Shown one piece after another: positions 1 through 64,000 of a stretch of 64,000 nucleotides of DNA. Source of the stretch: Candidatus Shapirobacteria bacterium (lineage in GTDB: Bacteria; Patescibacteriota; Microgenomatia; UBA12405). The stretch spans positions 33,962 through 97,961 of the forward strand of contig JBAYUY010000001.1 of assembly GCA_041674845.1 (NCBI GenBank), given 5' to 3'. Positions within the stretch are counted from its first letter, which is position 1. Every line of letters starts with the position of its first letter. The translations under genes were made by a program, and so were the position numbers. The notes under the pieces were generated by a model. That model was not told where the DNA came from. It saw nothing but the letters and a program-made list of their open reading frames with translations, and did no database searches.

Positions 1-44
1 ATTTAAAATTTTTAATTTTTAATCAATTTTAAATTTTTAATTTT
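1..44 (+). repeat. AT-rich intergenic repeat, copy 1 (cut by window edge)
   Basis: ATTTAAAATTTTTAATTTTTAATCAATTTTAAATT matches the cores at 10945-10981 and 46363-46400 and, inverted, 47570-47600. Confidence 0.8.
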
Positions 45-162
45 AAAACTAAAAGTGCCTCCGATATGGAGGCGACAAAAAAGAAAAACTATTTTGTTCC
101 TCGGCGGGACTTAGTTGTTTGCCTGCTGTCTTCGGTAGGACAAGGGTGATTATAATATATAA

Positions 163-1119
163 TTGGTTATGAGTAAATGGGTAGGATTAATACTGGTGAT
201 TGTGGCTTTGGGGATAGCAGGTTATTTTTTTTGGCCACGAAAGGTGATTTCGCCATTGGCAAACGTACAATTTACAGAAAAGAGTTTGGAAAAATATGAT
301 TTTGATAATTTGGCCAAAAGGCAAGGGAAAGCCTCGGAAATAAAAATAGAGGGAAAAAATATTAGTTTTATAAGTGATGGTAAAAAAATATCGGGGATGA
401 TGAATATGCCAAAAGGTGTAGGAACACGCCGCGGCGTGTTCGTACCTGTAATAATCATGATTCGAGGTTATGCAGAAAAGGAAGGATATTATCCTGGTTT
501 TGGGACATATAAGGTAGCTGATGAATTATTTAAAGCAGGGTATGCCACGATTAGTTTGGATTTTTTGGGGTACGGAAATAGTGATAGTGATTCGAGTGAT
601 GTGCTGGAAGCACGTTTCCATAAAGTTATAGAAGTACTTGATTTGATACAGTCTGTAAAACAATTACCATGGGTAGATAAAGATCGAATTGGAATTTGGG
701 CACATAGCAACGGTGGACAAATTGCCTTGTCGGTATTAGAAATTACAGGAGAAAAATATCCGACTGTGCTATGGGCACCAATGACTTTGTCGTTTCCTCA
801 AAGTTTGATTGACACATCTGACCCAGGTGAAGATACACAAAAGGCGATTAAATTTGTAAATTTATTTGAAAAATATTACGACTCCCGTCGTTATGCATTT
901 GAAAACTATTATGAATGGATTAATGCTCCTATATTAATTCAACAGGGGACTTCGGATACTCAGGTTAAGGTACAATGGCAACAGAATGTGGTAAGTAAAT
1001 TAAAATTGCTAAATAAAGATGTTGAATTACAAATATATGATGGGGCTGATCACAATTTGAAAGGTTTGTGGCAAGAGGCGGTAAAGAGGGATGTTAAGTG
1101 GTTTGATGATCAAATTTAG
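163..1119 (+). CDS. membrane-anchored alpha/beta hydrolase (S9 / dienelactone-hydrolase-like)
   Basis: 318-aa ORF; N-terminal TM helix; nucleophile elbow GIWAHSNGG; C-terminal DGADHNL His motif. Confidence 0.75.
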   Translation: MVMSKWVGLILVIVALGIAGYFFWPRKVISPLANVQFTEKSLEKYDFDNLAKRQGKASEIKIEGKNISFISDGKKISGMMNMPKGVGTRRGVFVPVIIMIRGYAEKEGYYPGFGTYKVADELFKAGYATISLDFLGYGNSDSDSSDVLEARFHKVIEVLDLIQSVKQLPWVDKDRIGIWAHSNGGQIALSVLEITGEKYPTVLWAPMTLSFPQSLIDTSDPGEDTQKAIKFVNLFEKYYDSRRYAFENYYEWINAPILIQQGTSDTQVKVQWQQNVVSKLKLLNKDVELQIYDGADHNLKGLWQEAVKRDVKWFDDQI

Positions 1120-2114
1120 TGAGTGATTGTTTTGTAATACAAACACAAAGGAATTAATTTTGATTCGGTGGCAAATAATTTCTGAACTTCATGAACGGGA
1201 CATGACAAATGAGCGTATTTTCTGGCAAAAGCAATTTCTTTGGCGGTGTTCATAGTTACTTTGGTGTCGGTAACCTTGCCAGCGGTGATATCATCAATGC
1301 CGACAACAAAACAACAATGGTAAATGTTTCCATTAGGATATATCTCAGTTTTGACCGGTTCTAACAATCGACAAAAATAATCAGTATTTTTTTTGATTTC
1401 AACAAATTCCTTTTGAGTGACAAATAAAATTGGATATCGGAGGGATATTTTTGTGTTTACTGAGGCTTTTTCAATAATTTTTCGAGCAGCTACCCATTTT
1501 TCTGGTGGGAGTAACAGATCTTGGTTGAGTATTGCAGTTCCTCGATTATTGATAAAATTAAAACTAAGTCTTTTGACACCGATTTTGTCAAGTAGTTTTA
1601 TTACCTTTGAAATCTCATGATAATTTAGTTTGTGAACTGTAAATATGGCTTCGACATAAAAACCCATATTTATGGCTTTTTTAATATTGTTGATACATAA
1701 ATTAAAAACACTTTTTCCTCGGAGAAAATCGTTGGTTTTGGCTGTCGCACCATCAAGGCTAAAGGTTATTTTGTCGACAATAGATGGACTAATTTGTTCT
1801 AGTAAGTGGGTGTTGGTACCATTAGTGCTGACTCCGGTATCGTAGTTAAATTTTTTGGCCATTAATAAAGAATCAATTAAAAATGGTGATATGCATGCTT
1901 CACCACCAGTAAATTCAACTTTTGAATAATTGTTTTTGGCAAAATATTGAAGGGCGGTATTGATTTGTTCTTGGCTTAAAAAATTTGTATTTTCTGGACT
2001 ACCTTCGATAAAACAGTGTTTACATTTAAGGTTGCACTTGTTTGTTAGATATATGGCAATTTTTTTTGTTTCTGCTTGGACAGGAGAGTTAGATTGCGGT
2101 ATAATAGGTCTCAT
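1116..2114 (-). CDS. radical SAM protein with SPASM/twitch-like C-terminal Cys cluster
   Basis: CNLKCKHC (CxxxCxxC) near N-terminus; C-terminal NGNIYHCCFVVG and CPVHE cysteines. Confidence 0.8.
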   Translation of the reverse strand: MRPIIPQSNSPVQAETKKIAIYLTNKCNLKCKHCFIEGSPENTNFLSQEQINTALQYFAKNNYSKVEFTGGEACISPFLIDSLLMAKKFNYDTGVSTNGTNTHLLEQISPSIVDKITFSLDGATAKTNDFLRGKSVFNLCINNIKKAINMGFYVEAIFTVHKLNYHEISKVIKLLDKIGVKRLSFNFINNRGTAILNQDLLLPPEKWVAARKIIEKASVNTKISLRYPILFVTQKEFVEIKKNTDYFCRLLEPVKTEIYPNGNIYHCCFVVGIDDITAGKVTDTKVTMNTAKEIAFARKYAHLSCPVHEVQKLFATESKLIPLCLYYKTITH

Positions 2115-2679
2115 GAAGATATATTTTACCGCATCTCTGCGTGGAAAGAAAGATTTTGGTGAAAATTATGTGTTGATTGTAAAAGAGCTGGTGAGGTTAG
2201 GACACAAAGTTTCGTCAGACCAGGTCTTAAATAGTGATTTTATTGAAGTGGTTAAACAAACCAAAATTGAGGCTCAAAAGGAATACTATAAATTAATTTC
2301 TGAAATTAAAAAAGCTGATGTGGTGGTAGCAGAGGTGTCGGCACAGAGTTTGTCAGTTGGTCATGAATTGACTGAAGCAATGACCTTAAATAAACCTTTG
2401 ATTGTTCTGTACACTGAAGACCATAGGCCTGGATTGTTGTTTGGTTCGATGTATGACAAGATGCAAATTGTTCAATATAATTTGGATAACTTAAAAGATA
2501 TTTTGATGAAATCTCTTGATGAAGCGATGAAACATGCTGATGTTCGTTTTAATTTTTTTGTTTCACCAAAGATTTTGAACTATTTAGATTGGGTGGCCCA
2601 AAAAAGAATGATTCCTCGATCGGTTTTTTTGAGAAATTTGATAGAACACGAGATGAAAAAGGAAAAGGATTTCAAATAA
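2113..2679 (+). CDS. nucleoside 2-deoxyribosyltransferase / DNPH1(Rcl)-like N-glycosidase domain fused to a C-terminal ribbon-helix-helix-like tail
   Basis: Start trimmed to ATG 2113 (MKIYFTASLRGKKD...); ADVVVAEVSAQSLSVGHELTEA resembles the DNPH1/NDT active-site region; the last ~45 aa (FNFFVSPKILNYLDWVAQKRMIPRSVFLRNLIEHEM) look like a CopG/RHH fold. Confidence 0.55.
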   Translation: MKIYFTASLRGKKDFGENYVLIVKELVRLGHKVSSDQVLNSDFIEVVKQTKIEAQKEYYKLISEIKKADVVVAEVSAQSLSVGHELTEAMTLNKPLIVLYTEDHRPGLLFGSMYDKMQIVQYNLDNLKDILMKSLDEAMKHADVRFNFFVSPKILNYLDWVAQKRMIPRSVFLRNLIEHEMKKEKDFK

Positions 2680-3850
2680 TATTTTTTGTTTTCATCCAAT
2701 AGGGACTTTGACGGCAGAGTTTGCTAGAATCGGCTGGATTTTGTAAAATTGATTTGACTAATTCTTCAAGAAAAATAGTATTTTGAGAACCTTTTACTAG
2801 AATAGTTGAATTTTTTGGTAAATTTTCTTTTAAGTAATTTGTTGCATCAACGTAGTTTAAAAACTTTATAGCTTTGTCACCAAAGTATTGAGAGGTTTCT
2901 TTGCCAATAGAGATGATAGTATCACATGATTTTAAGGCTTGATTGTAAATTTGTTGGTGAGCTGATTTGGATATAATTCCTAATTCTCGCATGTCACCTA
3001 AAATAGCAATACGAGGAGAAAGAGAATTTTTTAAAACAGCTAACATTTCAGAACAAGCAAGGGGAGAAGAGTTGTATGAACTGTCAATGATAGTGGAATT
3101 ATTAATTCCAGAGAGAAGAGACGATCGGCCAGGAGGGAGTACTAAATAATTTTTTATATTATCAATCGCATTGTTTCTATTAATATCAAATATTTCAGCT
3201 AAATTAATTGCGGCTGAAATTGAAATATCAAAACTAGCGGGTGGGGCAAACTTTTCAAAATTAATATGTATTGGTTTTAGATATATTTTTTTAGCTAGGG
3301 TGTTTTGAGTGGTCTTGGCTACAATCGGATCATTTGTATTTATAAGAGCATAACCTGTTGAGGGAAGTGTCGCTATTAGTTTTGATTTTTCTAAGCCAAT
3401 ACTATATATGTCTTTAAAAAATTCACCATGAACTAAATTGACGTTGAGAAAAATACCGATTTTTGGTTTGACGATTGATAGTAAATAGACCATATTTTTG
3501 GGAATATCAGGTCCATCTATACCCATTTCACAAAGATAAATATCGTATTTTTGCCAATTTGTAAACAGCTTAATAGGTGCAATTAAGCAGTATTTTAGCC
3601 AATCTGTCGTTGAATAACCGCTAACCTTTATGCCAAGAATGGATAACGGTATACCTGATTCAGAATTGGTACCGTTATTTGTTTTTATTTTGTATTTAGA
3701 TGAGAGAGCCGCTTCACATACTGAAACGGTTGAACTTTTGCCAGCTGATCCGGTGATACCAACAATGACCATTTTTTTATTTTTAAGCAGCTGGAGTTTG
3801 GCAAAAAAGCGGAGGTAGTAAAGTATAAAAAGAGATAAATATTTTTTCAC
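2672..3850 (-). CDS. murF: Mur ligase family protein, MurF-like (short)
   Basis: GITGSAGKSST P-loop typical of Mur ligases; divergent from ddl. Confidence 0.65.
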   Translation of the reverse strand: MKKYLSLFILYYLRFFAKLQLLKNKKMVIVGITGSAGKSSTVSVCEAALSSKYKIKTNNGTNSESGIPLSILGIKVSGYSTTDWLKYCLIAPIKLFTNWQKYDIYLCEMGIDGPDIPKNMVYLLSIVKPKIGIFLNVNLVHGEFFKDIYSIGLEKSKLIATLPSTGYALINTNDPIVAKTTQNTLAKKIYLKPIHINFEKFAPPASFDISISAAINLAEIFDINRNNAIDNIKNYLVLPPGRSSLLSGINNSTIIDSSYNSSPLACSEMLAVLKNSLSPRIAILGDMRELGIISKSAHQQIYNQALKSCDTIISIGKETSQYFGDKAIKFLNYVDATNYLKENLPKNSTILVKGSQNTIFLEELVKSILQNPADSSKLCRQSPYWMKTKNII

Positions 3851-3870
3851 TGACTATATTATAATAGATA

Positions 3871-4731
3871 ATGAACAAAAAACTAAAAGTGGCCGTTTTA
3901 ATGGGTGGGGAAAGTAGTGAAAGAGAGGTTTCTTTGTCTTCTGGAAAAACAGTATTGCACAATTTAGATAAAAATAAATATGATGTTTTGGTTGTTGATG
4001 TACCGAGCGAATTGAATAAAATGTTGGAATGGAAACCCGATGTGGCATTGATAATTTTGCATGGAAAAGGGGGAGAGGATGGGGTAATCCAGGGGTATTT
4101 GGAAACAAATAAAATAAAATATAGTGGTTGTGGAGTGTTATCGTCAGCCATTGGAATGGATAAAATGATTTTTCGAAAGTTGATGGAGAGCGAAAATGTA
4201 TTGATGCCCAAGATAGTTAATGTGGCACCATGTGTGGTTAAACCGCTAAATGGAGGGTCGAGTATTGGGATATCAATTGTGACACAACAGGAAGATCTGA
4301 ATAAAGCAATAATAGAAGCAAAAAAGTTTGATGAAAATATTATTGTTGAAGAATTAATAAAAGGAGTAGAAGTTACCTGTGGTGTTTTGGGTAATGAAGC
4401 GTTGCCTGTAGTGGAAATTATTCCCAAAAATGATTTTTTTGATTATGAATCAAAATATATGGAAGGAATGTCACAAGAAATTTGTCCAGCGCGAATTGAT
4501 GATGAAATGACAAAAAAAGTTCAAAATTTGGCGTTGAAAGTTTTTAATATTATTGGTGGAAGAGGATATTCACGAATAGATATGATTATTAAAGATGATT
4601 TAATTCATGTTTTGGAAATTAATACTTTGCCGGGGATGACGCCAAATTCACTGTTACCTCGCGAAGCAAAAGCGACAGGAATGAGTTACCCTCAATTGTT
4701 GGATAGAATAATTGAATTAGCTCTGGAATAA
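3871..4731 (+). CDS. ddl: D-alanine--D-alanine ligase
   Basis: KVAVLMGGESSEREVSLSSG N-terminus and ATP-grasp C-terminal motifs (LEINTLPGMT). Confidence 0.85.
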   Translation: MNKKLKVAVLMGGESSEREVSLSSGKTVLHNLDKNKYDVLVVDVPSELNKMLEWKPDVALIILHGKGGEDGVIQGYLETNKIKYSGCGVLSSAIGMDKMIFRKLMESENVLMPKIVNVAPCVVKPLNGGSSIGISIVTQQEDLNKAIIEAKKFDENIIVEELIKGVEVTCGVLGNEALPVVEIIPKNDFFDYESKYMEGMSQEICPARIDDEMTKKVQNLALKVFNIIGGRGYSRIDMIIKDDLIHVLEINTLPGMTPNSLLPREAKATGMSYPQLLDRIIELALE

Positions 4732-6072
4732 TTGTTCTGCCCGGACAGCGAGGCCGGAGGCGACGGAGGTGAAATGGTTTGAAGTAATTATTTTGTCAGC
4801 TCCAAAAATATTTTTGATTTGAGATATAAAAATTGGAACTTGAGATGATCCACCGGTTAAAATAATATTGTCAATTTGACTGGGTTTTAAATTTGCCAAA
4901 TTTAGGGCTTCGTCGATACATTCTTGTGAGGTTTGTAAATCAGGTCCGATAGCTGTTTCAAAATCTAATTTAGTGATTTGTTCATGAACGTATAAACTTT
5001 GTCTTTTAAACAAAAAGTCGGTAATGGTTTTTGTTGATAAATCAATTTTTGTAGAATCTAAAGTCTGGAAAAATTCAAAACCATAGTCGTTAAATATTAA
5101 AGAAATTAAGTTTTTTACTAATTCAGGTTGATTCGATTTTACAGCTAATTCTTCCAATGTATCATGGTTTTTGACGGTTTTTTGAAGAGTGGCTAGATAC
5201 CAACTTTGAAAAGTGGAAAATAGATAACGAGGGAAAGGCATTTTGCCATTAATAACAGAATTTAACCCAAAATGAGGAGCTATTTTTGATAGGGCTAAAT
5301 GGGAATCGAGCATATCTCCACCTAAACCACGACCAGAAACAGAAAGAATTTTTTTACTTGGTAGTTCCATTATGCAAATGTCGAGAGTTCCACCACCAAA
5401 ATCGTATACCAAAATTTTTTGCGAAGAGGTGGAATTTATTCCGTAATCAAGAGCGGCGCCGACGGGCTCGTATTCAAATTCGACTTGCTCAAATCCGGCA
5501 TTTTTGGCAATGGTTTGCATGCGATCGAGGGCAATTTTGTTTTCACTTGTCCCTACATATTTGACGGGGCGACCAATGACTGCGTGGGTGAGTGGGTGCC
5601 CAATTTCTGTTTCTGCATTAGATTTTATTTGTTTTAATAATAAAGTTAACAAGTCTTCGAGACTATAAAATTTGCCAAAAATGTTGGTACCGGTAAAAGT
5701 TGAACTAGTTAGGACTGATTTTAATGATTGTAACAATCGTCCTCGACCACTGTCGTCGACTTCGACAATTTCAGGAACCCAGTCGGCTTTCATGGGACCA
5801 CTACCAGTGGGAACCATAACTTTTATCATTCTTCCGGTTGATTCAATACGAAGGGGGACTGAGGGGAAGTTTTTTAAATCGTTTAAATAATTATTTATGG
5901 CATTGTGACCAATGGCAATTTCTTGTTTTGGGTTTAAATAAACTAACGATTTTAAGACTTTATTATTGGGATTTAGCCTATCTATGGGTATTACTACTGG
6001 TTTTTCATTTTGACAAATACTTAGGGATGAATTTGTGGTACCAAAATCAATACCGCAATGAGTGGGTGACAT
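4717..6072 (-). CDS. Hsp70/actin-fold ATPase, short (451 aa, no obvious substrate-binding domain)
   Basis: GIDFGTTNS phosphate-1 motif; DFGGGTLD phosphate-2 motif; LTGGSSQVP adenosine motif. Confidence 0.75.
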   Translation of the reverse strand: MSPTHCGIDFGTTNSSLSICQNEKPVVIPIDRLNPNNKVLKSLVYLNPKQEIAIGHNAINNYLNDLKNFPSVPLRIESTGRMIKVMVPTGSGPMKADWVPEIVEVDDSGRGRLLQSLKSVLTSSTFTGTNIFGKFYSLEDLLTLLLKQIKSNAETEIGHPLTHAVIGRPVKYVGTSENKIALDRMQTIAKNAGFEQVEFEYEPVGAALDYGINSTSSQKILVYDFGGGTLDICIMELPSKKILSVSGRGLGGDMLDSHLALSKIAPHFGLNSVINGKMPFPRYLFSTFQSWYLATLQKTVKNHDTLEELAVKSNQPELVKNLISLIFNDYGFEFFQTLDSTKIDLSTKTITDFLFKRQSLYVHEQITKLDFETAIGPDLQTSQECIDEALNLANLKPSQIDNIILTGGSSQVPIFISQIKNIFGADKIITSNHFTSVASGLAVRAEQLFQS

Positions 6073-6087
6073 GAGATTTTGATTATA

Positions 6088-6813
6088 TCACTTCATTTCG
6101 TTTTCAAGAAATAGAATTGTTTCTGACTTTAATATTTTTCTCACTTTATTAAATTGATTGATTGATAAAAGGGTGTTTAAATCTTGATCAATTAACTGTT
6201 GGGTAATTTTGGTATTAATAAAATTAATTAAATATTCAAAATATTTTTGTGGGGTTAAATTGGTTCGCTCGATGATGATTTCACTTCGATATGACAATCC
6301 AATCATAAAAAAATGATGAATGTCATACAAATCACGGCAGGCGATTGATTTGTGTTTATCAAATCTATCTTTGACAGCAACGAGTTTGTTGGCAAAAATG
6401 GTTTCTTTAGTTTGGCAATTAACTGTTTTGCCAATTTCGGGAAGAAAAATGGGGGCATACAAATTGGATTTGACTTGAAAATTGAGGGCGTCAATTTTGA
6501 GAGTATTGCGTTGATTTGGATCACTTTTATATTTAAGAAAAAATTCGAGAGCATTTTGACTTTCCTGAGATAAGGTATAATCCAGTTTTTTAAATATTTT
6601 GTGAAACTCATCTCGTAATATTTTCTCATCTGATTTTGGATTAATATCAAAATCTAAATCGACGGAGAAACGATCTAAAATATTTTGCATTGAAGCACAA
6701 GTACCACCTATGAAATAGAGCGATTGGGATAAAATTGGGTTTTCAATAATTTCGCTTAAAATTCTTAATAAATGAACTTTGTGAATGATATCTTCCTGGC
6801 GATTAGTGATCAT
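6088..6813 (-). CDS. AbiEii/AbiGii-family nucleotidyltransferase toxin (type IV TA)
   Basis: 241 aa; FIGGTCASM...DLDFD motif; 4-nt overlap with the upstream AbiEi-like gene. Confidence 0.75.
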   Translation of the reverse strand: MITNRQEDIIHKVHLLRILSEIIENPILSQSLYFIGGTCASMQNILDRFSVDLDFDINPKSDEKILRDEFHKIFKKLDYTLSQESQNALEFFLKYKSDPNQRNTLKIDALNFQVKSNLYAPIFLPEIGKTVNCQTKETIFANKLVAVKDRFDKHKSIACRDLYDIHHFFMIGLSYRSEIIIERTNLTPQKYFEYLINFINTKITQQLIDQDLNTLLSINQFNKVRKILKSETILFLENEMK

Positions 6814-7304
6814 AATTTTTTGTCAAAATAATAGTTGGGTTGAAAGTAAAGCATGTCTGATTTGGCGCGGTCAGCTGATGCGACTAAAACTCCGTTTGAC
6901 TGTGAACTAATACCACTGCTGTCGAATAAAAGTTTATCAGTCATTTGTCGATATAAATAAATATTGTTGCCAATAGTAATTTTTTTAGAAATATTGGAGA
7001 CGAAAGTAATTTTATTGGGGGATTGGTTGATAACTCCATTTTGAGCAAGGACTGTCTCGGTGGTGAGATAGCAAAAACGATTGATTAATCGTGACCCTAG
7101 CTCGATGGGATCAAGCTCGGAGAGAGGTATGGTACTGTAAAGACCTCTGTAGATTTTTATTAAAATACCTTTTTTGATTAGTCGTGAAATGGTTTGGTGG
7201 AGGGTATTTGGGTTGATTATAGACCACAAAATCCGCAAGTCATCGGTATGATAGATTTTTTGAGGTTGTTTTAATAAGACATTTAGTTTATTTATCATAT
7301 ACAA
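6810..7304 (-). CDS. AbiEi-family antitoxin / transcriptional regulator
   Basis: 164 aa; winged-helix-like TLHQTISRLIKKGILIKIYRGLY; coupled to the AbiEii gene. Confidence 0.7.
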   Translation of the reverse strand: MYMINKLNVLLKQPQKIYHTDDLRILWSIINPNTLHQTISRLIKKGILIKIYRGLYSTIPLSELDPIELGSRLINRFCYLTTETVLAQNGVINQSPNKITFVSNISKKITIGNNIYLYRQMTDKLLFDSSGISSQSNGVLVASADRAKSDMLYFQPNYYFDKKL

Positions 7305-7342
7305 TTATGTATAGGATAACATAACTGTGTGGCGTTGTCAAT

Positions 7343-9118
7343 TTATTTTAATTTTGTTTTCTTTTGAATTTGCCAAAGTTGGTAGAAGTATCCTTTGAGA
7401 GTTACCAATTGTTTGAAACTGCCGGTTTCGACGATTTTACCTTGATCGAACAGAACTATTTCATCGGTAAATCGCAAGGTTGATAGTCGATGGGCAATCC
7501 AAATAATTGTTTTTGATTCAAAATACTTTTCTAGATTGATTAGAATTTTGGCTTCTGTTTTGGAATCGAGTGCAGAGGTGCTTTCGTCAAAAATGATTAT
7601 TGGAGTATTTTTGTAAATAGCCCTAGCGATTCCCAATCGTTGTCTTTCACCGCCAGAAAGTTTGATGCCTTTTTCACCAAGATGTGTTTGATGATTATTT
7701 TTAATTTTGTCCAAAATGGTTTGACACTCGGCGGTTTTGATGGCGAGATTGTATAAGTCGAGATTAAATTTTTGGGAGGGGGAGCTGATGGTAATATTTT
7801 CTTTAAATGATAAATTAAATACTTCATTGTCTTGAGGGGCGACGCCAATATTTTGATGAAGTGAGTGGGTATTTATTTTTGAGATATCGGTGTGATTGTA
7901 GTAAATATGTCCTTTTGTACATGGATAAAGTTTTAGTAGAAGCTTGCTAAGTGTTGATTTGCCGGAACCGGATGATCCAACAAATCCGTATTTTTTTCCT
8001 TGATATAAAGTAATTGAAATATTATTTAAAACAGGTCTGTTGATTTGATATCCAAATGTAAGTTCTTCAATATTAATCATGTTAAGTTGGTTGGGAAAAG
8101 GTTTGACGCCATTTTCGGTAATACTGGTGCCTGATTGAAGTAATTGACGAACGCGAAAAAGCCCCAAATATTTTTCAATTAAATCGTTAACCCAATCAGC
8201 AACATCACTCAAACCGTCTTGAAGTCGATTAATGTAGCCCGTATATACAAAAAATGAGCCGAGTGAAATTTTATTATTAATAATATCGTTGACGATTAAA
8301 ATTATTCCAATGGTGTTACAGATTTGAGAAATAGTGTTGATATATATCCATTTATTGAATTCTTTGGTGGTGTATTTAATTGATTTTTCGGTGAGTTTTG
8401 ATTCTTTTTGAAATAATACTTTATTTATGTTTTGGCCAATACCAAGACTTTTTATAAGTGACATGTTGGAGAAATAGTCAAAATTTTTACCCATGACTTG
8501 GTCTGAGGTTCGATTGATTTGATGTCGTTGTTGATTTAGTTTTTTTGTTTGTTGAATTAAAATGACAGAATATAAAATTATGTTGATAAGACAAAGAAGG
8601 GCGTATTTTTGATTTAAAAACATAAGGGTAATCAATACTCCAAATACATTGACAAAAATATCGACACCTCCACCACCTTTGGTGACAAACTGAATCAGAT
8701 TTTTTAGCTGCTCTGAACCTCGAGCCAAAACAGAGATTTTTTTGCCCGAGTTTTGTTTTTCATGCCATTTTAGATCATACTTGAGTATGGTTGAAATCCA
8801 CAATTGACGACTGGAGAGACGACAAGCTTCGGCAAGTTTGTAGACTTGGAGTTTGATACGATTTCGTCCTACTATGCGACTATAACCGATTATAAAAATT
8901 GCTGATATGAGAAAAGGAATATTGTTGGTATTTCCTAGGGTAATGTTGTCAATTATTTTGGCGAGTAATAAGGGTATCGCGAGATTGGCGAGTGCAGAAA
9001 TAATATGGAGGAAGTACCAAAAGATTAGCCGACGATGAAATTTGTGGGTGTATTGCCAAAGGTCATGAAAAAATAACCCAATTGGGTAATTTATTTTTTT
9101 ATTTTGATCGAGAGACAT
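7343..9118 (-). CDS. ABC exporter, fused permease + ATPase (MsbA-like)
   Basis: N-terminal multi-TM domain; Walker A GSSGSGKST; signature LSGGERQR; Walker B IIIFDEST. Confidence 0.9.
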   Translation of the reverse strand: MSLDQNKKINYPIGLFFHDLWQYTHKFHRRLIFWYFLHIISALANLAIPLLLAKIIDNITLGNTNNIPFLISAIFIIGYSRIVGRNRIKLQVYKLAEACRLSSRQLWISTILKYDLKWHEKQNSGKKISVLARGSEQLKNLIQFVTKGGGGVDIFVNVFGVLITLMFLNQKYALLCLINIILYSVILIQQTKKLNQQRHQINRTSDQVMGKNFDYFSNMSLIKSLGIGQNINKVLFQKESKLTEKSIKYTTKEFNKWIYINTISQICNTIGIILIVNDIINNKISLGSFFVYTGYINRLQDGLSDVADWVNDLIEKYLGLFRVRQLLQSGTSITENGVKPFPNQLNMINIEELTFGYQINRPVLNNISITLYQGKKYGFVGSSGSGKSTLSKLLLKLYPCTKGHIYYNHTDISKINTHSLHQNIGVAPQDNEVFNLSFKENITISSPSQKFNLDLYNLAIKTAECQTILDKIKNNHQTHLGEKGIKLSGGERQRLGIARAIYKNTPIIIFDESTSALDSKTEAKILINLEKYFESKTIIWIAHRLSTLRFTDEIVLFDQGKIVETGSFKQLVTLKGYFYQLWQIQKKTKLK

Positions 9119-9134
9119 GGTTTAATTTATCACA

Positions 9135-9156
9135 AAACCCGGCAGTAGCCGGGTTT
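9135..9156 (-). terminator. Rho-independent terminator after rplA
   Basis: Perfect 9-bp stem AAACCCGGC/GCCGGGTTT with a 4-nt loop; followed by TTTTGTG on the minus strand. Confidence 0.7.
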
Positions 9157-9177
9157 AATATTATGTAAATTATTTAT

Positions 9178-9891
9178 TTACTTTATGATCTCGCATTTTA
9201 TTCCTGGACCCATGGTGGCACAGAGAACTAATTTTTTCATTTTGACAGTTTTAACAACCTTGATCAATTCATTGATGTTGGCAACAACTTCCTCAGTTTT
9301 TTGAGAGATGGTTCCAACAATTTGATGAATAACAGGGGCTTTTTTCTCGGATTTGATCATAGTTTTTGCTATGGACAATTTTTTGACAGATTCTTCGGGT
9401 TTGTCGGTTAATGTTCCATTTTTTGGATTTGGCATTAATCCACGAGGACCCAAAAGTTTGGCAAAAGGTAACAATTTTGGCATAGTGATGGGAGTAGCGA
9501 TAAGAATATCAAAATTTACTTTACCGTCTTTGATTTCGGCCAATATTTTGTCATCTAAAATGACGATTTTTTTGGCACCAAGTTCTAGGTGGGGGAAAGC
9601 AATTTCGCCAATATTACCCATATCCATACCTAAAATGTGGGCTTCGATTTTGCCATCAAATTTAGTGAGAGAAGTGGTTTTAACCAATTCTACGGCTTCT
9701 TTGATTGAGTAAAGCTTGTTGATGTCGTATTTTTTACGAGCAGCAACGTATCGTTTACCTCGGACGCGAGTAGGTTTTTTTATAATTTCAGTTGTTTCTT
9801 CAACTGGGGCGTTTTGTCCTTCGGTTTCACTCAGGACTTCCACTGCAACTTTGGCTTTTTTGGCCTTGTTTTCTTGAGTAGTTTTGCTCAT
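9178..9891 (-). CDS. rplA: 50S ribosomal protein L1
   Basis: 237 aa; canonical position after rplK; GPRGLMPNPK motif. Confidence 0.95.
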   Translation of the reverse strand: MSKTTQENKAKKAKVAVEVLSETEGQNAPVEETTEIIKKPTRVRGKRYVAARKKYDINKLYSIKEAVELVKTTSLTKFDGKIEAHILGMDMGNIGEIAFPHLELGAKKIVILDDKILAEIKDGKVNFDILIATPITMPKLLPFAKLLGPRGLMPNPKNGTLTDKPEESVKKLSIAKTMIKSEKKAPVIHQIVGTISQKTEEVVANINELIKVVKTVKMKKLVLCATMGPGIKCEIIK

Positions 9892-9900
9892 TTGAATATT

Positions 9901-10326
9901 TTAATTAATAATTTCAAAACCCATGGATTTGGCGGTGCCGGCAATCATACGTTTGGCAGCTTCAAGATCTTTGGTATTTAAATCAACGATTTTGTTTTGG
10001 GCAACCTGGGTAATTTGGGCGTCAGTAATTTTGCCAATTTTTTCACGACCAGTAGTACCACTACCTTTAGTTATACCGGTGATTTTTTTGATCATATCGG
10101 AAACAGGAGGTTTTTTGATAATGAATTCAAAAGTACGATCTTCAAAAATTGTGATGATTGCAGGAATTAATGAGCCTTTCATGTCGGCAGTTTTGGTATT
10201 AAATTCGTTGCAGAAATCCATGATTTTGATACCATGAGGACCCAAGGCTGTACCTACTGGAGGTGCTGGATTTGCCATTCCGGCTTGGAGAGCTAATTTG
10301 ACGACTATCTTAATTTTTTTTGCCAT
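9901..10326 (-). CDS. rplK: 50S ribosomal protein L11
   Basis: 141 aa; ANPAPPVGTALGPHGI motif. Confidence 0.95.
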   Translation of the reverse strand: MAKKIKIVVKLALQAGMANPAPPVGTALGPHGIKIMDFCNEFNTKTADMKGSLIPAIITIFEDRTFEFIIKKPPVSDMIKKITGITKGSGTTGREKIGKITDAQITQVAQNKIVDLNTKDLEAAKRMIAGTAKSMGFEIIN

Positions 10327-10338
10327 ATATTTTTATAT

Positions 10339-10935
10339 TTATAATTCTTTTGTTACTTGTAAAAAGTCGACTTCGACAGGAGTTTCACGTTCAAAAAAGG
10401 AAACTAGGCAACGAAGCTTGCCTTTGGCCTGATCGATTGAGTCAATTGTGCCAATAAAGTCGGCAAAAGGTCCACTGGTGATTTTCACAACGTCACCAAT
10501 GCCAAATGGAGCTTGATATTTTGGCTTGTCTTCTTCAACTGTTTTAATAATGTTGTCAACTTCAGCTTGGGAAATAGGGGTAGGTTTGGCACCGATACCA
10601 ACAAATCCAGTGACACCGGTAGTAGTACGAACGGTAACCCATGAATCATCGGTGACGATCATTTGGATAAAAACGTAACCAGGTAGGGTTTTTTCCATGG
10701 TTTTGATTTTGGCACCACGACGAATGACCATTTTACTTTGAATTGGGACAATGGCTTGAAAAATATAGTCTTGTAAACCCATAGTTTTGATACGGATTTT
10801 GAGAGCTTCGATAACTTTGTATTCGTGACCAGAGTAGGTATTGATAACGTACCAAGCAGCATCGATGGGAGGAGTGGTGGGTGATAAAGAGAAAATAAAC
10901 TCTTTATTATTGGTTTTGGTCGAATTGTTTGGCAT
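10339..10935 (-). CDS. nusG: transcription termination/antitermination factor NusG
   Basis: WYVINTYSGHE NGN start; KOW motif GDVVKITSGPFADFIG; secE-nusG-rplK-rplA order. Confidence 0.9.
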   Translation of the reverse strand: MPNNSTKTNNKEFIFSLSPTTPPIDAAWYVINTYSGHEYKVIEALKIRIKTMGLQDYIFQAIVPIQSKMVIRRGAKIKTMEKTLPGYVFIQMIVTDDSWVTVRTTTGVTGFVGIGAKPTPISQAEVDNIIKTVEEDKPKYQAPFGIGDVVKITSGPFADFIGTIDSIDQAKGKLRCLVSFFERETPVEVDFLQVTKEL

Positions 10936-10944
10936 ATTCAGGGA

Positions 10945-10981
10945 AATTTTTAATTTAAAATTTTTAATTTTTAATCAATTT
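10945..10981 (+). repeat. AT-rich intergenic repeat, copy 2 (core)
   Basis: AATTTTTAATTTAAAATTTTTAATTTTTAATCAATTT between the secE stop and the nusG start; identical to the core at 46363-46399. Confidence 0.85.
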
Positions 10982-11005
10982 ATAATTTTTAATTTTTAAA
11001 ATATT

Positions 11006-11278
11006 TTACTTTTTCTTAATTATTGTTGGAACAGCTGTTATTGCTGGTGTTGGAGCTTCAGTTGGTAATATATTTGTATTTGTTTGAGGTACTGGTTTGG
11101 TACCAATATAATTTAAACCGGTTGTAAAAATATAGTCAAATCCGCCTAAAATGAGGGAGATTATGACTGAGATTGATATTACCACAATTGTCAGCTGAAT
11201 TAAAGTATCCTTTTTGGGCCAAGTGATGTTTTTAAATTCAGCCCTGACTTCACGAAAAAAACTCATGACTTTGTTCAT
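11006..11278 (-). CDS. secE: preprotein translocase subunit SecE
   Basis: Start trimmed to the internal Met (MNKVMSFFREVRAEFKNITWP...); single TM; position upstream of nusG. Confidence 0.75.
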   Translation of the reverse strand: MNKVMSFFREVRAEFKNITWPKKDTLIQLTIVVISISVIISLILGGFDYIFTTGLNYIGTKPVPQTNTNILPTEAPTPAITAVPTIIKKK

Positions 11279-11435
11279 GAAGATATTATACCTGATAATT
11301 TTTCTTTTATAATTATTAGTTTTAAAGTTATTGAACATAAAAATTGTTCATGTAGCTTGAGGGATATTGATATATTTTTGCCCTATTAAATGATAGTTGA
11401 CTAACACTGGGGGTGGTATGTATGATGATGAACAT

Positions 11436-11451
11436 ACGCTATACATAGCGT
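11436..11451 (+). promoter_or_regulatory. candidate NrdR box
   Basis: 16-bp palindrome ACGCTATACATAGCGT 27 nt upstream of the nrdR ATG; matches about 13/16 positions of the recalled consensus acaCwAtATaTwGtgt. Confidence 0.5.
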
Positions 11452-11477
11452 TTTTATTAATTATTAAAAATTACCGT

Positions 11478-11930
11478 ATGTTATGTCCTTATTGTAATTT
11501 TGATGAAAGCAATGTGCTTGAGTCAAGAGAAGCCATGGATGGCAAAGCGACTCGTAGGCGTAGGGAGTGTTTGAAATGTAATAAGCGATTTACGACATAT
11601 GAAAAGGTTTCAAATATTGAACTGAAGGTAATAAAAAAAGATGGTCGAGTAGAAGATTATTCGAGGGAGAAATTACAAAAATGTTTTGAGAGAGCTTTGT
11701 GGCGAGTTGATGATGAAAAAAGATCAAAGATGATTGACGAAATTGAAATGAAATTGTTAAATTGGGAATCGGTAGAAATACCGAGTAAAGAGATTGGAGA
11801 AATTGTAATGGAAGTTTTGAAAAATACTGATCCGGTGGCGTACATAAGATTTGCCACTATATATAGAAATATTAAAAGTGTTGATGAATTTGAATTATTA
11901 ATTAAGGATTACAAAAAAAATGATGAATAA
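11478..11930 (+). CDS. nrdR: transcriptional repressor NrdR
   Basis: Start trimmed to MLCPYCNFDES...; zinc ribbon CPYC...CLKC followed by an ATP-cone. Confidence 0.9.
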   Translation: MLCPYCNFDESNVLESREAMDGKATRRRRECLKCNKRFTTYEKVSNIELKVIKKDGRVEDYSREKLQKCFERALWRVDDEKRSKMIDEIEMKLLNWESVEIPSKEIGEIVMEVLKNTDPVAYIRFATIYRNIKSVDEFELLIKDYKKNDE

Positions 11931-14367
11931 TCTAATGGAACCGGTATTATCAGAAAATGCCAAATATATTACTGAGAGTAGGTATGGAATAAAAGGACCG
12001 GATGGGAAATTAACAGAGTCGGTAAAAGATATTTTTTGGAGAGTGGCTATAAATATTGGTTTGCAAAATGAGGAAAAAGCCAAGATTTTTTATGAAATGA
12101 TGGCTGAACAAAAATTTTTGCCAAATACACCTTGTTTGGTTAATGCAGGCAAAAAAATGCAACAATTATCAGCTTGTTTTGTCCTCCCCGTCGATGATTC
12201 GATGGAATCGATTTTGACGACGATGAAAGATATGGCGATGATTCACAAAAGTGGTGGTGGAACAGGTTTTTCGTTTTCGCGTTTGCGACCAAGTGGGGAT
12301 TATATTGCGTCGTCTGGAGGAACTACAGTTGGTCCAGTGAGTTTTATGCAAGCATATAACGATGTGACAGGTCAAATAAAACAAGGAGGGGTACGGCGGG
12401 GAGCTAATATGGGAATGTTGTCAGTCGAACATCCTGATGTATTGCGGTTTGCGGTAGTAAAGCTTGATGAATATTCTTTGACAAATTTTAATATTTCTTT
12501 GGCCATAACAAATAAGTTTATGGACAAAATAGAATCGGACAAAAAATTTGTAAGTGATGATTCGATTCCTGAAGAAACGGTAGAAAAAATTCGAAAGGCT
12601 GAAGGAAATCGAGATGTTGATGCAAAATTGAAGGAAGTTGAAACTGAAGTTTTGAAATTGTATGAATGGGCAAAAGCTACGAATGATGGTGAAGGCTATG
12701 AATTGATTAATCCAAAAAATGGATTGGCAACAATGAAGTTAAATGCATATAAAGTATTTAATTTGGTCACTCGTCTGGCATGGCAATTTGGTGATCCTGG
12801 ATTGGTATTCATCGACCGAATGAATGATAGTAATAGTAATCCAGTACCAAAATTAGGCAGAATAGAGGCAACAAACCCTTGTGGTGAACAACCACTTTTG
12901 CCTTATGATGCGTGTAATTTGGGAAGTATAAATTTATCGCGATTTGTCCTTCGGCAAGCTCAGGATAAATTTGATTTAAATTGGGCTGATTTGGGAAGAG
13001 TGGTTCATGAGGCGATAGAATTTTTGGATAACGTGGTCGAAGTTAACCAATTTCCAGTACAACAAATTAGGGATATGGTGTCCAAAACTCGTCGTATTGG
13101 GTTGGGAGTGATGGGTTTTGCCGATATGTTGTTTAAATTAGGTATTCGATATAATTCCCCCGAAGGAATATTGTGGGCGGAAAAGGTAATGAAATTTATT
13201 AATGATGAATCAAAAAAAGCAACCGTTGATTTGGCCATGACTCGGGGAGTATTTCCAGCTTGGGAAGATAGTGTATTTGTAGGTACTGCTTATCGACCTC
13301 GTAATATGGCATTGACTACGATTGCGCCTACAGGAACCATATCAATGGTGGCCGATACCTCATCGGGGGTTGAACCAATTTTTTCCCTGGGATATCAAAA
13401 AAATACTGTTGAAGGAAAAACATTATATATAATGAATCCTGTTTTTGTGGAAGAATTAAAAAAGAGAAATATATATAGTGAGGAGTTGTTGGATAAAGTA
13501 GTTAAAAATGGAGGAAAACTAAATGGAATTGTTCAGATACCTGAAGATATAAAAAATATTTTTATAACGGCATTAGAAATTGATCCTGAATGGCATATTA
13601 AGATTCAGGCTGCTTTTCAAAAATATACTGATAATGCGGTATCAAAAACAATAAATTTTCCAAAAGAGGCATTGGTGGATGATGTAAGAAAGGCATATTT
13701 GCTGGCATATAGTTTAGGTACAAAGGGAATTACTATTTATCGATCGGGGAGTCGGGAAAAAGAAGTAATACAAACAGTTAAGGTTGAAGAAAAAATTAAT
13801 AGTAATTTAATAATTGAGCAAAAAAGTAAAAAGAGGACACCAGAAGCGGCTCGAGGGGTGAGATTGCGCAAAACTTGTGATGCAGGTAAAGTCTTTACCT
13901 CGGTCTTTTTTGAAGAAGGGGACGGACCAGTCGAAGTGTTTGTTAATTTGGGTAAATCGGGAGGTTACATGGCTGGATCGGCCGAGGTTACCGGTCGATT
14001 GGCGTCATTGGCACTAAAATATGGAGCAAATTTAGAAGAAGTGGCTGATGAATTGGTAGGAATATCTTGCGGCCAAAAGATCGGATTTGGAAATAGCATG
14101 ACATTGAGTATGTTTGATGCTGTTGGTAAAGCATTATTGGAAATTTCTAAAGGAGAACAATTAGAAATGTTTGAGGATGAAAAAGAAAAAATAGATTTGC
14201 CAAAAAATGATGAAATTAAAATTGATATTTTACAAGCAGTGCGGACCAAACATGCTGACACAGAAAGTAAATTTAGTTCGTGTCCCGATTGTGGTTCGCC
14301 TCTGTATGCGGAAGAGGGGTGTTTTAAATGTAGTAATAGTTACTGCGGGTATAGCAAGTGTTCATGA
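11920..14367 (+). CDS. nrdJ: adenosylcobalamin-dependent ribonucleotide reductase (class II)
   Basis: 815 aa; NPCGEQPLLPYDACNLGSINL active-site region; C-terminal CPDCG...CFKC zinc finger; 11-nt overlap with nrdR. Confidence 0.9.
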   Translation: MMNNLMEPVLSENAKYITESRYGIKGPDGKLTESVKDIFWRVAINIGLQNEEKAKIFYEMMAEQKFLPNTPCLVNAGKKMQQLSACFVLPVDDSMESILTTMKDMAMIHKSGGGTGFSFSRLRPSGDYIASSGGTTVGPVSFMQAYNDVTGQIKQGGVRRGANMGMLSVEHPDVLRFAVVKLDEYSLTNFNISLAITNKFMDKIESDKKFVSDDSIPEETVEKIRKAEGNRDVDAKLKEVETEVLKLYEWAKATNDGEGYELINPKNGLATMKLNAYKVFNLVTRLAWQFGDPGLVFIDRMNDSNSNPVPKLGRIEATNPCGEQPLLPYDACNLGSINLSRFVLRQAQDKFDLNWADLGRVVHEAIEFLDNVVEVNQFPVQQIRDMVSKTRRIGLGVMGFADMLFKLGIRYNSPEGILWAEKVMKFINDESKKATVDLAMTRGVFPAWEDSVFVGTAYRPRNMALTTIAPTGTISMVADTSSGVEPIFSLGYQKNTVEGKTLYIMNPVFVEELKKRNIYSEELLDKVVKNGGKLNGIVQIPEDIKNIFITALEIDPEWHIKIQAAFQKYTDNAVSKTINFPKEALVDDVRKAYLLAYSLGTKGITIYRSGSREKEVIQTVKVEEKINSNLIIEQKSKKRTPEAARGVRLRKTCDAGKVFTSVFFEEGDGPVEVFVNLGKSGGYMAGSAEVTGRLASLALKYGANLEEVADELVGISCGQKIGFGNSMTLSMFDAVGKALLEISKGEQLEMFEDEKEKIDLPKNDEIKIDILQAVRTKHADTESKFSSCPDCGSPLYAEEGCFKCSNSYCGYSKCS

Positions 14368-14804
14368 GTATAACCACAAAAACCGGCGACAATGGATATT
14401 CATCAGTCGCCGGTAAAAGATTAAAGAAAAATGATAAAATTTTTGAAGCAATTGGGACATTAGATGAACTCCAATCGATAATTGAGGATGAGGAAATACA
14501 AAAAGATTTATATGAGATTATGGGAAATATTGCATGTGAAACTAGTAACAAGAAACTGGTAACTAGAATAAAAATTTTAGAAGAAGAAATTGAAAAAATT
14601 GAAAAAAAATTAAAACCTTTAACAAAGTTTTTGATTTTTAAAAAAGAGAAGGCGAGGAAATTTAATTGGATTAGAACCGTAACTAGACGCGCAGAAAGGA
14701 GAGTAGTTTTTTTGAAAAATGAGAACATTTTAATTTATTTAAATAGATTGTCAGATTATTTTTATTTGAAGGCACGTGAAGCAGAGAATAACAACCAAAA
14801 ATAA
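14364..14804 (+). CDS. PduO-type ATP:cob(I)alamin adenosyltransferase (short)
   Basis: TKTGDNGYSS...AIGTLDELQS and YLNRLSDYFY motifs; ATG overlaps the nrdJ TGA (ATGA). Confidence 0.8.
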   Translation: MSITTKTGDNGYSSVAGKRLKKNDKIFEAIGTLDELQSIIEDEEIQKDLYEIMGNIACETSNKKLVTRIKILEEEIEKIEKKLKPLTKFLIFKKEKARKFNWIRTVTRRAERRVVFLKNENILIYLNRLSDYFYLKAREAENNNQK

Positions 14805-15246
14805 CTGAGGTGAAGATTAAGTCGCCTGCGAGGGTATTTTTGAAAAAAGGAATGGCTGCGATATAACAGTTGATTAATCCGGTAGTGGTGTGTGGGTATA
14901 AACCGGCAGACATCCAAACTCCGAAATTGGTGATGATATAAAATAATACCGAAGAGAAAATCGAGGTTTTGATTGTGTTTAGAGCGGTATTTTTATTTTT
15001 CAAAATTAATCCCAATATTGCAATGAGGGTAAAACTGCCATAAACATAGGGCATGGTCGAATGAAAACCAAGGAAATAGTCAGAAATAATCATGATAGAA
15101 AAAGGGAGGATTAGGGAATATTTGAAGGGTAAATAGACAGCACTAAATAATATGATGGCACTAATGGGGGAGAAGTTTGGTGGATGAGGGAAAAAACGAA
15201 GTAAAGATACAGATAAAATTATTAAAATTGGGTAAAGTTTTTTCAT
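14683..15246 (-). CDS. polytopic membrane protein, DUF6580-like putative vitamin transporter
   Basis: FFPHPPNFSPISA motif plus about 5 TM helices; last ~40 codons overlap the convergent adenosyltransferase gene and may be read-through. Confidence 0.5.
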   Translation of the reverse strand: MKKLYPILIILSVSLLRFFPHPPNFSPISAIILFSAVYLPFKYSLILPFSIMIISDYFLGFHSTMPYVYGSFTLIAILGLILKNKNTALNTIKTSIFSSVLFYIITNFGVWMSAGLYPHTTTGLINCYIAAIPFFKNTLAGDLIFTSVIFGCYSLLHVPSNKNNLTIYLNKLKCSHFSKKLLSFLRV

Positions 15247-15248
15247 AT

Positions 15249-15650
15249 TTATTTTAGGGCTTCAAAGCTCCAAACTATTTTATCATTGGATTTTAATATA
15301 TATTTATCGGCGGCAATTGTAGCGGATTGGTCGTTGACAGAATAAACCCAATATTTGCTATCAGTGCCACTTTTGACACCATTGATGCTGTTAATCATCA
15401 TGCCAAAATCGTATTGCTTGGACTCAATGTTTTTGATTGTTTTAGTTAAAACGTCAAAAACTGTTTCGTTGCTAGTTGTCTGTTGTGTAAAAGTTTCAGT
15501 TTTGTCGGTGGAATATTTTATCGTTTCTGTTATGTTGAAAGTTGAAGGAGTAGTGGGGATGATTTGTTTTGGTTTAGAAAAGTACTGATAACCGAGGGCA
15601 GAAATTAATATAAAAAATATAAATAGTATTATTTTTTTTACTGGAGACAT
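15249..15650 (-). CDS. secreted DUF4430-like (transcobalamin-like) binding protein
   Basis: Signal anchor, then INSINGVKSGTDSKYWVYSVNDQSATIAADKYILKSNDKIVWSFE, the typical DUF4430 C-terminal pattern. Confidence 0.65.
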   Translation of the reverse strand: MSPVKKIILFIFFILISALGYQYFSKPKQIIPTTPSTFNITETIKYSTDKTETFTQQTTSNETVFDVLTKTIKNIESKQYDFGMMINSINGVKSGTDSKYWVYSVNDQSATIAADKYILKSNDKIVWSFEALK

Positions 15651-15681
15651 ATGTTTATTTTACAGGATTTTTTGGCTTAGA

Positions 15682-16908
15682 GTGAGGTATAATTGGATGT
15701 ATAAATATATGATGGAAGTAATCTTGAGACCACCAGAAAATGTTATCGTGAATGATTTACGTGTTATTGGTGAAAGAATTGGTAAGACTGTCAATAAAAT
15801 TGTTGAAAATTTTTCAAAACCAGCAATAGTCGATGAACAGGCAGTGTTACTACATCAACAAAATGAACAATTGATTGAAGGTGTTCATTCATATCTTGCA
15901 CCACATCATGAAGTGTTAAGTAACGCCATTGATTTGGCTCGTAAGCCTGACGATTTTGATTCAATATTAGCTGTAGAAAAAGTAATTGAAGTAACTCATG
16001 GTTTGACTGAGACAATGGGTTTAAAAAATGTTGAACCAGTTGAAGAACTAAATTTAGCGGCTGCAATTATTGATGTTATGGAAGTAGTGAGTGGTAATAA
16101 GGAGTGGGTACCACGTTTAGCTGGTAATATGGCTAAGTGTTTTGGACAAGAAGTTGATGTTACGGGATATCTTACAAAACTCAGTGAACAAAAAATTGAT
16201 GAAGATACAAAAATGAGTATGGTTGATGAGTTAATAACTCAGTGGGCTATGACAAAAGCCATGATTGGTGGAGGAAGTCAGGGGAGGGGTGACTATAAAT
16301 TTGGAATACAAAAAGTTGGATCTGGTGGAGGTGGGAACAAAAGCGGACCAGATATTGATCCAAAAGTAGTGTTGATGACAACTGCGTCGATGTTTGCGGT
16401 AATGGGTGCACATGAATTATTGCATGCCCTACCATACTGGATATCACATATGGCATTAGTGGGTGAATTTAACTTTTATGGATTAGCTGCTTCGTATACA
16501 CCCCCGGCAAATTCGGGAATATTGGAAAATTGGTTTGGAGGTGCTTTACCATACTTGGTTTTAGGGTTACCCAGTATGTTGAAGTCAAATAAAATAGATT
16601 TGAAGAAAATATTTAATAGTGGTGGTTTATTTCAAATGTTAAATACGACCGTGGAGCAGATTTATGGAGGTGGTTTTGGACAAGCAATGGCAACTGCAAC
16701 TACGGTGACACATATTTTTGGTGGAATACCAGACTTGATAAACGGAGCTATGCAAGGGAATATATTAATGGCAGCTGCTTGGGGAATTATGACCGCTGGT
16801 GCTTTGGGTGTCGAATTTCCAAAAATTGGTGGTGGGGGTAGTAAAAAGAAAGATAATTCTCGACATACATTGCCACCAAAGTATATTCGTTCACCACCTA
16901 GAAGATAA
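15682..16908 (+). CDS. hypothetical Gly-rich membrane protein containing an HExxH motif
   Basis: 408-aa ORF (true start uncertain; ATG at 15697 possible); soluble N-terminal half; GGGSQGRG/GSGGGGNK linkers; TM segments; GAHELLHAL. Confidence 0.5.
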   Translation: MRYNWMYKYMMEVILRPPENVIVNDLRVIGERIGKTVNKIVENFSKPAIVDEQAVLLHQQNEQLIEGVHSYLAPHHEVLSNAIDLARKPDDFDSILAVEKVIEVTHGLTETMGLKNVEPVEELNLAAAIIDVMEVVSGNKEWVPRLAGNMAKCFGQEVDVTGYLTKLSEQKIDEDTKMSMVDELITQWAMTKAMIGGGSQGRGDYKFGIQKVGSGGGGNKSGPDIDPKVVLMTTASMFAVMGAHELLHALPYWISHMALVGEFNFYGLAASYTPPANSGILENWFGGALPYLVLGLPSMLKSNKIDLKKIFNSGGLFQMLNTTVEQIYGGGFGQAMATATTVTHIFGGIPDLINGAMQGNILMAAAWGIMTAGALGVEFPKIGGGGSKKKDNSRHTLPPKYIRSPPRR

Positions 16909-16912
16909 AATA

Positions 16913-16972
16913 TTTTTTTTTCGTCAATTTTTCAATTGTATTTAACACCTCGGTGGGGAGGGCGAAGATGAT
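16913..16972 (-). pseudogene. degenerate duplicate of the 3' end of the SPFH gene (direct repeat A)
   Basis: About 56-60 nt at roughly 90% identity to 18187-18246 (TCGTCA..AATTGTATTTAA..TCGGTGGGGAGGGCGAAGATGA). Confidence 0.8.
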
Positions 16973-17027
16973 GAGTTATTGTGAGTTGTTAGTTGACAAA
17001 GATGGGTGGTGTATGTAAGATACAGAT

Positions 17028-18185
17028 ATGATATACAAGAGAGAAATATGTACTAGGTTAGAAAAAGAAATTGAAACAAAAGAAATATTAATAATAACGG
17101 GAATGAGGCGGGTGGGAAAAACGACTGTTTTGCAATATCTGTTTGATAAAATTGAATCGAAAAATAAGGTGATGTTGGATTTGGAAAACCCGATGCACCG
17201 AAAATTGTTTGAAGAAGAAAATTATGATTTGGTGTGGAATAATTTGGCTCAATATGGAGTAGAGAATAAAACGAAATCGTACGTATTGATTGATGAAGTA
17301 CAAAATTTACCTGAAATTAGTAGAGTTATAAAGTATTTGTATGACCATTGGAATGTGAAATTTGTATTAACTGGATCGAGTAGTTATTATTTGCGTAATT
17401 TATTTCCCGAATCATTGTCGGGAAGAAAAGTAATTTTTGAAATGTTTCCTTTGGACTTTGAAGAGTTTTTAAAGTTTAAAGATGTAAATAGAAAAACTGG
17501 AGATAAAAACAAAATAAGGTACCAAAAGCTAATTGGATTTTATGACGAATATATGGAATATGGAGGATTTCCTGGAGTAGTTTTGGAACAAAACAGAGAA
17601 CGAAAGAAATTATTGTTGCAGGATATTTTTACTTCATATTTTGAGAAGGATGCAAAGAATTTAGCTGATTTTAAAGACATGTCGAGGTTAAGGGATTTGA
17701 TAATACTTTTGGTGTCTCGTATTGGGTCTCAGCTTGATATACAAAAACTTGCTTTAAGTTTGGCTGTTTCACGAGAGACTGTTTACAATTATTTATCATT
17801 TTTAGAACAGACATATTTTATAAGTTTGTTACCCAGATTTTCTGGTAGTCCTGATCGACAGGCAGCTGGAAGTAAAAAAATATTTTTTTGTGATTCAGGG
17901 GTGGCTAATGTTATTGGGAAACTATCTGAGGGACAGCTGTTTGAACAAAGTGTGTATCAAAACTTAAGAGGTAAAAACGAGTTGGCATTTTATAATAAAA
18001 CTGGAGGAGGGGAAATTGATTTTATTGTTAATAGTAAAAGTGCGGTCGAAGTTAAAATGACTGCCTCACGACAGGATGTGTCAAATCTCAGAAAAAGATG
18101 TGAAAGTTTAAAAATAAAAAATATTTCAATTGTTACTCATGAATACTCGGACTTAGAAGAAACAAAACCATCGGTTGATTTGTGA
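17028..18185 (+). CDS. AAA-family ATPase, COG1373 / DUF4143-type
   Basis: Walker A GMRRVGKTT; Walker B VLIDEVQ; C-terminal region resembling DUF4143. Confidence 0.75.
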   Translation: MIYKREICTRLEKEIETKEILIITGMRRVGKTTVLQYLFDKIESKNKVMLDLENPMHRKLFEEENYDLVWNNLAQYGVENKTKSYVLIDEVQNLPEISRVIKYLYDHWNVKFVLTGSSSYYLRNLFPESLSGRKVIFEMFPLDFEEFLKFKDVNRKTGDKNKIRYQKLIGFYDEYMEYGGFPGVVLEQNRERKKLLLQDIFTSYFEKDAKNLADFKDMSRLRDLIILLVSRIGSQLDIQKLALSLAVSRETVYNYLSFLEQTYFISLLPRFSGSPDRQAAGSKKIFFCDSGVANVIGKLSEGQLFEQSVYQNLRGKNELAFYNKTGGGEIDFIVNSKSAVEVKMTASRQDVSNLRKRCESLKIKNISIVTHEYSDLEETKPSVDL

Positions 18186-18186
18186 T

Positions 18187-18927
18187 TTATTTTTTCGTCA
18201 GCTTTTGAATTGTATTTAAAACTTCGGTGGGGAGGGCGAAGATGACGGTATTGTTGGGACCGTTGGTGGCATTTTCGATAGTTTGAAGAGTGCGAAGGGA
18301 AATGGCTCCAGATTCGGCTAAACTTTTCATAGCTTTGTTTAAGTTCTCGGAAGCGGTTAACTCACCTTGGGCGCGAATAATGGTGGCACGACGTTCACGT
18401 TCGGCCTCGGCTTGTTTGGCCATGACTCGTTTCATATTGTCGGGAACGGCAATATCTTGGAGACGGATACCGGTAACATCGACACCCCATTCAATAGTTT
18501 CGGCATCGACAATAGCTTTGATTTCGTCACTAATTTTTTGACGATCAGTTAATAGTTGATCAAGTTCAACACCTCCGATGACGTCGCGTAGAGCAGTTTG
18601 AGCATATTGGGATACTGCGTAACCAAAATCTTTAACTTTTAAAATTGCATCTTCGGCCTTGGTGACTTGAAAATAGACTACGGCATTAATTGAAACGGCA
18701 ACATTGTCTCGAGTTATTATTTCTTGTTTGGGAATGTCGATAGTATTAATACGAATGTCAACTTTGATTACTCGTTGAACAAGAGGGAATACTAATTTTA
18801 ATCCTGGACTAAGGGTATATGAATATGTACCTAAAGTTAGGACTATTCCTCGTTCATATTGGTTGACAATAACAATTGATTTGAAAAGTAGAATTAAGCC
18901 GATGATGATTAAGTAAGGTGTAAACAT
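18187..18927 (-). CDS. SPFH / band-7 (stomatin-prohibitin) family protein
   Basis: N-terminal TM; SPFH core; coiled region AKQAEAERERRATIIRAQGE. Confidence 0.85.
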   Translation of the reverse strand: MFTPYLIIIGLILLFKSIVIVNQYERGIVLTLGTYSYTLSPGLKLVFPLVQRVIKVDIRINTIDIPKQEIITRDNVAVSINAVVYFQVTKAEDAILKVKDFGYAVSQYAQTALRDVIGGVELDQLLTDRQKISDEIKAIVDAETIEWGVDVTGIRLQDIAVPDNMKRVMAKQAEAERERRATIIRAQGELTASENLNKAMKSLAESGAISLRTLQTIENATNGPNNTVIFALPTEVLNTIQKLTKK

Positions 18928-18955
18928 AATTTGATTATACTACAATATATAGATA

Positions 18956-18984
18956 TTGATTTTTTGTAAAAAATATTACATAAT
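18956..18984 (+). promoter_or_regulatory. candidate sigma70-type promoter of the higBA-like operon
   Basis: TTGATT - 17 nt - CATAAT; the -10 ends 5 nt before the ATG at 18990, implying a leaderless or near-leaderless mRNA. Confidence 0.3.
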
Positions 18985-18989
18985 TTTTT

Positions 18990-19304
18990 ATGGATTATGA
19001 ATTATTTGTTTTAGATAAAAGAGAATTTGAAAAATTTTTGGGTAAGTTGGATAAAGAGTCTCAAATAAGGATTTCTCGAGATATTAGTTTTTTGAAGGAA
19101 TATGGATCAATGTTAAAAATGCCTTTTGCTAAGAAAATCCATAATAAATTGTATGAATTAAGAACCTCAGGAAAACAAAAGATTAGGTTGATTTATACGA
19201 TAAATGGATTACAAATATATTTGATTCATTGGTTTGTTAAAAAAACAAAAAAGTTACCAATTCAGGATTTAAAAACAGCGTTAAAGCGCTTGACATTAAT
19301 ATAG
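18990..19304 (+). CDS. RelE/HigB (Gp49-like) toxin
   Basis: 104 aa; KLYELRTSGKQKIRLIYT pattern; followed by an XRE antitoxin. Confidence 0.65.
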   Translation: MDYELFVLDKREFEKFLGKLDKESQIRISRDISFLKEYGSMLKMPFAKKIHNKLYELRTSGKQKIRLIYTINGLQIYLIHWFVKKTKKLPIQDLKTALKRLTLI

Positions 19305-19325
19305 CGTTGGTGCTATATTTATTTT

Positions 19326-19616
19326 ATGGATAACTGGGAAGATATAAAAAAAGAACTGTTAAAAGACCCTGAAGTGAAAAAAGGGTATGATGATTTGGAA
19401 GTGGAGTATCAAATATTGAGCAGTCTGATTGATATCAGAAATAAGAAAAAAATGACTCAAAAACGGTTGGCATTTAAAATGGGGACAACACAATCAGCTT
19501 TGTCTCGATTTGAAATGGGTGGAACAAACCCAAGTTTGAATTTTTTAAAAAAGATAGCGGCAGCCTTGGATACCAAGTTAAGTGTAAAATTTGTTGGATT
19601 AGAAAAAACGGTGTAA
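19326..19616 (+). CDS. XRE-family HTH antitoxin (HigA-like)
   Basis: MTQKRLAFKMGTTQSALSRFE HTH_3 pattern. Confidence 0.7.
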   Translation: MDNWEDIKKELLKDPEVKKGYDDLEVEYQILSSLIDIRNKKKMTQKRLAFKMGTTQSALSRFEMGGTNPSLNFLKKIAAALDTKLSVKFVGLEKTV

Positions 19617-19624
19617 TATTGTTT

Positions 19625-20341
19625 ATGAAAAAAATAATATTGATTGTGTTGGTGGTAGCGGGGGCAATTTATTTTGTACCAAAAATGGATTGGGGAAAAA
19701 TACGATGGATACCAGCAGAGACAGTTACTGTTACTGGTGAAGCAAAATCACAACAAAAAAATCAAATAGCTAGTTTTTCAGCGGGGATAGATGCTGTTAA
19801 TGATAGTAAGGAAAATGCAGTCAAAGAAGTAAATACAAAAATGGAATCGTTAATTAAAGCAGCGAAAGATTTTGGAGTTTCTGAAGGAGATATCAAAACT
19901 CAAAGCTTAAACTATTATCAAAGCGAAGAAGTTTATTATGATAATGGAATTCAAAAATCAAGAAAAGGTCAATGGCGAGTAAGTAATTCGGTAACCATAA
20001 CTTTACGAGAAATAGACAAATCGGGTGCCTTGGCTGATATGTTGGCTTCGTCAGGGGCAAATAATGTTTATGGGCCTAATTTCCAGTTTGATGATACGTC
20101 TGAATTTGAAAATTCTCTTTTTGACCTTGCTATTAAAAATGCCAAAATCAAAGCAGAAACAATTGCAATGGCTTCGGGACGAAAACTAGGAAAGGTAATT
20201 TCAGTAAATGAAGGTTTTGGTGGAGGAAACATATATCCAATGATGGCATCAAAGGGTGCTGAAGGTGGTGGTGGTGCACCAATCGAAGTAGGGACAGGGA
20301 CAGTCTCGAAAAGTGTCACTGTCGTTTTTGAGTTGAAGTAA
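19625..20341 (+). CDS. SIMPL-domain (DUF541) secreted protein
   Basis: Signal anchor; overall SIMPL pattern (ITVTGEA..., C-terminal VSVTVVFEL). Confidence 0.65.
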   Translation: MKKIILIVLVVAGAIYFVPKMDWGKIRWIPAETVTVTGEAKSQQKNQIASFSAGIDAVNDSKENAVKEVNTKMESLIKAAKDFGVSEGDIKTQSLNYYQSEEVYYDNGIQKSRKGQWRVSNSVTITLREIDKSGALADMLASSGANNVYGPNFQFDDTSEFENSLFDLAIKNAKIKAETIAMASGRKLGKVISVNEGFGGGNIYPMMASKGAEGGGGAPIEVGTGTVSKSVTVVFELK

Positions 20342-20343
20342 TT

Positions 20344-21072
20344 ATGTTTATTTCTGATGATGAAAGTTTAAATAAAAGTGAATTTGTTGTTTCTACTACA
20401 ATTGAAAATGGACTAAATTATTCAAGAAGTATTGTGGAAATTAATCATTCAGAATTGGGTTTCCATAATTTGGATCATAATAATGATACTCGAGTTTTTG
20501 CGTTAAAGATGATATATCAAGCGATGTCGAGTGGAAATATTAATAATGAAGATGGACAACTGCTACTTTTGGCTGTGGGGTTTCATGATGTTGTTCAGGG
20601 CAACGGTCCGATTGTTAATGAAAGAATGAGTGCTGATATTGCCAGAAAGTGGATGGAAGAAAATAAGGAATATACTGAAGAAAATATTGCACTTGTTGAA
20701 AAAATAATTATGGGGACGGCGATTGAACGTGGAGATGATGGAAAAATGCATCAATTGGCTGAACATGTTGCTACAGGTAATCCAAATACAGATTTGTTGA
20801 TAAAAATGATGGCAGATATTGATTTATTTAATATTGGTGCAACAGAAGATATTTTTGAAAACCGTTCGTTAGGTTTATGGAATGAAATGTCGGGTACTGC
20901 TTATATTAAAGTCGATGACATGGATATTGATGAGCAACGTAAATTTTGGACTTTTGAACATGATTTTTTGGAAGGACGTAATTATTTGACAAATAATGCG
21001 CGACAATTGTCTCCAAATATAGAGAACAACCAAATTTTGGTAAATCAAAAGATTGCAAATTTAACTGTCTAA
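20344..21072 (+). CDS. hypothetical protein, possible HD-domain phosphohydrolase
   Basis: HNLDH ... VGFHDVV His/Asp pattern only. Confidence 0.35.
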   Translation: MFISDDESLNKSEFVVSTTIENGLNYSRSIVEINHSELGFHNLDHNNDTRVFALKMIYQAMSSGNINNEDGQLLLLAVGFHDVVQGNGPIVNERMSADIARKWMEENKEYTEENIALVEKIIMGTAIERGDDGKMHQLAEHVATGNPNTDLLIKMMADIDLFNIGATEDIFENRSLGLWNEMSGTAYIKVDDMDIDEQRKFWTFEHDFLEGRNYLTNNARQLSPNIENNQILVNQKIANLTV

Positions 21073-21100
21073 CAAAACAAGTTGTGAGGTAAAATAGGTG

Positions 21101-22228
21101 ATGAATAAAATATTTGAGTTGATTGAAAAAGAAGCGCAACAACAAAAAGATTTGGTTTATTTAATTCCCAGTGAAAATTTTATATCGGAAAATGTAAAAA
21201 AAGCGCTTGGGAGTGTTTTGTCTAATAAATATGCGGAGGGTTATGTTGGAAAACGTTATTATCAAGGTAATGAAATTATTGATGAAATAGAACAACTGGC
21301 GATTGATAGAGGTAAAAAACTGTTTGGGGTAGAGTATTTAAATGTTCAGCCATATTCGGGAAGCCCGGCAAATATGGCCGTGCTGATGGCTTTACTAAAT
21401 CCGGGTGACAAAATTTGTGGACTAAAGTTATCGTCTGGTGGTCATTTGACTCATGGTCATCCAAATATTACATTTTCGGGAAAGTTTTTTGACAGCCTAC
21501 AATACGATGTTAATGAAGATGGACGGATTGATTATAACAAACTGTATCAATTAGTAGATCAAAATAGACCAAAATTAATTTTTGCAGGAACTACAGCTTA
21601 TCCATGGATTTTGGATTGGAAAAAATTTAAGGAAATTGCGGATAGTGTGGGGGCATATTTGGTGGCTGATATTTCTCATATTGCGGGATTAATTGTTGGC
21701 GGGGTGCACCCTGATCCAGTGCCCTATGTTGATGTTATAACCTCAACAACTCACAAAACATTACGTGGTCCACGGGGTGCAATAATTGGAACAAATAATA
21801 TTGAGCTGTCAAAGAAGATTGATAAAGCTGTGTTTCCAGGAATACAAGGTGGTCCGCATATGGCAACGATTGCGGCCATGGCGGTTGCTTTTGAAGAGGA
21901 TTTACAACCAGAGTTTAAAACATACGCGAAACAAGTGATTGATAATGCCCAGGCATTGAAAAAAGGACTAGGGGATTTGAAAATTTTTGGAACGGAAAAT
22001 CATTTGATGGTAGTGGATGTGGGTGTGGATAGAGGAAAAGAAGTTGCAATAAAATTAGAGAAAAATGGAATTATTGTTAATGCAAATACTATTCCTCATG
22101 ACAAAGGTAGTCCTTTTAAACCTTCGGGAATTCGAATTGGGACTCCAGCAATGACAACTCTAGGATGGAAAGAAAATGATTTTTTTGAATTAGGAAAGAG
22201 AATTAATGTGATTGTCGGGATCAGATAA
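21101..22228 (+). CDS. glyA: serine hydroxymethyltransferase (short C-terminus)
   Basis: SENF..., TTHKTLRGPRG PLP-lysine motif; 39-nt convergent overlap with the next gene. Confidence 0.9.
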   Translation: MNKIFELIEKEAQQQKDLVYLIPSENFISENVKKALGSVLSNKYAEGYVGKRYYQGNEIIDEIEQLAIDRGKKLFGVEYLNVQPYSGSPANMAVLMALLNPGDKICGLKLSSGGHLTHGHPNITFSGKFFDSLQYDVNEDGRIDYNKLYQLVDQNRPKLIFAGTTAYPWILDWKKFKEIADSVGAYLVADISHIAGLIVGGVHPDPVPYVDVITSTTHKTLRGPRGAIIGTNNIELSKKIDKAVFPGIQGGPHMATIAAMAVAFEEDLQPEFKTYAKQVIDNAQALKKGLGDLKIFGTENHLMVVDVGVDRGKEVAIKLEKNGIIVNANTIPHDKGSPFKPSGIRIGTPAMTTLGWKENDFFELGKRINVIVGIR

Positions 22229-23194
22229 GGTGTTGATAATTAGTTTTTGTAAAATATCTTCGAAAGATAAATCATAAAGGCCTAAAACTTTACTAATAGA
22301 GCAATCATCAGGACCAAGGGCGGGATTGGCACTTACATCGATTATGTAATGACGTCCAGAAGCGTCAACTCGAAGATCAAATTTGGCAAAATCTTCAAGT
22401 TTTAAGACCTCAAAGGCTAATTTTAAACTATCTTTTATTCGTTCAGGTAATTCATATTTTTGATATGTAAAAATATCTTCTTCTCCCCAATTGCCATCAA
22501 AAGTGGCGAGATTATATTTACTATTGGTTTGTGTTTTAAATATTTTTTCTCCAGAATATACTTTGGTATTAATACCTTCAATAATATGAACTGAAATTTC
22601 ACGTCCGGCAATATATTCCTCGATTAATATTGGTTGTTTGTAAATATCATGTAAATATTTAAAACGAGTTCTTAACTCTTTTTCATTTTGACAAACTGAT
22701 GCGTCGCAGATTTCTATTGAACCATGGTAATCATTTAATTTGGTAATGAGAGGAAAATCCATTATGACATTTAATTCATCAACAGACTCTTTTAATAACT
22801 GACATTTTGGAGTGGTTATTCCCCATTGTTCCAAAATATTTTTGGTAAAAAATTTGTTTGTATTGATAGTCATACCCATTACTCCAGTTCCGGTGTAGGG
22901 GATTTGAAGTAGCTCTAATGTTGCTGGAATTGTGGCACATAAATATTCTTGACCATAAACCGAATCAACGCAATTAATAACAAAATCAGGTTTATATTTT
23001 TTTAAATTTTCAGTTAATTGATTATCACCAGGGAAGGTAGTGGCATTAATACCCATTTTTATTAATCTGTTGGCGATAATCGCAGTTCTGTCTTTGGCCT
23101 CAACTTCGGATAAATATATTTGTTCACTGGGAAAATATTCGCGCCTTGCATCGGCATATAGAATCGCAATACGTTTTGGGAGAAAATTGTTCAT
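22190..23194 (-). CDS. ATP-grasp enzyme, D-Ala-D-Ala-ligase-family paralog
   Basis: 334 aa; Ddl-like N-terminal Rossmann region and ATP-grasp core (ILIEEYIAGREISV); differs from ddl at 3871. Confidence 0.6.
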   Translation of the reverse strand: MNNFLPKRIAILYADARREYFPSEQIYLSEVEAKDRTAIIANRLIKMGINATTFPGDNQLTENLKKYKPDFVINCVDSVYGQEYLCATIPATLELLQIPYTGTGVMGMTINTNKFFTKNILEQWGITTPKCQLLKESVDELNVIMDFPLITKLNDYHGSIEICDASVCQNEKELRTRFKYLHDIYKQPILIEEYIAGREISVHIIEGINTKVYSGEKIFKTQTNSKYNLATFDGNWGEEDIFTYQKYELPERIKDSLKLAFEVLKLEDFAKFDLRVDASGRHYIIDVSANPALGPDDCSISKVLGLYDLSFEDILQKLIINTLSDPDNHINSLS

Positions 23195-24069
23195 TATATG
23201 CCCTTGATAAAATCTTTTATTTTTGGCCCAATCTCGGGATCTTTTAGTGCCATAAGAATGTTAACTTTAATCCAGTTTAAAGGGTCGCCAGTGGTGGTCC
23301 ACTTGGAATTGGGTGAATCGATTTCAGTTAATACCACTTTTGATTTGTCAGAGGCAAGGTTATTAACCGCGTCAGTTAACCACAATTCTCCTCGTGCTGT
23401 AGCGGTTTTGTTTAAAATATCAATAATATATGGTTCAAAAGCAAAGCGGCCGATCATGGCGTGATTCGAGGGAGCATTTTCTGGTAGCGGTTTTTCGACA
23501 ACAGAATCCATTTGGTTGTTTTTCAAATATTTGACTGAACTTAGTTTACTAATTTCTGAAGGTAAAGCTATTGTAACACCACAAACTGCAGCAGCCTTTG
23601 ATATCTCAAAAGTTTTGAGAATGTTTTTTAAATAATTGCCAGTTTCTTTTTCGAGAATAAAATCGTCACCATAAAAATAGGCAAAAGGATCATTGCCAAT
23701 AAAATTTTTTGCGGCCAGTATGGGAGAACCGTTACCATAAGGGAAGTCATTGGTCTGAGGTATAAAAATCAGATTGGTTATTTGGCCGACAATTCGGTTA
23801 TATTCGGACATATATATTTCTTTGTTGTTGGAAGAAAGATAAGTATCAAGCTCGGTGTTCTTTTCAAAAAATTGATTTAAAGTTGTCTCGTGGTCACGAT
23901 GAACAATACAAATTTCGGTAATACCAGCGGATACACATTCGTCGAGGGCATATAAAATTTGTGGTTTACTAAGTACGGGGAGTAACTGTTTGGCATAACT
24001 TTTGGTGGTGGGCAAAAACCTGGTGGACCACCCACCACAAGCGAGTACGGCTTTGGTTATTTTTGACAT
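23194..24069 (-). CDS. galU: UTP--glucose-1-phosphate uridylyltransferase-like nucleotidyltransferase
   Basis: AVLACGGWSTRFLPTTKSYAKQLLPV N-terminal sugar-nucleotidyltransferase motif. Confidence 0.75.
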   Translation of the reverse strand: MSKITKAVLACGGWSTRFLPTTKSYAKQLLPVLSKPQILYALDECVSAGITEICIVHRDHETTLNQFFEKNTELDTYLSSNNKEIYMSEYNRIVGQITNLIFIPQTNDFPYGNGSPILAAKNFIGNDPFAYFYGDDFILEKETGNYLKNILKTFEISKAAAVCGVTIALPSEISKLSSVKYLKNNQMDSVVEKPLPENAPSNHAMIGRFAFEPYIIDILNKTATARGELWLTDAVNNLASDKSKVVLTEIDSPNSKWTTTGDPLNWIKVNILMALKDPEIGPKIKDFIKGI

Positions 24070-24083
24070 ATTAAATCATTGTA

Positions 24084-24944
24084 TCAATTTTTGAAGATTG
24101 TTATTAGAATTCCTATCGATACCAGTATCATGGCAACTATTTTATTTGTTATATTTTTATTTTCTTTTTGAACAAATATACCAATTAATACGTTAATTAT
24201 TACGGCTAAAGCATTTACAATTATGACGGAAATTATACTACCTATTTGGTAAGCATAAAGTATTGCAACAATGTATGTCCCCCAGCTAAATCCAGTTATA
24301 TAAAATGAAGGTTTGTGAGAGTTTTTGTACTCTAATTTGAGATCATTTAAACTAATTTTTTCTGATATTCCAATAATTATTGAGGGAATAAGAAGGGTTA
24401 GTGCAACATAGAAAGGTAAATTGATTTGTTCTGAAATTCCGATATCAATAGAGAGAGCGATAGCAAAAACTAAATTAGTAAGTAGAGCAAATATAAAATA
24501 TTTGTTAATTTGAAATTTACCTTTTTTGTTATAAGTTAAGGCTATTTGTCCTATTATTGTGATTATGGCACTGACTATTTTCCAAAATCCAGGAACTTGT
24601 TTAAAAATAATTACACTGATTACAATCAAAAATACATCTGATGTTCTATTGAGGATGGAAAAAACTGATACATCTAAATTCTTTTTTACATCAGCGCCAA
24701 GTCGGTCATTTAGAGCATAAAAAACACAAGCAATTATTAATAATAACCAATAATTTGTTGACATACTTAAATCTATTGAAAATAGTGGGGTCCAAAGTAG
24801 AGCACAAACACCTCCGCAAACTTGGGCTATGATTGTTGAAGCACCAATATTTTTTGAATCACGAAAATATATTCTGGAGTATTGATTAAAAAATACTCCA
24901 AATATAATTACTAATGCCATTACTAGTAGAAAAGAAATACTCAT
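24084..24944 (-). CDS. EamA/DMT-family membrane transporter
   Basis: 286 aa; about 10 TM helices in two similar halves. Confidence 0.6.
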   Translation of the reverse strand: MSISFLLVMALVIIFGVFFNQYSRIYFRDSKNIGASTIIAQVCGGVCALLWTPLFSIDLSMSTNYWLLLIIACVFYALNDRLGADVKKNLDVSVFSILNRTSDVFLIVISVIIFKQVPGFWKIVSAIITIIGQIALTYNKKGKFQINKYFIFALLTNLVFAIALSIDIGISEQINLPFYVALTLLIPSIIIGISEKISLNDLKLEYKNSHKPSFYITGFSWGTYIVAILYAYQIGSIISVIIVNALAVIINVLIGIFVQKENKNITNKIVAMILVSIGILITIFKN

Positions 24945-24948
24945 CTAG

Positions 24949-25021
24949 TGGACCCAAGGGGACTCGAACCCCTGACCTTTCCCATGCCATGGGAACGCGC
25001 TACCAACTACGCTATGGGCCC
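24949..25021 (-). tRNA. tRNA-Ala (GGC)
   Basis: Manual cloverleaf fold: GGGCCCA acceptor with G3:U70; anticodon loop ATGGCAT; T-loop TTCGAGT; CCA not encoded. Confidence 0.85.
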
Positions 25022-25063
25022 AAATTGTTAAAACTGTATGGATATTTTAACACAAAGTGTTTG

Positions 25064-25135
25064 CAGGCCCATGAGGATTCGAACCTCAAATGGAGATTTT
25101 GGAGATCCCAGTGATAACCATTTCACTATGGGCCT
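25064..25135 (-). tRNA. tRNA-Trp (CCA)
   Basis: Manual fold: AGGCCCA/TGGGCCT acceptor; anticodon loop CTCCAAA; T-loop TTCGAAT. Confidence 0.85.
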
Positions 25136-25206
25136 AAAGATTGTTAATATACAACACTGATTTTACCAAAAATAACCTAAAAATGAGTTATTGGGTATAA
25201 TCGGTT

Positions 25207-25752
25207 ATGGCAAACGTTGATATTAAAGTTTTTGAAAATATTTATCCAAAAGAAAAAATAATATTTGATAAATTTATTAGTGATAATTGGGATGAACCGT
25301 TAGATGTTAATAATCAAGATAATTTTGATATTCCGCGGTTGTGGATTGTAGGGTATCGGAATAATCGAATTGTGGGTTTGTTTTTGATATATGATCGTGA
25401 AATTATATTTGAAAACCAAAAAATAAAAATGGCAGGTTTGGGAGGAGTGGTGACAAGGGTTGATTGTCGACGAACTGGAGTAATGAGTCAAATACTGCAA
25501 AAATTTTTTACACAATTTTTACCAAAATATAAATTTGATATTGGATTGTTGTGTACTGATATAAAAAAGATTGGAAAATTGTTTGGTCGAGTAGGGTTTG
25601 TACCATTAAATAGGTCATATTTTTTTATTGATAAAAATGGAGTGGAGAAGGAAGAAACAGGGGGGATGATAATGAATTTGAATACTAAAAAATTGGGATC
25701 AAAAATACTAGGATCAAAGGCAAAGCTGTTTGTGGGAAAGAGTAATTTTTAG
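25207..25752 (+). CDS. GNAT-family N-acetyltransferase
   Basis: GLGGVVTRVDCRRTGVMSQIL acetyl-CoA-binding motif (R-x-x-G-x-G/A-like). Confidence 0.7.
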   Translation: MANVDIKVFENIYPKEKIIFDKFISDNWDEPLDVNNQDNFDIPRLWIVGYRNNRIVGLFLIYDREIIFENQKIKMAGLGGVVTRVDCRRTGVMSQILQKFFTQFLPKYKFDIGLLCTDIKKIGKLFGRVGFVPLNRSYFFIDKNGVEKEETGGMIMNLNTKKLGSKILGSKAKLFVGKSNF

Positions 25753-25757
25753 TTTGA

Positions 25758-25934
25758 TTATTTTCCACCACGACTTTGGGTGCGAAAGCGTTGAAGAAAG
25801 GATGGCCCATTTTTACTCATCATGTTTTTGTTGAGAAAATTGTTGGTGGGTTGAAATTTGGGTGGTATTTTGACAATTAGAGGTTTGGTTGATTGTTCGT
25901 TTTGAAGGGTGTTTTTGACTTGTGTTTTACTCAT
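25758..25934 (-). CDS. 58-aa basic peptide, unlisted ORF coupled to the EpmA-like gene
   Basis: Hand-translated MSKTQVKNTLQNEQSTKPLIVKIPPKFQPTNNFLNKNMMSKNGPSFLQRFRTQSRGGK; its ATG overlaps the upstream stop (ATGAGTAA). Confidence 0.4.
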   Translation of the reverse strand: MSKTQVKNTLQNEQSTKPLIVKIPPKFQPTNNFLNKNMMSKNGPSFLQRFRTQSRGGK

Positions 25935-26679
25935 ATGATTCTATTATACTCAATAATCGGTCAATGCCAAGTCCGATTCCAGAACAAGGTGGTAATTTGC
26001 TGCAATTGTTGATAAATTCGGAAGAATAGGGGTGAGTAGGCAGATTGTTGTCTTGACGATATTTTTGTTCATTTTTAAACGCTGTTTTTATTGATTTTGA
26101 ATTAGTATTTTCTTCACATCCGTTGGCAATTTCTATGCCATTTATGTATAGTTCGAAACGTTGATTGGGAACGGCCAATGGTGATAAAAAAGATGGATAA
26201 CCGGTGATAAAAATGCCTATATCTTTTGGTAAATTGGGTTCAATTTCGTTTAAAAAAAATTGATTAAAATCGGGTTCATTGTCAAAATTTGTATTATTTA
26301 ATTTAAATTCATCAAATTTTAGATTGGGTAAAAAATGGTTAATTAGGTTTTGGGTAGATAACTTTAAATCATCGAGATTTTTGTTAATCTCGTACCATTC
26401 GAGCATGAGAAATTCGTTGGAATGTAAAGGGCCAGTGTTTTCTAAATTACGAAAACAATGAGCAATAGAAAAACAATTTTGTTTGTTTTTGGCCAAAAAT
26501 TCTTTTAAAGCAAATTCAGGGGAGGTGGGGAGATACCAATTGTTTATTTTAAATGTATAAAGATTAGGTTCGAGGGGTAGAGATTCGTTTAGATAAGGGA
26601 TTTCAACTTCGGTAAAATTTTTGCCCCACAAATATTGACGAATTGATTTAAGAAAGTTGGCAGTGGTAGTCTGGGTCAT
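25927..26679 (-). CDS. epmA: EpmA/PoxA-like class II aaRS-core ligase (EF-P lysyl-transferase family), short
   Basis: CFRNLENTGPLHSNEFLMLEWY (motif 2); FELYINGIEIANGCEE; PPCSGIGLGIDRLL (motif 3). These closely parallel E. coli EpmA. Confidence 0.7.
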   Translation of the reverse strand: MTQTTTANFLKSIRQYLWGKNFTEVEIPYLNESLPLEPNLYTFKINNWYLPTSPEFALKEFLAKNKQNCFSIAHCFRNLENTGPLHSNEFLMLEWYEINKNLDDLKLSTQNLINHFLPNLKFDEFKLNNTNFDNEPDFNQFFLNEIEPNLPKDIGIFITGYPSFLSPLAVPNQRFELYINGIEIANGCEENTNSKSIKTAFKNEQKYRQDNNLPTHPYSSEFINNCSKLPPCSGIGLGIDRLLSIIESYE

Positions 26680-27397
26680 AGCAAAGAGGGTATTTTTTTG
26701 TAACTGATAAATATTTATCGATAACGTGGTCTAACGGATCTTTAAGTGATCCAATAGAAATGGTTGATTCACAACAACCATAAAATTTTCCATTAGATTG
26801 TAGTGAAAATATATTACATCCAAAATCTTTGGGAGGATAGCAGGGATAATTGTGGCGAATTTCTTTGACTTGATCTCGTGTTAGTGAACCGAGACGGTCG
26901 GTCAAATAAGTTTTGTGTAAATTAAATATATTTAATTTATCTTTATAGGGATATGAATCTTTGGTAATTAAATAAAAAATTTCAATTGGAAAACCTAAGC
27001 TTAAAGCCTTTTTAACAAATCTTTTGGATTTAGAAAAATTGCCTTTTCCTCGGTTGTAGTCATGAATGTTTTTTGGTCCATCAAAAGAGACGATTAGTTG
27101 GCAGTTTTGGGGTGATTTAATTTCGTCCAATTTGTCAATCGTACCATTGGTAATAATTGTAATAAATATGTTTTGATCGATTAAGTTATTGACTAGGCTA
27201 GGAAAGTCGGGGAGGGTAAAAACTTCGCCACCACAAAAAATGATTGATTTTAGTTTGGTAATTTTTTGGTAATTGTCGACAAAATCTAAAATTTGTTCAT
27301 TACTGAGAATTGTTTTGGGTTTTTTGGTATAACAATATAGACAGGACAAATTGCACAATTCTAATGGAGAAATGTAGATATTTTCCAACAAAGACAT
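26648..27397 (-). CDS. radical SAM protein with C-terminal Cys-rich (SPASM/twitch-like) region
   Basis: CNLSCLYC CxxxCxxC motif; C-terminal GCNIF...NGKFYGCCES...PLCYDPDYHC; 32-nt overlap with the EpmA-like gene. Confidence 0.8.
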   Translation of the reverse strand: MSLLENIYISPLELCNLSCLYCYTKKPKTILSNEQILDFVDNYQKITKLKSIIFCGGEVFTLPDFPSLVNNLIDQNIFITIITNGTIDKLDEIKSPQNCQLIVSFDGPKNIHDYNRGKGNFSKSKRFVKKALSLGFPIEIFYLITKDSYPYKDKLNIFNLHKTYLTDRLGSLTRDQVKEIRHNYPCYPPKDFGCNIFSLQSNGKFYGCCESTISIGSLKDPLDHVIDKYLSVTKKYPLCYDPDYHCQLS

Positions 27398-27577
27398 TTA
27401 TTTTAGTTTGGTTGATTCTTTGTGCTCGGATTTTTTCTTGCACCAACGACAGTACTTGGTGAATTTGAGCTTGTCGGGAGTATTCATCTTGTTCTTTTCA
27501 GAAAGATAGTTTTGAGCGCCACATATGCCACACAAAAGGGCGATAAGTATGCGAGGTGTTTTTTTTGCTTTTGCCAT
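27398..27577 (-). CDS. rpmG: 50S ribosomal protein L33 (unlisted, 59 aa)
   Basis: Hand-translated MAKAKKTPRILIALLCGICGAQNYLSEKNKMNTPDKLKFTKYCRWCKKKSEHKESTKLK; its stop abuts the radical SAM start. Confidence 0.85.
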   Translation of the reverse strand: MAKAKKTPRILIALLCGICGAQNYLSEKNKMNTPDKLKFTKYCRWCKKKSEHKESTKLK

Positions 27578-27592
27578 AGAGGGTATTATAGC

Positions 27593-27889
27593 TTAGTTGT
27601 CTTTTAATTTCTTGATTTGTTTTTCAACGGCCTCAATTAGGTCAACAAGAGCTGATTCAAAAATAATATGTGAAGTTTCGGCATATATATTTTCTTTGCC
27701 AGGTAGGTTCATATCAAAATTAATAGTGTATTTCTCATATTTGTCTTTTTCGACTTTGACGGAAGCTATTTTTTGTTCTGGGGAATAATGAGATAGAAGT
27801 TTTTCAAGATGAAGATTAATTTTTTCGTCGATTAATAAGCGATTACCAGCAGAAAGTATAAGATTGTCGGCAATGATTTGGATATTCAT
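27593..27889 (-). CDS. hpf: ribosome hibernation factor (HPF/RaiA family, short form)
   Basis: 98 aa; MNIQI...NRLLIDEKINLHLEKL...VKVEKDK... S30AE pattern. Confidence 0.7.
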   Translation of the reverse strand: MNIQIIADNLILSAGNRLLIDEKINLHLEKLLSHYSPEQKIASVKVEKDKYEKYTINFDMNLPGKENIYAETSHIIFESALVDLIEAVEKQIKKLKDN

Positions 27890-27972
27890 TATTTTATTTT
27901 TTAAATAAATAAATTTTGCCTATATTTAAGCTAATAGTATGTCTACTGGCAGATACCAGTAACGAGTGATAG

Positions 27973-28356
27973 CTATTTGTTAAAGCTAGGAAAGAGAATA
28001 TTTTCTTCGACGATAATACGATTTTTTATTTTGTCACGAATTTTTTGGTATTGAGATAAAATTTCGGGAGTAATTGTGTCGGTGTTTAAAATAGTCGCTG
28101 TGACTTTTGTAAAATCGGCAACGTATTCAGGCATAGTATTGGAAAAAACCGTACCGATTTGTTTTGTTTCTTGGCTTTTGGACTGGGCGAAAGAGGGGTA
28201 CAGACTGTCATCCTCTTCTTGTAAATGTTTGGATGTAATTATTTCTAATTGTTTTACTAATTGGTGAATAACGTTGATATCTGTTGTTTGGTCGATTTGG
28301 TCGAAGAGGGAAAGTATTTGTTGATGTTCGGATTTGAGACTGTCAATTAGATCCAT
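27973..28356 (-). CDS. hemerythrin-like (HHE cation-binding) domain protein
   Basis: LKSEHQQI... and KHLQEEDDSLYP... helix pairs. Confidence 0.6.
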   Translation of the reverse strand: MDLIDSLKSEHQQILSLFDQIDQTTDINVIHQLVKQLEIITSKHLQEEDDSLYPSFAQSKSQETKQIGTVFSNTMPEYVADFTKVTATILNTDTITPEILSQYQKIRDKIKNRIIVEENILFPSFNK

Positions 28357-28660
28357 TGATTAATTTTATACCTTTTAGTCCTAATAATAAAAGGGTAAAA
28401 ATAAATATTTTTAAAATATAATAACCATTTGGATCTAAAAAGTTTTGAGTCATTTTGGTGTAGTTACCAACTGCCACATGAATTAAAATACTCATATGTA
28501 AGGTTAAATACATCCACGATGAGGTGGGAATATTTATATTTATTTTAAAAAATAATTTGGTTAAAAGCGATGAGAGCAAATATATTCCCAAAAATGAGAC
28601 AGCTAGGTCAAATATTGCATATTCAAATATTCGAAACGAACGAAGATATTCTATTGTCAT
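28343..28660 (-). CDS. small membrane protein, hypothetical
   Basis: 105 aa; 3 predicted TM helices; the ATG shares one nt with the tRNA-Ser CCA end. Confidence 0.45.
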   Translation of the reverse strand: MTIEYLRSFRIFEYAIFDLAVSFLGIYLLSSLLTKLFFKININIPTSSWMYLTLHMSILIHVAVGNYTKMTQNFLDPNGYYILKIFIFTLLLLGLKGIKLINGSN

Positions 28661-28744
28661 GGCGGAGAGTACAGGGGTCGAACCTGTTAGTGATTGCTCA
28701 CACGAGTTTTCAAGACTCGCGCATTACCGTCCTGCCCACTCTCC
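28660..28744 (-). tRNA. tRNA-Ser (TGA)
   Basis: Manual fold: GGAGAGT acceptor; anticodon loop CTTGAAA; long variable arm; CCA encoded. Confidence 0.85.
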
Positions 28745-28761
28745 ATAATGTTAATAAAATG

Positions 28762-28834
28762 AGCCTGGAATGGAATTCGAATCCATGACCTTCCCCTTAC
28801 CAAGGGGATGCTCTACCAACTGAGCTATCCAGGC
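28762..28834 (-). tRNA. tRNA-Thr (GGT)
   Basis: Manual fold: GCCTGGA acceptor; anticodon loop TTGGTAA; T-loop TTCGAAT. Confidence 0.85.
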
Positions 28835-28870
28835 ATATGTTTGTAACATAGGTATTTTATCAAGAAATAT

Positions 28871-29542
28871 CTATTTCCAACAAAGTAAAGAGCCGATGAA
28901 GGTGGATTCGTGAATCGAATCGTTGGGGGAGAAGAAGACGGAGGCAGAACCACCATCGAGAGTTAAAACATCTGTAAAATTGGCAATTTTTTTGATTTCA
29001 GGTTTTTGGAAAAATTGAGGAATTTCACTTAGGCTTGGGCCTGAAGAAAATGATTCTGGGGTAAAAATAGAGAATATGTAAAAATTATTTGCCGAATCTT
29101 TGGCTATAACGTGACGACGGGCAGTTTTTTCGTTGTAATCAATTGGAATTGAATTTAAGTTAAAAAATGGACCTGATTGCATAATAAATTTTGAGTTTTC
29201 AATCGATGATTTGCCAATGTCCAAAACTCCCTGGATATTTTGACTTAAAAATCCATTAAAGGTTGCGCTTTGGCTTTTGTGATTTAAAGTTGTTCCGTTT
29301 AAATAAAATTGTCCTAAAGGTTGATTGTTCTCCAAATATAATCCGCCATTGATCGCGTATTTGCAATTATTTTCTTTGATTATATCGGTCGAATCCCTGG
29401 AATTTTCAAAATTTGGAATGACAACTAACTCGTCTTGCTGACTAATTGGGTAATAATAGTAATACTGATGAGTGACGGGATTGACAGCTGGGGTTGGACT
29501 AAAAAATATAGATAATAAAAAAGCGATTAATTGTTGCGTTCT
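28871..29542 (-). CDS. phosphodiester glycosidase (DUF2233)-like secreted protein, N-terminus interrupted
   Basis: The listed ORF starts at TTG 29335, but the frame stays open to 29542 and encodes a signal anchor (RTQQLIAFLLSIFFSPTP). It has no ATG/GTG/TTG and is preceded by TTG-ATA-AAA-TAG. C-terminal LDGGSASVFF motif. Confidence 0.55.
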   Translation of the reverse strand, partial: RTQQLIAFLLSIFFSPTPAVNPVTHQYYYYYPISQQDELVVIPNFENSRDSTDIIKENNCKYAINGGLYLENNQPLGQFYLNGTTLNHKSQSATFNGFLSQNIQGVLDIGKSSIENSKFIMQSGPFFNLNSIPIDYNEKTARRHVIAKDSANNFYIFSIFTPESFSSGPSLSEIPQFFQKPEIKKIANFTDVLTLDGGSASVFFSPNDSIHESTFIGSLLCWK

Positions 29543-29600
29543 CTATTTTATCAAATATATACTTGCTTTAAAGCCTAACTCCTACTAAAATACTGTGAGT

Positions 29601-30323
29601 ATGATTGAAATAAAAAACTTGGTGGTAAAAGTTGAAGAAAAAACTATTTTAAATGGAATTGATTTAAATGTAAATTCGGGGGAAGTTGTGGCCATTATGG
29701 GACCTAATGGATCGGGAAAGTCGACATTGGCTTTTGCCCTGGCTGGTCATCCAAAATATGAGGTTACCGGAAATATCAAATTAGATAATGAAAGATTGGA
29801 CGATAAGAGTCCAGATTTGAGGGCAAAGATGGGTTTGTTTCTTGCCAATCAATACCCGGTGTCTATACCCGGACTAGGAGTAAATAGTTTTTTGTGGCAA
29901 GTATATAAAAAAAATAATAAAAATGTTATGACGTTAGTGGAATTTAGGAAGTATGTGGTTAAATTAGCAGAATCACTTAATCTAAATTTGGATTTACTAA
30001 AAAGGTCACTTAATGATGGTTTTTCTGGTGGTGAAAAAAAGAAGCTTGAAATACTTCAGTTGTTGGTTGCTGACCCAAAATATGTTGTTTTGGATGAAAT
30101 TGATTCTGGTTTAGATGTTGATGCCCTGAAGGTTATTGCTCAAACGGTAGCAAAAGTTGCCAAAGAAAAAAATATTGGAGTACTGGTAATTACTCATTAC
30201 AACAGGATCTTGAAATACTTACCTGCAGATAGAGTTGTTATTTTGGAAAAAGGTAACATTATTAAAACTGGAGGAGGAAAGTTGGCTGAAGAGATTGAGG
30301 AGGGTGGATATGGCGAAATATAA
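29601..30323 (+). CDS. sufC: Fe-S cluster assembly ATPase SufC
   Basis: Walker [10 protein letters not shown]; FSGGEKKK signature; Walker [11 protein letters not shown]. Confidence 0.9.
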
Positions 30324-31686
30324 ATACGGTTTTTCTATGCCTGAGGATAATGTTTTTAAAGCGGAACGTGGTTTAAATGAAGAGGTGGTACGTATAATTT
30401 CAAAAATTAAAGAAGAACCAGAATGGATGTTAAAAGATAGATTGTTGGCATATGAAAAATTTATATCGATGCCAATGCCAAATTGGGGGGCAGACTTGTC
30501 AGGAATTGATTTTGCAAATATTTTTTACTATGTCAAAGCTAGTCAAAAAATGGAAAAAAGTTGGGATGATGTGCCAAAAGATATTAAAACAACATACGAT
30601 AGGTTGGGTATTCCTGAGGCTGAAAAAGAATATTTGGGTGGAGTTAAGGCTCAATATGAGTCGGAAGTAGTATATGGGTCATTGATGAAAAGATTTTCGG
30701 ATCTAGGAATTATATTTTGTGGTATGGATGAAGCGTTACAAAAATATCCTGATTTGGTAAAAGAATACTTTGGTACTTTGATTCCCAAAGGTGATAATAA
30801 ATTTGCAGCTTTAAATACCGCAGTATGGTCAGGTGGATCATTTATATATGTGCCAAAAAATGTCAAAGTTGATTTGCCTTTACAGGCCTATTTTAGAATA
30901 AATAGTGCCAATATGGGCCAGTTTGAGCGGACATTGATGATTATTGACGAGGGGGCATTTGTGCATTACGTGGAAGGGTGTACTGCTCCAATATATTCGA
31001 CAGATTCATTGCACTCGGCTGTGGTAGAAATTTTTGTAAAAAAAGGAGCTCGATGTCGTTATACTACGATTCAAAATTGGTCGACAAATGTTTACAATTT
31101 GGTGACCAAGCGAGCCAAGGTAGAGGAGGATGGAGTAATGGAGTGGATTGATGGGAATTTGGGAAGTAAGGTAACAATGAAATATCCATCAGTAGTTTTA
31201 GTGGGAAAACGAGCTCATGGAGAAATACTATCGGTGGCAGTGGCAGGTAAAGGTCAACATCAAGATGCTGGAGGAAAATGTATCCATTTGGCATCAGACA
31301 CGACTTCGCGAATTATTTCAAAATCAATATCATTAAAAGGTGGTAGGGCTAGTTATCGCGGTTTAATTCAAATTACTCCTGGATCAAAAAATGCCCGAAG
31401 TAAGGTTGTTTGTGATGCTTTAATTTTGGATAAAAATTCACGAAGTGATACCTATCCAGTCAACAAAATAAATGAACCACAAGTAACATTGGAACATGAA
31501 GCAACAGTTTCAAAAATTGGTGAGGAACAAATATTTTATTTAATGTCGCGAGGGTTTACCGACCATGAAGCTGAAGCAATGATTATAAATGGTTTTATTG
31601 AACCAATAGTAAAAGAATTGCCTATGGAATACAGTGTTGAATTAAATCGATTAATTAATTTGCAAATGGAAGGATCAGTAGGATGA
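30310..31686 (+). CDS. sufB: Fe-S cluster assembly protein SufB
   Basis: Start trimmed to MAKYKYGF...; conserved SufB C-terminal core ([20 protein letters not shown]). Confidence 0.9.
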
Positions 31687-32069
31687 AAAATATAATAAAA
31701 TATTTGGTGAAAAAAGGGGAGAGTGTTGTCTGGGATGAGGTAATGATTTATGACAAAAATAATTTAGAAGGCGAAACTGAAATAAGAGCAGTGGTGGAAG
31801 ATGGAGGAAATTTAATTTTAAAAGGAAAAATATTGATACAAAAAGATGCTGTTGGTGCCAATGCTTTTTTACGTTTTAAAGTACTATTGTTGGGGTTAAC
31901 TTCTCGAGCTGAAGTTGATCCTGAATTGGAAATATTGACAAATGATGTTAAGGCTTCACATGCAGCGTCAGTAGGTCAGGTGGATTCGGAACAATTGTTT
32001 TATTTAATGTCGCGAGGTTTTAATAAACAAAAAGCGATAGAATTAATTGTTGAGTCGTTTTTAAATTGA
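31683..32069 (+). CDS. sufD: short SufD/SufB-family protein (C-terminal beta-helix fragment only)
   Basis: 128 aa; [23 protein letters not shown] parallels the SufB/D C-terminus. Confidence 0.6.
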
Positions 32070-32170
32070 TGTAAATTTATTATTTTTTTACTTCAGTTAA
32101 TGCTGCGCGTTCCCTCCAAAGGCGGGCAGGGAAATTCCGTAAAAAAACAATATATTTACATAATAAAAAT

Positions 32171-33355
32171 ATGACTGACTATAAAAAATTATTTCCAATT
32201 TTTAAGAAAAACCCAGATTTACATTATTTGGATAGCGGAGCGACGGCTTTAAAACCACAGATGGTGATTGATAAAATGGTGGATTATTATGAAAATTATA
32301 GTGCCAACATTCATAGAGGACTGTATCCAATATCAGAACGAGCAACGGATGAGTATGAAAAAACGAGGGAAAAAGTGGCAAAATTTATTGGAATAGAAAA
32401 TGTGAATGAGATTATTTTTACGTCAGGGACAACTGCAAGCATTAATTTAATTGCTCAAGGGTGGGGAGAATTTAATTTGAATGAGGGTGATGAAATTATG
32501 GTTCCGGTCGTCGAACATCATAGTAATTTTGTGCCGTGGCAAGAATTGGCAAAAAGAAAAAAAATTAAATTTATTGTTGATGGTGAAATTACAAAAAATA
32601 CTAAGTTGTTAGCTATAAATCATGTCAGTAATGTTTTGGGAAGTGTAAATGATATAAAAAGTATTATTAAAAAAGCAAGAGCAATTAATCCTGATATTTG
32701 CGTGGTGGTGGATGGTGCTCAAGCTGTGGCTCATATGTCGGTTGATGTATTTGATTTGGATTGTGATTTTTATGTTTTTTCGGGACATAAATTATATGGT
32801 CCGACAGGGGTTGGGGTGTTGTATAGTAAATCTGAAAGACTGGCACAAATGAATCCAATAAATTTTGGAGGAGGGATGATAAAAGAGGTTATGGAAAAGA
32901 GTTCGACTTGGGCTGATAGTCCCGAAAAATTTGAGGCAGGGACTCCTCCCATTGCTGAAGTTGTGGGTTTGGGAGCGGCAATTGACTTCGTTTTATCAGT
33001 TGGTTTTGAAAAAATTGTTAAACATGAGAATCAATTAACTGATTATTTGTTATGTGAATTGAAAAAAATTGAATGGATAAATGTTTTAGAACGAGAAGGA
33101 GATAGAATTGGAGTGGTGTCAATGTATAGTAACGATAAAAGGGTTGGTACTTCGCATGACATGGCTGATATATTGGGGAGAAAATATAATGTATGTGTGC
33201 GAGCTGGTCATCATTGTGCTATGCCATTACATATTAAATTTGGAATTGAAACGGGGACCACGAGAGCAAGTTTGGGTATTTATAATGATAAAAATGATAT
33301 TGATCAGCTGATTAAAGGTTTGAATGACGTATGGACGACCTTTATAAAGAATTAA
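32171..33355 (+). CDS. sufS: cysteine desulfurase SufS
   Basis: Class V aminotransferase; FSGHKLYGPTGVG PLP-lysine motif; RAGHHCA active-site Cys. Confidence 0.9.
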   Translation: MTDYKKLFPIFKKNPDLHYLDSGATALKPQMVIDKMVDYYENYSANIHRGLYPISERATDEYEKTREKVAKFIGIENVNEIIFTSGTTASINLIAQGWGEFNLNEGDEIMVPVVEHHSNFVPWQELAKRKKIKFIVDGEITKNTKLLAINHVSNVLGSVNDIKSIIKKARAINPDICVVVDGAQAVAHMSVDVFDLDCDFYVFSGHKLYGPTGVGVLYSKSERLAQMNPINFGGGMIKEVMEKSSTWADSPEKFEAGTPPIAEVVGLGAAIDFVLSVGFEKIVKHENQLTDYLLCELKKIEWINVLEREGDRIGVVSMYSNDKRVGTSHDMADILGRKYNVCVRAGHHCAMPLHIKFGIETGTTRASLGIYNDKNDIDQLIKGLNDVWTTFIKN

Positions 33356-33690
33356 TTTTGGAACATTATCAAAATCCCAATCATGCTGGGAAAATTGTTG
33401 ATGGAATTGAAGCTGGTGAGGTAAATATGTCTTGTGGTGATAAATTAAAAATATCAGTAAAGATAAAAGACGGTGTGATTTTGGATGCAAAATTTGAGGG
33501 TGGGGGATGCGCTGTTTCGATGGCGGCAGTTGATATGTTGCTTGATTTTGTAATTGGAAAAAAGTTAAGTGAGGTAAAAAAGATGTCGGGAAGCGAAATT
33601 GAAAAAATGATGGGGATTGAATTAACCCCCAGTCGCAAAAAATGTGCTTATTTGGGATTGGAGGTGTTGAAGAAGATAATAAATGATTAG
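33331..33690 (+). CDS. sufU: SufU/IscU-type Fe-S scaffold
   Basis: ELILEHYQNPNH; SCGDKL; GGGCAVS motifs. Confidence 0.85.
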   Translation: MDDLYKELILEHYQNPNHAGKIVDGIEAGEVNMSCGDKLKISVKIKDGVILDAKFEGGGCAVSMAAVDMLLDFVIGKKLSEVKKMSGSEIEKMMGIELTPSRKKCAYLGLEVLKKIIND

Positions 33691-33707
33691 TTTCTTGGCA
33701 AATAGTG

Positions 33708-33780
33708 AGCCTGAGGCGGGACTCGAACTCGCGACAGCATCTTTACAAAAGATGTGCTCTACCAACTGAGCTACTCAGGC
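33708..33780 (-). tRNA. tRNA-Thr (TGT)
   Basis: Manual fold: GCCTGAG acceptor; anticodon loop TTTGTAA; T-loop TTCGAGT; one T-stem mismatch. Confidence 0.8.
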
Positions 33781-33839
33781 AATGTTTGATTATACCAAAG
33801 ATATTTGGTAGAGCGGTATTGTATACTTATATCAGTTTT

Positions 33840-34256
33840 ATGAGTAAACGTAAAGTTGTTTCTGTTTGTAAAAATTGTAAAAAAGAATTTCATTGTCATT
33901 ATTCTAGCTTTGGTATTTATTGTTCTTTGAAGTGTCAAAATGATTTTCAAACTAATTCTAAAATTCATAAATGGTTAAATGGTGAGGATAATCCTATAAA
34001 TACCAATGGTTTACTTAGGCCTTGGGCTAGAAAGTATATTTTTGGAATAAATAATAATAAGTGCTCAATGTGTGGATGGTCAAAAATTAATTTAAGTACA
34101 GGTAGAATTCCACTCGAAATTGATCATGTTGATGGGAATTATAAAAATAACGATTTGTCAAATTTAAGGTTACTGTGTCCAAATTGTCATAGTTTAACTT
34201 CGACTTATAAAAATTCTAATAAGGGAAAAGGAAGATTGAATCGGAAAGTGATGTAA
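33840..34256 (+). CDS. HNH endonuclease
   Basis: Start trimmed off the tRNA overlap to MSKRKVV...; N-terminal Cys knuckles; EIDHVDGNYKNNDLSNLRLLCPNCH HNH motif. Confidence 0.8.
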   Translation: MSKRKVVSVCKNCKKEFHCHYSSFGIYCSLKCQNDFQTNSKIHKWLNGEDNPINTNGLLRPWARKYIFGINNNKCSMCGWSKINLSTGRIPLEIDHVDGNYKNNDLSNLRLLCPNCHSLTSTYKNSNKGKGRLNRKVM

Positions 34257-34266
34257 AATATAAATT

Positions 34267-35394
34267 ATGAAAAAGAAACGGATATTGGTCTTGACTGACG
34301 ACATGCCTTGGGGACACAGATCAATAGCCAAGGCAATATATGGTTTTTTGAAGAAAAAAGAAGAAAAAAGTAATATTGAAATTGATTATGCGGAAGTAAA
34401 AATGCCTTATTCTTCGATGAATGAGTTGTATACCTTTATGTATCGGTACATGCCTTCATCAAACCGAATTACTAATAAAATTGTTGAAAATGAAAAACTA
34501 AAAGATTTGTTTTTGGAGGTGACAAATGTTAATGAAATAGCGTTAAAGGGTGTTGTCAAAAAATATAAACCTGATCTGATAATTTGTAGTTATTGTTTTC
34601 ATAGTCATTCGTTGGTAAAACTTAAATCGGATTCAAAAACTAATTTTAAATTGTGGACGATTGTGGCTGACCCTAGAACTCCAAGTAGATTATCGTTCGT
34701 AAGTGATGCTGATTTGAACTTGGTTTATGATGATGTTGCCTATCAACAGGCAATTAGATATGGAATATCAAAAGAAAATATATTTAAAACTGGATGGTGG
34801 ACGAGACAAGAAATGTTTCAAAAACAAAAAAATATTAAAAATGATTTAGGTATTGAGGAAGGGGAACCAGTGGTTTTTATTGGAGGGGGAAGTCTGGGGA
34901 CAAACGCTATTACTAAATTTTTGCCTGTGTTGTTGTTAATTTCACAAAAATGTACGATTATTTTTAATACAGGTACTGATAAAGTGGCCTTTAAAATGGT
35001 GGAACAGTATAAAAAGATTTTTGAAAAAATTAAGATAAAAAATCATGTCAAAATAGTAAATTTGGGGTGGATTGAAAATATGGCTGAGGTGTTGTCGGCT
35101 TGTGATATTGTTTTTGGTAAGGCGGGACCAAATTTTTTGTTTGATGTGGTGGCAGTCCAAAAGCCGTTTGTGGCAATCACCCATATTGGAGGGCAAGAGG
35201 ATGGAAATATTGATTTGATATTGGAAAAGAAACTGGGTTGGGTAAAAGAAGGTTTGGGTGAAGCCGAAGATTTTTTGATGGCTTATTTGAAAAATCCTAA
35301 AAAATTTAATACAAAATTTGCTAAAACTATTGAAATAGAGGCAAAAAACAATGAGAAAACGATGAGTAAGATTTGGGAAATGGTTGAAAAATAA
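34267..35394 (+). CDS. glycosyltransferase, MGDG-synthase / GT28-like
   Basis: 375 aa; N-terminal ILVLTDDMPWGHRSIAKAI and C-terminal GKAGPNF... GT-B pattern. Confidence 0.65.
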   Translation: MKKKRILVLTDDMPWGHRSIAKAIYGFLKKKEEKSNIEIDYAEVKMPYSSMNELYTFMYRYMPSSNRITNKIVENEKLKDLFLEVTNVNEIALKGVVKKYKPDLIICSYCFHSHSLVKLKSDSKTNFKLWTIVADPRTPSRLSFVSDADLNLVYDDVAYQQAIRYGISKENIFKTGWWTRQEMFQKQKNIKNDLGIEEGEPVVFIGGGSLGTNAITKFLPVLLLISQKCTIIFNTGTDKVAFKMVEQYKKIFEKIKIKNHVKIVNLGWIENMAEVLSACDIVFGKAGPNFLFDVVAVQKPFVAITHIGGQEDGNIDLILEKKLGWVKEGLGEAEDFLMAYLKNPKKFNTKFAKTIEIEAKNNEKTMSKIWEMVEK

Positions 35395-35580
35395 AAATGT
35401 CCCACAAAAAGTTAGCTTCAATAGTGGCTTCTCCACGCTAAAAATACGTGGTGGAAAGATGACTGGTAAAGACAAAGTCGATACCAGTACGGTTCCTCCC
35501 ATTAAGAAAGGTTAGCTAGAAAAAACACCTTCTTAAAGTTCGCTTCTTGCGAGACATTATAATTATAACACCTTTCTGTT

Positions 35581-35604
35581 ATACTACTGTTATAGTAGTA
35601 GTAT
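35581..35604 (+). promoter_or_regulatory. palindrome overlapping the Rrf2 regulator start (candidate auto-operator)
   Basis: ATACTACT-N8-AGTAGTAT (alternative register TACTACT-N5-AGTAGTA) ending at the ATG 35603. Confidence 0.35.
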
Positions 35605-35995
35605 GATTACAATATCAAAAAAAGTAGAATATTCGATTGAGTTAATGTCATTTTTGACCAAAAAACACGGTAAAATAGTGTCTTTAATGGAAGCGTCAAA
35701 AATACTTCATTTGCCATATCGATTTTTGGGTCAAGTTGCAATTGATTTGCGAAAAGGTGGAATAATCGAGGGAAAAGAAGGGAAATCGGGTGGTTATTTA
35801 TTGATGAAAGATTGGAAAGACAAATCACTTTATGACTTGCTTGAAGCGCTAGGAGAAAATAAGGGAATGGTTAAATGTCTTGGTGGTGGTGAAAAATGTA
35901 TCAGAGAAAATGGTTGCAAAATGCGTAATATTTGGCAAAAATTAGAAGAGAATTTTTTAAATGATTTAAAAAAAATAAAATTATGCGAAATTTAA
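35603..35995 (+). CDS. Rrf2-family transcriptional regulator (IscR/NsrR-like)
   Basis: MITISKKVEYSIELMSFL... wHTH; C-terminal Cys triad (C..C.....C). Confidence 0.8.
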   Translation: MITISKKVEYSIELMSFLTKKHGKIVSLMEASKILHLPYRFLGQVAIDLRKGGIIEGKEGKSGGYLLMKDWKDKSLYDLLEALGENKGMVKCLGGGEKCIRENGCKMRNIWQKLEENFLNDLKKIKLCEI

Positions 35996-36198
35996 TAACC
36001 AAGGATATGTTAATTGCCCAGCTAGCAGAAGAATATCCTGCATTGGTTGATGTGTTGATTGAAGATTATGGATTCCACTGTATTGGTTGTGGGATGTCAG
36101 GAGTAGAAAGTTTGGAACAAGGAGCCGGTGTTCATGGAATGACTAATAAGGAAATAAAAGAAATGATAAAAAATCTAAATGAATTGGCAAATGCCTAG
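35983..36198 (+). CDS. DUF1858 / hybrid-cluster-associated redox disulfide protein
   Basis: 71 aa; GFHCIGCGMS CxxC motif; overlaps the Rrf2 gene end. Confidence 0.65.
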   Translation: MRNLITKDMLIAQLAEEYPALVDVLIEDYGFHCIGCGMSGVESLEQGAGVHGMTNKEIKEMIKNLNELANA

Positions 36199-36776
36199 AA
36201 AAATATATTACTAAGTGCGAAAACTACGGGGGACACAATGAGATTGACAATATTTGAACCACCTATAGGTAAAAAAAGACAGGCAGCGACAATAAAAAAA
36301 CCATATCGATCAAATGCTTTTTGCCATTCGTAGGCTTTTTCAACTGACATTAAATTTAAAAATATTTTTGATCCATCTAGAGGGGGAACGGGAATTAAGT
36401 TAAATATGGCTAGCGAAAAATTAATTATTGCAAGTGTATACAATATTTCGTTGGTATATCCGGTGACAGAATATATGCCACCAATAATGCTTCCAAGAAT
36501 TAAATTGCTGGCTGGACCGGCGAGTGAAACGATAATTTCATCACGACGAGGATTACGAAAATTATAAGGATCAATGGGAACTGGTTTGCCCCAACCAAAA
36601 TGGACAATAAAAATCATGAGAGTCCCAAGTGGATCAAGGTGGGCAAGGGGATTGAGAGTAAGCCTCCCTGCTGCGGCTGGAGTGGGGTCACCTAATCGAT
36701 CTGCGGCAAAGGCATGAGAAAACTCGTGAATAGTGACGGCGATGAGTAATCCGATTGCGGAAATTATAATGTCCAT
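36195..36776 (-). CDS. site-2 protease family (M50) membrane metalloprotease, short
   Basis: HEFSHAFAA HExxH in TM1; NLIPVPPLDGS second motif. Confidence 0.8.
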   Translation of the reverse strand: MDIIISAIGLLIAVTIHEFSHAFAADRLGDPTPAAAGRLTLNPLAHLDPLGTLMIFIVHFGWGKPVPIDPYNFRNPRRDEIIVSLAGPASNLILGSIIGGIYSVTGYTNEILYTLAIINFSLAIFNLIPVPPLDGSKIFLNLMSVEKAYEWQKAFDRYGFFIVAACLFLPIGGSNIVNLIVSPVVFALSNIFF

Positions 36777-36793
36777 ATGATATAGTATAGCCT

Positions 36794-36997
36794 ATGAGAA
36801 AATGTAATCTATGTGGTAAAGGAACTGAGATTGGTCGCAATCGTTCCCATGCCCAAAATCGAACACCACGAACCTTTATGGCTAATATTCAAAAGATTAC
36901 TTTAAAATCAGGTGAATCGGAAATTAAGGGTGCTTTTTGTACCAAGTGTATCAAAAAGATGAGAGTAGAGATTAAAAAAACGGCACTTACAAAGTAA
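36794..36997 (+). CDS. rpmB: 50S ribosomal protein L28
   Basis: MRKCNLCGKGTEIGRNRSHAQNRTPRTFMANIQ pattern. Confidence 0.85.
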   Translation: MRKCNLCGKGTEIGRNRSHAQNRTPRTFMANIQKITLKSGESEIKGAFCTKCIKKMRVEIKKTALTK

Positions 36998-37010
36998 ATA
37001 CCGTTTTTTT
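36974..37010. terminator. candidate bidirectional hairpin between rpmB and the Lys-rich peptide gene
   Basis: AAAAAAACGG - 17 nt - CCGTTTTTTT; A/T runs on both sides. Confidence 0.35.
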
Positions 37011-37022
37011 ATTTAAAGTTAC

Positions 37023-37112
37023 TTATTTTTTCTTAGCAACTTTTTTTGCAGTTTTCTTTTTGGCGACTTTCTTAACGACTTTCTTGACTACTTTTTTCTT
37101 TTTTACTGGCAT
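37023..37112 (-). CDS. 29-aa lysine-rich peptide (unlisted ORF)
   Basis: Hand-translated MPVKKKKVVKKVVKKVAKKKTAKKVAKKK; perfect GGAGG (37122-37126) 9 nt upstream of the ATG. Confidence 0.55.
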   Translation of the reverse strand: MPVKKKKVVKKVVKKVAKKKTAKKVAKKK

Positions 37113-37135
37113 AGTTTTTTTACCTCCTTTGAATA

Positions 37136-37164
37136 ATTAAAGAGTTTTTTGACATAATTGTCAA
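37136..37164 (-). promoter_or_regulatory. candidate promoter of the Lys-rich peptide gene
   Basis: Minus strand TTGACA (37164-37159) - 17 nt - TTTAAT (37141-37136). Confidence 0.45.
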
Positions 37165-37233
37165 TATTTATTTTGCCTGTCTTTGCTTTATAATTTGCTA
37201 TTTTGAGAATAAAATAATAGATAAAAAAATTTA

Positions 37234-37257
37234 AAACTTCAAACTTCAAACTTCAAA
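37234..37257 (+). repeat. short tandem repeat (AAACTTC)x3
   Basis: aaacttcaaacttcaaacttcaaa read directly. Confidence 0.9.
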
Positions 37258-37295
37258 TAAATCGAAAAGTTAGGGGAAATATGAATATCAAATAA

Positions 37296-38120
37296 TTATA
37301 ATGTTAGCGTGTAGTGCTGAGAAATTTCGGACCATTTTGTAGGTTTTTTGCCTTCGATTAGGACGATTTCGGGTTGATTGTTTTTGTTTATAGTTATTAT
37401 TTTTAATATTAATTTTTTGTTACTTTTGTCAGTAACGTAAGTCCAAACTCCTGGCCAAGGATTGAGGGCGCGGGTAAGTTTGTCTAAATTCTCAAAGTTG
37501 GTGACAAAACCGTCTTGTTTTGTTAATTGTCTTGCATAAAAACCAGTACCAGTTTGAGGGATGGGAATAATTTTATCTATTTGTAAAACTGTATCAATAA
37601 ATAATTTGGCACTTAAATCGTATAATTTTGTATATAAAGAGTCATTAGTGTCATTTGATGTGATGCCTATTTTTGATTGGACAAGAATATCACCTTTGTC
37701 AAATTTACCTGACATTTTAATCAAAGTGACTCCAGTTTCTGATTCACTATTTAGTAATGCCCATTGAACTGGAAAACGACCGGCGTAGTTGGGAAGTAAA
37801 GATTGGTGGGCATTAATTGACATAATTTTGGGGAAATTTAGCCAATTATCGGGGATGATTTTGCCGTATCCGGAGACGAGAATAAAATCGGGTTGTTTTA
37901 TGTTGGATGGAATTGAATTTAGGTTTTCGAGAGGATAAACAGGGATATTGTTTTGTTCGCAAAATGTGTGGGTGTGGGTTTTGGTAATGACTCCATGGTT
38001 GCCGGGACGGGGTGGAGTGGTAATAACTGCTGTAATTATAAAAAGTTTGGAATCGATAATTTTTTGGAGTGTTAACGTCGAATAATTTTGAAACGAACCA
38101 AAAAATACCAATGAAATCAT
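37296..38120 (-). CDS. fmt: methionyl-tRNA formyltransferase (short)
   Basis: FFGSF...; NAHQSLLPNYAG (HxSLLPxxRG-like) motif; divergent from def. Confidence 0.8.
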   Translation of the reverse strand: MISLVFFGSFQNYSTLTLQKIIDSKLFIITAVITTPPRPGNHGVITKTHTHTFCEQNNIPVYPLENLNSIPSNIKQPDFILVSGYGKIIPDNWLNFPKIMSINAHQSLLPNYAGRFPVQWALLNSESETGVTLIKMSGKFDKGDILVQSKIGITSNDTNDSLYTKLYDLSAKLFIDTVLQIDKIIPIPQTGTGFYARQLTKQDGFVTNFENLDKLTRALNPWPGVWTYVTDKSNKKLILKIITINKNNQPEIVLIEGKKPTKWSEISQHYTLTL

Positions 38121-38139
38121 AAATCGATTATAATATAGT

Positions 38140-38700
38140 ATGCGACAGATTGTAATGTACCCTAATTTGGTTCTAAGAAAAAAAGTACCTGAAGTAAAAT
38201 CGGTGGCTGAGGTAATTAGTGATATGGCGGATTTAAAAGAGGTCTTGGAGGCTTCGGAAAATGGGGCAGGACTGGCTTCGACTCAATTGGGAATTGAAAA
38301 AAGATTTTTTGGAATAAAAAATAACAAAAAAGTTGAAGTGTTGATTAACCCAAAAATATTTGGTGTTTATGGGCAAAAAGTATATCCAGTAATGGTTGAC
38401 GATGACGAAAAGGATGAAGATTTTCTTGAAGGATGCTTGTCATTTCCTGATTTATATGGGACTGTAAAAAGATATTTGAAAATTGAAGCTGTATGGCAAG
38501 AAATTGAAAAAGGTAAATTGGTGGATAAAAAGAAAACCTTAAATGGATTTGAAGCAATTGTGTTTCAACATGAATTGGATCATTTGGACGGAATCTTGTT
38601 TATCGACCATATAAAACGTGATGGCGGTAAGTTTTGTAAATTTGTAAAAGACAGAAAGATGGAGTGGAGTATTGATAAAGTGGTGGGAGAAGAAAAATAA
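38140..38700 (+). CDS. def: peptide deformylase
   Basis: GAGLASTQLG; EGCLSFP; HELDHL motifs. Confidence 0.9.
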   Translation: MRQIVMYPNLVLRKKVPEVKSVAEVISDMADLKEVLEASENGAGLASTQLGIEKRFFGIKNNKKVEVLINPKIFGVYGQKVYPVMVDDDEKDEDFLEGCLSFPDLYGTVKRYLKIEAVWQEIEKGKLVDKKKTLNGFEAIVFQHELDHLDGILFIDHIKRDGGKFCKFVKDRKMEWSIDKVVGEEK

Positions 38701-38715
38701 AAAGCTGAGATTTAA

Positions 38716-40551
38716 TTATTTTTTTGCACTCATTGTTGCTATCTTGGCCAAATAATCGGGGGCGTTGGGATTGGTGGGGGCGTATTTTAACGTTGATTCA
38801 AACATTGGTTTTGCAAGGTCATATTTTTTTTGATCAAAATACAATTTGGCCAAATCAAAATAGGCGTAGTCATAGTTTGGTTTTAATTCTATGGCTTTGA
38901 GAAAGTTTTTTTCGGTATTTACAGTATCGGAACTGGCATCATAAAATTTAGCCAACAAATAGAATGTTTTGGCATCGGTAGGAGCCAAAATAGCCGTACT
39001 ATTGAGTGCCTTGATGGCGTCAGTATAGTATTTTGTATCAATGTAGGTTAGATAGACTAACATTTGAGTTCTTTCTTTCCATAAATTTACATCATAGGGA
39101 GAAATACTAATGGCAAGACTAGAAGCAGCTAGAGCGTTTTCGGTTTGTTTGGTTTTGGCAAAAATTACCGAGGCTTTGCTTAAAATAGTTGGCTCGTTTG
39201 ATCGCAGTTTGTAAGCTTTGACAATTTCTTGATACGCTTGGGGGTATATATTTTTATTGTCAAATTTGGTGGCTTTGGCATAAGCGATATCAGAAAAATA
39301 ATAATTAATAATTTTTTGGGTTGAAAATAGACAAAAGATAAGGATCAAAATTAGTATTGGTAAACGCATTTTGTGTTTTGTGGTGGCGGGGATGATTGGT
39401 GTTGATAGTAGTGGTAATAAAAATAAAAAAAGTGAGGTGGTGACGATATTAAAACCAATAGATGAAGTAAATAAAATAGAAATATAGGCGGCCAATATTT
39501 CATATTGTTTGTTTTGAATGATAAATCGAATACAAGAAATAATAAAATATGTATAGGCAAATAATCCAATAAATCCACTGGTGGCAAAATAATTTAAATA
39601 TTCATTATGAACTTTGTTATATAAGTATTCCCATTCAGAAGTGAGGTTGTGGCTGGCTGGTCGTACCCAATAGTAACTATTTGCAAAAGTTTCGGGTCCT
39701 GTGCCAAAAAGAGGATACTTGAGTCCGACATTTACTGCACCCATCCATACTATTTTGCGAATGTCAGTACTTGAAGTGATATTGAGATTGGGGTTAACTT
39801 TTTGAGGTTTGAGTGCAAAAAAAATGATAAGTAATGTAAAACTAGTAATAATAAATATGATTTTTTTTGATATTTTATATTTTAGAATAAAGTAAATTGC
39901 GAGACTGATACTGGCAGCAATAAGTCCTGATTTTGATTTGGTAAAAAATAGAGAAGTTAAAAAAATAATTAATAATGGGTATCTATTAATTGGGTTGAGG
40001 AAAAAAGTAAGGGGAATAAGTATGCATAAATAGGCTGCAAGCCAGTTTGGTTGTCCTAATGTTGAAAAAACACGGGTCATAACATCATCATGAGGCCATA
40101 AATTTTTATCAATTCCAAAATGTTGTAATATGCCGTATATCGCTATGATCACGCCAGAACTTAAACTAAAAATAATAATTTTTTTAATAAATTGTGTATC
40201 GAGATAGTTTTGAATGATAAAAAAAAGCGTTGAAAAAGTAATTAGTGAAAGTAAACCCCCGTTTAGTCGTGAATAATAACCCCAAAATGAGTTGTGTTGG
40301 TCGATAGAAAAAATAGTGGCAAAAATTTGGGAGACAACAAAAACAGTAACAGGTAGATTTAGTGGATGTTTAGTTATCAAACTTGTTTGATTTTTATAAT
40401 AGTTTAATGAATGTAAAATTATTATTAATAGCGTAACAATGTAGACAAAATACATTTTTGGGATTTCGAATGATTCTGAGTTATAAAATGACAATATTAG
40501 AGGAGTTGCAAAAAAAAGAATTAAAAATAATGATTTGATAAGCCGGCGCAT
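38716..40551 (-). CDS. O-antigen-ligase-like (Wzy_C) polytopic membrane protein with C-terminal TPR repeats
   Basis: About 12 TM helices followed by TPR-like repeats (AIELKPNYDYAYFDLAKLYFDQKKYDLA). Confidence 0.65.
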   Translation of the reverse strand: MRRLIKSLFLILFFATPLILSFYNSESFEIPKMYFVYIVTLLIIILHSLNYYKNQTSLITKHPLNLPVTVFVVSQIFATIFSIDQHNSFWGYYSRLNGGLLSLITFSTLFFIIQNYLDTQFIKKIIIFSLSSGVIIAIYGILQHFGIDKNLWPHDDVMTRVFSTLGQPNWLAAYLCILIPLTFFLNPINRYPLLIIFLTSLFFTKSKSGLIAASISLAIYFILKYKISKKIIFIITSFTLLIIFFALKPQKVNPNLNITSSTDIRKIVWMGAVNVGLKYPLFGTGPETFANSYYWVRPASHNLTSEWEYLYNKVHNEYLNYFATSGFIGLFAYTYFIISCIRFIIQNKQYEILAAYISILFTSSIGFNIVTTSLFLFLLPLLSTPIIPATTKHKMRLPILILILIFCLFSTQKIINYYFSDIAYAKATKFDNKNIYPQAYQEIVKAYKLRSNEPTILSKASVIFAKTKQTENALAASSLAISISPYDVNLWKERTQMLVYLTYIDTKYYTDAIKALNSTAILAPTDAKTFYLLAKFYDASSDTVNTEKNFLKAIELKPNYDYAYFDLAKLYFDQKKYDLAKPMFESTLKYAPTNPNAPDYLAKIATMSAKK

Positions 40552-40570
40552 AATTGTATTATACTTGAGT

Positions 40571-41599
40571 GTGAATAAAATACAGGATTTTTTGTCAAAA
40601 TTTTATTGGCAATTGGGAATTGATTTGGGTAGCCGCCAAAGTCGTTTTTTATTAAAAGAAAAAGGAATAGTACTAAGTGAGGCTACGGCGGTTGCTAGAC
40701 TAAAAAAGAAGGTTGATGGTCGAATAAAATATTTGTTTTTTGGACAAAAAGCATTTGAAGTAATTAATCGTGAACCGGTGCAAATTGAAGTAGTTTTGCC
40801 AATTTTACGAGGAATAGTGGCGGATTTACAATCGTTGGAGGAATTGGTGGTTAATTTTTTGGGGCAAATACAACAAACTTCGGGTAAATATCCAAAGATT
40901 TTTAAACCACGAGTGGTGTTGGCTGTGGGGAGTTTGATTTCCGAAGTGCAACGTCGGGCTTATGTTTCGGTGTTTCGTCAGGCTGGGGTATCCCAAGTTG
41001 ATTTGGTATTAAGCCCAATTGCCGGTGCATATGGGGCAGGTTTTGATATTGAAAAAGGTGGTGGTGTGATTGTGGTTGATATTGGTTATGGAAAAACTGA
41101 AGTAAGCTTGGTTTCGTTGGGTGGAGTGGTAGTGTCCCGAGGGATTGATATAGGCGGCGATGATTACGATGAAGCGTTGGTGACATATTTAAAAATGAGG
41201 TATGGTTTTTTGATAGGAAAAAATAGTGCTGAAAAAGTCAAAATTGAAGGAGGTGGGGTGGCTCGAGGACGTGATTTGGAGTCGTCTTTGCCAAAAAGTC
41301 TACGAATTACTCCTGATGAAATTTTTGAGTCTGGAGCTTTGTTGTCAAATAAAATAGTTAGATTGGTTAAAGGCGTTCTTGATGAAATGCCAACGGAAAT
41401 GTCGGATGAAGTGGTAAGAAGAGGGATTTTGATGATTGGTGGCGGATGTAAGTGTGGAAATTTGGTTAAAATGATAGAAGAAGAAAGTAAAATAAATGCA
41501 ATTGTAGCTGACGAGCCAGAGAATGTGGTGGTTTTGGGATGTGGCAAATTAATAAATAATCGAAAATTATTAGACATAATTAAAATAATTAATCGATGA
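40571..41599 (+). CDS. mreB: MreB-like rod-shape protein
   Basis: GIDLGSRQSRFLLKEKGIVLSEATAVA; DIGYGKTEVS; start uncertain (GTG 40571 or TTG 40535). Confidence 0.8.
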   Translation: MNKIQDFLSKFYWQLGIDLGSRQSRFLLKEKGIVLSEATAVARLKKKVDGRIKYLFFGQKAFEVINREPVQIEVVLPILRGIVADLQSLEELVVNFLGQIQQTSGKYPKIFKPRVVLAVGSLISEVQRRAYVSVFRQAGVSQVDLVLSPIAGAYGAGFDIEKGGGVIVVDIGYGKTEVSLVSLGGVVVSRGIDIGGDDYDEALVTYLKMRYGFLIGKNSAEKVKIEGGGVARGRDLESSLPKSLRITPDEIFESGALLSNKIVRLVKGVLDEMPTEMSDEVVRRGILMIGGGCKCGNLVKMIEEESKINAIVADEPENVVVLGCGKLINNRKLLDIIKIINR

Positions 41600-43137
41600 G
41601 GACATATTGGTTAATTAAATTTGGGCTGGTAATTTCTTTTTTATTGTTATTTGTAACAATAATGAAGTTAAATTTTGTAAAAGGTGAATATTACCGTAAA
41701 CAGGCTCGAGATAATAAATTGACCGAAACGTTAGTTTTGGCCAAAAGAGGAAAAATCGTTGATGTAAAAGGACGAATAGTGGCAGAATCGATTGATGAAA
41801 ATGGAAACTTGCGTCGTAAATATAATTATGGTGAGTCTTTGGGGGTAGTGACAGGATATGTGGGTAAAGCCAATGAACAAGAAATGAGCTTGGGAAAATG
41901 TGGAAAAAAAATACACAATAAATCTTTAGTAGGTCGAGGTGGAATCGAAGAAGTAATGAATTGTGATTTAACCGGAACTGATGGTAAGAAATTAACAGAA
42001 ATTGATGCTTTAGGAGCAGAAAATAGAGAATTGGGTGTATATGATCCGGTTTTGGGAAAGGATGTGGAATTAAGTATTGATGCTTATTGGCAGCAAAAAA
42101 TGTATGAGCTGTTGGCTGGTCGTAAGGCAGCGGCAATTGTTTCAGAAGTGGGTACGGGAAAAATAATTGTATTGGCGAGTAGCCCTAGTTTTGATCCAAA
42201 CATTTTTAGTAATGAAATAGATAATGACAAAATAAGACAATATTTAAATGATGGTGAAGGACTGCCAATGTTAAATCGGGCCATAGGGGCAAAATATCAT
42301 CCTGGAAGTGTGTTCAAGATTTCGATGGCAGCTGCAGGGCTCGAAGAGGGGGTGATTACTTCTACTAGTACTTATAACGATACTGGAGAAATAAAAGTGG
42401 GTGATTATAGTTTTAAAAACTGGTTGTGGACTAAATCTGGTCAAGCCGAAGGAAGTATTAATATAGTTCATGCTTTAAAACGGTCAAATGATGTTTATTT
42501 TTATCGATTGGGTGAAAATTTGGGGTCAGATAAAATACGATCGTGGGCAAACAAATTTGGCATGGGAATAAAAAGTGGAATTGATTTACCATCGGAAGTT
42601 TCCGGTCTAATGCCAAACGCAAGTTGGAAAGAATCTATAAAAAATGAAAAATGGTTTTTGGGAGACACTTATCATATGTCGATTGGTCAGGGTGATGTAT
42701 CGGTGTCGCCATTGCAAATAAATATTGAAACATCAATTATTGCCAACGATGGGAAGAAATGTCAATTTAGTGTACTAAAAAATAGTGCTATTGATTGTAA
42801 AAATATTGGAATTGATAATAGTACTATTGAAACAATTAAACAGGGTATGGTTGCTGCCTGCCACACAGGTGGGACAGCGTGGCCATTATTTAATTTTAAA
42901 ACTGAATTGGCCTGCAAAACGGGGACGGCAGAGGTGGGGGATGGAAGCAATGATACTCATGCCTGGTTGACGGCTTTTGCTCCGGCAAATAATCCTCAAA
43001 TTGTAATTACTGTATTGGTTGAACGTGGAGGTGAAGGATCGGATGTAGCAGCGCCAATTGTAGGTGATTTTTTGAAAGAATATTTTGATGAACCAAATAC
43101 ATTGGTACCTCGTTACACGACCGAAATAAGCGAATGA
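41596..43137 (+). CDS. mrdA: penicillin-binding protein 2 (transpeptidase)
   Basis: SVFK (SxxK), SND (SxN) and KTGTA motifs; 4-nt overlap with mreB. Confidence 0.85.
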   Translation: MRTYWLIKFGLVISFLLLFVTIMKLNFVKGEYYRKQARDNKLTETLVLAKRGKIVDVKGRIVAESIDENGNLRRKYNYGESLGVVTGYVGKANEQEMSLGKCGKKIHNKSLVGRGGIEEVMNCDLTGTDGKKLTEIDALGAENRELGVYDPVLGKDVELSIDAYWQQKMYELLAGRKAAAIVSEVGTGKIIVLASSPSFDPNIFSNEIDNDKIRQYLNDGEGLPMLNRAIGAKYHPGSVFKISMAAAGLEEGVITSTSTYNDTGEIKVGDYSFKNWLWTKSGQAEGSINIVHALKRSNDVYFYRLGENLGSDKIRSWANKFGMGIKSGIDLPSEVSGLMPNASWKESIKNEKWFLGDTYHMSIGQGDVSVSPLQINIETSIIANDGKKCQFSVLKNSAIDCKNIGIDNSTIETIKQGMVAACHTGGTAWPLFNFKTELACKTGTAEVGDGSNDTHAWLTAFAPANNPQIVITVLVERGGEGSDVAAPIVGDFLKEYFDEPNTLVPRYTTEISE

Positions 43138-43148
43138 AAAAAATTAAT

Positions 43149-43355
43149 TTACAAAGGCAGAAGTGAATATCGATGCTTGTGGTCTGTCGCTTTTTCACCT
43201 GGACATGGCTGTTTACCTTTTTCTGTTATTGTTCGTTCGCCTAAGCCAACACCAATACCACCTTCTACTATTATCTCTATCCTCATAACTACTTCATGGC
43301 AGTGAATACATATAATATCCATCGGAGGGGTTTTGGGTATATCTTTGGTTGACAT
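43149..43355 (-). CDS. hypothetical 68-aa ORF
   Basis: ORF only; CIHC pair; no other support. Confidence 0.2.
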   Translation of the reverse strand: MSTKDIPKTPPMDIICIHCHEVVMRIEIIVEGGIGVGLGERTITEKGKQPCPGEKATDHKHRYSLLPL

Positions 43356-43393
43356 ATTGATGGATTATAACATCGTTTAATGTAGAATTATTT

Positions 43394-43786
43394 GTGGTAA
43401 AAATTGCAATAGTAGGAAGTCGAAACATGAGTCGATATGGAAAAGAAGCAATTGGTTTGTTGTTAGACCAATTAAAAAATAAGGTTGAAGTTGTAACTAT
43501 TAATGTATCTGGATGTAACAGAGAAGTGATGAAATATAAATGTAGAGTTTTTAGTGGAGATAATTTTGAAAAATTAAACGAGGATGTAGCTAATTATGCT
43601 GATATTTTGGTTATAATTGAGGGTGGTAAGAATAGCGGAACGTTGTTGCTGGCGGATAAATTTGTAGAAAAAAATAAGTTGGTGTATTGCGTACCAGGGA
43701 GGATTACCGATGATAATTCTTATGCATGTAATTGGTTGATATCGCAAGGTGCAATGTCGTTAGTTGATTTTTGTATTACATTGTAA
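43394..43786 (+). CDS. dprA: DprA/Smf-like Rossmann domain protein (truncated, 130 aa)
   Basis: IAIVGSRNMSRYG...; IIEGGKNSGTLLLAD motifs. Confidence 0.6.
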   Translation: MVKIAIVGSRNMSRYGKEAIGLLLDQLKNKVEVVTINVSGCNREVMKYKCRVFSGDNFEKLNEDVANYADILVIIEGGKNSGTLLLADKFVEKNKLVYCVPGRITDDNSYACNWLISQGAMSLVDFCITL

Positions 43787-43811
43787 TACAATATATTTGT
43801 ATACTAAATTT

Positions 43812-44090
43812 ATGATTGTTATAAATGAACTGATTTGGGATGAGTTTAACCTAAATCATATTCAAAAACATAACGTAACTCAGTTAGAAATAGTTGAAGC
43901 CAGTCAAAAAATTATATTAATATTAGAAAGTAAATTTAAAAGATTGGCAATAATTGGTAAAACGAAAAACAATCGTTTAATTACTTTTATTTTAGATAAA
44001 AAAAATAACGATAATTATTACTTAGTTACCGCTCGTGATACGAGTCGAATGGAAAGGAGAACAATAAATGAAAAAAATAATAAAAAGTAA
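43812..44090 (+). CDS. brnT: BrnT (DUF497) toxin
   Basis: Start trimmed to MIVINELIWDEFNLNHIQKH...; C-terminal TARDTSRMERR. Confidence 0.7.
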   Translation: MIVINELIWDEFNLNHIQKHNVTQLEIVEASQKIILILESKFKRLAIIGKTKNNRLITFILDKKNNDNYYLVTARDTSRMERRTINEKNNKK

Positions 44091-44343
44091 AATCCCAGAT
44101 TTTAAAAATTATGAAGAAGAGGCTAATTTTTGGGATACTCATGATATTACCGATTTTATGAGTGAAATGAAGCATGTTAAAGTTAAATTTAACATAAAAG
44201 TTCCTAAAGAAGAGACAATAATAGTACGTTTGCAAAGACCAATGAAGAAGAAAATGCAGGCAATAGCTGATGATATGGGTTTAAATTTGTCAGCTATGAT
44301 GAGAATGTGGATGATTGAAAAAATGAAGACATTGTCTGCTTAA
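44068..44343 (+). CDS. brnA: BrnA-type antitoxin (RHH)
   Basis: FKNYEEEANFWDTHD N-terminus and C-terminal RHH (VRLQRPMKKKMQAIADDMGL); overlaps brnT. Confidence 0.7.
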   Translation: MKKIIKSKIPDFKNYEEEANFWDTHDITDFMSEMKHVKVKFNIKVPKEETIIVRLQRPMKKKMQAIADDMGLNLSAMMRMWMIEKMKTLSA

Positions 44344-44384
44344 AAAAGTTAGACAGTTGACAGAGCATGTTATGATAGTCGACA

Positions 44385-46364
44385 ATGGCTAATATGAAAA
44401 AAGCATTAATGGTGGTGGAATCGCCAACCAAGGCTAGAACAATTGGAAAATACTTAAAAGACAGTTTTGAGGTGGTGGCGACTGTGGGTCATTTTCGTGA
44501 TTTGCCTAAAAGTAAAATGGGAGTTGATCCAAAAAATGGATTTGCTATTGATTATGTAATTGATCCTCGAAAACGTGATGTTGTGGCTCAGCTAACGGCA
44601 TTATCGGCCAAGGCGGATACTATATATTTGGCCTCGGATCCTGATCGAGAAGGGGAGGCAATAAGTTGGCATGTAAAGTGGCTTTTGGAGAGCAAGAACA
44701 AAAAACCAAAAGATATTAAGAGAATTTCGTTTCATGAGATTACTAAGGAGGCGATTGAAGAGGCTATTACAAAAGCTGGTGATATTGATATTAATATGGT
44801 CAACGCTCAACAGGGTAGACGAGTATTAGATCGATTGGTTGGTTATTCGTTATCACCAATTTTATGGCGAAAGGTAAGACGTGGCTTATCGGCTGGCCGA
44901 GTACAGTCTGTAGCTGTCAGATTAATTGTAGAGCGAGAAACGGAAATTGAAAAATTTGTCAAAGAAAATTACTGGAAGGTGATGGCTGATTTTGGTTTTG
45001 TGGCAGATCTTTATAAAATTGATAGTAAACAATTTTTGACTTCGCAAAAAATCAAATTATTTGACGGTGAATATTCTTTTTCAAAATCATTATTTTTGTC
45101 GGAAACTCAGGCAAAAGAATTTGTAAATAAATTGGATAAAGAGTTTGAGGTTGCATTTGTAGAATCTCGAGAAAACACTAAATCACCACTGCCTCCTTTT
45201 ACAACATCAAAATTGCAGCAAATGGCCGCTCGTCGTTTTGGATGGTCGGGAAAACAAACAATGAGTTTGGCTCAACGATTATATGAACAAGGATTGATAA
45301 CGTATCATAGGACTGATAGTGTAAATTTGTCGACAAAAGCTGTTGAGGAATTTAGACAATATATAGGAAAGACATATGGTCAAGATTATGTAGCCGAATC
45401 ACCACGAGTGTATAAAAATAGTTCAAAAAATGCTCAAGAAGCTCACGAAGCAATTCGTCCGACAAAGGTGGAGGTACTTTTGGTTGATGGGGCCGATGTC
45501 AAAGAAAATAAATTGTACGAAATGATCTGGCGTAGAGCAGTAGCGACTCAGGCTAGAGGTGCAAAATTAAGCAACTCAACTATTGTTTTTAAAAATGGTA
45601 GTGGTGAATTTAAATCTTCCGGCGTAAAAGTAAATTTTGATGGGTTTTTAAAAATTTCTGGAGACAAACATGAAGATCAACTGTTACCTGAGCTAAAAGT
45701 AGGTGACAAATTGACTGCAAAACAGGTAAAATGTGAGGAAGTTTCCACCAATCCACCACCTCGTTATACCGATGCTTCATTGGTGGGTAGTTTGGAAAAA
45801 CAGGGGATTGGTCGACCGTCGACTTACGCTCCTATTATCTCGACAATTATATTAAGGCAATATGTGACTCGTGATGAAGGAAAATTGATTCCTAGTGCAT
45901 TAGGTAAAGCCACTAATGAATTTTTGGCGAAAAATTTTGAAAATATTTTATCATTACCATTTACAGCCAAAATGGAAGAGGATTTGGACAAAGTTGCTTT
46001 GGGTAAATTGGATTGGAAAAAAATGATGGGTACTTTTTGGGATAAATTTGAGAAAGAAATGAAAATGGTGGAAAAAACGGCAGAAAGGGTCAAGGTAGCA
46101 ACTGAATCAATAGGGGAGAAGTGTCCTGATTGTAAAGAGGGTGATTTGGTAATTCGGGAAGGAAAATTTGGGAAATTTATATCGTGTAATCGGTTCCCTG
46201 ATTGTAAATTTACCCGTGCATACCGTGAATTGGCTGGTTTTAATTGTCCGTTGTGTGGTAAAGAGGGGGTCGTCAAGAAGACGAGTAAAGGTAAAAAGTT
46301 TTTTGGTTGTAGTGACTATCCTAACTGCAAATGGGCAGCTTGGAAGCGTCCAGAGACAAAATAA
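44385..46364 (+). CDS. topA: DNA topoisomerase I
   Basis: Toprim VVESPTKA...DPDREGE; active-site region ITYHRTDS; C-terminal CxxC zinc fingers. Confidence 0.95.
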   Translation: MANMKKALMVVESPTKARTIGKYLKDSFEVVATVGHFRDLPKSKMGVDPKNGFAIDYVIDPRKRDVVAQLTALSAKADTIYLASDPDREGEAISWHVKWLLESKNKKPKDIKRISFHEITKEAIEEAITKAGDIDINMVNAQQGRRVLDRLVGYSLSPILWRKVRRGLSAGRVQSVAVRLIVERETEIEKFVKENYWKVMADFGFVADLYKIDSKQFLTSQKIKLFDGEYSFSKSLFLSETQAKEFVNKLDKEFEVAFVESRENTKSPLPPFTTSKLQQMAARRFGWSGKQTMSLAQRLYEQGLITYHRTDSVNLSTKAVEEFRQYIGKTYGQDYVAESPRVYKNSSKNAQEAHEAIRPTKVEVLLVDGADVKENKLYEMIWRRAVATQARGAKLSNSTIVFKNGSGEFKSSGVKVNFDGFLKISGDKHEDQLLPELKVGDKLTAKQVKCEEVSTNPPPRYTDASLVGSLEKQGIGRPSTYAPIISTIILRQYVTRDEGKLIPSALGKATNEFLAKNFENILSLPFTAKMEEDLDKVALGKLDWKKMMGTFWDKFEKEMKMVEKTAERVKVATESIGEKCPDCKEGDLVIREGKFGKFISCNRFPDCKFTRAYRELAGFNCPLCGKEGVVKKTSKGKKFFGCSDYPNCKWAAWKRPETK

Positions 46365-46414
46365 TTTTTAATTTAAAATTTTTAATTTTTAATCAATTTT
46401 AAATTATTTAATTC
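46363..46414 (+). repeat. AT-rich intergenic repeat, copy 3
   Basis: Begins at the topA stop; 38-nt core identical to copy 2; inverted partner at 47570-47600. Confidence 0.85.
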
Positions 46415-46854
46415 TTAAATCAGGCATTTTGGCGTATTTAATGGCAAATTTACCAGTTAAGTATTCAACTTTTTTAGTAATTTGGTTTGTAGTTTGGAAA
46501 ACAATTCCGTTTAGAGATTCCATATTATTTTTATAGGTGTATTAAATTGATAATTTTTTTATAACTTTGGTGCAGATTCGGTATTGAAGTTCAACGGGAA
46601 GTGAGTCTAAATGGATGGCTAAATAGTCAAAATTAGATTTAGATTTTGAATATTGACCTATAGTTTTTGACATAATTTGTTTAAATAAATAATTGATAGA
46701 TAATATAAATATAGGACTATCCTATAGGTGTGTCAAGAGGTAAATTATTTATAATATGTATGACTTATGTAATATAATTAACATGTGTTTTTTAAAAATC
46801 GTGGTATATTACGTCAATTATTTATAAAATGAGAATAAAAATTAATAAAATAAT

Positions 46855-47058
46855 ATGGTTTTTTCAAAAAGTATAGTCTGTCCAGAAAATTGTAGTGGTT
46901 GTGATTTATTGAGAAAATTCACTACTGCTTATGGATGTGAGGGTGAGACTGATCCAACTGCTTTAGATTGTAATAAAAATAAAGGTAAGGAAGTACCTGT
47001 AGTTTCATATGCTGTTAGTTCAGAAACTGGTTTGACCGAGATGGTTAAACATAGATAA
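46855..47058 (+). CDS. hypothetical 67-aa Cys-rich peptide
   Basis: ORF with 6 Cys (CPENCSGC ... GCEG ... DC); no recognisable family. Confidence 0.3.
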   Translation: MVFSKSIVCPENCSGCDLLRKFTTAYGCEGETDPTALDCNKNKGKEVPVVSYAVSSETGLTEMVKHR

Positions 47059-47100
47059 CTTTTTTGTTGCTTTTAGTTTAGATTGGAACTATGATGGGGG

Positions 47101-47478
47101 ATGAGTGGTGGAAGGTGGACACAAGAATGAATTGAAAAATTAGCGACTAAAAGGGCGAAAAATAAAGAAAAAAAGAATGAAGCTAGAGTAAAATCTAATT
47201 TGAGACTGAGTTTTGGATTTAATGATGATCAAACAGATAAAGAATGTGAAATGTGTCATGAATTAACATCAGATGTTTATAGATTTTTAGTGGCTTTGCC
47301 TGAGTTGGTAACTAGATTTAATATGGATGGTGGTGAGATGGGGTTGTGTTAAGGATGCTTAACAGAAATTAGTGATCAAGGTGTACGAGTAAGATCACTT
47401 CCAGAATTGACTGCTGCGGATATAAGCCCAACTAGAAATATTTATGATCAAAGTAAATCTAGGAAAAAGATATTTTAA
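47101..47478 (+). pseudogene. decayed zinc-ribbon gene with two in-frame stops
   Basis: A single frame reads MSGGRWTQE[TGA]IEKLATKRAK...CEMCHE...GLC[TAA]GCLTEISDQ...KIF; stops at 47128 and 47350. Confidence 0.55.
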
Positions 47479-47569
47479 TTAATATAAATTGTGGTTTTTA
47501 TATTGGTTTTGCCTTATAATCACACTTGTTCTTCGCACCTTTACAAATTAAATTTTTTATTTGATTTTT

Positions 47570-47600
47570 AATAAAAATTAAAAATTTTAAATTAAAAATT
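47570..47600 (-). repeat. AT-rich intergenic repeat, copy 4 (inverted)
   Basis: Its reverse complement AATTTTTAATTTAAAATTTTTAATTTTTA matches the first 29 nt of the core exactly. Confidence 0.85.
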
Positions 47601-47608
47601 TATAATAT

Positions 47609-47683
47609 TCCCCTGTAGCTCAATGGTAGAGCGCCCGCCTGTTAAGCGGATGGTTTGTGGTCCGAATCCACACGGGGGAGCCA
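47609..47683 (+). tRNA. tRNA-Asn (GTT)
   Basis: Manual fold: TCCCCTG/CGGGGGA acceptor; anticodon loop CTGTTAA; CCA encoded; C27:A43 mismatch. Confidence 0.85.
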
Positions 47684-49255
47684 ACTTGGATTTGCAGGTC
47701 GCAAATCATCATATTTAGCCATGATTTCCGTATACTTTTGAGGTTCCAGCCAACCTTTATATTTACTGTCCCAGTTTTGTTTATTGGCCAGTACTCCATA
47801 TTCAGGTTTTAGGTCAACTTCCAGCATTTTGTCAGGTTTAAGTAATAGGTTCTCGCCAACAGTTAGAAGTATCATTTGTCTGTCTTCTCTAGTACCTATT
47901 TTAAACTTATTCTGACACGCCTTAGCAAAATCAATAGTCTTTTCTACTTTTACTCTCCAGTCCTCCAAATCTTCATCTGTATTTGCTAATTTTGACTTAA
48001 TTTCATTTTTTTCCTTCTCAAGATTTTGTTTCTTTTCCTTGTAAGTCGCATCGTCTATACTTTCATCCAACTTCATGTCCAAAAGCCTATTTAATCGGAT
48101 TTCTACCTTGGATAATTGGGATTGTTGATTTTTTAGTTTTTCCTCCTTAAAACCAGACTCATCCTTGTGAACAGCAGATAACCATTTATTTGACCAGTCA
48201 ACAAAATCTTGGTCGGGAGCTAAACTGGCTAAAATTTTATCAATTTGATTTAAAATGTCATTCTCGGTCAGTGGTTTTGAATGGCATTGTATATTTTTAT
48301 TTTTTCTAGTGCAGTAATAATAAACATAGGTAGCTGTTCTGCCAGTACCCTTGTAATACTTTATTTTTTGCGTTGCCGTCATTGCAGAGCCACACTCAGT
48401 ACAGCGAAATAGACCAGTCAAATCAAAAGTATGTTTTCTGGCAATCGGTTTTCCAAACTTGCCCAAAGCTCTTTGAACTACATCAAACTCTTCCCTGGTA
48501 ATCATTGGTGTGTGGGATCCTTTAAACCAGTTTCCAGAGTTCTTAGGCCATTCATACTCGCCATAATAAAATGGTTTTGTTAATAAATTGTAAAATGTTG
48601 ATTGAGAAATGACTCTTCCTTGCTGACTGGTTAATTTCCATTCTTCTGAAACTTCACGGTAAACTTCGCATGGCTGTTTCCCTGAAATTACTTCAGCAAA
48701 CATTCTTTTTACTAAAGGAAACCTTTCCTCATCAATAACTATTTCCTTAAACCCCTTTTTGCCAGTTGGTGTATTTTTGTATCCTAGTGTGGCAGGAGCA
48801 GGATACCAACCCATCTCCGCCTTAGTTTTCATACCTCTCTGACTATTTTTACCAAGATCGTCTATGAATTTTTGTGCCATACCAAATTCTAAGGACATCA
48901 ACAGACTGTCTTCGTTTATTTGAGAATACGTTTTACTAGGGGTAATGATTTCCACCTTCAAGTCTTTCATTGCCCAACTGATAGCACCACCATCAACGGG
49001 ATTTCTTGATAGTCTGTCTAATTTCCAGCATAAAATACCTTCGGCATCACCCTTTGCTAGTCCAGACATCATTTCTGCGAATAGTGGTCTGCCTGGAGCT
49101 TTTGCAGACATTGACTCCTCAAAAGTTTCAATAATTGTTAATTCAGCCTTATTGGCGAACTGTCTAAGTTCTTTAACCTGAGAAGGAAGAGATAACATTT
49201 GTTTATCCTCACCTTCTGACGATCTCCTGCAATACATGTATACTCTTTTTTTCAT
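47642..49255 (-). CDS. large serine recombinase
   Basis: YCRRSSEGE nucleophile motif; recombinase domain; zinc ribbon CTECGS...YYCTRKNKNIQC; coiled-coil. The last 14 codons are encoded by the tRNA-Asn 3' half. Confidence 0.85.
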   Translation of the reverse strand: MKKRVYMYCRRSSEGEDKQMLSLPSQVKELRQFANKAELTIIETFEESMSAKAPGRPLFAEMMSGLAKGDAEGILCWKLDRLSRNPVDGGAISWAMKDLKVEIITPSKTYSQINEDSLLMSLEFGMAQKFIDDLGKNSQRGMKTKAEMGWYPAPATLGYKNTPTGKKGFKEIVIDEERFPLVKRMFAEVISGKQPCEVYREVSEEWKLTSQQGRVISQSTFYNLLTKPFYYGEYEWPKNSGNWFKGSHTPMITREEFDVVQRALGKFGKPIARKHTFDLTGLFRCTECGSAMTATQKIKYYKGTGRTATYVYYYCTRKNKNIQCHSKPLTENDILNQIDKILASLAPDQDFVDWSNKWLSAVHKDESGFKEEKLKNQQSQLSKVEIRLNRLLDMKLDESIDDATYKEKKQNLEKEKNEIKSKLANTDEDLEDWRVKVEKTIDFAKACQNKFKIGTREDRQMILLTVGENLLLKPDKMLEVDLKPEYGVLANKQNWDSKYKGWLEPQKYTEIMAKYDDLRPANPSWLPRVDSDHKPSA

Positions 49256-49274
49256 AGTTCACTTTTTAAAAAAT

Positions 49275-49356
49275 AATGCCCCCACTAGTGCAACCAGAAC
49301 CGTAAAGTCCTGTCTAGTGAGGGCATTAAAAAACTCTACGGATTTTCTGGTTGCAC
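49275..49356 (-). promoter_or_regulatory. interleaved inverted repeats upstream of the recombinase gene
   Basis: A=AATGCCCCCACTAG (49275-88), B=TGCAACCAGAACCGTA (49289-304), A'=CTAGTGAGGGCATT (49314-27), B'=TACGG-att-TTCTGGTTGCA (49337-55). The order A-B-A'-B' is followed by a T-run on the minus strand after A. Confidence 0.5.
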
Positions 49357-49473
49357 TTATATTTTATATCTTTTTGTAATCCAATTCATCTTATTGGAAG
49401 TAGGCACTATAACCATAATTAAATATTTTTTAATTATTACTTTATAGTCATATAACTATATAATTAATAGTTA

Positions 49474-49773
49474 CTATCTATTAACCCCTTCGCCTTTATC
49501 TAATTTATCTTTATAGGCGTCGTAAATTTGTGATTCTAATGCTTCCCAACACATTGAGTCCTCAAAATAGACTTTTGGGAAATACCTCACTCCTTTGAAC
49601 AAAGTTGGTGGTTCAATATTGATATGCTCACCTAACCTCTCATTAAGATAAGCACTTTTCCAAATGGCAAAATCCTTAATTATTATCATCCCGTATTCAC
49701 TGGTATGCATTTCTACGTTTGCATTTGCTAATAAATTACCTTTGTTCTTAATTTTTATTTTTATGTCAGACAT
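49474..49773 (-). CDS. hypothetical protein, weakly SpoVG-like
   Basis: 99 aa; IKIKNKGNLLANANVEM...IIIKDFAIW pattern resembles the SpoVG N-terminus. Confidence 0.3.
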   Translation of the reverse strand: MSDIKIKIKNKGNLLANANVEMHTSEYGMIIIKDFAIWKSAYLNERLGEHINIEPPTLFKGVRYFPKVYFEDSMCWEALESQIYDAYKDKLDKGEGVNR

Positions 49774-49788
49774 TCTTTTATAAAATAA

Positions 49789-50016
49789 TTAACAGTCAAT
49801 ATCCAAAAAAGCGTCCAATGCCTCAAACAAGTCTTTCTCGCTAAAGTACACCCCCTCATTACCCCCGGACCGATAAGTAACACGTAAGTCAAAAGAGCAA
49901 TTTTGAAATTTATTTACCTTAAGAAAATGGAATATTTTACGTGATTTCCTACTGCTTAAACTTTTAACTACTTTTGAGTCCAAGACAACTTTTACTGAGA
50001 TCTTAGGTTTGATCAT
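49789..50016 (-). CDS. hypothetical 75-aa protein
   Basis: ORF in a co-directional tight gene string. Confidence 0.4.
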   Translation of the reverse strand: MIKPKISVKVVLDSKVVKSLSSRKSRKIFHFLKVNKFQNCSFDLRVTYRSGGNEGVYFSEKDLFEALDAFLDIDC

Positions 50017-50158
50017 TTTTTGTTTTTGATGAAATTAATAACCTTAGACTTAAAAATTGTTTTGCCTTGATTTCGGACTCGTTATAATCCAAAAGAACCC
50101 CAAACTTTTGCTGATAAATTTTTTGGAAATCAACCACCGCTTCTTTAGGCAAGTTCAT
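50003..50158 (-). CDS. hypothetical 51-aa protein (unlisted)
   Basis: Hand-translated MNLPKEAVVDFQKIYQQKFGVLLDYNESEIKAKQFLSLRLLISSKTKNDQT; ATGA overlap with the upstream gene stop. Confidence 0.35.
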   Translation of the reverse strand: MNLPKEAVVDFQKIYQQKFGVLLDYNESEIKAKQFLSLRLLISSKTKNDQT

Positions 50159-50403
50159 AAGATTTCATACATTCTTGCCTTTAAATCTTTAATTTGGGTA
50201 AAATGCTCGCAGGCATCAACAGAAAGCCTTTTATTCCAGTAATCGGAAACTAATTTATGGAGTTGTGGGGTATTTTCAAAACAGAACACACAGTTTTTGT
50301 CGGTTGGAGATTTTTCAATCTCAAGAACAGGACAGAACAGAGATAGGGCACTAGCCAAGGCTAACGAGTTGGTTTTATAGTAATATGTATTTTTATCTTT
50401 CAC
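50155..50403 (-). CDS. DUF5659-like small protein
   Basis: YKTNSLALASALSLF...EIEKSPTDKNCVFCFE pattern; paralog at 60543-60779. Confidence 0.5.
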   Translation of the reverse strand: MKDKNTYYYKTNSLALASALSLFCPVLEIEKSPTDKNCVFCFENTPQLHKLVSDYWNKRLSVDACEHFTQIKDLKARMYEIL

Positions 50404-50478
50404 TCAGCAATTTTCCGCCAAGGACGTTCTCTTTTTTATGAGGGTCTTTGTCGGAAAAAGTTCGGAAATTAATTATTC

Positions 50479-51165
50479 TTATTTTGCGTATCTTAAGGAA
50501 ATTTTGTATCCAACACCTCTAATATTTCTCACAAATTGTTTAGCAGTTTTAATAGTCAATCCAACGGAGTTGGTTAGATAATTTAATAAGTCATCCCTGG
50601 TTTCATAAATTTGCTGTTCGGCAATCCTAGGATCTGTCTTTCTCATTTTGTCTAAGCCGAACTCTCTATCAATTTCCTTAAACGATACATATCCTGGGTA
50701 TTTATAAAGTAACAACTTTAATAATTTAATACCATTTTTACCCAATGGTAGATCAAATTTAGTTGTTTTGTAGGTAATTGTGCTTTCTTTTAAATCTATT
50801 GAAATCCTAAATTTAAAGTTAAACAGATTTTTATTGTCATTTCCTACGCGTGCTTTAAGCAGTCGCAAGTAATTTTCTAATGCTTCTTCATCAAGACTAA
50901 ATATAAATAATGGGGCGTTTGTTTGAGGTTTGTTATTTAGCCATCCATCCATGTCTCCTGTAAGTGTGTATCTTGTGTTGCCAGAATTCTCGCAGACATT
51001 TTCAATTACAGCCATTATTTGTTCGTCCGTAGCTAAAGATAAGTTTTGTTGGATATGGTCATACTCAACGTCAATACACTGTGACGTTGCAGCGAACTGG
51101 CTATAAGAGATTAATAAGTCAATCAATTTAATTTGAAGACGATTGAACGGTGTATCAATTTTCAT
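50479..51165 (-). CDS. DNA-binding protein with C-terminal OmpR/PhoB-type winged helix
   Basis: LLKLLLYKYPGYVSFKEI...VRNIRGVGYKISL. Confidence 0.55.
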   Translation of the reverse strand: MKIDTPFNRLQIKLIDLLISYSQFAATSQCIDVEYDHIQQNLSLATDEQIMAVIENVCENSGNTRYTLTGDMDGWLNNKPQTNAPLFIFSLDEEALENYLRLLKARVGNDNKNLFNFKFRISIDLKESTITYKTTKFDLPLGKNGIKLLKLLLYKYPGYVSFKEIDREFGLDKMRKTDPRIAEQQIYETRDDLLNYLTNSVGLTIKTAKQFVRNIRGVGYKISLRYAK

Positions 51166-51232
51166 ACTTATATATATTTGAATCTACCGTATTATCTCCT
51201 ATTTACACTGAAAAATGTCTGGAATATGTGGA

Positions 51233-51472
51233 TCAGAGAAGTGGACGAACAACGTAGTACATGAACATTAGGAATAAGCCAGGCAGTAAGGATATAATTG
51301 CAGCCACCTTAACCTCTTTGTTTTTATGTATTGAAAACAGTAAGGGAATTATGAAAAGTGAAACGATATTTATCGGGCTCTTGTCCCAAAAGTAACCAGT
51401 TAATTGATTAAAGGCATACGAAGAAAGTAAAAATAGTCCAATCCATAAAAACACAATCTTTTTAATTTCCAT
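51233..51472 (-). CDS. small membrane protein (79 aa, 3 TM)
   Basis: Hydrophobic segments only. Confidence 0.4.
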   Translation of the reverse strand: MEIKKIVFLWIGLFLLSSYAFNQLTGYFWDKSPINIVSLFIIPLLFSIHKNKEVKVAAIISLLPGLFLMFMYYVVRPLL

Positions 51473-51502
51473 TTATATTCTTTAATGATTAATATATAAA
51501 CT

Positions 51503-51964
51503 CTAGCGATTTATAAATAACACAACTGCTGAAATTAGCAAAGCTAAAACACATATTGCTACTACATTCTTTTGGGAAGTTGACCAGCTATTAATTTCTG
51601 CCGACTCCTTTGGATATAAACTAGCCAATACTTCTGGGTGCTTAAATAATAGGGGAGCCGTTCCGACTAGCGAGTACAAAGCGTAATTAAAAATTGGTAG
51701 TGAGTCAGAAATATACTTCAGAATCTGAAGAGACGAGCCAATCAGAAAAATACCTACAAAGCTTAAACCCGATATATATGCCAGTTTTTTAGTCCAATCA
51801 CCTGACTTAAAACGCTCTTGTTTTAATAGTGAATAAAATGCAATTGGAAACAAAATTGCAAAAATGACAACAACTATTGGAGCTACTGTGTCCAAAAGCA
51901 TACACATTGGTAAATCTGGGTTAGTACTACAAGCTTGGTTTATTTGATAGCTTAATACGCTCAT
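51503..51964 (-). CDS. membrane protein (153 aa, 4 TM)
   Basis: Hydrophobic segments only. Confidence 0.4.
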   Translation of the reverse strand: MSVLSYQINQACSTNPDLPMCMLLDTVAPIVVVIFAILFPIAFYSLLKQERFKSGDWTKKLAYISGLSFVGIFLIGSSLQILKYISDSLPIFNYALYSLVGTAPLLFKHPEVLASLYPKESAEINSWSTSQKNVVAICVLALLISAVVLFINR

Positions 51965-51991
51965 ATTGATGTTTATGCCACCGATTTAACT

Positions 51992-52008
51992 ATTAACCTG
52001 TGGTTAAT
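51992..52008. promoter_or_regulatory. operator palindrome O1
   Basis: ATTAACC-TGT-GGTTAAT perfect 7-bp arms in the divergent region between 51964 and 52087. Confidence 0.55.
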
Positions 52009-52036
52009 GAAAATATACCATATTTGTGCCCAAAAC

Positions 52037-52052
52037 ATAACCAGTGGTTAAT
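52037..52052. promoter_or_regulatory. operator palindrome O2
   Basis: TAACC-AGT-GGTTA core; centre is 44 bp from the O1 centre. Confidence 0.5.
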
Positions 52053-52086
52053 AAACTTATTCTGGATAGATTGGTAACTTTGTTTG

Positions 52087-52305
52087 ATGGAAGACAGGAA
52101 AATTACCCAAAAGGATATACAATTCGGGAGAAAACTTCAAAGAGTCAGGAAAAAAGCTGGTTTAACTCAAGAAAAGCTTGCGGATGAGACACGACTTAGC
52201 ACCACATTTATCGGATTGATTGAAACTGGTAGGAGAAGACCAAGTATGAAGACGCTTCAAAAAATAGCCTCCTCATTGGATATAAACATCAAAGATTTGT
52301 TTTAA
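52087..52305 (+). CDS. XRE-family HTH regulator
   Basis: GRKLQRVRKKAGLTQEKLADETRLSTTFIGLIETGRRRPS. Confidence 0.8.
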   Translation: MEDRKITQKDIQFGRKLQRVRKKAGLTQEKLADETRLSTTFIGLIETGRRRPSMKTLQKIASSLDINIKDLF

Positions 52306-52722
52306 GTCACGCCAGTTAATTATTTTATTTAGGCATGACAGCCTGAGTATATGATTAATTTTGTAGTCAAAACTCAATCACTGTAGTACAGCAAATAATT
52401 GTGTGTTTAGGCCAAAAAAGGATATGAATCTCCGCTTTTCGCTATTATCTTAACCAAATGTAAAACCGTTGTTAATAATCAGTTGGTGTTCTCAAAAGTA
52501 ATTTAATTTGTTAATAGATAAATAAAATGAACGACTTTCGCACATTACTATGAACTTGTTTCACGAGGTAACCATTTCCTCAAAAACAAGTAAACAGCGT
52601 AAACAAGAGACACATTTTACATATAAAGTTTATATATACGAAAAAAAGTAAAAAAAAATCGCCGTATTTATCGCAAAAATAGATAGTAGAAATAGGTAAA
52701 ACAAACTGTTACGATAATGTAG

Positions 52723-53826
52723 GTGAATATAAAATCCGTAGAAAACATAGTTGAGTCGTTCGTTTTTAATGATAATACAAAAGTACTCAGTATTTTATAT
52801 GAAGAACTAAAAAAGGCGAAAGATAGTAAAAAAACTAATTTAGCAAGGAGAATCCAACTATTAATTAGAAAAATACCCAAAAGCCGAATTATTAGCTCTC
52901 AAGGTACTAACTATTTTTCTGGTAATGAGGGAAGCATTCCTAATCCACTTTACGAAAGATTTATTTCCACGACCCCACTGGAAGAAGTAATACTTAACGA
53001 AGATGCAAAAACACTAATCCACCAGTTCATAGAAGAGTGGAATAATATTGATAGGCTAACTGAATTTGGTGTCAGACCAGCGAATAAGTTGCTGTTTTTT
53101 GGCCCTCCAGGTACCGGAAAAACAAAACTAGCATATGCTATTGCAAGTAGCTTAAATATTCCACTTATATTAATTAGACTAGATGAAGTTATATCGTCAT
53201 ATTTAGGTAAAACTGGGAAAAATATCAGAGAAATATTTGATTTAGCAGGTAAAGAAAAGTCTTTAATATTTTTAGACGAAATTGATACCCTTGCTAAACA
53301 TCGTGATGACGAAACTGAATTGGGAGAGCTAAAAAGGGTGGTGACTGTTCTATTGCAAAATATAGATAGTTTTCCAGAAGAATCAATTTTAATAGGTGCA
53401 ACTAATCACGAAAATTTACTTGACAATGCAATATGGCGTAGATTTCCGGTAAAAGTAAACTTTAATTTACCAAATAATAACAGTAGATTAAAACTTTTTG
53501 AACTGTATCTACATCCTTTCAAGTTAGATGTAGATATAAACTTATTGGCGAAAACAACTAAAGGGTTCAGTGGGTCCATGATTAACGATGCGTGTGAAAT
53601 GATGAAAAAGTATACGATCATGTCTCACTCAACAAAATTAAATGTAATAAATGCTTTTAAAGGAATCTTGTACATCTTAGGCTCTCGCAATAATGGAACC
53701 GATATTAAAACTAAAAAAACAGTATATAACATTTTAAGTTTTTTATATAAAAACGGATTTACTCTTAAAGACCTTAGTAAAATATCTTCCATTCCATATA
53801 CAACATTGGTGGATAATATTAAATAA
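52723..53826 (+). CDS. classical AAA+ ATPase (IetA-like)
   Basis: GTG start; Walker A GPPGTGKT; Walker B LIFLDEID; sensor-1 GATNHENLLD; Arg-finger region AIWRRF. Confidence 0.8.
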   Translation: MNIKSVENIVESFVFNDNTKVLSILYEELKKAKDSKKTNLARRIQLLIRKIPKSRIISSQGTNYFSGNEGSIPNPLYERFISTTPLEEVILNEDAKTLIHQFIEEWNNIDRLTEFGVRPANKLLFFGPPGTGKTKLAYAIASSLNIPLILIRLDEVISSYLGKTGKNIREIFDLAGKEKSLIFLDEIDTLAKHRDDETELGELKRVVTVLLQNIDSFPEESILIGATNHENLLDNAIWRRFPVKVNFNLPNNNSRLKLFELYLHPFKLDVDINLLAKTTKGFSGSMINDACEMMKKYTIMSHSTKLNVINAFKGILYILGSRNNGTDIKTKKTVYNILSFLYKNGFTLKDLSKISSIPYTTLVDNIK

Positions 53827-56240
53827 TGTTAAGTAAAATACTAGTACCTAGAAATACAGCAAAAAGAAGTGTGCCTTTTGGTCGGGATGATTTTATGGAA
53901 AAGTTTTGGCTCGGCTTTAATGAGCCGGAGAAATACGAGTCAAAGAAAAAGCTAATCTCTGAGAAGATTCAATCATTAACCTCAAAAGTAAAAGATGACC
54001 ATTGGCTATATGCAGAGATAAAACTAAACGATGACTCAAATACTAAATCTAAACAGCCATCCCTAGTTTGGTCGCAAAGTGGTTTGGACATTGTTTCTGC
54101 TGTTGATTCCCAAAATTACATTATCGGTGGTAAAAAAAATGATTTTGAAAGACTAGATAAAATTATAAGTTCAAGTAAATTTTCTATTGCAAAAACCGGA
54201 GACGGAGTAAGTAAAAAAACAAAGAATTTATATAGAGAAATATACACAATATCAGACTTTACTGATAAGAATACTTCGTATACAGGTAGAGTTGACGCAC
54301 AAATAGAAGAGCTAATCTCAAAGAAAGAATTTGAAACAGATCTGCTCTGTATATTGGAAATCAACTCAAACATTAATAGATCGGAATATGAAGATATCTA
54401 TTTGCAGATCAACTCATTTGTTGGTGACAAAAAAATCAAAAAGCTACCAATAGAGTTATTTATACATAATATGCAATATCAGGGAGCATTCAAGGTCAAA
54501 GAAATTTTTGGCCTGCTTACAGATATCAGATATTCCTATATTTCCCGTATTAAAATTATGCCTTCATACTCATGTCAAAACTGCATACCTAACTATGATC
54601 TTGGAGAAATAAAAATACTTCCTCCAGAGACCAATGAAATTATTGGAATAATTGATAGCGGCATTGATGATAAAAGCAAAATTTTTAACTCCTTAAAATT
54701 CCTTCATTTGAATCGTACGCCAGATGATAAGAAATGCAACAAAAACCACGGAACTTTTGTTGCTAGCCGTATATTATTTGGAGATAAGATATTTAATTCG
54801 GTCCATAACGGTTATTTAGCTCCTTCTGCAAAGTTTCTTGATATTCAAGTCTTGTATGACAACAATCAAGGTGACGGCGATACTGATGTGGACACAGTCC
54901 AACTGAAAACAGTAATTGACGAAGTGATAAACAAGTATGAGGATATACATATTTACAACCTTTCAATTAATGACAAAGAAGGCATACGATATGACATAAT
55001 GCCAGTTGATGATTTATCTGAGTTTATTGATGAACGAGTCCGAGAGAAGGATATTATTTTTGTTGTAAGTAGCGGAAATCATAAATTTTATCCTTCAGGT
55101 GACTACAAAAAGAATCCAGATGACTATTACAAAATATTTTCCGATAATACCACTGATACTCACATTGCGTCACCTGGAGATGCGCTAAATGTAATTACAG
55201 TAGGTTCAAATTCTTTAAATGCGGACAATAATTGTATCTGTAAAGTACAAGGATATCCGTCTCCTTTTACAAGAAAAGGTGGGTTGCGAGGCGGCTGGAA
55301 AAAACCCGAATTGGTAATGGACGGAGGAAACATCTTAGCTCCAAATAATCCTGCTGACTTCAGTGATGATGCCTTTTCGGAGGTTAGTAACAATAAATGT
55401 GGTGTTGAAGGAATAACTTTGGGTGGCAAGTTGTCAAAACAGTGTGGAAGCAGTTTTAGTACCCCACTAGTAACAAGACAGTGTGCATATTTGCTAGATA
55501 ATATTAAGAAGACAAACGCATCAAGTTTGTTAAAGCTTAACGGGAATAGAATAAATCTTGTTAAAGCGTTAATGATTCATTCAACAAATAAAATCCCTCA
55601 AGCTAAGATTGATGACAAAGATTTAAAACTGGCATACGGTTTTGGTGTCCCTGACATAGGAACTCTATTGCGGGATGATGAAAATCAAGTATCTATTGTC
55701 TATAGTGATATCTTGGAATATGATAAAAAAATTCACAAGTTACAAATAAAAATACCAGACGAGTTAGTAGGTGGTTCGGCTGAATTCATTTTCACATTGG
55801 TTTACAATCCTCCTGTAAATAAGAATTATCCAAGTGAATATAACATGACTTCAATTAATTCAAATTTGAGGTTTGTTTTGCCACCAAAGCTAAATACAAA
55901 GACAAATAAATTTGTACAAAACTATAGTCCCCTGATAAACAAATGGAGTTGGGAAAATTATCGTAAAAAATTCTTTAACGTAATTAACTTCAAGAACATT
56001 AAACAAAAAATCCCTTCCACTCTAATTGAAGTTTACGCTCAATTGTCTGTATCACCCTTCTATTTACAGGAAAAACTGGGTCATGAAAAAGAAATACTAC
56101 AACCATACACCTTTGTTCTGACCATAAGAGATGTTTTAAAAAGGAATATTTTACGCAACGAACTACTGTTAAGTAATCAGTTTAATAAGATTGAAATCTC
56201 GCAACAAGTTAAAATAAAAACAGAAATCAATACAAAATAA
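53826..56240 (+). CDS. S8 subtilisin-like serine protease with large N- and C-terminal extensions (IetS-like)
   Basis: Triad motifs IIDSGID (Asp), NHGTFVAS (His), GSSFSTP (Ser); TAATG overlap with the ATPase gene. Confidence 0.8.
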   Translation: MLSKILVPRNTAKRSVPFGRDDFMEKFWLGFNEPEKYESKKKLISEKIQSLTSKVKDDHWLYAEIKLNDDSNTKSKQPSLVWSQSGLDIVSAVDSQNYIIGGKKNDFERLDKIISSSKFSIAKTGDGVSKKTKNLYREIYTISDFTDKNTSYTGRVDAQIEELISKKEFETDLLCILEINSNINRSEYEDIYLQINSFVGDKKIKKLPIELFIHNMQYQGAFKVKEIFGLLTDIRYSYISRIKIMPSYSCQNCIPNYDLGEIKILPPETNEIIGIIDSGIDDKSKIFNSLKFLHLNRTPDDKKCNKNHGTFVASRILFGDKIFNSVHNGYLAPSAKFLDIQVLYDNNQGDGDTDVDTVQLKTVIDEVINKYEDIHIYNLSINDKEGIRYDIMPVDDLSEFIDERVREKDIIFVVSSGNHKFYPSGDYKKNPDDYYKIFSDNTTDTHIASPGDALNVITVGSNSLNADNNCICKVQGYPSPFTRKGGLRGGWKKPELVMDGGNILAPNNPADFSDDAFSEVSNNKCGVEGITLGGKLSKQCGSSFSTPLVTRQCAYLLDNIKKTNASSLLKLNGNRINLVKALMIHSTNKIPQAKIDDKDLKLAYGFGVPDIGTLLRDDENQVSIVYSDILEYDKKIHKLQIKIPDELVGGSAEFIFTLVYNPPVNKNYPSEYNMTSINSNLRFVLPPKLNTKTNKFVQNYSPLINKWSWENYRKKFFNVINFKNIKQKIPSTLIEVYAQLSVSPFYLQEKLGHEKEILQPYTFVLTIRDVLKRNILRNELLLSNQFNKIEISQQVKIKTEINTK

Positions 56241-56432
56241 TCTCTTTATTCCTGACTTTGTCGTCTCCAATAATAAAGTATTAAGAAACAGTCTAGCTTT
56301 CATGTCCACAGCATCTGTTGCAAATTTTTCATCAATCAAAGTTTCTTTTAATCCTTATATTTTTACTTACAAACCGCTTTACTAGACATACATTCAAAAG
56401 TGAGGGGTGGGTGGGGTGTTATACAATAACTT

Positions 56433-57689
56433 ATGGGTCCAATAATAATATTTGATAAGTCAGCACTTCAATCAATTAGCTTGGATGAATCAGTTTTTCT
56501 TCAAAACTTTTTTCTAACGAATATGACACCTATTTTTTTAATTGAAACTCTTGCTGACTTGGAGAAGGAACCAAATAAAGGGAAAAGCCCAGAGCAAATA
56601 GTAGGCGAGTTGGCAAATAAGACACCGGAAATGGGGATTATGCCTAATATATATCATCATAATTTAGTTATTGGAGATTTGTTGGGGCGTACCGTTGAGA
56701 TGAGCAGGCGTCCAATTATTGACGGTGGAACACCAAAAATTACACCAGATGGAAAGATAGGTTTTTACTTTGACGAGCCTCCAGAAAAAAAGGCGCTAAA
56801 AAGATGGCAAGACAGGAAGTTTTTAGAAGTAGAAAGAGATTATGCAAGAGAATGGAGACAATCATTGTCCAATCTCAGTTTTGAAACTCAAATGGGAATG
56901 GTAAAAAATATTGTCCCTCCAGAAGTACATTTTAGTAACCTTTCCGACATAAAGGCATTTATTGATAAATTTATTGCAACTAAAGATAAGTCTGTTCTTG
57001 ACTTAGCTTTTGAAATTCTGGAAGTACCAAGTAAATTACGCACTTTTGTTTACGAAAGGTGGAATAAGGATGGGCAACCACCTATTAATATTTTTTCGCC
57101 TTATGCATCTTTTGTCTTATCGGTTGATTTAGTTTTTTACTTGGGCTTAAATTCAAGCTTTATCTCTAAGGACAGGCCGAGTAATAAAATTGACCTTTCC
57201 TATCTTTATTACCTACCTTTTTGTATGGTATTCGTTTCAAAAGACAAACTTCACCAAAGAACAGTACCTCTATTCTTAAAAGAAGGACAGGTCTTTGTTT
57301 GGGGAGATGATTTTAAGGAGGGGATGAAAGAACTAGATAATTATTTTTCCCAGTATCAGGAAGAAATTAGTAAGCACGGACTTATCAGATTTGCCCCCTA
57401 CCCACCACAAAACTCTTTTATATCAAAGCTTTGGGACACAATGGGGTCAAAATGGAGAGGTGATGCAAGCAAAGCGCCGTTAGCAAAATCTTTTCCAACA
57501 CTACCCAATGACAGTTCATTAGTAAAACGTTTAAATAAGATGAGGGATGAAGCAAAACCGCTTGCTAATCCAGAGTTATATTCACCAGATGATGCCGACC
57601 ATGTAACTATTTCTCATATGGTTCACCTTAATAAGGGTAAATGGCGAATCCTTCCTGAAGGGATTGAAAATAACGGTGATAAAGATTAA
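56433..57689 (+). CDS. hypothetical 418-aa protein, possible split PIN-like nuclease
   Basis: N-terminal IIIFDKSALQSISL...LIETLADL and distal YYLPFCMVFVSKDK resemble PIN acidic motifs; weak. Confidence 0.3.
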   Translation: MGPIIIFDKSALQSISLDESVFLQNFFLTNMTPIFLIETLADLEKEPNKGKSPEQIVGELANKTPEMGIMPNIYHHNLVIGDLLGRTVEMSRRPIIDGGTPKITPDGKIGFYFDEPPEKKALKRWQDRKFLEVERDYAREWRQSLSNLSFETQMGMVKNIVPPEVHFSNLSDIKAFIDKFIATKDKSVLDLAFEILEVPSKLRTFVYERWNKDGQPPINIFSPYASFVLSVDLVFYLGLNSSFISKDRPSNKIDLSYLYYLPFCMVFVSKDKLHQRTVPLFLKEGQVFVWGDDFKEGMKELDNYFSQYQEEISKHGLIRFAPYPPQNSFISKLWDTMGSKWRGDASKAPLAKSFPTLPNDSSLVKRLNKMRDEAKPLANPELYSPDDADHVTISHMVHLNKGKWRILPEGIENNGDKD

Positions 57690-57750
57690 CTTTAAACCAT
57701 CTAATTATTGGTGTTATTATTTATTTAATATAGTCGTTTATTAAGAAAAT

Positions 57751-58053
57751 ATGGCATTAATCAATTGTCCTGAATGTAAACAACAAATTTCTGACACTGC
57801 TCCAACCTGTCCACATTGTGGTTTTATCCAACATGCTACACCCGTTGAAGGTTCTGGAAACTTAAATCAAAAAACAATTACAATTGAATCAACAAATAAG
57901 ACATGGAAATTGGTCATGATAGTGGCTATTTTAGTGTTTATTATTGGTGGTATGGTGGGTGCTTCTGATAGAGAATTCGGTTTTTCTTTAGTCGGATTGA
58001 GTGTATTAATTTTTATCGTAGCAAAAATTGGTGCTTGGTGGAGCAATAAATAA
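57751..58053 (+). CDS. zinc-ribbon protein with two C-terminal TM helices
   Basis: CPECKQQISDTAPTCPHCG, then two hydrophobic helices. Confidence 0.6.
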   Translation: MALINCPECKQQISDTAPTCPHCGFIQHATPVEGSGNLNQKTITIESTNKTWKLVMIVAILVFIIGGMVGASDREFGFSLVGLSVLIFIVAKIGAWWSNK

Positions 58054-58077
58054 AGGTATTTACCGCCTAAGTTATCT

Positions 58078-59616
58078 TTAATACCCACACACAGCAGTCC
58101 TAATTGACTCCAAGGCGGGGAGCAGAGACTTACTTAATATAACCTTATTATTTTCCGCTAAGATAGAGATAATTGGTGTGTAGACTACTCTCGATATTTG
58201 ACGATCCTTGACATAAATCTTCTCAAAAAAGAATCTGAGGTAATGTCGTTTCAAAAACTCGGGAGCGTCAATGTAAGTTTGATGAATGTTTTGTGTAAAA
58301 GATAGAACTTCCTCAACTAAATTGATTTCTAAGTTTCCACCCTTTTCGATCTTATTGATTTCATTGCTAATGTTTTCGATCCTATCTTGAATCTCGGTGT
58401 GTTTGCGTTTAAAGACGGTTCTATCAATAGTCCCGTCGAGTAAGTTGTCCTCTAATCGATTTCTTTTGGTCTCAAGGCCGGTCTTTTGGTTGACATAGGC
58501 CTGTATTCTTGAAGCCGTGTTTTTTCTGCCATCGGCGATATGTTCTTTACACTTTTCGATCACCATATCGATAAATGTTTGTGAGAATTGAACTGTTTTC
58601 ATTAGTTCTTCAACTTGTGTTTCCAAATTTACCATTTCAATATAAACAGCTGGACAATTATTTCGGTCCCTTTTAGGACAGTGATAATAAGCTATTTTAC
58701 CTCCTCGAGCCTTTAAACTCACTTCGTCCTTGTGCCATTCGGCGGTGAATCTTTGCCCACAATGGTCACAATAAATAAAGCCTCTTAATAAAAAATTGTG
58801 TACTCGTTTGCGGATTAAAAAACTTCGGTGCTTGGCTGCCACATATTGGCAAATGTCGTACAGTTCTTTGGTAATTATTGGTATCTGATTACCCATTTTT
58901 GATTCACCATGCCATCGTATAAGGCCGTAATAGAAGGGATTTCGCAAAATATTATTTAATGTACTCCTGCCAAATATTGTGCCATTTTTAGAGACCATAT
59001 TTCGGTCCTCTAACCAATCTTGTAAATATATGAGTGAATAGTTGCCGGTTGAATAAAGTTCATATAGTTCCTTAACGATTGGAGCAACCACTGGATCAGG
59101 GATACAAGTTTTTCGTTCTCTGTCTCCACCGATTGATTTATAACCAATCGGTGGGGGAGTTGGTTGCCAACCCTCAAAATACTTTTGACTTAGGGCGTCT
59201 CTTGTCCTTTGCCCATTAACCTCACTTTCCCATTGAGCCACACTGGCAAAAATGTTTGGAATCAGACTATTTCCTCCTTCCATTAAATCACCCTCATTGA
59301 TTGACAGCAATTTAATATTCTTATCTTTTAGGGTTGCGTACATTCGGGTGAAGTCGTTAACATTTCGAGCAAACCGATCAATTTTATAAATAATCACTGC
59401 GTCTACCGGTTCTTCTTCAATCAACTTAAACATTCTTTGTAACTCTGGCCTGTCGGCTGTTTTACCACTTTTTCCACTATCATCAAAAATTTCCTTTATG
59501 CGATATTCACGATCCTTAGCGTATTGCCGACATTGTCTAATCTGATTGTCAGTTGAGAATCCCTCATTCTTTTGTTCGTCAGATGAAACACGGATATATA
59601 GATAACAGTTTTTCAT
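58078..59616 (-). CDS. large serine recombinase
   Basis: YIRVSSDEQ nucleophile motif; DRFARN; recombinase domain; zinc ribbon CDHCGQ...YYHCPKRDRNNC; coiled-coil. Confidence 0.85.
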   Translation of the reverse strand: MKNCYLYIRVSSDEQKNEGFSTDNQIRQCRQYAKDREYRIKEIFDDSGKSGKTADRPELQRMFKLIEEEPVDAVIIYKIDRFARNVNDFTRMYATLKDKNIKLLSINEGDLMEGGNSLIPNIFASVAQWESEVNGQRTRDALSQKYFEGWQPTPPPIGYKSIGGDRERKTCIPDPVVAPIVKELYELYSTGNYSLIYLQDWLEDRNMVSKNGTIFGRSTLNNILRNPFYYGLIRWHGESKMGNQIPIITKELYDICQYVAAKHRSFLIRKRVHNFLLRGFIYCDHCGQRFTAEWHKDEVSLKARGGKIAYYHCPKRDRNNCPAVYIEMVNLETQVEELMKTVQFSQTFIDMVIEKCKEHIADGRKNTASRIQAYVNQKTGLETKRNRLEDNLLDGTIDRTVFKRKHTEIQDRIENISNEINKIEKGGNLEINLVEEVLSFTQNIHQTYIDAPEFLKRHYLRFFFEKIYVKDRQISRVVYTPIISILAENNKVILSKSLLPALESIRTAVCGY

Positions 59617-59618
59617 AT

Positions 59619-60011
59619 TTATTTTATGGATAAATTTGTAAAGTCTAAATACGTGTCGGGTCTCTCGGGACCAAGGTCAACAGCAACAACAGTTATTCCT
59701 GGGCTGGCAAATTCAATCATTTTTCTTACGATTGAATTACTTTTTCTTCCTAATCTTGTGAAATCTGCAACAATAAGGTATTCGACGTTATAAAGTCGCT
59801 CTAAGCACTTAACCAATAAAAATAGTCCTCTTCTTGTAATTTGATTTCCACTAATCCCTCTGTCGTGAATTACTCTTCTTACGATAACGCCTTTTTCTCT
59901 GGCATATTTTCGACATTTTCTTTCTTGTTGAGCGAGCGAGATAATTCCAGCATATTTTTCTGTTTTCGCTTTTCGAACATATATTAAACACGATCTTTTA
60001 TTTCTATACAT
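59619..60011 (-). CDS. resolvase-domain-only paralog lacking the canonical nucleophile Ser
   Basis: 130 aa; IYVRKAKTEK in place of Y-x-R-V-S-S/T; retains DRGISG and ADFTRLGR motifs; 2-nt gap to the recombinase gene. Confidence 0.6.
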   Translation of the reverse strand: MYRNKRSCLIYVRKAKTEKYAGIISLAQQERKCRKYAREKGVIVRRVIHDRGISGNQITRRGLFLLVKCLERLYNVEYLIVADFTRLGRKSNSIVRKMIEFASPGITVVAVDLGPERPDTYLDFTNLSIK

Positions 60012-60085
60012 ATATTTTTTAATCTATAAATCTAACTTAATAACTTATACTAACTTATACATTATATACCTCCTAACAAACATAT

Positions 60086-60508
60086 TTACTTGCTCATATT
60101 TAATACCTCCTTCATACTAGATAAACCTTTAACACTCCTTTTTCCTTTTCCTTTTAGATAAGTATTAATAGTCGGAAGTGTGGAACCGTTATGGAGGGGA
60201 ACAATGCTTCTTATCTGATCGGAACTGCCGTTCCTATATATCTCTAAATGTTTTGATACTTTGTAAGTGTTAGATTGATTAAATCCGTGACGAGTTTTGT
60301 ATACTAGGCCAGCATTAATTAGCTCATCGGTTAAATCACGAATATACCGAGTGGAGACTCGTACTCGTTTTGCTAATAATTCTTGTCCGGGAAAACACCA
60401 GTCATCCTTACCACAGTGTTTAATTAATACGCAATAAAGTAGCACAGCAGGAGCAGATAGTTGAGAAGGTTCAAAGATTTCGTTGGGTATCATGGAGAAG
60501 TTTTTCAT
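60086..60508 (-). CDS. helix-turn-helix protein (replication-initiator / regulator-like)
   Basis: IPNEIFEPSQLSAPAVLLYCVLIKHCGKD..CFPGQELLAKRVRVSTRYIRDLTDELINAGLV. Confidence 0.55.
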   Translation of the reverse strand: MKNFSMIPNEIFEPSQLSAPAVLLYCVLIKHCGKDDWCFPGQELLAKRVRVSTRYIRDLTDELINAGLVYKTRHGFNQSNTYKVSKHLEIYRNGSSDQIRSIVPLHNGSTLPTINTYLKGKGKRSVKGLSSMKEVLNMSK

Positions 60509-60542
60509 TTTTATTTTTATATTTATTTTTAACTTCTCCTAA

Positions 60543-60779
60543 CTAATCGCTATAAATTAACTGTTTTAAGTCCTTTTGGGCACTAAAAAATCGGTGGGGT
60601 TCTATTAGCGCCTCATAGCGCAAGAATTTATCGGTGGCTGACTTTCGTAATTCGTTTTCTTCAAAGTTAAATATCACCCGCCTTGGGTCACTTTTATCAA
60701 CAGATTTCAATGAACACCCTTCGCAGAGTAATAGGCTAGCTAATTGAAAATTATCGGTTGGGAAATATTTATCGGGCAT
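60543..60779 (-). CDS. DUF5659-like small protein
   Basis: FQLASLLLCEGCSLKSVDKSDPRRVIFNFEE; paralog of 50155-50403. Confidence 0.5.
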   Translation of the reverse strand: MPDKYFPTDNFQLASLLLCEGCSLKSVDKSDPRRVIFNFEENELRKSATDKFLRYEALIEPHRFFSAQKDLKQLIYSD

Positions 60780-60945
60780 TTGAGAGTTCTAAATTTTTAT
60801 TTTTATCTTTATTGGCCACGTTAAAGGCCGGATATAATTCAGGATTTCTTTTATAGCTGATATTTGCCAAGACAATCTCAAACCATTGCTGAGCGGCTTG
60901 TTCTACAACTTTTTTATTTATAACTGTCGTGTTCATTAGGTCCAT
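60769..60945 (-). CDS. hypothetical 58-aa protein (unlisted)
   Basis: Hand-translated MDLMNTTVINKKVVEQAAQQWFEIVLANISYKRNPELYPAFNVANKDKNKNLELSNAR; overlaps the downstream start. Confidence 0.25.
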   Translation of the reverse strand: MDLMNTTVINKKVVEQAAQQWFEIVLANISYKRNPELYPAFNVANKDKNKNLELSNAR

Positions 60946-61005
60946 TTTGACCTAACAATAGGACCATTAAAAAATACAAAGTGGTACCACTTTTCCTCAC
61001 ATTTA

Positions 61006-61818
61006 TTACCTTATGTCTTTTATTCTTTTCTTAAAATCGACAACTATTTGTCTTACTGCGGTATTTTCGATATTATAGAAGTTTTTTGGATCTTCATCAT
61101 CAGACACATAATTCAGTTTTTCGAGTATTTCCTTTACCTTATATCCAAGTTTGTAATAGATATAAACCAAAAGATCTCTCCTAAAGTATTTGTATTTTTT
61201 TGAAAGTGGATATGAGCAAAGTGATTTTTTAATATTACTGATGTCCTTCCAATTTTCCTTAATAAAGTTGATCAATTTTGTTTTAGTGGTATCTTTATAA
61301 ATTCTCAAAGATAATTTAATTGGAACTTCTGAGTCAACAAACTTTTCCCTAGCCTCACCATAATCCAACTCTATTTTTGTTTTATATCGGTATTCTTCGG
61401 GGGTAAAATGATATTCAAACCATTCATAGTCTGGCGGAACAGAAACCCCAACAGTACCATAATACAGAAAGTCTAGAATCATATCGCCATATAGTTTCCA
61501 TTCGACATTGTATTCATTACAAAGTTCGACGATAGGTTTATCATATGAATTTACTGGTGTGTTTGGTGTTTTATTTACATAATCTAGATATGAATCATAT
61601 CCCTTTTTTTCTTTATCCTGTCCATAAAATTCATTTGGTATTTTAAAACTATGTCTCATTTTTATTATTCTGTTTAAAAATTGTTTATCAGAAATTAACG
61701 AAACTATCGTCATATATTGTTCTTGGTATTTTTCAACTTTTTCTTCTTCATTCTTACTTACTTGATCTAACAAGCACTCAAAGTTTTTCCGTTCAAAATC
61801 TGACAGAGTATTTTTCAT
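61006..61818 (-). CDS. hypothetical 270-aa protein
   Basis: Long ORF, no recognised motif; C-terminal 50 aa may be an HTH. Confidence 0.45.
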   Translation of the reverse strand: MKNTLSDFERKNFECLLDQVSKNEEEKVEKYQEQYMTIVSLISDKQFLNRIIKMRHSFKIPNEFYGQDKEKKGYDSYLDYVNKTPNTPVNSYDKPIVELCNEYNVEWKLYGDMILDFLYYGTVGVSVPPDYEWFEYHFTPEEYRYKTKIELDYGEAREKFVDSEVPIKLSLRIYKDTTKTKLINFIKENWKDISNIKKSLCSYPLSKKYKYFRRDLLVYIYYKLGYKVKEILEKLNYVSDDEDPKNFYNIENTAVRQIVVDFKKRIKDIR

Positions 61819-61985
61819 TTTTATATTTATGTTTATGTTTGTACTTAGGCATATTATACGTCGTTCAAAATTAAAAATAATCGGTATTTTTCAGCTACTA
61901 TTGTCAATAGGGCTAAATCGACATATAATTACCTCAACAATCAGTTTGCCTAAACTCTACAGCAATGTGGGGCATGGTAATAAAT

Positions 61986-62030
61986 CCGAGTTAAGGGGCG
62001 CAAGCTCTCTGTTAGCTTTCCTTAACTCGG
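61986..62030 (+). other. strong hairpin within a relatively GC-rich non-coding stretch
   Basis: Perfect 11-bp stem CCGAGTTAAGG / CCTTAACTCGG with a 23-nt loop; further stems (GATTC-GAAA-GAGTC, CTCTC...GAGAG) up to about 62110. Confidence 0.5.
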
Positions 62031-62150
62031 TAATATGTCGAAAGATATATTGGATTGATTCGAAAGAGTCTCTCCGGTTAGCAGAGAGCTTTTGCCTTTC
62101 TGCTGGCATACCACTGATCAATTTATTATTTGAGAGCTAATAAATTGACT

Positions 62151-62651
62151 ATGAAGAAAGCCATTATCATCGGGGTCGTTGTTATATTAATTCTCATTTC
62201 CATATCCACTAGAACCGCTTACAATTCGTCGACTAACACGGCGAACAATACGGTCTCACCAGTGACGCCACAATCAACGATTATCCCTACGCCTAGGTAT
62301 GAATACAAAATATTAAATAAAGCTCAAAATAAGCTCTTCGACATGATTTCGGTCTTAGTAAATACCGATGAGGCCAATGGCGAGGCAATTGCCATTGAGG
62401 TTAAAAAGTCATGTTCGAAAAAATGTACCGTTGATATCTACGATGATCAAAAAGCGTTTGACCTTCAAAATGAATATACTGCTTTACTTGGACAGTCCGG
62501 AACTCAATCGAGTGACCTTACAAATTGGAAAAAGAAAAACACCGTATATCTAGCTGATCATTTTATTGGCTCGATTGATTCCGACTCTGAAAGTTATCAA
62601 CCATTTCCATTCAAAGATTGGTATTACAAAGAGTTGAAAGGGCAGAAGTAA
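62151..62651 (+). CDS. membrane-anchored/secreted hypothetical protein
   Basis: Start trimmed to MKKAIIIGVVVILILISIS signal anchor. Confidence 0.5.
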   Translation: MKKAIIIGVVVILILISISTRTAYNSSTNTANNTVSPVTPQSTIIPTPRYEYKILNKAQNKLFDMISVLVNTDEANGEAIAIEVKKSCSKKCTVDIYDDQKAFDLQNEYTALLGQSGTQSSDLTNWKKKNTVYLADHFIGSIDSDSESYQPFPFKDWYYKELKGQK

Positions 62652-62731
62652 CTCTGTCCGATTGGTCGAGGTCTAGCTAAATAAGTTGTTTTGGACTACA
62701 ATCCATTTATTAAGTAAGTGGAACTAATTGT

Positions 62732-62926
62732 ATGTCCAAAAATAAAACAACAAAATTACTCAGAATAAGCGAAGCCGCCAATATGTTGGGTGTAAACCCT
62801 GAGACTCTTCGTCGTTGGGACGGAGTTGAAGGTAAACCCAAACCTATCATTATCAGTGTTCGTGGCGACCGTAGATATAAAAAAGAGGACTTAGAAAAGT
62901 TTATTGAGAAAAATAAAAATAAATAA
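62732..62926 (+). CDS. excisionase/MerR-type HTH protein
   Basis: LLRISEAANMLGVNPETLRRWD. Confidence 0.7.
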   Translation: MSKNKTTKLLRISEAANMLGVNPETLRRWDGVEGKPKPIIISVRGDRRYKKEDLEKFIEKNKNK

Positions 62927-64000
62927 ATGTCTCGAAAAATAGGAAAACAAAATAATAATTTAATAACTCCTGGGATACATCCAATATCGAGTAATATTGA
63001 TGTTGCAGCAATTAGTTTGGTAAATAGTATACTTGCTTCAAATGGCGGATGTTCGCCTGATTTGAAGTCTCGAGATACTTGGCCAAATACTGATGGAAAC
63101 ATCGAACTACTTACTGCTACTGGTGAACCCGATGGACTGTTGACAACTCAAGTTAAACAAGTAAAGGTAGGAAAGAAATCTATCTCATATACTTTCAAAA
63201 ACAATAAGTTTGTCAACTATTGCAAAAGAGAAAGAGGGCTACCGGTAATATTTATCGGAGTTGACTTAAACAATCAAAAAGCATATTGGCTAGAAATGTC
63301 ACTGAGTTATGCCAATTCTGTTAAATCAAAAACAATACATATTCTAAAGGAAAATGTAATCGAACAAGGAAATGTGAGTTATTTACCTGTTTGGAAATAC
63401 ATTTGTGATAATCGGAAGAGACTTATCGAATCAGGTTTAGGGTATGATTTTTCGAATAATAAGCTAAATCTGCAAAAGTCTGCGATTACTCAACTATATA
63501 CAGTTTTACCGCAATCCGAGTTACTTCAAAAAAATGTTGATGCTGTTAACTCCATCATAAATGATATTAAGGAAAAAATACTTTCGTATGAGGGGATATT
63601 ATTTCTTGTATCTCCAACATATATAAATAATGCAAAAACACGGGGAATAATTCGAAAGATATTGAGTATCACGGTTCAACAGGAAGATTTGTTCATTGAT
63701 GAGTTGGGTAAAAAAGGCATACTCGTTAAAACAGGAGATATTGTTTCTTTTCAAGAAGATTCTTTAGGTCGAGAGAAAGTGTCATTTTTATTTACAAACA
63801 GTTTGCTGGATATAACAAAGATATATATATCATTCGATGACATTAAAATAAGAAAGACAATATTAAATAAAATTGCTGGTATTCATGGAATCAAACAGAT
63901 CGATGATTTTTTTGGAAAAATCAGTAAGGAATTTCTTGACAAATTGATAAAAATAAAGAGTAATGATGACATAAAAACAAATTTAGAGTTACTTGAAGAG
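62927..64000 (+). CDS. large protein with N-terminal DUF4365-like PD-(D/E)xK domain (partial, runs off the window)
   Basis: Not in the ORF track because it has no stop; the ATG directly follows the TAA of the HTH gene. Open for 358 codons. TDGNIELL...TTQVKQVK resembles the D...E-x-K / QVK motif of DUF4365. Confidence 0.5.
   Translation, partial: MSRKIGKQNNNLITPGIHPISSNIDVAAISLVNSILASNGGCSPDLKSRDTWPNTDGNIELLTATGEPDGLLTTQVKQVKVGKKSISYTFKNNKFVNYCKRERGLPVIFIGVDLNNQKAYWLEMSLSYANSVKSKTIHILKENVIEQGNVSYLPVWKYICDNRKRLIESGLGYDFSNNKLNLQKSAITQLYTVLPQSELLQKNVDAVNSIINDIKEKILSYEGILFLVSPTYINNAKTRGIIRKILSITVQQEDLFIDELGKKGILVKTGDIVSFQEDSLGREKVSFLFTNSLLDITKIYISFDDIKIRKTILNKIAGIHGIKQIDDFFGKISKEFLDKLIKIKSNDDIKTNLELLEE

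What the first reader, a model, noticed from the sequence alone, without database searches (positions are those of the whole stretch)
52087..58053. AAA+ ATPase / S8 subtilase operon (ietAS-like) with a repressor switch and two extra uncharacterised genes on a recombinase element
Seen in sequence:
- 52723-53826 has every classical AAA motif: GPPGTGKT, LIFLDEID, GATNHENLLD, WRRF.
- It is translationally coupled (TAATG) to an 804-aa protein with an intact subtilase triad: IIDSGID, NHGTFVAS, GSSFSTP. About 260 aa N-terminal and about 200 aa C-terminal of that protein match nothing I recognise.

Established knowledge: an ATPase plus subtilase gene pair was reported as the anti-phage system ietAS (Gao et al. 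2020). To my knowledge its mechanism is unknown.

Inference: this copy sits in an integrative element of a CPR-like genome. It lies behind an XRE regulator with paired operators and a 417-bp leader. A PIN-like 418-aa gene and a zinc-ribbon membrane gene follow on the same strand. It may therefore be an extended, regulated variant or a distinct protease-based abortive system.
Basis: partly seen in the sequence, partly recalled or inferred. Interest (0 to 1): 0.8.

Follow-up and report, generated by a model that had tools for sequence, protein, structure and literature searches.

The report
Ordinary ietAS defence pair in CPR bacterium
This is an intact but ordinary two-gene ietAS toxin-antitoxin / anti-phage module (AAA+ ATPase plus subtilase) carried as cargo on a 10-kb integrative element in a Candidatus Shapirobacteria genome. 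The three neighbouring genes thought to extend it are unrelated modules.

Summary
52723-53826 encodes an IetA-family AAA+ ATPase (PADLOC IetA, E 1.2e-96). It overlaps by 1 nt (TAATG) an IetS-family S8 subtilase at 53826-56240 (PADLOC IetS, E 1.5e-67). All catalytic motifs are intact and conserved in a Patescibacteria-specific clade.

The "extended, regulated variant" reading is not supported:
- In 29 loci with IetS relatives, IetA is directly upstream in 24 of 24 testable cases. The 418-aa gene is present in 0 of 29, the XRE in 2 of 29 and the zinc-ribbon gene in 1 of 29.
- In 88 loci with homologs of the 418-aa gene, none has IetA, IetS or the zinc-ribbon gene.
- The 418-aa gene belongs to a large unannotated family of stand-alone genes (2,307 clusters). 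They sit in variable mobile-element and defence-island contexts.
- The zinc-ribbon membrane gene is a conserved host gene just outside the element.
- The XRE with its two significant palindromes forms a divergent switch module. The same module occurs in related elements that lack ietAS.

A sister element has the same backbone (recombinase 54% identical) but different cargo.

Verdict: a new, divergent member of a known system. Interest is low to moderate. The most interesting by-product is the orphan 418-aa family. Its model is confident but matches no solved structure.

The parts
52723..53826 (+). ietA: AAA+ ATPase of the classical clade, the presumed antitoxin (367 aa). Motifs: Walker A aa 127-134, pore loop SSYLG 158-162, Walker B 181-188, sensor-1 N228, Arg fingers R239/R240. 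It has an HTH-like C-terminal tail.
   Evidence: PADLOC IetA PDLC02196 at 1.2e-96, covering residues 3-362. NCBIfam IteA 5.4e-85. Pfam AAA 8.4e-32. Best PDB sequence relatives are the Cdc48/p97 D2 domains, 1e-57. The motifs are conserved in 20 of 21 clade members. It is 30% identical over its full length to the E. faecium plasmid IetA.
53826..56240 (+). ietS: S8 subtilase, the presumed toxin/effector (804 aa). Catalytic D277, H308, S543 and oxyanion N418. N-terminal alpha/beta modules include a propeptide-like unit at about 172-250. A disordered linker follows at 252-258. A C-terminal beta-jelly-roll covers about 620-792.
   Evidence: PADLOC IetS PDLC02197 at 1.5e-67 (residues 56-681) and PDLC02199 (residues 270-801). 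phrog_3964 at 6e-74 over residues 40-799. Invariant catalytic residues in 29 sequences. AF2 model pLDDT 84.7. Foldseek top hits are ProN-Tk-SP 3afg at 4e-23 and KP-43. The start codon overlaps the ietA stop.
52084..52305 (+). XRE/Cro-C1-type HTH regulator (73 aa). It is part of a divergent switch module of the element and is not a conserved ietAS component.
   Evidence: Pfam HTH_3 3.5e-14. PADLOC Control_protein 1.3e-15. Homologs occur in only 2 of 29 IetS loci. They also occur in the orf418 loci L001 and L013, which lack ietAS. The same arrangement (small TM-protein genes divergent from the XRE) is seen in L098 and L013.
51993..52051 (.). Two 15-bp palindromes TTAACCNNTGGTTAA (51993-52007 and 52037-52051), 44 bp centre to centre. 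They lie in the 119-bp divergent intergenic region between the XRE and the leftward membrane-protein genes. They are the presumed XRE operators.
   Evidence: 4 strand-matches against 0.25 expected; 0 of 100 shuffles reach this. Sequence. The palindrome is absent from all 127 other loci.
52306..52722 (+). 417-bp AT-rich spacer between the XRE and ietA. It presumably holds the ietAS promoter. No assignable feature was found.
   Evidence: No ORF of 35 aa or more. No Rfam hit. Folding z-score -1.05. No homology to any fetched locus, and not a remnant of the genes that follow the XRE in L098 and L013.
56433..57689 (+). orf418: an independent cargo gene. It belongs to a large unannotated stand-alone family with a PIN-like residue pattern (D8, E38, D42, S269-x-D271). 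It is not an ietAS component.
   Evidence: 1,531 homologs. 2,307 representatives at 50% identity, 914 of them at E<=1e-30. IetA, IetS and orf100 are each absent from all 88 orf418 loci. No conserved neighbour. AF2 pLDDT 90 and pTM 0.88 but no PDB or BFVD fold match. No Pfam, PADLOC, NCBIfam or PHROG hit.
57751..58053 (+). orf100: a zinc-ribbon protein with 2 TM helices. It is a conserved host gene flanking the insertion site, outside the element.
   Evidence: Pfam Zn_ribbon_3. Homologs at 72-89% identity sit in related genomes with no ietAS. Nucleotide homology to those loci covers about 57705-58125 only. In L120 it lies downstream of tRNA-Asn.
47642..49255 (-). Large serine recombinase (537 aa) of the element that carries ietAS. 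The last 42 nt of its ORF overlap tRNA-Asn on the opposite strand.
   Evidence: Pfam Resolvase, Recombinase and Zn_ribbon_recom. It is 54% identical to the recombinase of the sister element L122/L123, which carries different cargo. tRNA-Asn is at 47609-47683. The left junction is at about 47677-47684.
49474..51964 (-). Leftward backbone operon of the element. It encodes small proteins, including a DUF5659 protein (50155-50403), a 228-aa protein and two membrane proteins.
   Evidence: ORFs. DUF5659 6e-12. Homologs of o75 and o82 are in the same order in L122/L123. No PADLOC hits.

Best explanation
The locus is a canonical two-gene ietAS module. It is carried as cargo on a ~10-kb large-serine-recombinase integrative element (about 47.68-57.70 kb), inserted at the 3' end of tRNA-Asn in a Candidatus Shapirobacteria genome.

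Steps shown here by sequence:
- IetA is a classical-clade AAA+ ATPase. Its Walker A/B motifs, sensor-1, arginine fingers and an aromatic pore loop (SSYLG) are intact, so it looks like a polypeptide-threading unfoldase.
- IetS is an intracellular subtilase with an intact Asp-His-Ser triad. It has a propeptide-like module before the catalytic domain and a C-terminal beta-jelly-roll.
- The two genes are translationally coupled.

Steps taken from published work on homologs:
- The protease is a toxin and the ATPase is its antitoxin.
- The pair stabilises mobile DNA and gives abortive-infection defence.
- It is switched on by expression of a single phage protein.

Inferred mechanism: IetA uses ATP to keep IetS latent, by binding or remodelling it, possibly through its N-terminal propeptide-like region. 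A phage protein disables or titrates IetA. IetS is then free to cleave host proteins, arresting the cell before phage release. The same addiction property stabilises the element.

The neighbours are separate modules:
- The XRE with its two palindromic operators is the divergent switch of the element backbone.
- orf418 is a second, independent cargo gene.
- orf100 is host DNA.
For: Identity of the pair:
- PADLOC IetA 1.2e-96 and IetS 1.5e-67, with near full-length coverage.
- NCBIfam IteA/IteS are the best hits. phrog_3964 matches over the full length.
- Annotated plasmid ietAS loci have the same architecture.
- The pair is conserved: IetA is directly upstream in 24 of 24 IetS loci that have upstream DNA.
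- Catalytic residues are invariant.
- IetA is closest to the Cdc48/p97 D2 unfoldase domains.
- The IetS model resembles pro-subtilases that have a C-terminal jelly-roll.

Independence of the neighbours:
-.
- The sister element L122/L123 shares the recombinase (54% identity) and the o75/o82 genes. It carries PLD-dsRBD and other cargo in place of ietAS and orf418.

Published function:
- Toxin-antitoxin behaviour (PMC13069673; PMC8562856, where deleting the ATPase alone is lethal in JCVI-syn2.0).
- Abortive infection triggered by SPbeta YosG (bioRxiv 10.1101/2022.08.27.505566).
Against: - No experiment exists for this clade. The clade is only 26-30% identical to plasmid ietAS.
- It scores below NCBIfam's equivalog cut-offs: 286 bits against 510, and 175 against 900.
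- How IetA restrains IetS is unknown in any system (PMC13069673), so the latency and release steps are inference.
- Co-transcription of ietAS from the XRE promoter, or read-through into orf418, cannot be excluded. No terminator was predicted in either gap.
- One locus (L109) has an orf100-like gene 270 bp after IetS. I read this as the same kind of insertion site, but the contig is too short to prove it.
Confidence: 0.8

Rival explanations
1. Extended four- or five-gene system. XRE, IetA, IetS, orf418 and orf100 act together as a regulated protease-based abortive system. This would be analogous to ietHAS, where an extra gene became essential.
For: All five genes are on the same strand with short gaps (192 and 61 bp), and no terminator was predicted between them. 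There is precedent: ietAS has recruited an essential helicase in E. coli (PMC13069673). One locus (L109) has an orf100-like gene just after IetS, and L098 has an XRE homolog 1.4 kb upstream on the same strand.
Against: orf418 is in 0 of 29 IetS loci. IetA and IetS are in 0 of 88 orf418 loci. orf100 is in 1 of 29 and the XRE in 2 of 29. orf100 lies in host DNA outside the element and is 72-89% conserved in genomes without ietAS. The XRE module occurs without ietAS (L001, L013).
Confidence: 0.05
2. The pair serves mainly as an addiction (post-segregational killing) module. It stabilises the integrative element in a small CPR genome and has little or no anti-phage role.
For: ietAS was first described as a plasmid-stability toxin-antitoxin system (cited in PMC13069673 and PMC8562856). 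Chromosomal mycoplasma homologs behave as toxin-antitoxin pairs. In this clade the pair sits within a few kb of a large serine recombinase in 12 of 29 loci.
Against: Homologs from E. coli and Bacillus protect against phage by abortive infection (10.1101/2022.08.27.505566; PMC13069673). Clade members also sit beside type I R-M, AbiTii-like and helicase-nSTAND genes, a defence-island context. The two roles are not mutually exclusive.
Confidence: 0.25
3. IetA and IetS form a two-component ATP-dependent protease. IetA unfolds substrates and feeds them to IetS, ClpXP-like, for housekeeping protein quality control.
For: IetA has an intact aromatic pore loop and belongs to the Cdc48/FtsH/PAN clade of unfoldases.
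Against: The pair has a sporadic, mobile-element-linked distribution rather than conserved housekeeping synteny. Published genetics show the protease is toxic without the ATPase, so it does not need the ATPase for activity (PMC8562856). Subtilases are not self-compartmentalising proteases.
Confidence: 0.05

Closest known systems
ietAS (Gao_Iet; IetA AAA+ ATPase + IetS S8 peptidase), anti-phage/toxin-antitoxin system of E. coli, Bacillus and Agrobacterium Ti plasmids
   Same: It has the same two protein families by profile and the same order (A then S). The genes are overlapping/coupled and similar in size (367 and 804 aa against about 370 and 750). The catalytic motifs are intact and the location is a mobile element.
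   Different: This is a divergent Patescibacteria-specific clade. It is 26-30% identical to a plasmid pair and 32-42% identical within the clade. It scores below NCBIfam equivalog thresholds. It is carried on a large-serine-recombinase element at a tRNA gene rather than on a plasmid or prophage.
Mycoplasma AAA-ATPase/subtilisin-like protease toxin-antitoxin module (MMCAP2_0132/0133; JCVISYN2_132/133)
   Same: It is a chromosomal ATPase (353 aa) plus S8 protease (757 aa) pair in a minimal genome. It is associated with horizontal-transfer scars. It was experimentally shown to be a toxin-antitoxin pair (PMC8562856).
   Different: The lineage differs, and the sequence relationship to this copy was not measured here.
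ietHAS (Liu-DS4), ietAS with an essential SNF2 helicase
   Different: There is no helicase here. The extra genes in this window are not conserved with the pair.
Pro-subtilases with a C-terminal beta-jelly-roll (Tk-SP of Thermococcus kodakaraensis, KP-43)
   Same: These are the best structural matches of the IetS model, covering a propeptide-like module, the S8 core and the C-terminal beta domain.
   Different: Those enzymes are secreted and are activated by propeptide autoprocessing. IetS is cytoplasmic, has about 170 extra N-terminal residues and is controlled by an AAA+ partner.

Membership tests
ietAS (Gao_Iet) | IetA-family AAA+ ATPase (profile match) | tested here: met
   PADLOC PDLC02196 at 1.2e-96, residues 3-362 of 367 against profile positions 4-364 of 374.
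ietAS (Gao_Iet) | IetS-family S8 peptidase, including the family-specific flanking regions | tested here: met
   PADLOC PDLC02197 at 1.5e-67 (residues 56-681) and PDLC02199 (residues 270-801). phrog_3964 covers residues 40-799.
ietAS (Gao_Iet) | The two genes are adjacent on one strand, with the ATPase first | tested here: met
   The genes overlap by 1 nt (TAATG) at 53826. The same order is seen in 24 of 24 related loci and on plasmids.
ietAS (Gao_Iet) | Intact ATPase and protease active sites | tested here: met
   Walker A/B, pore loop, sensor-1 and Arg fingers are conserved. D277, H308, N418 and S543 are invariant.
ietAS (Gao_Iet) | NCBIfam equivalog score thresholds (IteA 510 bits, IteS 900 bits) | tested here: not met
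   The scores are 285.7 and 174.6 bits. Both models are still the top hits. This marks a divergent clade, not a different family.
ietAS (Gao_Iet) | Protease is toxic and the ATPase neutralises it; confers phage resistance by abortive infection | not testable with these tools
   This is known only for homologs (PMC8562856; PMC13069673; 10.1101/2022.08.27.505566).
Extended ietAS variant (ietHAS-like multi-gene system) | An additional gene is conserved next to the pair across homologs | tested here: not met
   orf418 is in 0 of 29 IetS loci, orf100 in 1 of 29 and the XRE in 2 of 29. IetA and IetS are in 0 of 88 orf418 loci.
PIN-domain nucleases (for orf418) | Profile or fold match to a PIN family | tested here: not met
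   No Pfam, NCBIfam, PADLOC or PHROG hit. Foldseek against the PDB gives best E 0.07 and TM<=0.18. The BFVD top hit is a PIN protein, but at E 1.1.
PIN-domain nucleases (for orf418) | Conserved acidic residues at strand ends (beta1-D, helix-E, beta-[ST]xD) | tested here: inconclusive
   D8, E38, D42 and S269-x-D271 are invariant and lie at the expected secondary-structure positions. Spatial clustering could not be checked.
Defence-system control proteins (C-protein/CapH-like XRE) | The regulator is consistently encoded beside the system it controls | tested here: not met
   The PADLOC Control_protein and capH hits are generic HTH_3 matches. XRE homologs are next to ietAS in only 2 of 29 loci. 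They also occur without ietAS.

The most novel reading that the evidence does not exclude
The 418-aa gene (56433-57689) founds a large family that has never been annotated. The family has 2,307 clusters at 50% identity, spread across Patescibacteria, Actinomycetota, Acidobacteriota, Gammaproteobacteria and others. Members are stand-alone cargo genes of mobile elements and defence islands. The protein has a confidently predicted fold with no solved or viral match, and a PIN-like set of invariant acidic residues. It may be a new single-gene nuclease toxin or anti-phage effector. On this reading it sits beside ietAS because defence genes cluster, not because the two work together.
Probability: 0.3. 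Interest if true: 0.6.

Novelty: new member of a known kind. Interest (0 to 1): 0.3.

Why it matters
The result adds a divergent, Patescibacteria-specific clade to ietAS. CPR bacteria have tiny genomes and are thought to carry few defence systems, so an intact abortive-infection/addiction module on a mobile element there is mildly informative. It parallels the validated pair in mycoplasmas.

It does not open the unsolved question of how IetA restrains IetS. It does give a comparative set of 29 IetS and 21 IetA sequences with invariant positions. It also gives a structural hypothesis: a propeptide-like module and a disordered linker at 252-258.

The analysis also removes a false lead, the supposed five-gene system. 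It flags an orphan protein family that may deserve its own study.

Tried and rejected
- Att direct repeats for the element: none found, only AT-rich noise. Boundaries were set instead by loss of homology to related loci.
- A function for the 417-bp leader: no Rfam hit, no small ORF, no unusual folding, no pseudogene remnant and no homology.
- A third operator in the leader (52450-52464, 2 mismatches): within chance expectation.
- The operator palindrome in related loci: none.
- The fold of orf418: the PDB and BFVD searches gave nothing significant. The profile against PDB sequences gave nothing. Weak DUF7809 hits in 6 of 38 members did not reappear among the 8 more divergent members rescanned.
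- Fusion partners of orf418: one DUF5677 only.
- A conserved partner of orf418: none. A 699-aa downstream gene occurs only in near-identical Actinomycetota contigs.
- A solved IetS structure by sequence: none.
- PF27160 and PF27210, seen on distant IetS relatives, are not in the Pfam copy at hand.
- Gao et al. 2020 is not held in the paper library.
Full report
**Observation.** The ORF map reproduces every coordinate in the finding.
- XRE: 52084/52087-52305.
- A 367-aa ORF at 52723-53826 (GTG start).
- An 804-aa ORF at 53826-56240. Its ATG overlaps the preceding TAA by one base.
- A 418-aa ORF at 56433-57689.
- A 100-aa ORF at 57751-58053.

The quoted AAA motifs lie at residues 127 (GPPGTGKT), 181 (LIFLDEID), 225 (GATNHENLLD) and 238 (WRRF). 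The subtilase triad is D277, H308 and S543, with the oxyanion-hole N418. An exact protein match places the window in a Candidatus Shapirobacteria MAG, on a 949-kb contig.

**Identity of the pair.** PADLOC gives IetA at 1.2e-96 (near full length) and IetS at 1.5e-67. A second IetS model covers residues 270-801. NCBIfam's IteA and IteS models are the best hits (5.4e-85 and 3e-51) but score below the strict equivalog cut-offs.

IetS also matches phrog_3964 over residues 40-799.

IetA belongs to the classical AAA clade. Its best solved relatives are the Cdc48/p97 D2 domains (1e-57). In an alignment of 21 clade members, several motifs are conserved in all but one frameshifted copy. These are Walker A, an aromatic pore loop SS[YF]LG, Walker B, an ELGELKR motif, sensor-1 ATN and WRRF.

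An AlphaFold model of IetS (pLDDT 84.7) matches pro-subtilases that have a C-terminal beta-jelly-roll (ProN-Tk-SP 4e-23, KP-43). Its secondary structure shows:
- a beta-alpha-beta-beta-alpha-beta module at about 172-250;
- a low-confidence linker at 252-258;
- the S8 core;
- a beta domain at about 620-792.

No IetS relative has a solved structure by sequence. Annotated plasmid loci (E. faecium pW6-2, pRi2659) show the same ATPase-then-S8 arrangement. Identity to this copy is 30% for IetA and 26% for IetS.

**Are the neighbours part of the system?** I collected 29 loci encoding IetS relatives. The closest are 32-42% identical, and those with a source name are from Patescibacteria-type MAGs. About 22 of the 29 are non-redundant.
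- IetA is immediately upstream in all 24 loci that have upstream DNA.
- orf418 homologs are in 0 of 29, XRE homologs in 2 of 29 and orf100 homologs in 1 of 29.
- A large serine recombinase is present in 12 of 29.
- The flanks vary: an AbiTii-like gene, type I R-M, RepB/Prim-Pol genes, a helicase-nSTAND protein and a heavy-metal ATPase.

In the other direction, 88 loci encoding orf418 homologs contain no IetA, no IetS and no orf100 within 10 kb.

**orf418.** The family is large: 1,531 hits in the word-indexed search. An exhaustive profile search finds 2,307 representatives at 50% identity, 914 of them at E<=1e-30. Almost all are 405-430 aa. The family is spread over many phyla.

It has no conserved neighbour. 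The 150 immediate neighbours in 75 loci hit 134 different Pfam families, and none occurs more than 4 times. They include Mrr, NA-iREase, TIR/ThsB, CBASS cyclases, methyltransferases, integrases and RtcB. Other copies sit in conjugative or recombinase elements.

It is almost absent from sequenced plasmids (one partial hit). It is absent from the GenBank phage collection and occurs on 2 IMG/VR viral contigs.

The AlphaFold model is confident (pLDDT 90, pTM 0.88). Even so, it has no significant match in the PDB or BFVD, and no profile library recognises it.

The invariant residues D8-K9-S10, E38, D42 and S269-x-D271-x-x-H274 sit after strand 1, in the helix after strand 2, and after a later strand.

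**orf100 and the element boundaries.** orf100 has homologs at 60-89% identity, far closer than anything found for IetS or orf418. None of their contexts has ietAS.
- In L120 the order is topA ... tRNA-Asn, three genes, then orf100.
- In L124 it lies among housekeeping genes.
- Nucleotide homology between the window and these loci covers only about 57705-58125.

On the left, homology to the empty-site-like L120 ends at the 3' end of tRNA-Asn. Homology to L123 begins there, at about 47677-47684.

L122 and L123 carry a sister element. Its recombinase is 54% identical to the window's, and o75 and DUF5659 homologs are in the same order. Its cargo is entirely different (a PLD-dsRBD protein and others), and it is followed by the orf100 homolog.

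The ietAS pair and orf418 are therefore interchangeable cargo of an element spanning about 47.68-57.70 kb. orf100 is flanking host DNA. A second recombinase element starts at about 58.1 kb.

**The XRE and the leader.** The two palindromes TTAACCNNTGGTTAA lie in the 119-bp divergent region between the XRE and two leftward membrane-protein genes. They are clearly non-random.

XRE homologs in L098 and L013 show the same layout: small TM-protein genes divergent from the XRE. In both, the XRE is followed by unrelated 233-240-aa genes. L013 has no ietAS. The XRE is therefore best read as the switch module of the element. It is not a dedicated ietAS regulator, although co-transcription in this copy cannot be excluded.

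The 417-bp spacer has no ORF, no Rfam hit, no unusual folding and no homology to any fetched locus. By eye, IetA ends in an HTH-like tail (…LKDLSKISSIPYTTLVDNIK), conserved in L098 and similar in the E. faecium protein. This suggests possible autoregulation, which is inference.

**Mechanism.** From the literature:
- ietAS is a toxin-antitoxin pair with the protease as toxin and the ATPase as antitoxin (PMC13069673).
- A homologous pair is validated in mycoplasmas, where deleting the ATPase alone is lethal (PMC8562856).
- A Bacillus ietAS acts by abortive infection and is triggered by expression of the SPbeta protein YosG (bioRxiv 10.1101/2022.08.27.505566).
- As of April 2026 the molecular mechanism is still stated to be unknown (PMC13069673).

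My best model for this copy is as follows. IetA is a pore-loop-bearing unfoldase that uses ATP to hold IetS latent. It may act on the N-terminal propeptide-like region. A phage factor disables or titrates IetA. IetS then degrades host proteins and aborts the infection. The same dependence on IetA stabilises the element.

The identities and architecture are shown here. The toxin-antitoxin and abortive-infection behaviour is borrowed from homologs. The latency and release steps are inferred.

**Verdict.** This is a correct identification of a known system in a new lineage, so a new member of a known kind. The proposal of an extended or regulated variant is not supported. Interest is low to moderate (0.3). 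The orphan orf418 family is the most novel item in the region.

Noticed in passing
window 61947-62061 (+): There is a strong Rfam match to LOOT RNA (RF03000): 74 bits against a gathering score of 46.4, E 1.3e-12. It lies in the second recombinase element, between a 270-aa leftward gene and a rightward 173-aa gene.
   Followed up: partly
window 47642-47683 and 58078-58125: Both large serine recombinase ORFs run across the element/host junction. About the last 14-15 codons of rec537 lie antisense within tRNA-Asn. Those of rec512 lie within the host DNA conserved downstream of orf100. The sister element L123 does the same. So the att crossover seems to lie inside the 3' end of the recombinase gene, and the C-terminus would change on excision.
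   Followed up: partly
window 58078-62100: A second, tandem mobile element lies directly after orf100. It encodes a large serine recombinase (512 aa), a 130-aa resolvase-domain protein, a DnaD/replication-initiator-like HTH_36 protein and a DUF5659-like protein.
   Followed up: partly
window 46363-46404 and 47559-47600: A 42-nt inverted repeat (88% complementary) brackets 1.15 kb of small-ORF DNA between topA and tRNA-Asn.
   Followed up: no
window 52341-52412: A long imperfect hairpin lies just downstream of the XRE stop codon. A 17-bp stem pairs 52341-52357 with 52396-52412. It has no U-tract.
   Followed up: no
L002-L004 (Actinomycetota MAGs), 3319-5418: In these near-identical contigs the orf418 homolog overlaps by 4 nt a downstream 699-aa gene with no Pfam domain. 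This may be a lineage-specific partner.
   Followed up: partly
L107 889-1739: The IetA gene in this metagenomic locus is frameshifted after the pore loop. This is either a decaying copy or an assembly error.
   Followed up: no
L109 1751-2047: A zinc-ribbon protein with 2 TM helices, 35% identical to orf100, lies 270 bp downstream of an IetS homolog on a 2.9-kb contig. This may be the same type of insertion site in a more distant genome.
   Followed up: partly

Follow-up and report, generated by a model that had tools for sequence, protein, structure and literature searches.

A widespread solitary gene with a PIN-like active-site pattern, a candidate defence nuclease, in the cargo of a tRNA-Asn serine-recombinase element of an ultra-small bacterium

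IetAS, a known two-gene defence and toxin-antitoxin system consisting of the ATPase IetA and the protease IetS, is reportedly the system of Gao et al. 2020. Defence-cargo hotspots, for example those of the P2/P4 type and defence islands, keep conserved ends around a variable slot for immune genes. PIN-like nucleases, including the VapC-type PIN (PF01850), PIN_12/DUF4935 (PF16289) and NYN (PF01936) families, have a three-layer alpha/beta/alpha core with a five-stranded sheet of strand order 3-2-1-4-5 and acidic residues at four positions, namely a D after beta1, an E in the helix after beta2, a D starting the helix before beta4 and an S/T-x-D after beta4; in PIN_12 proteins (about 370-385 aa) the helices that bear the E and the D are separated by a helical insertion. 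Small zinc-ribbon membrane proteins (PF13248, UPF0547; TcaA N-terminus) have a CxxC...CxxC ribbon followed by TM helices. A variant of IetAS, ietHAS, has an extra essential gene that encodes the helicase IetH (PMC13069673).

The locus described here can be compared with each of these. It lies in the window, by which we mean the whole stretch of 64,000 nucleotides analysed from a Candidatus Shapirobacteria bacterium, and forms part of a large-serine-recombinase element (element A) that is integrated at tRNA-Asn and extends from 47609 to about 58124. Its features are as follows.

47609-47683, + strand: tRNA-Asn at the left end of element A, overlapped by serine recombinase 1
47642-49255, - strand: large serine recombinase 1, left end of element A
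52084..52305, + strand: XRE/C-protein-like HTH regulator (Pfam HTH_3, 3.5e-14; PADLOC Control_protein, 1.3e-15)
52723-53826, + strand: IetA (PADLOC IetA, 1.2e-96; Pfam AAA, 8e-32)
53826-56240, + strand: IetS (PADLOC IetS, 1.5e-67; Pfam Peptidase_S8, 2e-27)
56433-57689, + strand: F418, 418 aa (ORF call)
57751-58053, + strand: ZnTM, 100 aa, zinc ribbon and two TM helices
58085..58124, + strand: tRNA-Asn 3'-half-like remnant, putative right att of element A (blastn, alignments)

The ATPase/protease pair clearly corresponds, by its profile matches, to a bona fide IetA/IetS pair directly upstream of F418 on the same strand, and is a separate cargo module. A sequence-only reading of this DNA had singled out F418 and the zinc-ribbon/two-TM protein as two ORFs co-directional with this pair, and that arrangement is confirmed. 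Both can be taken as genuine genes, with chance ORFs ruled out, because homologues exist for both.

Element A has the recombinase and small genes at its left end and ZnTM and the att remnant at its right end, and the XRE/C-protein-like regulator heads the rightward cargo genes. The C-terminus of a second recombinase ORF is encoded across the remnant. The remnant is recognised only through comparison with related loci: in two of these, L151 and L162, ZnTM is followed by the same tRNA-Asn-like sequence, and a homology block covering the ZnTM region (57705-58123) is common to the window and L151. L162 also has a homologous recombinase and small backbone genes that match the left end of element A; its cargo slot holds a PLD+dsrm protein and other genes, and the slot in the window holds IetAS and F418. 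No long direct repeats were found as att sites, and a scan of 51.9-58.3 kb for promoters, terminators and RNA structure gave results no better than shuffles, with no RNA structure in the 5' region of F418 (z=+1.4). The arrangement is thus like that of defence-cargo hotspots, with conserved ends flanking a variable immune-gene slot, but unlike the P2/P4-type hotspots element A is not a prophage or satellite; it is a tRNA-Asn-targeting serine-recombinase element in an ultra-small genome (about 1.2 Mb).

ZnTM bears out its description as a CxxC...CxxC ribbon followed by two TM helices. Its cysteines are spaced C6-x2-C9...C20-x2-C23, hydrophobic helices occupy about residues 52-71 and 76-97, and it matches Zn_ribbon_3 (PF13248) at E=1.3e-6 and 28.1 bits against a cut-off of 27; the zinc ribbon is predicted to be cytoplasmic. 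Its own family is narrow (about 17 close homologues of 60-89% identity). Among 104 genomes of the host's family, full-length ZnTM occurs in one, the window's own. Homologues of 72-89% identity sit behind a 334-aa unknown protein, a PLD+dsrm protein or a 176-aa protein, and never behind F418. ZnTM is the terminal backbone gene at the att end of element A, conserved jointly with the remnant and preceded by other cargo in related elements, and it is not functionally tied to F418. Its proposed part as an effector partner is not upheld, since elsewhere it follows three other unrelated genes; compared with the zinc-ribbon membrane proteins that it resembles, its family is narrow, and there is no evidence of an effector role.

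F418, in contrast to ZnTM's narrow family, belongs to a large one. One search returned 1,531 full-length homologues (33-63% identity), and the family comprises 1,822 representative clusters at 50% identity, 579 of them at E<=1e-30, from at least 15 bacterial phyla; a set of species genomes gave 363 matches in many phyla, one Asgard archaeon among them. A cultured host, Halomonas lysinitropha (locus L086), has a homologue too. Close to the host the gene is rare, with homologues in 2 of 132 genomes of its order (the window's own genome counted) and none in the other searched genomes of its genus. The family is nearly absent from phages and plasmids: there was no match in 50,697 phage records, one partial match in 72,556 plasmids and three in 2.9 million IMG/VR contigs. 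Single-sequence and profile searches of F418 against Pfam, PADLOC, NCBIfam, PHROG and PDB sequences gave no match. The F418 family is large, unannotated and horizontally mobile, moving singly between distant microbes.

The AlphaFold model of F418 (pLDDT 89.3, pTM 0.88) has strands at residues 4-7, 28-31, about 69-72, 266-269 and 287-290, and the protein can be divided into four parts.

56433..56657, + strand: residues 1-75, N-terminal half of the alpha/beta core (secondary structure, invariant residues, co-variation)
56658..57179, + strand: residues 76-249, mostly helical insertion after beta3 (AlphaFold, co-variation)
57180..57350, + strand: residues 250-306, C-terminal half of the core (AlphaFold, alignment, co-variation)
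57351..57686, + strand: residues 307-418, C-terminal extension (AlphaFold, co-variation)

Residues 1-75 and 250-306 make up one five-stranded parallel sheet of order 3-2-1-4-5, according to both AlphaFold and independent co-variation, in which the adjacencies b2-b3, b1-b2, b1-b4 and b4-b5 lie at the 99.96th to 99.995th percentile and alternatives score lower. In the N-terminal half, beta1 (4-7) leads into D8-K9-S10 and is followed by beta2 (28-31), the helix of E38 and D42, and beta3 (about 69-72), with co-variation contacts 6-32, 30-72, 29-69 and 7-35. The C-terminal half has the D254 helix with its YLYYLPF motif, then beta4 (266-269) running into S269-K-D271 and H274, and beta5 (287-290), and is tied in by contacts 5-268, 4-265, 270-291, 37-253, 11-268 and 14-270. 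Between the two halves, the insertion holds a beta-hairpin at 98-113 and the invariant residues E118, R124, W125, W141, R142 and Y224, and its helix 132-146 packs on the E38 helix (contacts 41-138, 40-134, 44-139 and 137-253). The C-terminal extension supplies two strands, 388-393 and 398-405 (KGKWRILP motif), which are paired with the 98-113 hairpin (contacts 110-390, 108-389, 390-401 and 66-398). The insertion also gave sub-threshold matches to DUF7809 (PF25100) at about residues 124-183 in 5 of 33 members, which span only 60 residues and reach at best E=4e-4 and 17 bits, below the cut-off of 27; no match above the cut-off was found in 301 genomes of the phylum, no paper that mentions the domain was found, and this identity was dropped.

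The three motifs that the sequence-only reading had pointed out, IIIFDKS (residues 4-10), LIETLADL (36-43) and FVSKDK (267-272), are present and correspond to the invariant core of the family. D8, K9, S10, E38, D42, D254, S269, D271 and H274 are invariant in an alignment of 33 sequences, and all of these apart from D42 reach a conservation of 97% or more in 311 sequences. Residues that flank the invariant acidic positions co-vary (7-35, 37-253, 11-268 and 14-270), which suggests that D8, E38, D254 and S269-x-D271 cluster at the C-terminal edge of the sheet, a placement drawn from the co-variation of neighbouring residues at a modest Neff (260).

The same reading took these motifs for a PIN domain split by a large insertion. 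The topology and the acidic motifs stand: F418 has the sheet order and conserved acidic residues in the four canonical positions of PIN-like nucleases, S/T-x-D included, and, as in PIN_12 proteins, the E helix is parted from the D helix by a helical insertion. The strand order is, however, common to many Rossmann-like folds and is not specific to PIN, and profile and fold searches did not add support. Pfam hmmscan of 33 F418 members at E<=10 returned no PIN-clan family and nothing apart from the weak DUF7809. Comparison by hhalign with locally built profiles of PIN (29 sequences), PIN_12 (2) and NYN (28), using the whole F418 alignment, its N and C halves or a spliced core, gave probabilities below 2%, and when the register was restricted the score equalled that of shuffled columns; the sensitivity of such small profiles is low, because the known PIN-NYN pair was also missed (0.8%), with PIN-PIN_12 at 59%. 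Foldseek of the F418 model against PDB and BFVD gave nothing below E=0.09, with a PIN-domain protein ranked third in BFVD (E=0.63), and as a sequential local aligner it has no means of joining the two halves of the core across the 175-residue insertion. The best match in PDB, TrpRS (E=0.09), was dropped as an identity for F418, the TM-scores being 0.13-0.17 and neither a HIGH nor a KMSKS motif being present. Because no statistical similarity to a PIN-like family or structure was found, we speak of possible rather than established PIN membership. Relative to PIN-like nucleases, F418 also has a larger insertion (about 175 residues), which contributes invariant Arg and Trp, and a 110-residue C-terminal extension, and unlike VapBC it has no adjacent antitoxin.

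F418 always stands alone, and the genes around it vary from locus to locus. When 1,229 neighbouring ORFs from 80 loci were clustered, no conserved neighbour emerged; the lack of such a partner beside F418 counts against a toxic nuclease that is kept in restraint. Immediate neighbours include TIR, SMODS+AGS_C, Mrr, YgjP, a type I S subunit, SLFN, NACHT and PD-(D/E)xK proteins. PADLOC recognised a CBASS cyclase (3e-179) with a TM effector, mad2, RT-TIR, type IIG RM, AbiEi, dGTPase, and retron and DRT reverse transcriptases nearby; the defence matches, many of them strong, are raw matches from sets of 138 neighbours and 78 immediate co-directional ones. MmeI-type RM, a Zeta toxin, an SLFN helicase and AAA_15/21 ATPases occur in metagenome contexts. 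In another genome (G055), the F418 homologue is again cargo of a recombinase element and shows translational coupling to an XRE gene.

These neighbourhoods bear on how F418 relates to the genes beside it in the window. Its position 192 bp downstream of ietS, on the same strand and with no terminator predicted between them, would suit an accessory of IetAS comparable to IetH, acting with or without ZnTM as sensor, effector or extra antitoxin, and IetAS variants with an essential extra gene do exist (PMC13069673). However, neither IetA nor IetS occurs near F418 in the 80 loci, in four metagenome contexts or at the G055 copy, and the sole match of this type in the 80 loci is a weak AAA (E=3e-4). 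Moreover, F418 follows many unrelated genes, is not a helicase as IetH is, and ZnTM occurs without IetAS or F418; the accessory reading is largely refuted, and we consider it very unlikely. A two-gene system, in which F418 would be a cytoplasmic nuclease or sensor and ZnTM a membrane-disrupting effector, could be suspected from the adjacent, co-directional genes with a gap of 61 bp and from the zinc-ribbon and TM architecture, plausible for a small effector. Yet ZnTM homologues are missing from all 80 F418 loci, the four metagenome contexts and the G055 locus, and the gene behaves as an element end conserved together with the att remnant, so that the pair is refuted at the level of co-occurrence and hardly credible. 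The linkage once proposed between F418, ZnTM and IetAS thus gives way to genes that occur independently of one another in other genomes.

Two further readings concern what F418 does. It could be a non-nuclease Rossmann-like enzyme, such as a HAD-like phosphatase or phosphotransferase or a nucleotide-signal hydrolase, that serves RNA repair or signal turnover and not killing. HAD superfamily proteins have motif I DxDx(T/V), motif II S/T, motif III K/R and motif IV, an acidic pair. The strand order and insertion point of F418 also fit HAD folds, D-K-S after beta1 recalls the DKT of P-type ATPases, T32 follows beta2, the cap is inserted after beta3 like a C2 cap, and the best Foldseek matches are Rossmann-plus-helical enzymes. 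In four Acidobacteriota loci the gene directly upstream is RtcB, a position that could indicate RNA repair or processing instead of immunity, and in three loci (L010, L012 and L002) a gap of 6 bp separates the F418 homologue from a CBASS cyclase upstream. Nevertheless, motif I lacks its second Asp, the motif III Lys (position 252) is variable, nothing in HAD proteins corresponds to the invariant E38 and D254, and F418 lacks a Gly-rich nucleotide-binding loop. An hhalign comparison with 27 HAD_2 sequences reached a probability of 0.4%, and the RtcB link and the CBASS link each occur in a single clade; we regard this enzyme reading as unlikely. Slightly less probable still is that F418 serves its carrier mobile elements, through anti-defence, inter-element competition or DNA/RNA processing, and not host defence. 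It is recombinase-element cargo in both the window and G055, and 13 of the 80 loci have an integrase or serine recombinase no more than 8 kb away; most loci, however, have no adjacent recombinase within that distance, phages, plasmids and viral contigs almost never carry the gene, and its neighbours are mainly host-type immune genes.

We consider F418 most likely to act on its own as a metal-dependent nuclease whose active site is PIN-like, as its conserved residues and predicted fold suggest. D8, E38, D254 and S269-x-D271 would bind Mg2+ or Mn2+, and the helical insertion and C-terminal extension may form a cap that places the invariant R124, W125, W141, R142 and Y224 beside the active site and selects or gates the substrate. 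F418 could then be a defence effector encoded by one gene, cutting RNA or DNA of the invader or the host upon infection, a role suggested by its solitary travel across at least 15 phyla, its anti-phage and integrative-element settings and its near absence from phages and plasmids. The full reading, with IetAS, F418 and ZnTM as three independent modules of element A and F418 as a nuclease of this kind carried as defence cargo, is tentative, and we give it a little under an even chance. A more far-reaching version is possible though somewhat doubtful: F418 would found an unrecognised, widespread single-gene immune family whose PIN-like centre is split and capped by a domain with no counterpart in PDB or viral models, the cap sensing infection and releasing the nuclease.

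If F418 is an immune nuclease, it would be a compact single-gene addition to the defence catalogue, common in uncultured lineages (Patescibacteria, Actinomycetota, Acidobacteriota) and missed by Pfam, PADLOC and NCBIfam. Because it is strongly conserved and has a high-confidence model, it is tractable for structural and biochemical work. Should it prove to be an ordinary accessory hydrolase, the false reading of the locus as a "four-gene system" would still be corrected. The locus also shows that tRNA-Asn serine-recombinase elements of ultra-small bacteria have fixed ends and swapped immune cargo, which helps in reading similar islands.

F418, a 418-aa ORF, lies downstream of an AAA ATPase and S8 protease pair (IetA/IetS) and directly upstream of ZnTM, a zinc-ribbon ORF, in a serine-recombinase element (element A) with a tandem element (element B) to its right. 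The features of the locus are:

47609-47683, tRNA-Asn, left end of element A
52084-52305, XRE/C-protein-like regulator
52723-53826, IetA (ATPase), PADLOC IetA 1.2e-96
53826-56240, IetS (S8 protease), PADLOC IetS 1.5e-67
56433-57689, + strand, F418, 418-aa ORF
57751-58053, + strand, ZnTM, 100-aa ORF with a Zn_ribbon_3 match
58085-58124, tRNA-Asn 3'-half-like remnant
58078-59616, - strand, second recombinase, ending inside the remnant and starting element B

A G-rich tract, GTGAGGGGTGGGTGGGGTG, at 56400-56418 stands 15 nt 5' of the F418 start codon in surroundings of 34% GC and could act as an extended ribosome-binding region or be G-quadruplex-like. IetAS is a known anti-phage system of the toxin-antitoxin type. 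A variant with an additional essential helicase has been reported (PMC13069673). The sequence-only reading noted F418 and ZnTM as co-directional with the ATPase/protease pair. Neither IetA, IetS nor ZnTM adjoined an F418 homologue in 80 genome loci (phmmer, flanks up to 8 kb). Clustering all 1,229 neighbouring ORFs of these loci yielded no conserved partner, four independent metagenome contexts of the family agree that the modules are not linked, and the F418 locus of G055, a genome of the host's family, is without IetAS. In that genome (G055:C4, 4460-5943) the start codon of the F418 homologue is where a 76-aa XRE gene ends; the two make up a translationally coupled bicistron, with a large serine recombinase gene on either side. 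The genes therefore occur independently, and on their co-occurrence in these loci F418 as an extension of IetAS is refuted. F418 and ZnTM were likewise found apart in other genomes, an outcome that the reading itself had counted against their linkage.

The ribbon and two helices ascribed to ZnTM were confirmed: its cysteines (C6xxC9...C20xxC23) pass the Pfam Zn_ribbon_3 cut-off (E=1.3e-6), with a pair of hydrophobic helices C-terminal to them. Only approximately 17 close homologues were found, and of 104 genomes in the host's family the window's own alone has a full-length copy. These homologues follow a 334-aa protein without known function (loci L151-L153), a 726-aa PLD+dsrm protein (L162) or, in a housekeeping region, a 176-aa protein (L163); with such different neighbours, and F418 loci lacking ZnTM, a linked F418-ZnTM pair is refuted. 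The window and L151 share DNA homology over 57705-58123, which ends in the tRNA-Asn 3'-half-like sequence, a remnant also found 3' of ZnTM in L151 and L162. L162 (1047-10952), compared with window 47642-58127, is a related serine-recombinase element: small genes, DUF5659 among them, and a homologue of the large serine recombinase stand on the left, ZnTM on the right, and unrelated cargo in the middle (a 307-aa 3keto-disac_hyd protein, a 514-aa protein without known function and the 726-aa PLD+dsrm protein). Like ends with unlike cargo define a variable cargo slot. From this shared plan and the L151 homology it follows that element A runs from the tRNA-Asn (47609-47683) to ~58124, that ZnTM is its ordinary, terminal backbone gene, and that IetAS and F418 are occupants of the cargo slot. 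At 58069-58132 the remnant overlaps the C-terminal codons of the second recombinase, just as the first recombinase overlaps the intact tRNA-Asn. Four remnant copies in L151 (3835-3874, 4519-4579, 7330-7372 and 13015-13067) suggest repeated integrations or decay at the site. Element B contains an Rfam LOOT RNA (RF03000) at 61947-62061 (+), whose score of 74 bits exceeds the gathering score (46.4).

F418 itself, as a single sequence or a profile, had zero matches in Pfam, PADLOC, NCBIfam, PHROGs and PDB sequences, and named family members are all labelled "hypothetical protein". In a set of 5.8 billion proteins we found 1,531 homologues, nearly all of them 405-430 aa long and full length at 43-63% identity; the family counts 1,822 cluster representatives (50% identity), 579 of them at E<=1e-30. 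A pattern scan in which a single genome stood for each species gave 363 carriers, which include Patescibacteria, Actinomycetota, Acidobacteriota, Gamma-, Alpha- and Deltaproteobacteria, Myxococcota, Planctomycetota, Gemmatimonadota, Ignavibacteria, Nitrospira, Zixibacteria, Dormibacterota, Binatia, Bacteroidales and one Promethearchaeota archaeon. Since only 2 of 132 genomes in the host's order, the window's own included, and none of the other searched genomes of its genus carry a homologue, F418 is an accessory, horizontally transferred gene; it is also strongly constrained. The family was detected in 0 of 50,697 phage records, one of 72,556 plasmids (a partial copy) and three of 2.9 million IMG/VR contigs.

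The biggest neighbour clusters of F418 are tyrosine integrases (8 loci), XRE regulators (6) and serine recombinases (5), followed by LexA-like proteins and RtcB (4 loci each, the latter exclusively in Acidobacteriota). Immediate co-directional neighbours carry TIR and DUF1883, SMODS+AGS_C, Mrr, YgjP, type I specificity subunit, PD-(D/E)xK, Schlafen/AlbA, and NACHT and NA-iREase domains. Among 138 neighbours PADLOC models hit a CBASS cyclase (3e-179) with its TM effector, mad2, RT-TIR, type IIG and type I restriction-modification components, AbiEi, dGTPase, retron and DRT reverse transcriptases, and the candidate families PDC-S58 and PDC-S66. Together with the rarity of F418 outside chromosomes, these neighbours fit a defence-island resident, the enrichment being qualitative. 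In three loci (L010 and L012, both 6129-7979; L002, 5487-7976) the F418 homologue is directly preceded by a CBASS-type operon that encodes a LexA-like repressor, a TM effector of 172 aa and a SMODS/AGS_C cyclase of 440 aa, with gaps of 6 bp (L010, L012) and 24 bp (L002). In the four Acidobacteriota loci (L049, L052, L060, L072) the gene next upstream, co-directional and ~70-230 bp away, is that of the RNA ligase RtcB, an arrangement that may hint at an RNA substrate for F418 or at mere inheritance within one clade.

AlphaFold2, given a 33-sequence alignment, models F418 confidently as a single body (pLDDT 89.3, pTM 0.88). Applied to 311 sequences of the family (Neff 260), mean-field DCA gave top contacts consistent with the predicted strands:

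b1, residues 4-7; adjacent to b2 (contact 6-32) and b4 (5-268, 4-265)
b2, residues 28-31; adjacent to b3 (30-72, 29-69)
b3, residues 69-72
b4, residues 266-269; adjacent to b5 (270-291)
b5, residues 287-290

Each pairing has its best contact between the 99.96th and the 99.995th percentile; other pairings score lower. On these adjacencies the N-terminal 75 residues and 250-306 form one Rossmann-like sheet of order 3-2-1-4-5, split after b3 by a mostly helical insertion of ~175 residues. All motifs named in the sequence-only reading were located (IIIFDKS, 4-10; LIETLADL, 36-43; FVSKDK, 267-272). Co-variation also pairs the residues next to the invariant acidic ones (7-35, 37-253, 11-268, 14-270, 253-272), which places D8, E38, D254 and S269-x-D271 together at the sheet's C-terminal edge. 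Helix 132-146, on which the invariant residues W141 and R142 lie, packs against the E38 helix (contacts 41-138, 40-134, 44-139), and hairpin 98-113 pairs with C-terminal strands 388-405. Sub-threshold similarity to Pfam DUF7809 at residues ~124-183 (window 56802-56981) is seen in several members of the family, and a 420-aa frame of genome G406 shows it too.

The claim of a PIN domain split by a large insertion fared unevenly. F418 matches the canonical PIN topology and four acidic positions, and in PIN_12 proteins of the host's phylum, as in F418, a helical insertion separates the E helix from the D helix. However, homology had no statistical support: hmmscan of 33 members found no PIN-clan family at E<=10, a register-restricted comparison scored equal to column-shuffled controls, and hhalign gave probabilities <2% with PIN, PIN_12 and NYN profiles that were built locally. 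These tests are weak; the procedure also missed the known PIN-NYN relationship (0.8%) and detected PIN-PIN_12 (59%). Foldseek, which could not bridge the 175-residue split in the core, returned nothing significant from PDB (best E=0.09, TrpRS, TM-scores 0.13-0.17) or BFVD. A HAD-like enzyme would share the strand order, the D-K-S after b1 and a cap inserted after b3, but motif I is without the second Asp, motif III position 252 is variable and the hhalign probability is 0.4%. The split PIN is thus plausible and unproven; that F418 would work like a PIN-type metal-dependent nuclease is our best mechanistic guess, held with slightly more belief than doubt, and PIN family membership is not established. 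Overall, F418 is an unannotated, widely transferred, solitary gene with the surroundings of a defence-island resident that is probably catalytic and, rather than a demonstrated system, a worthwhile candidate.
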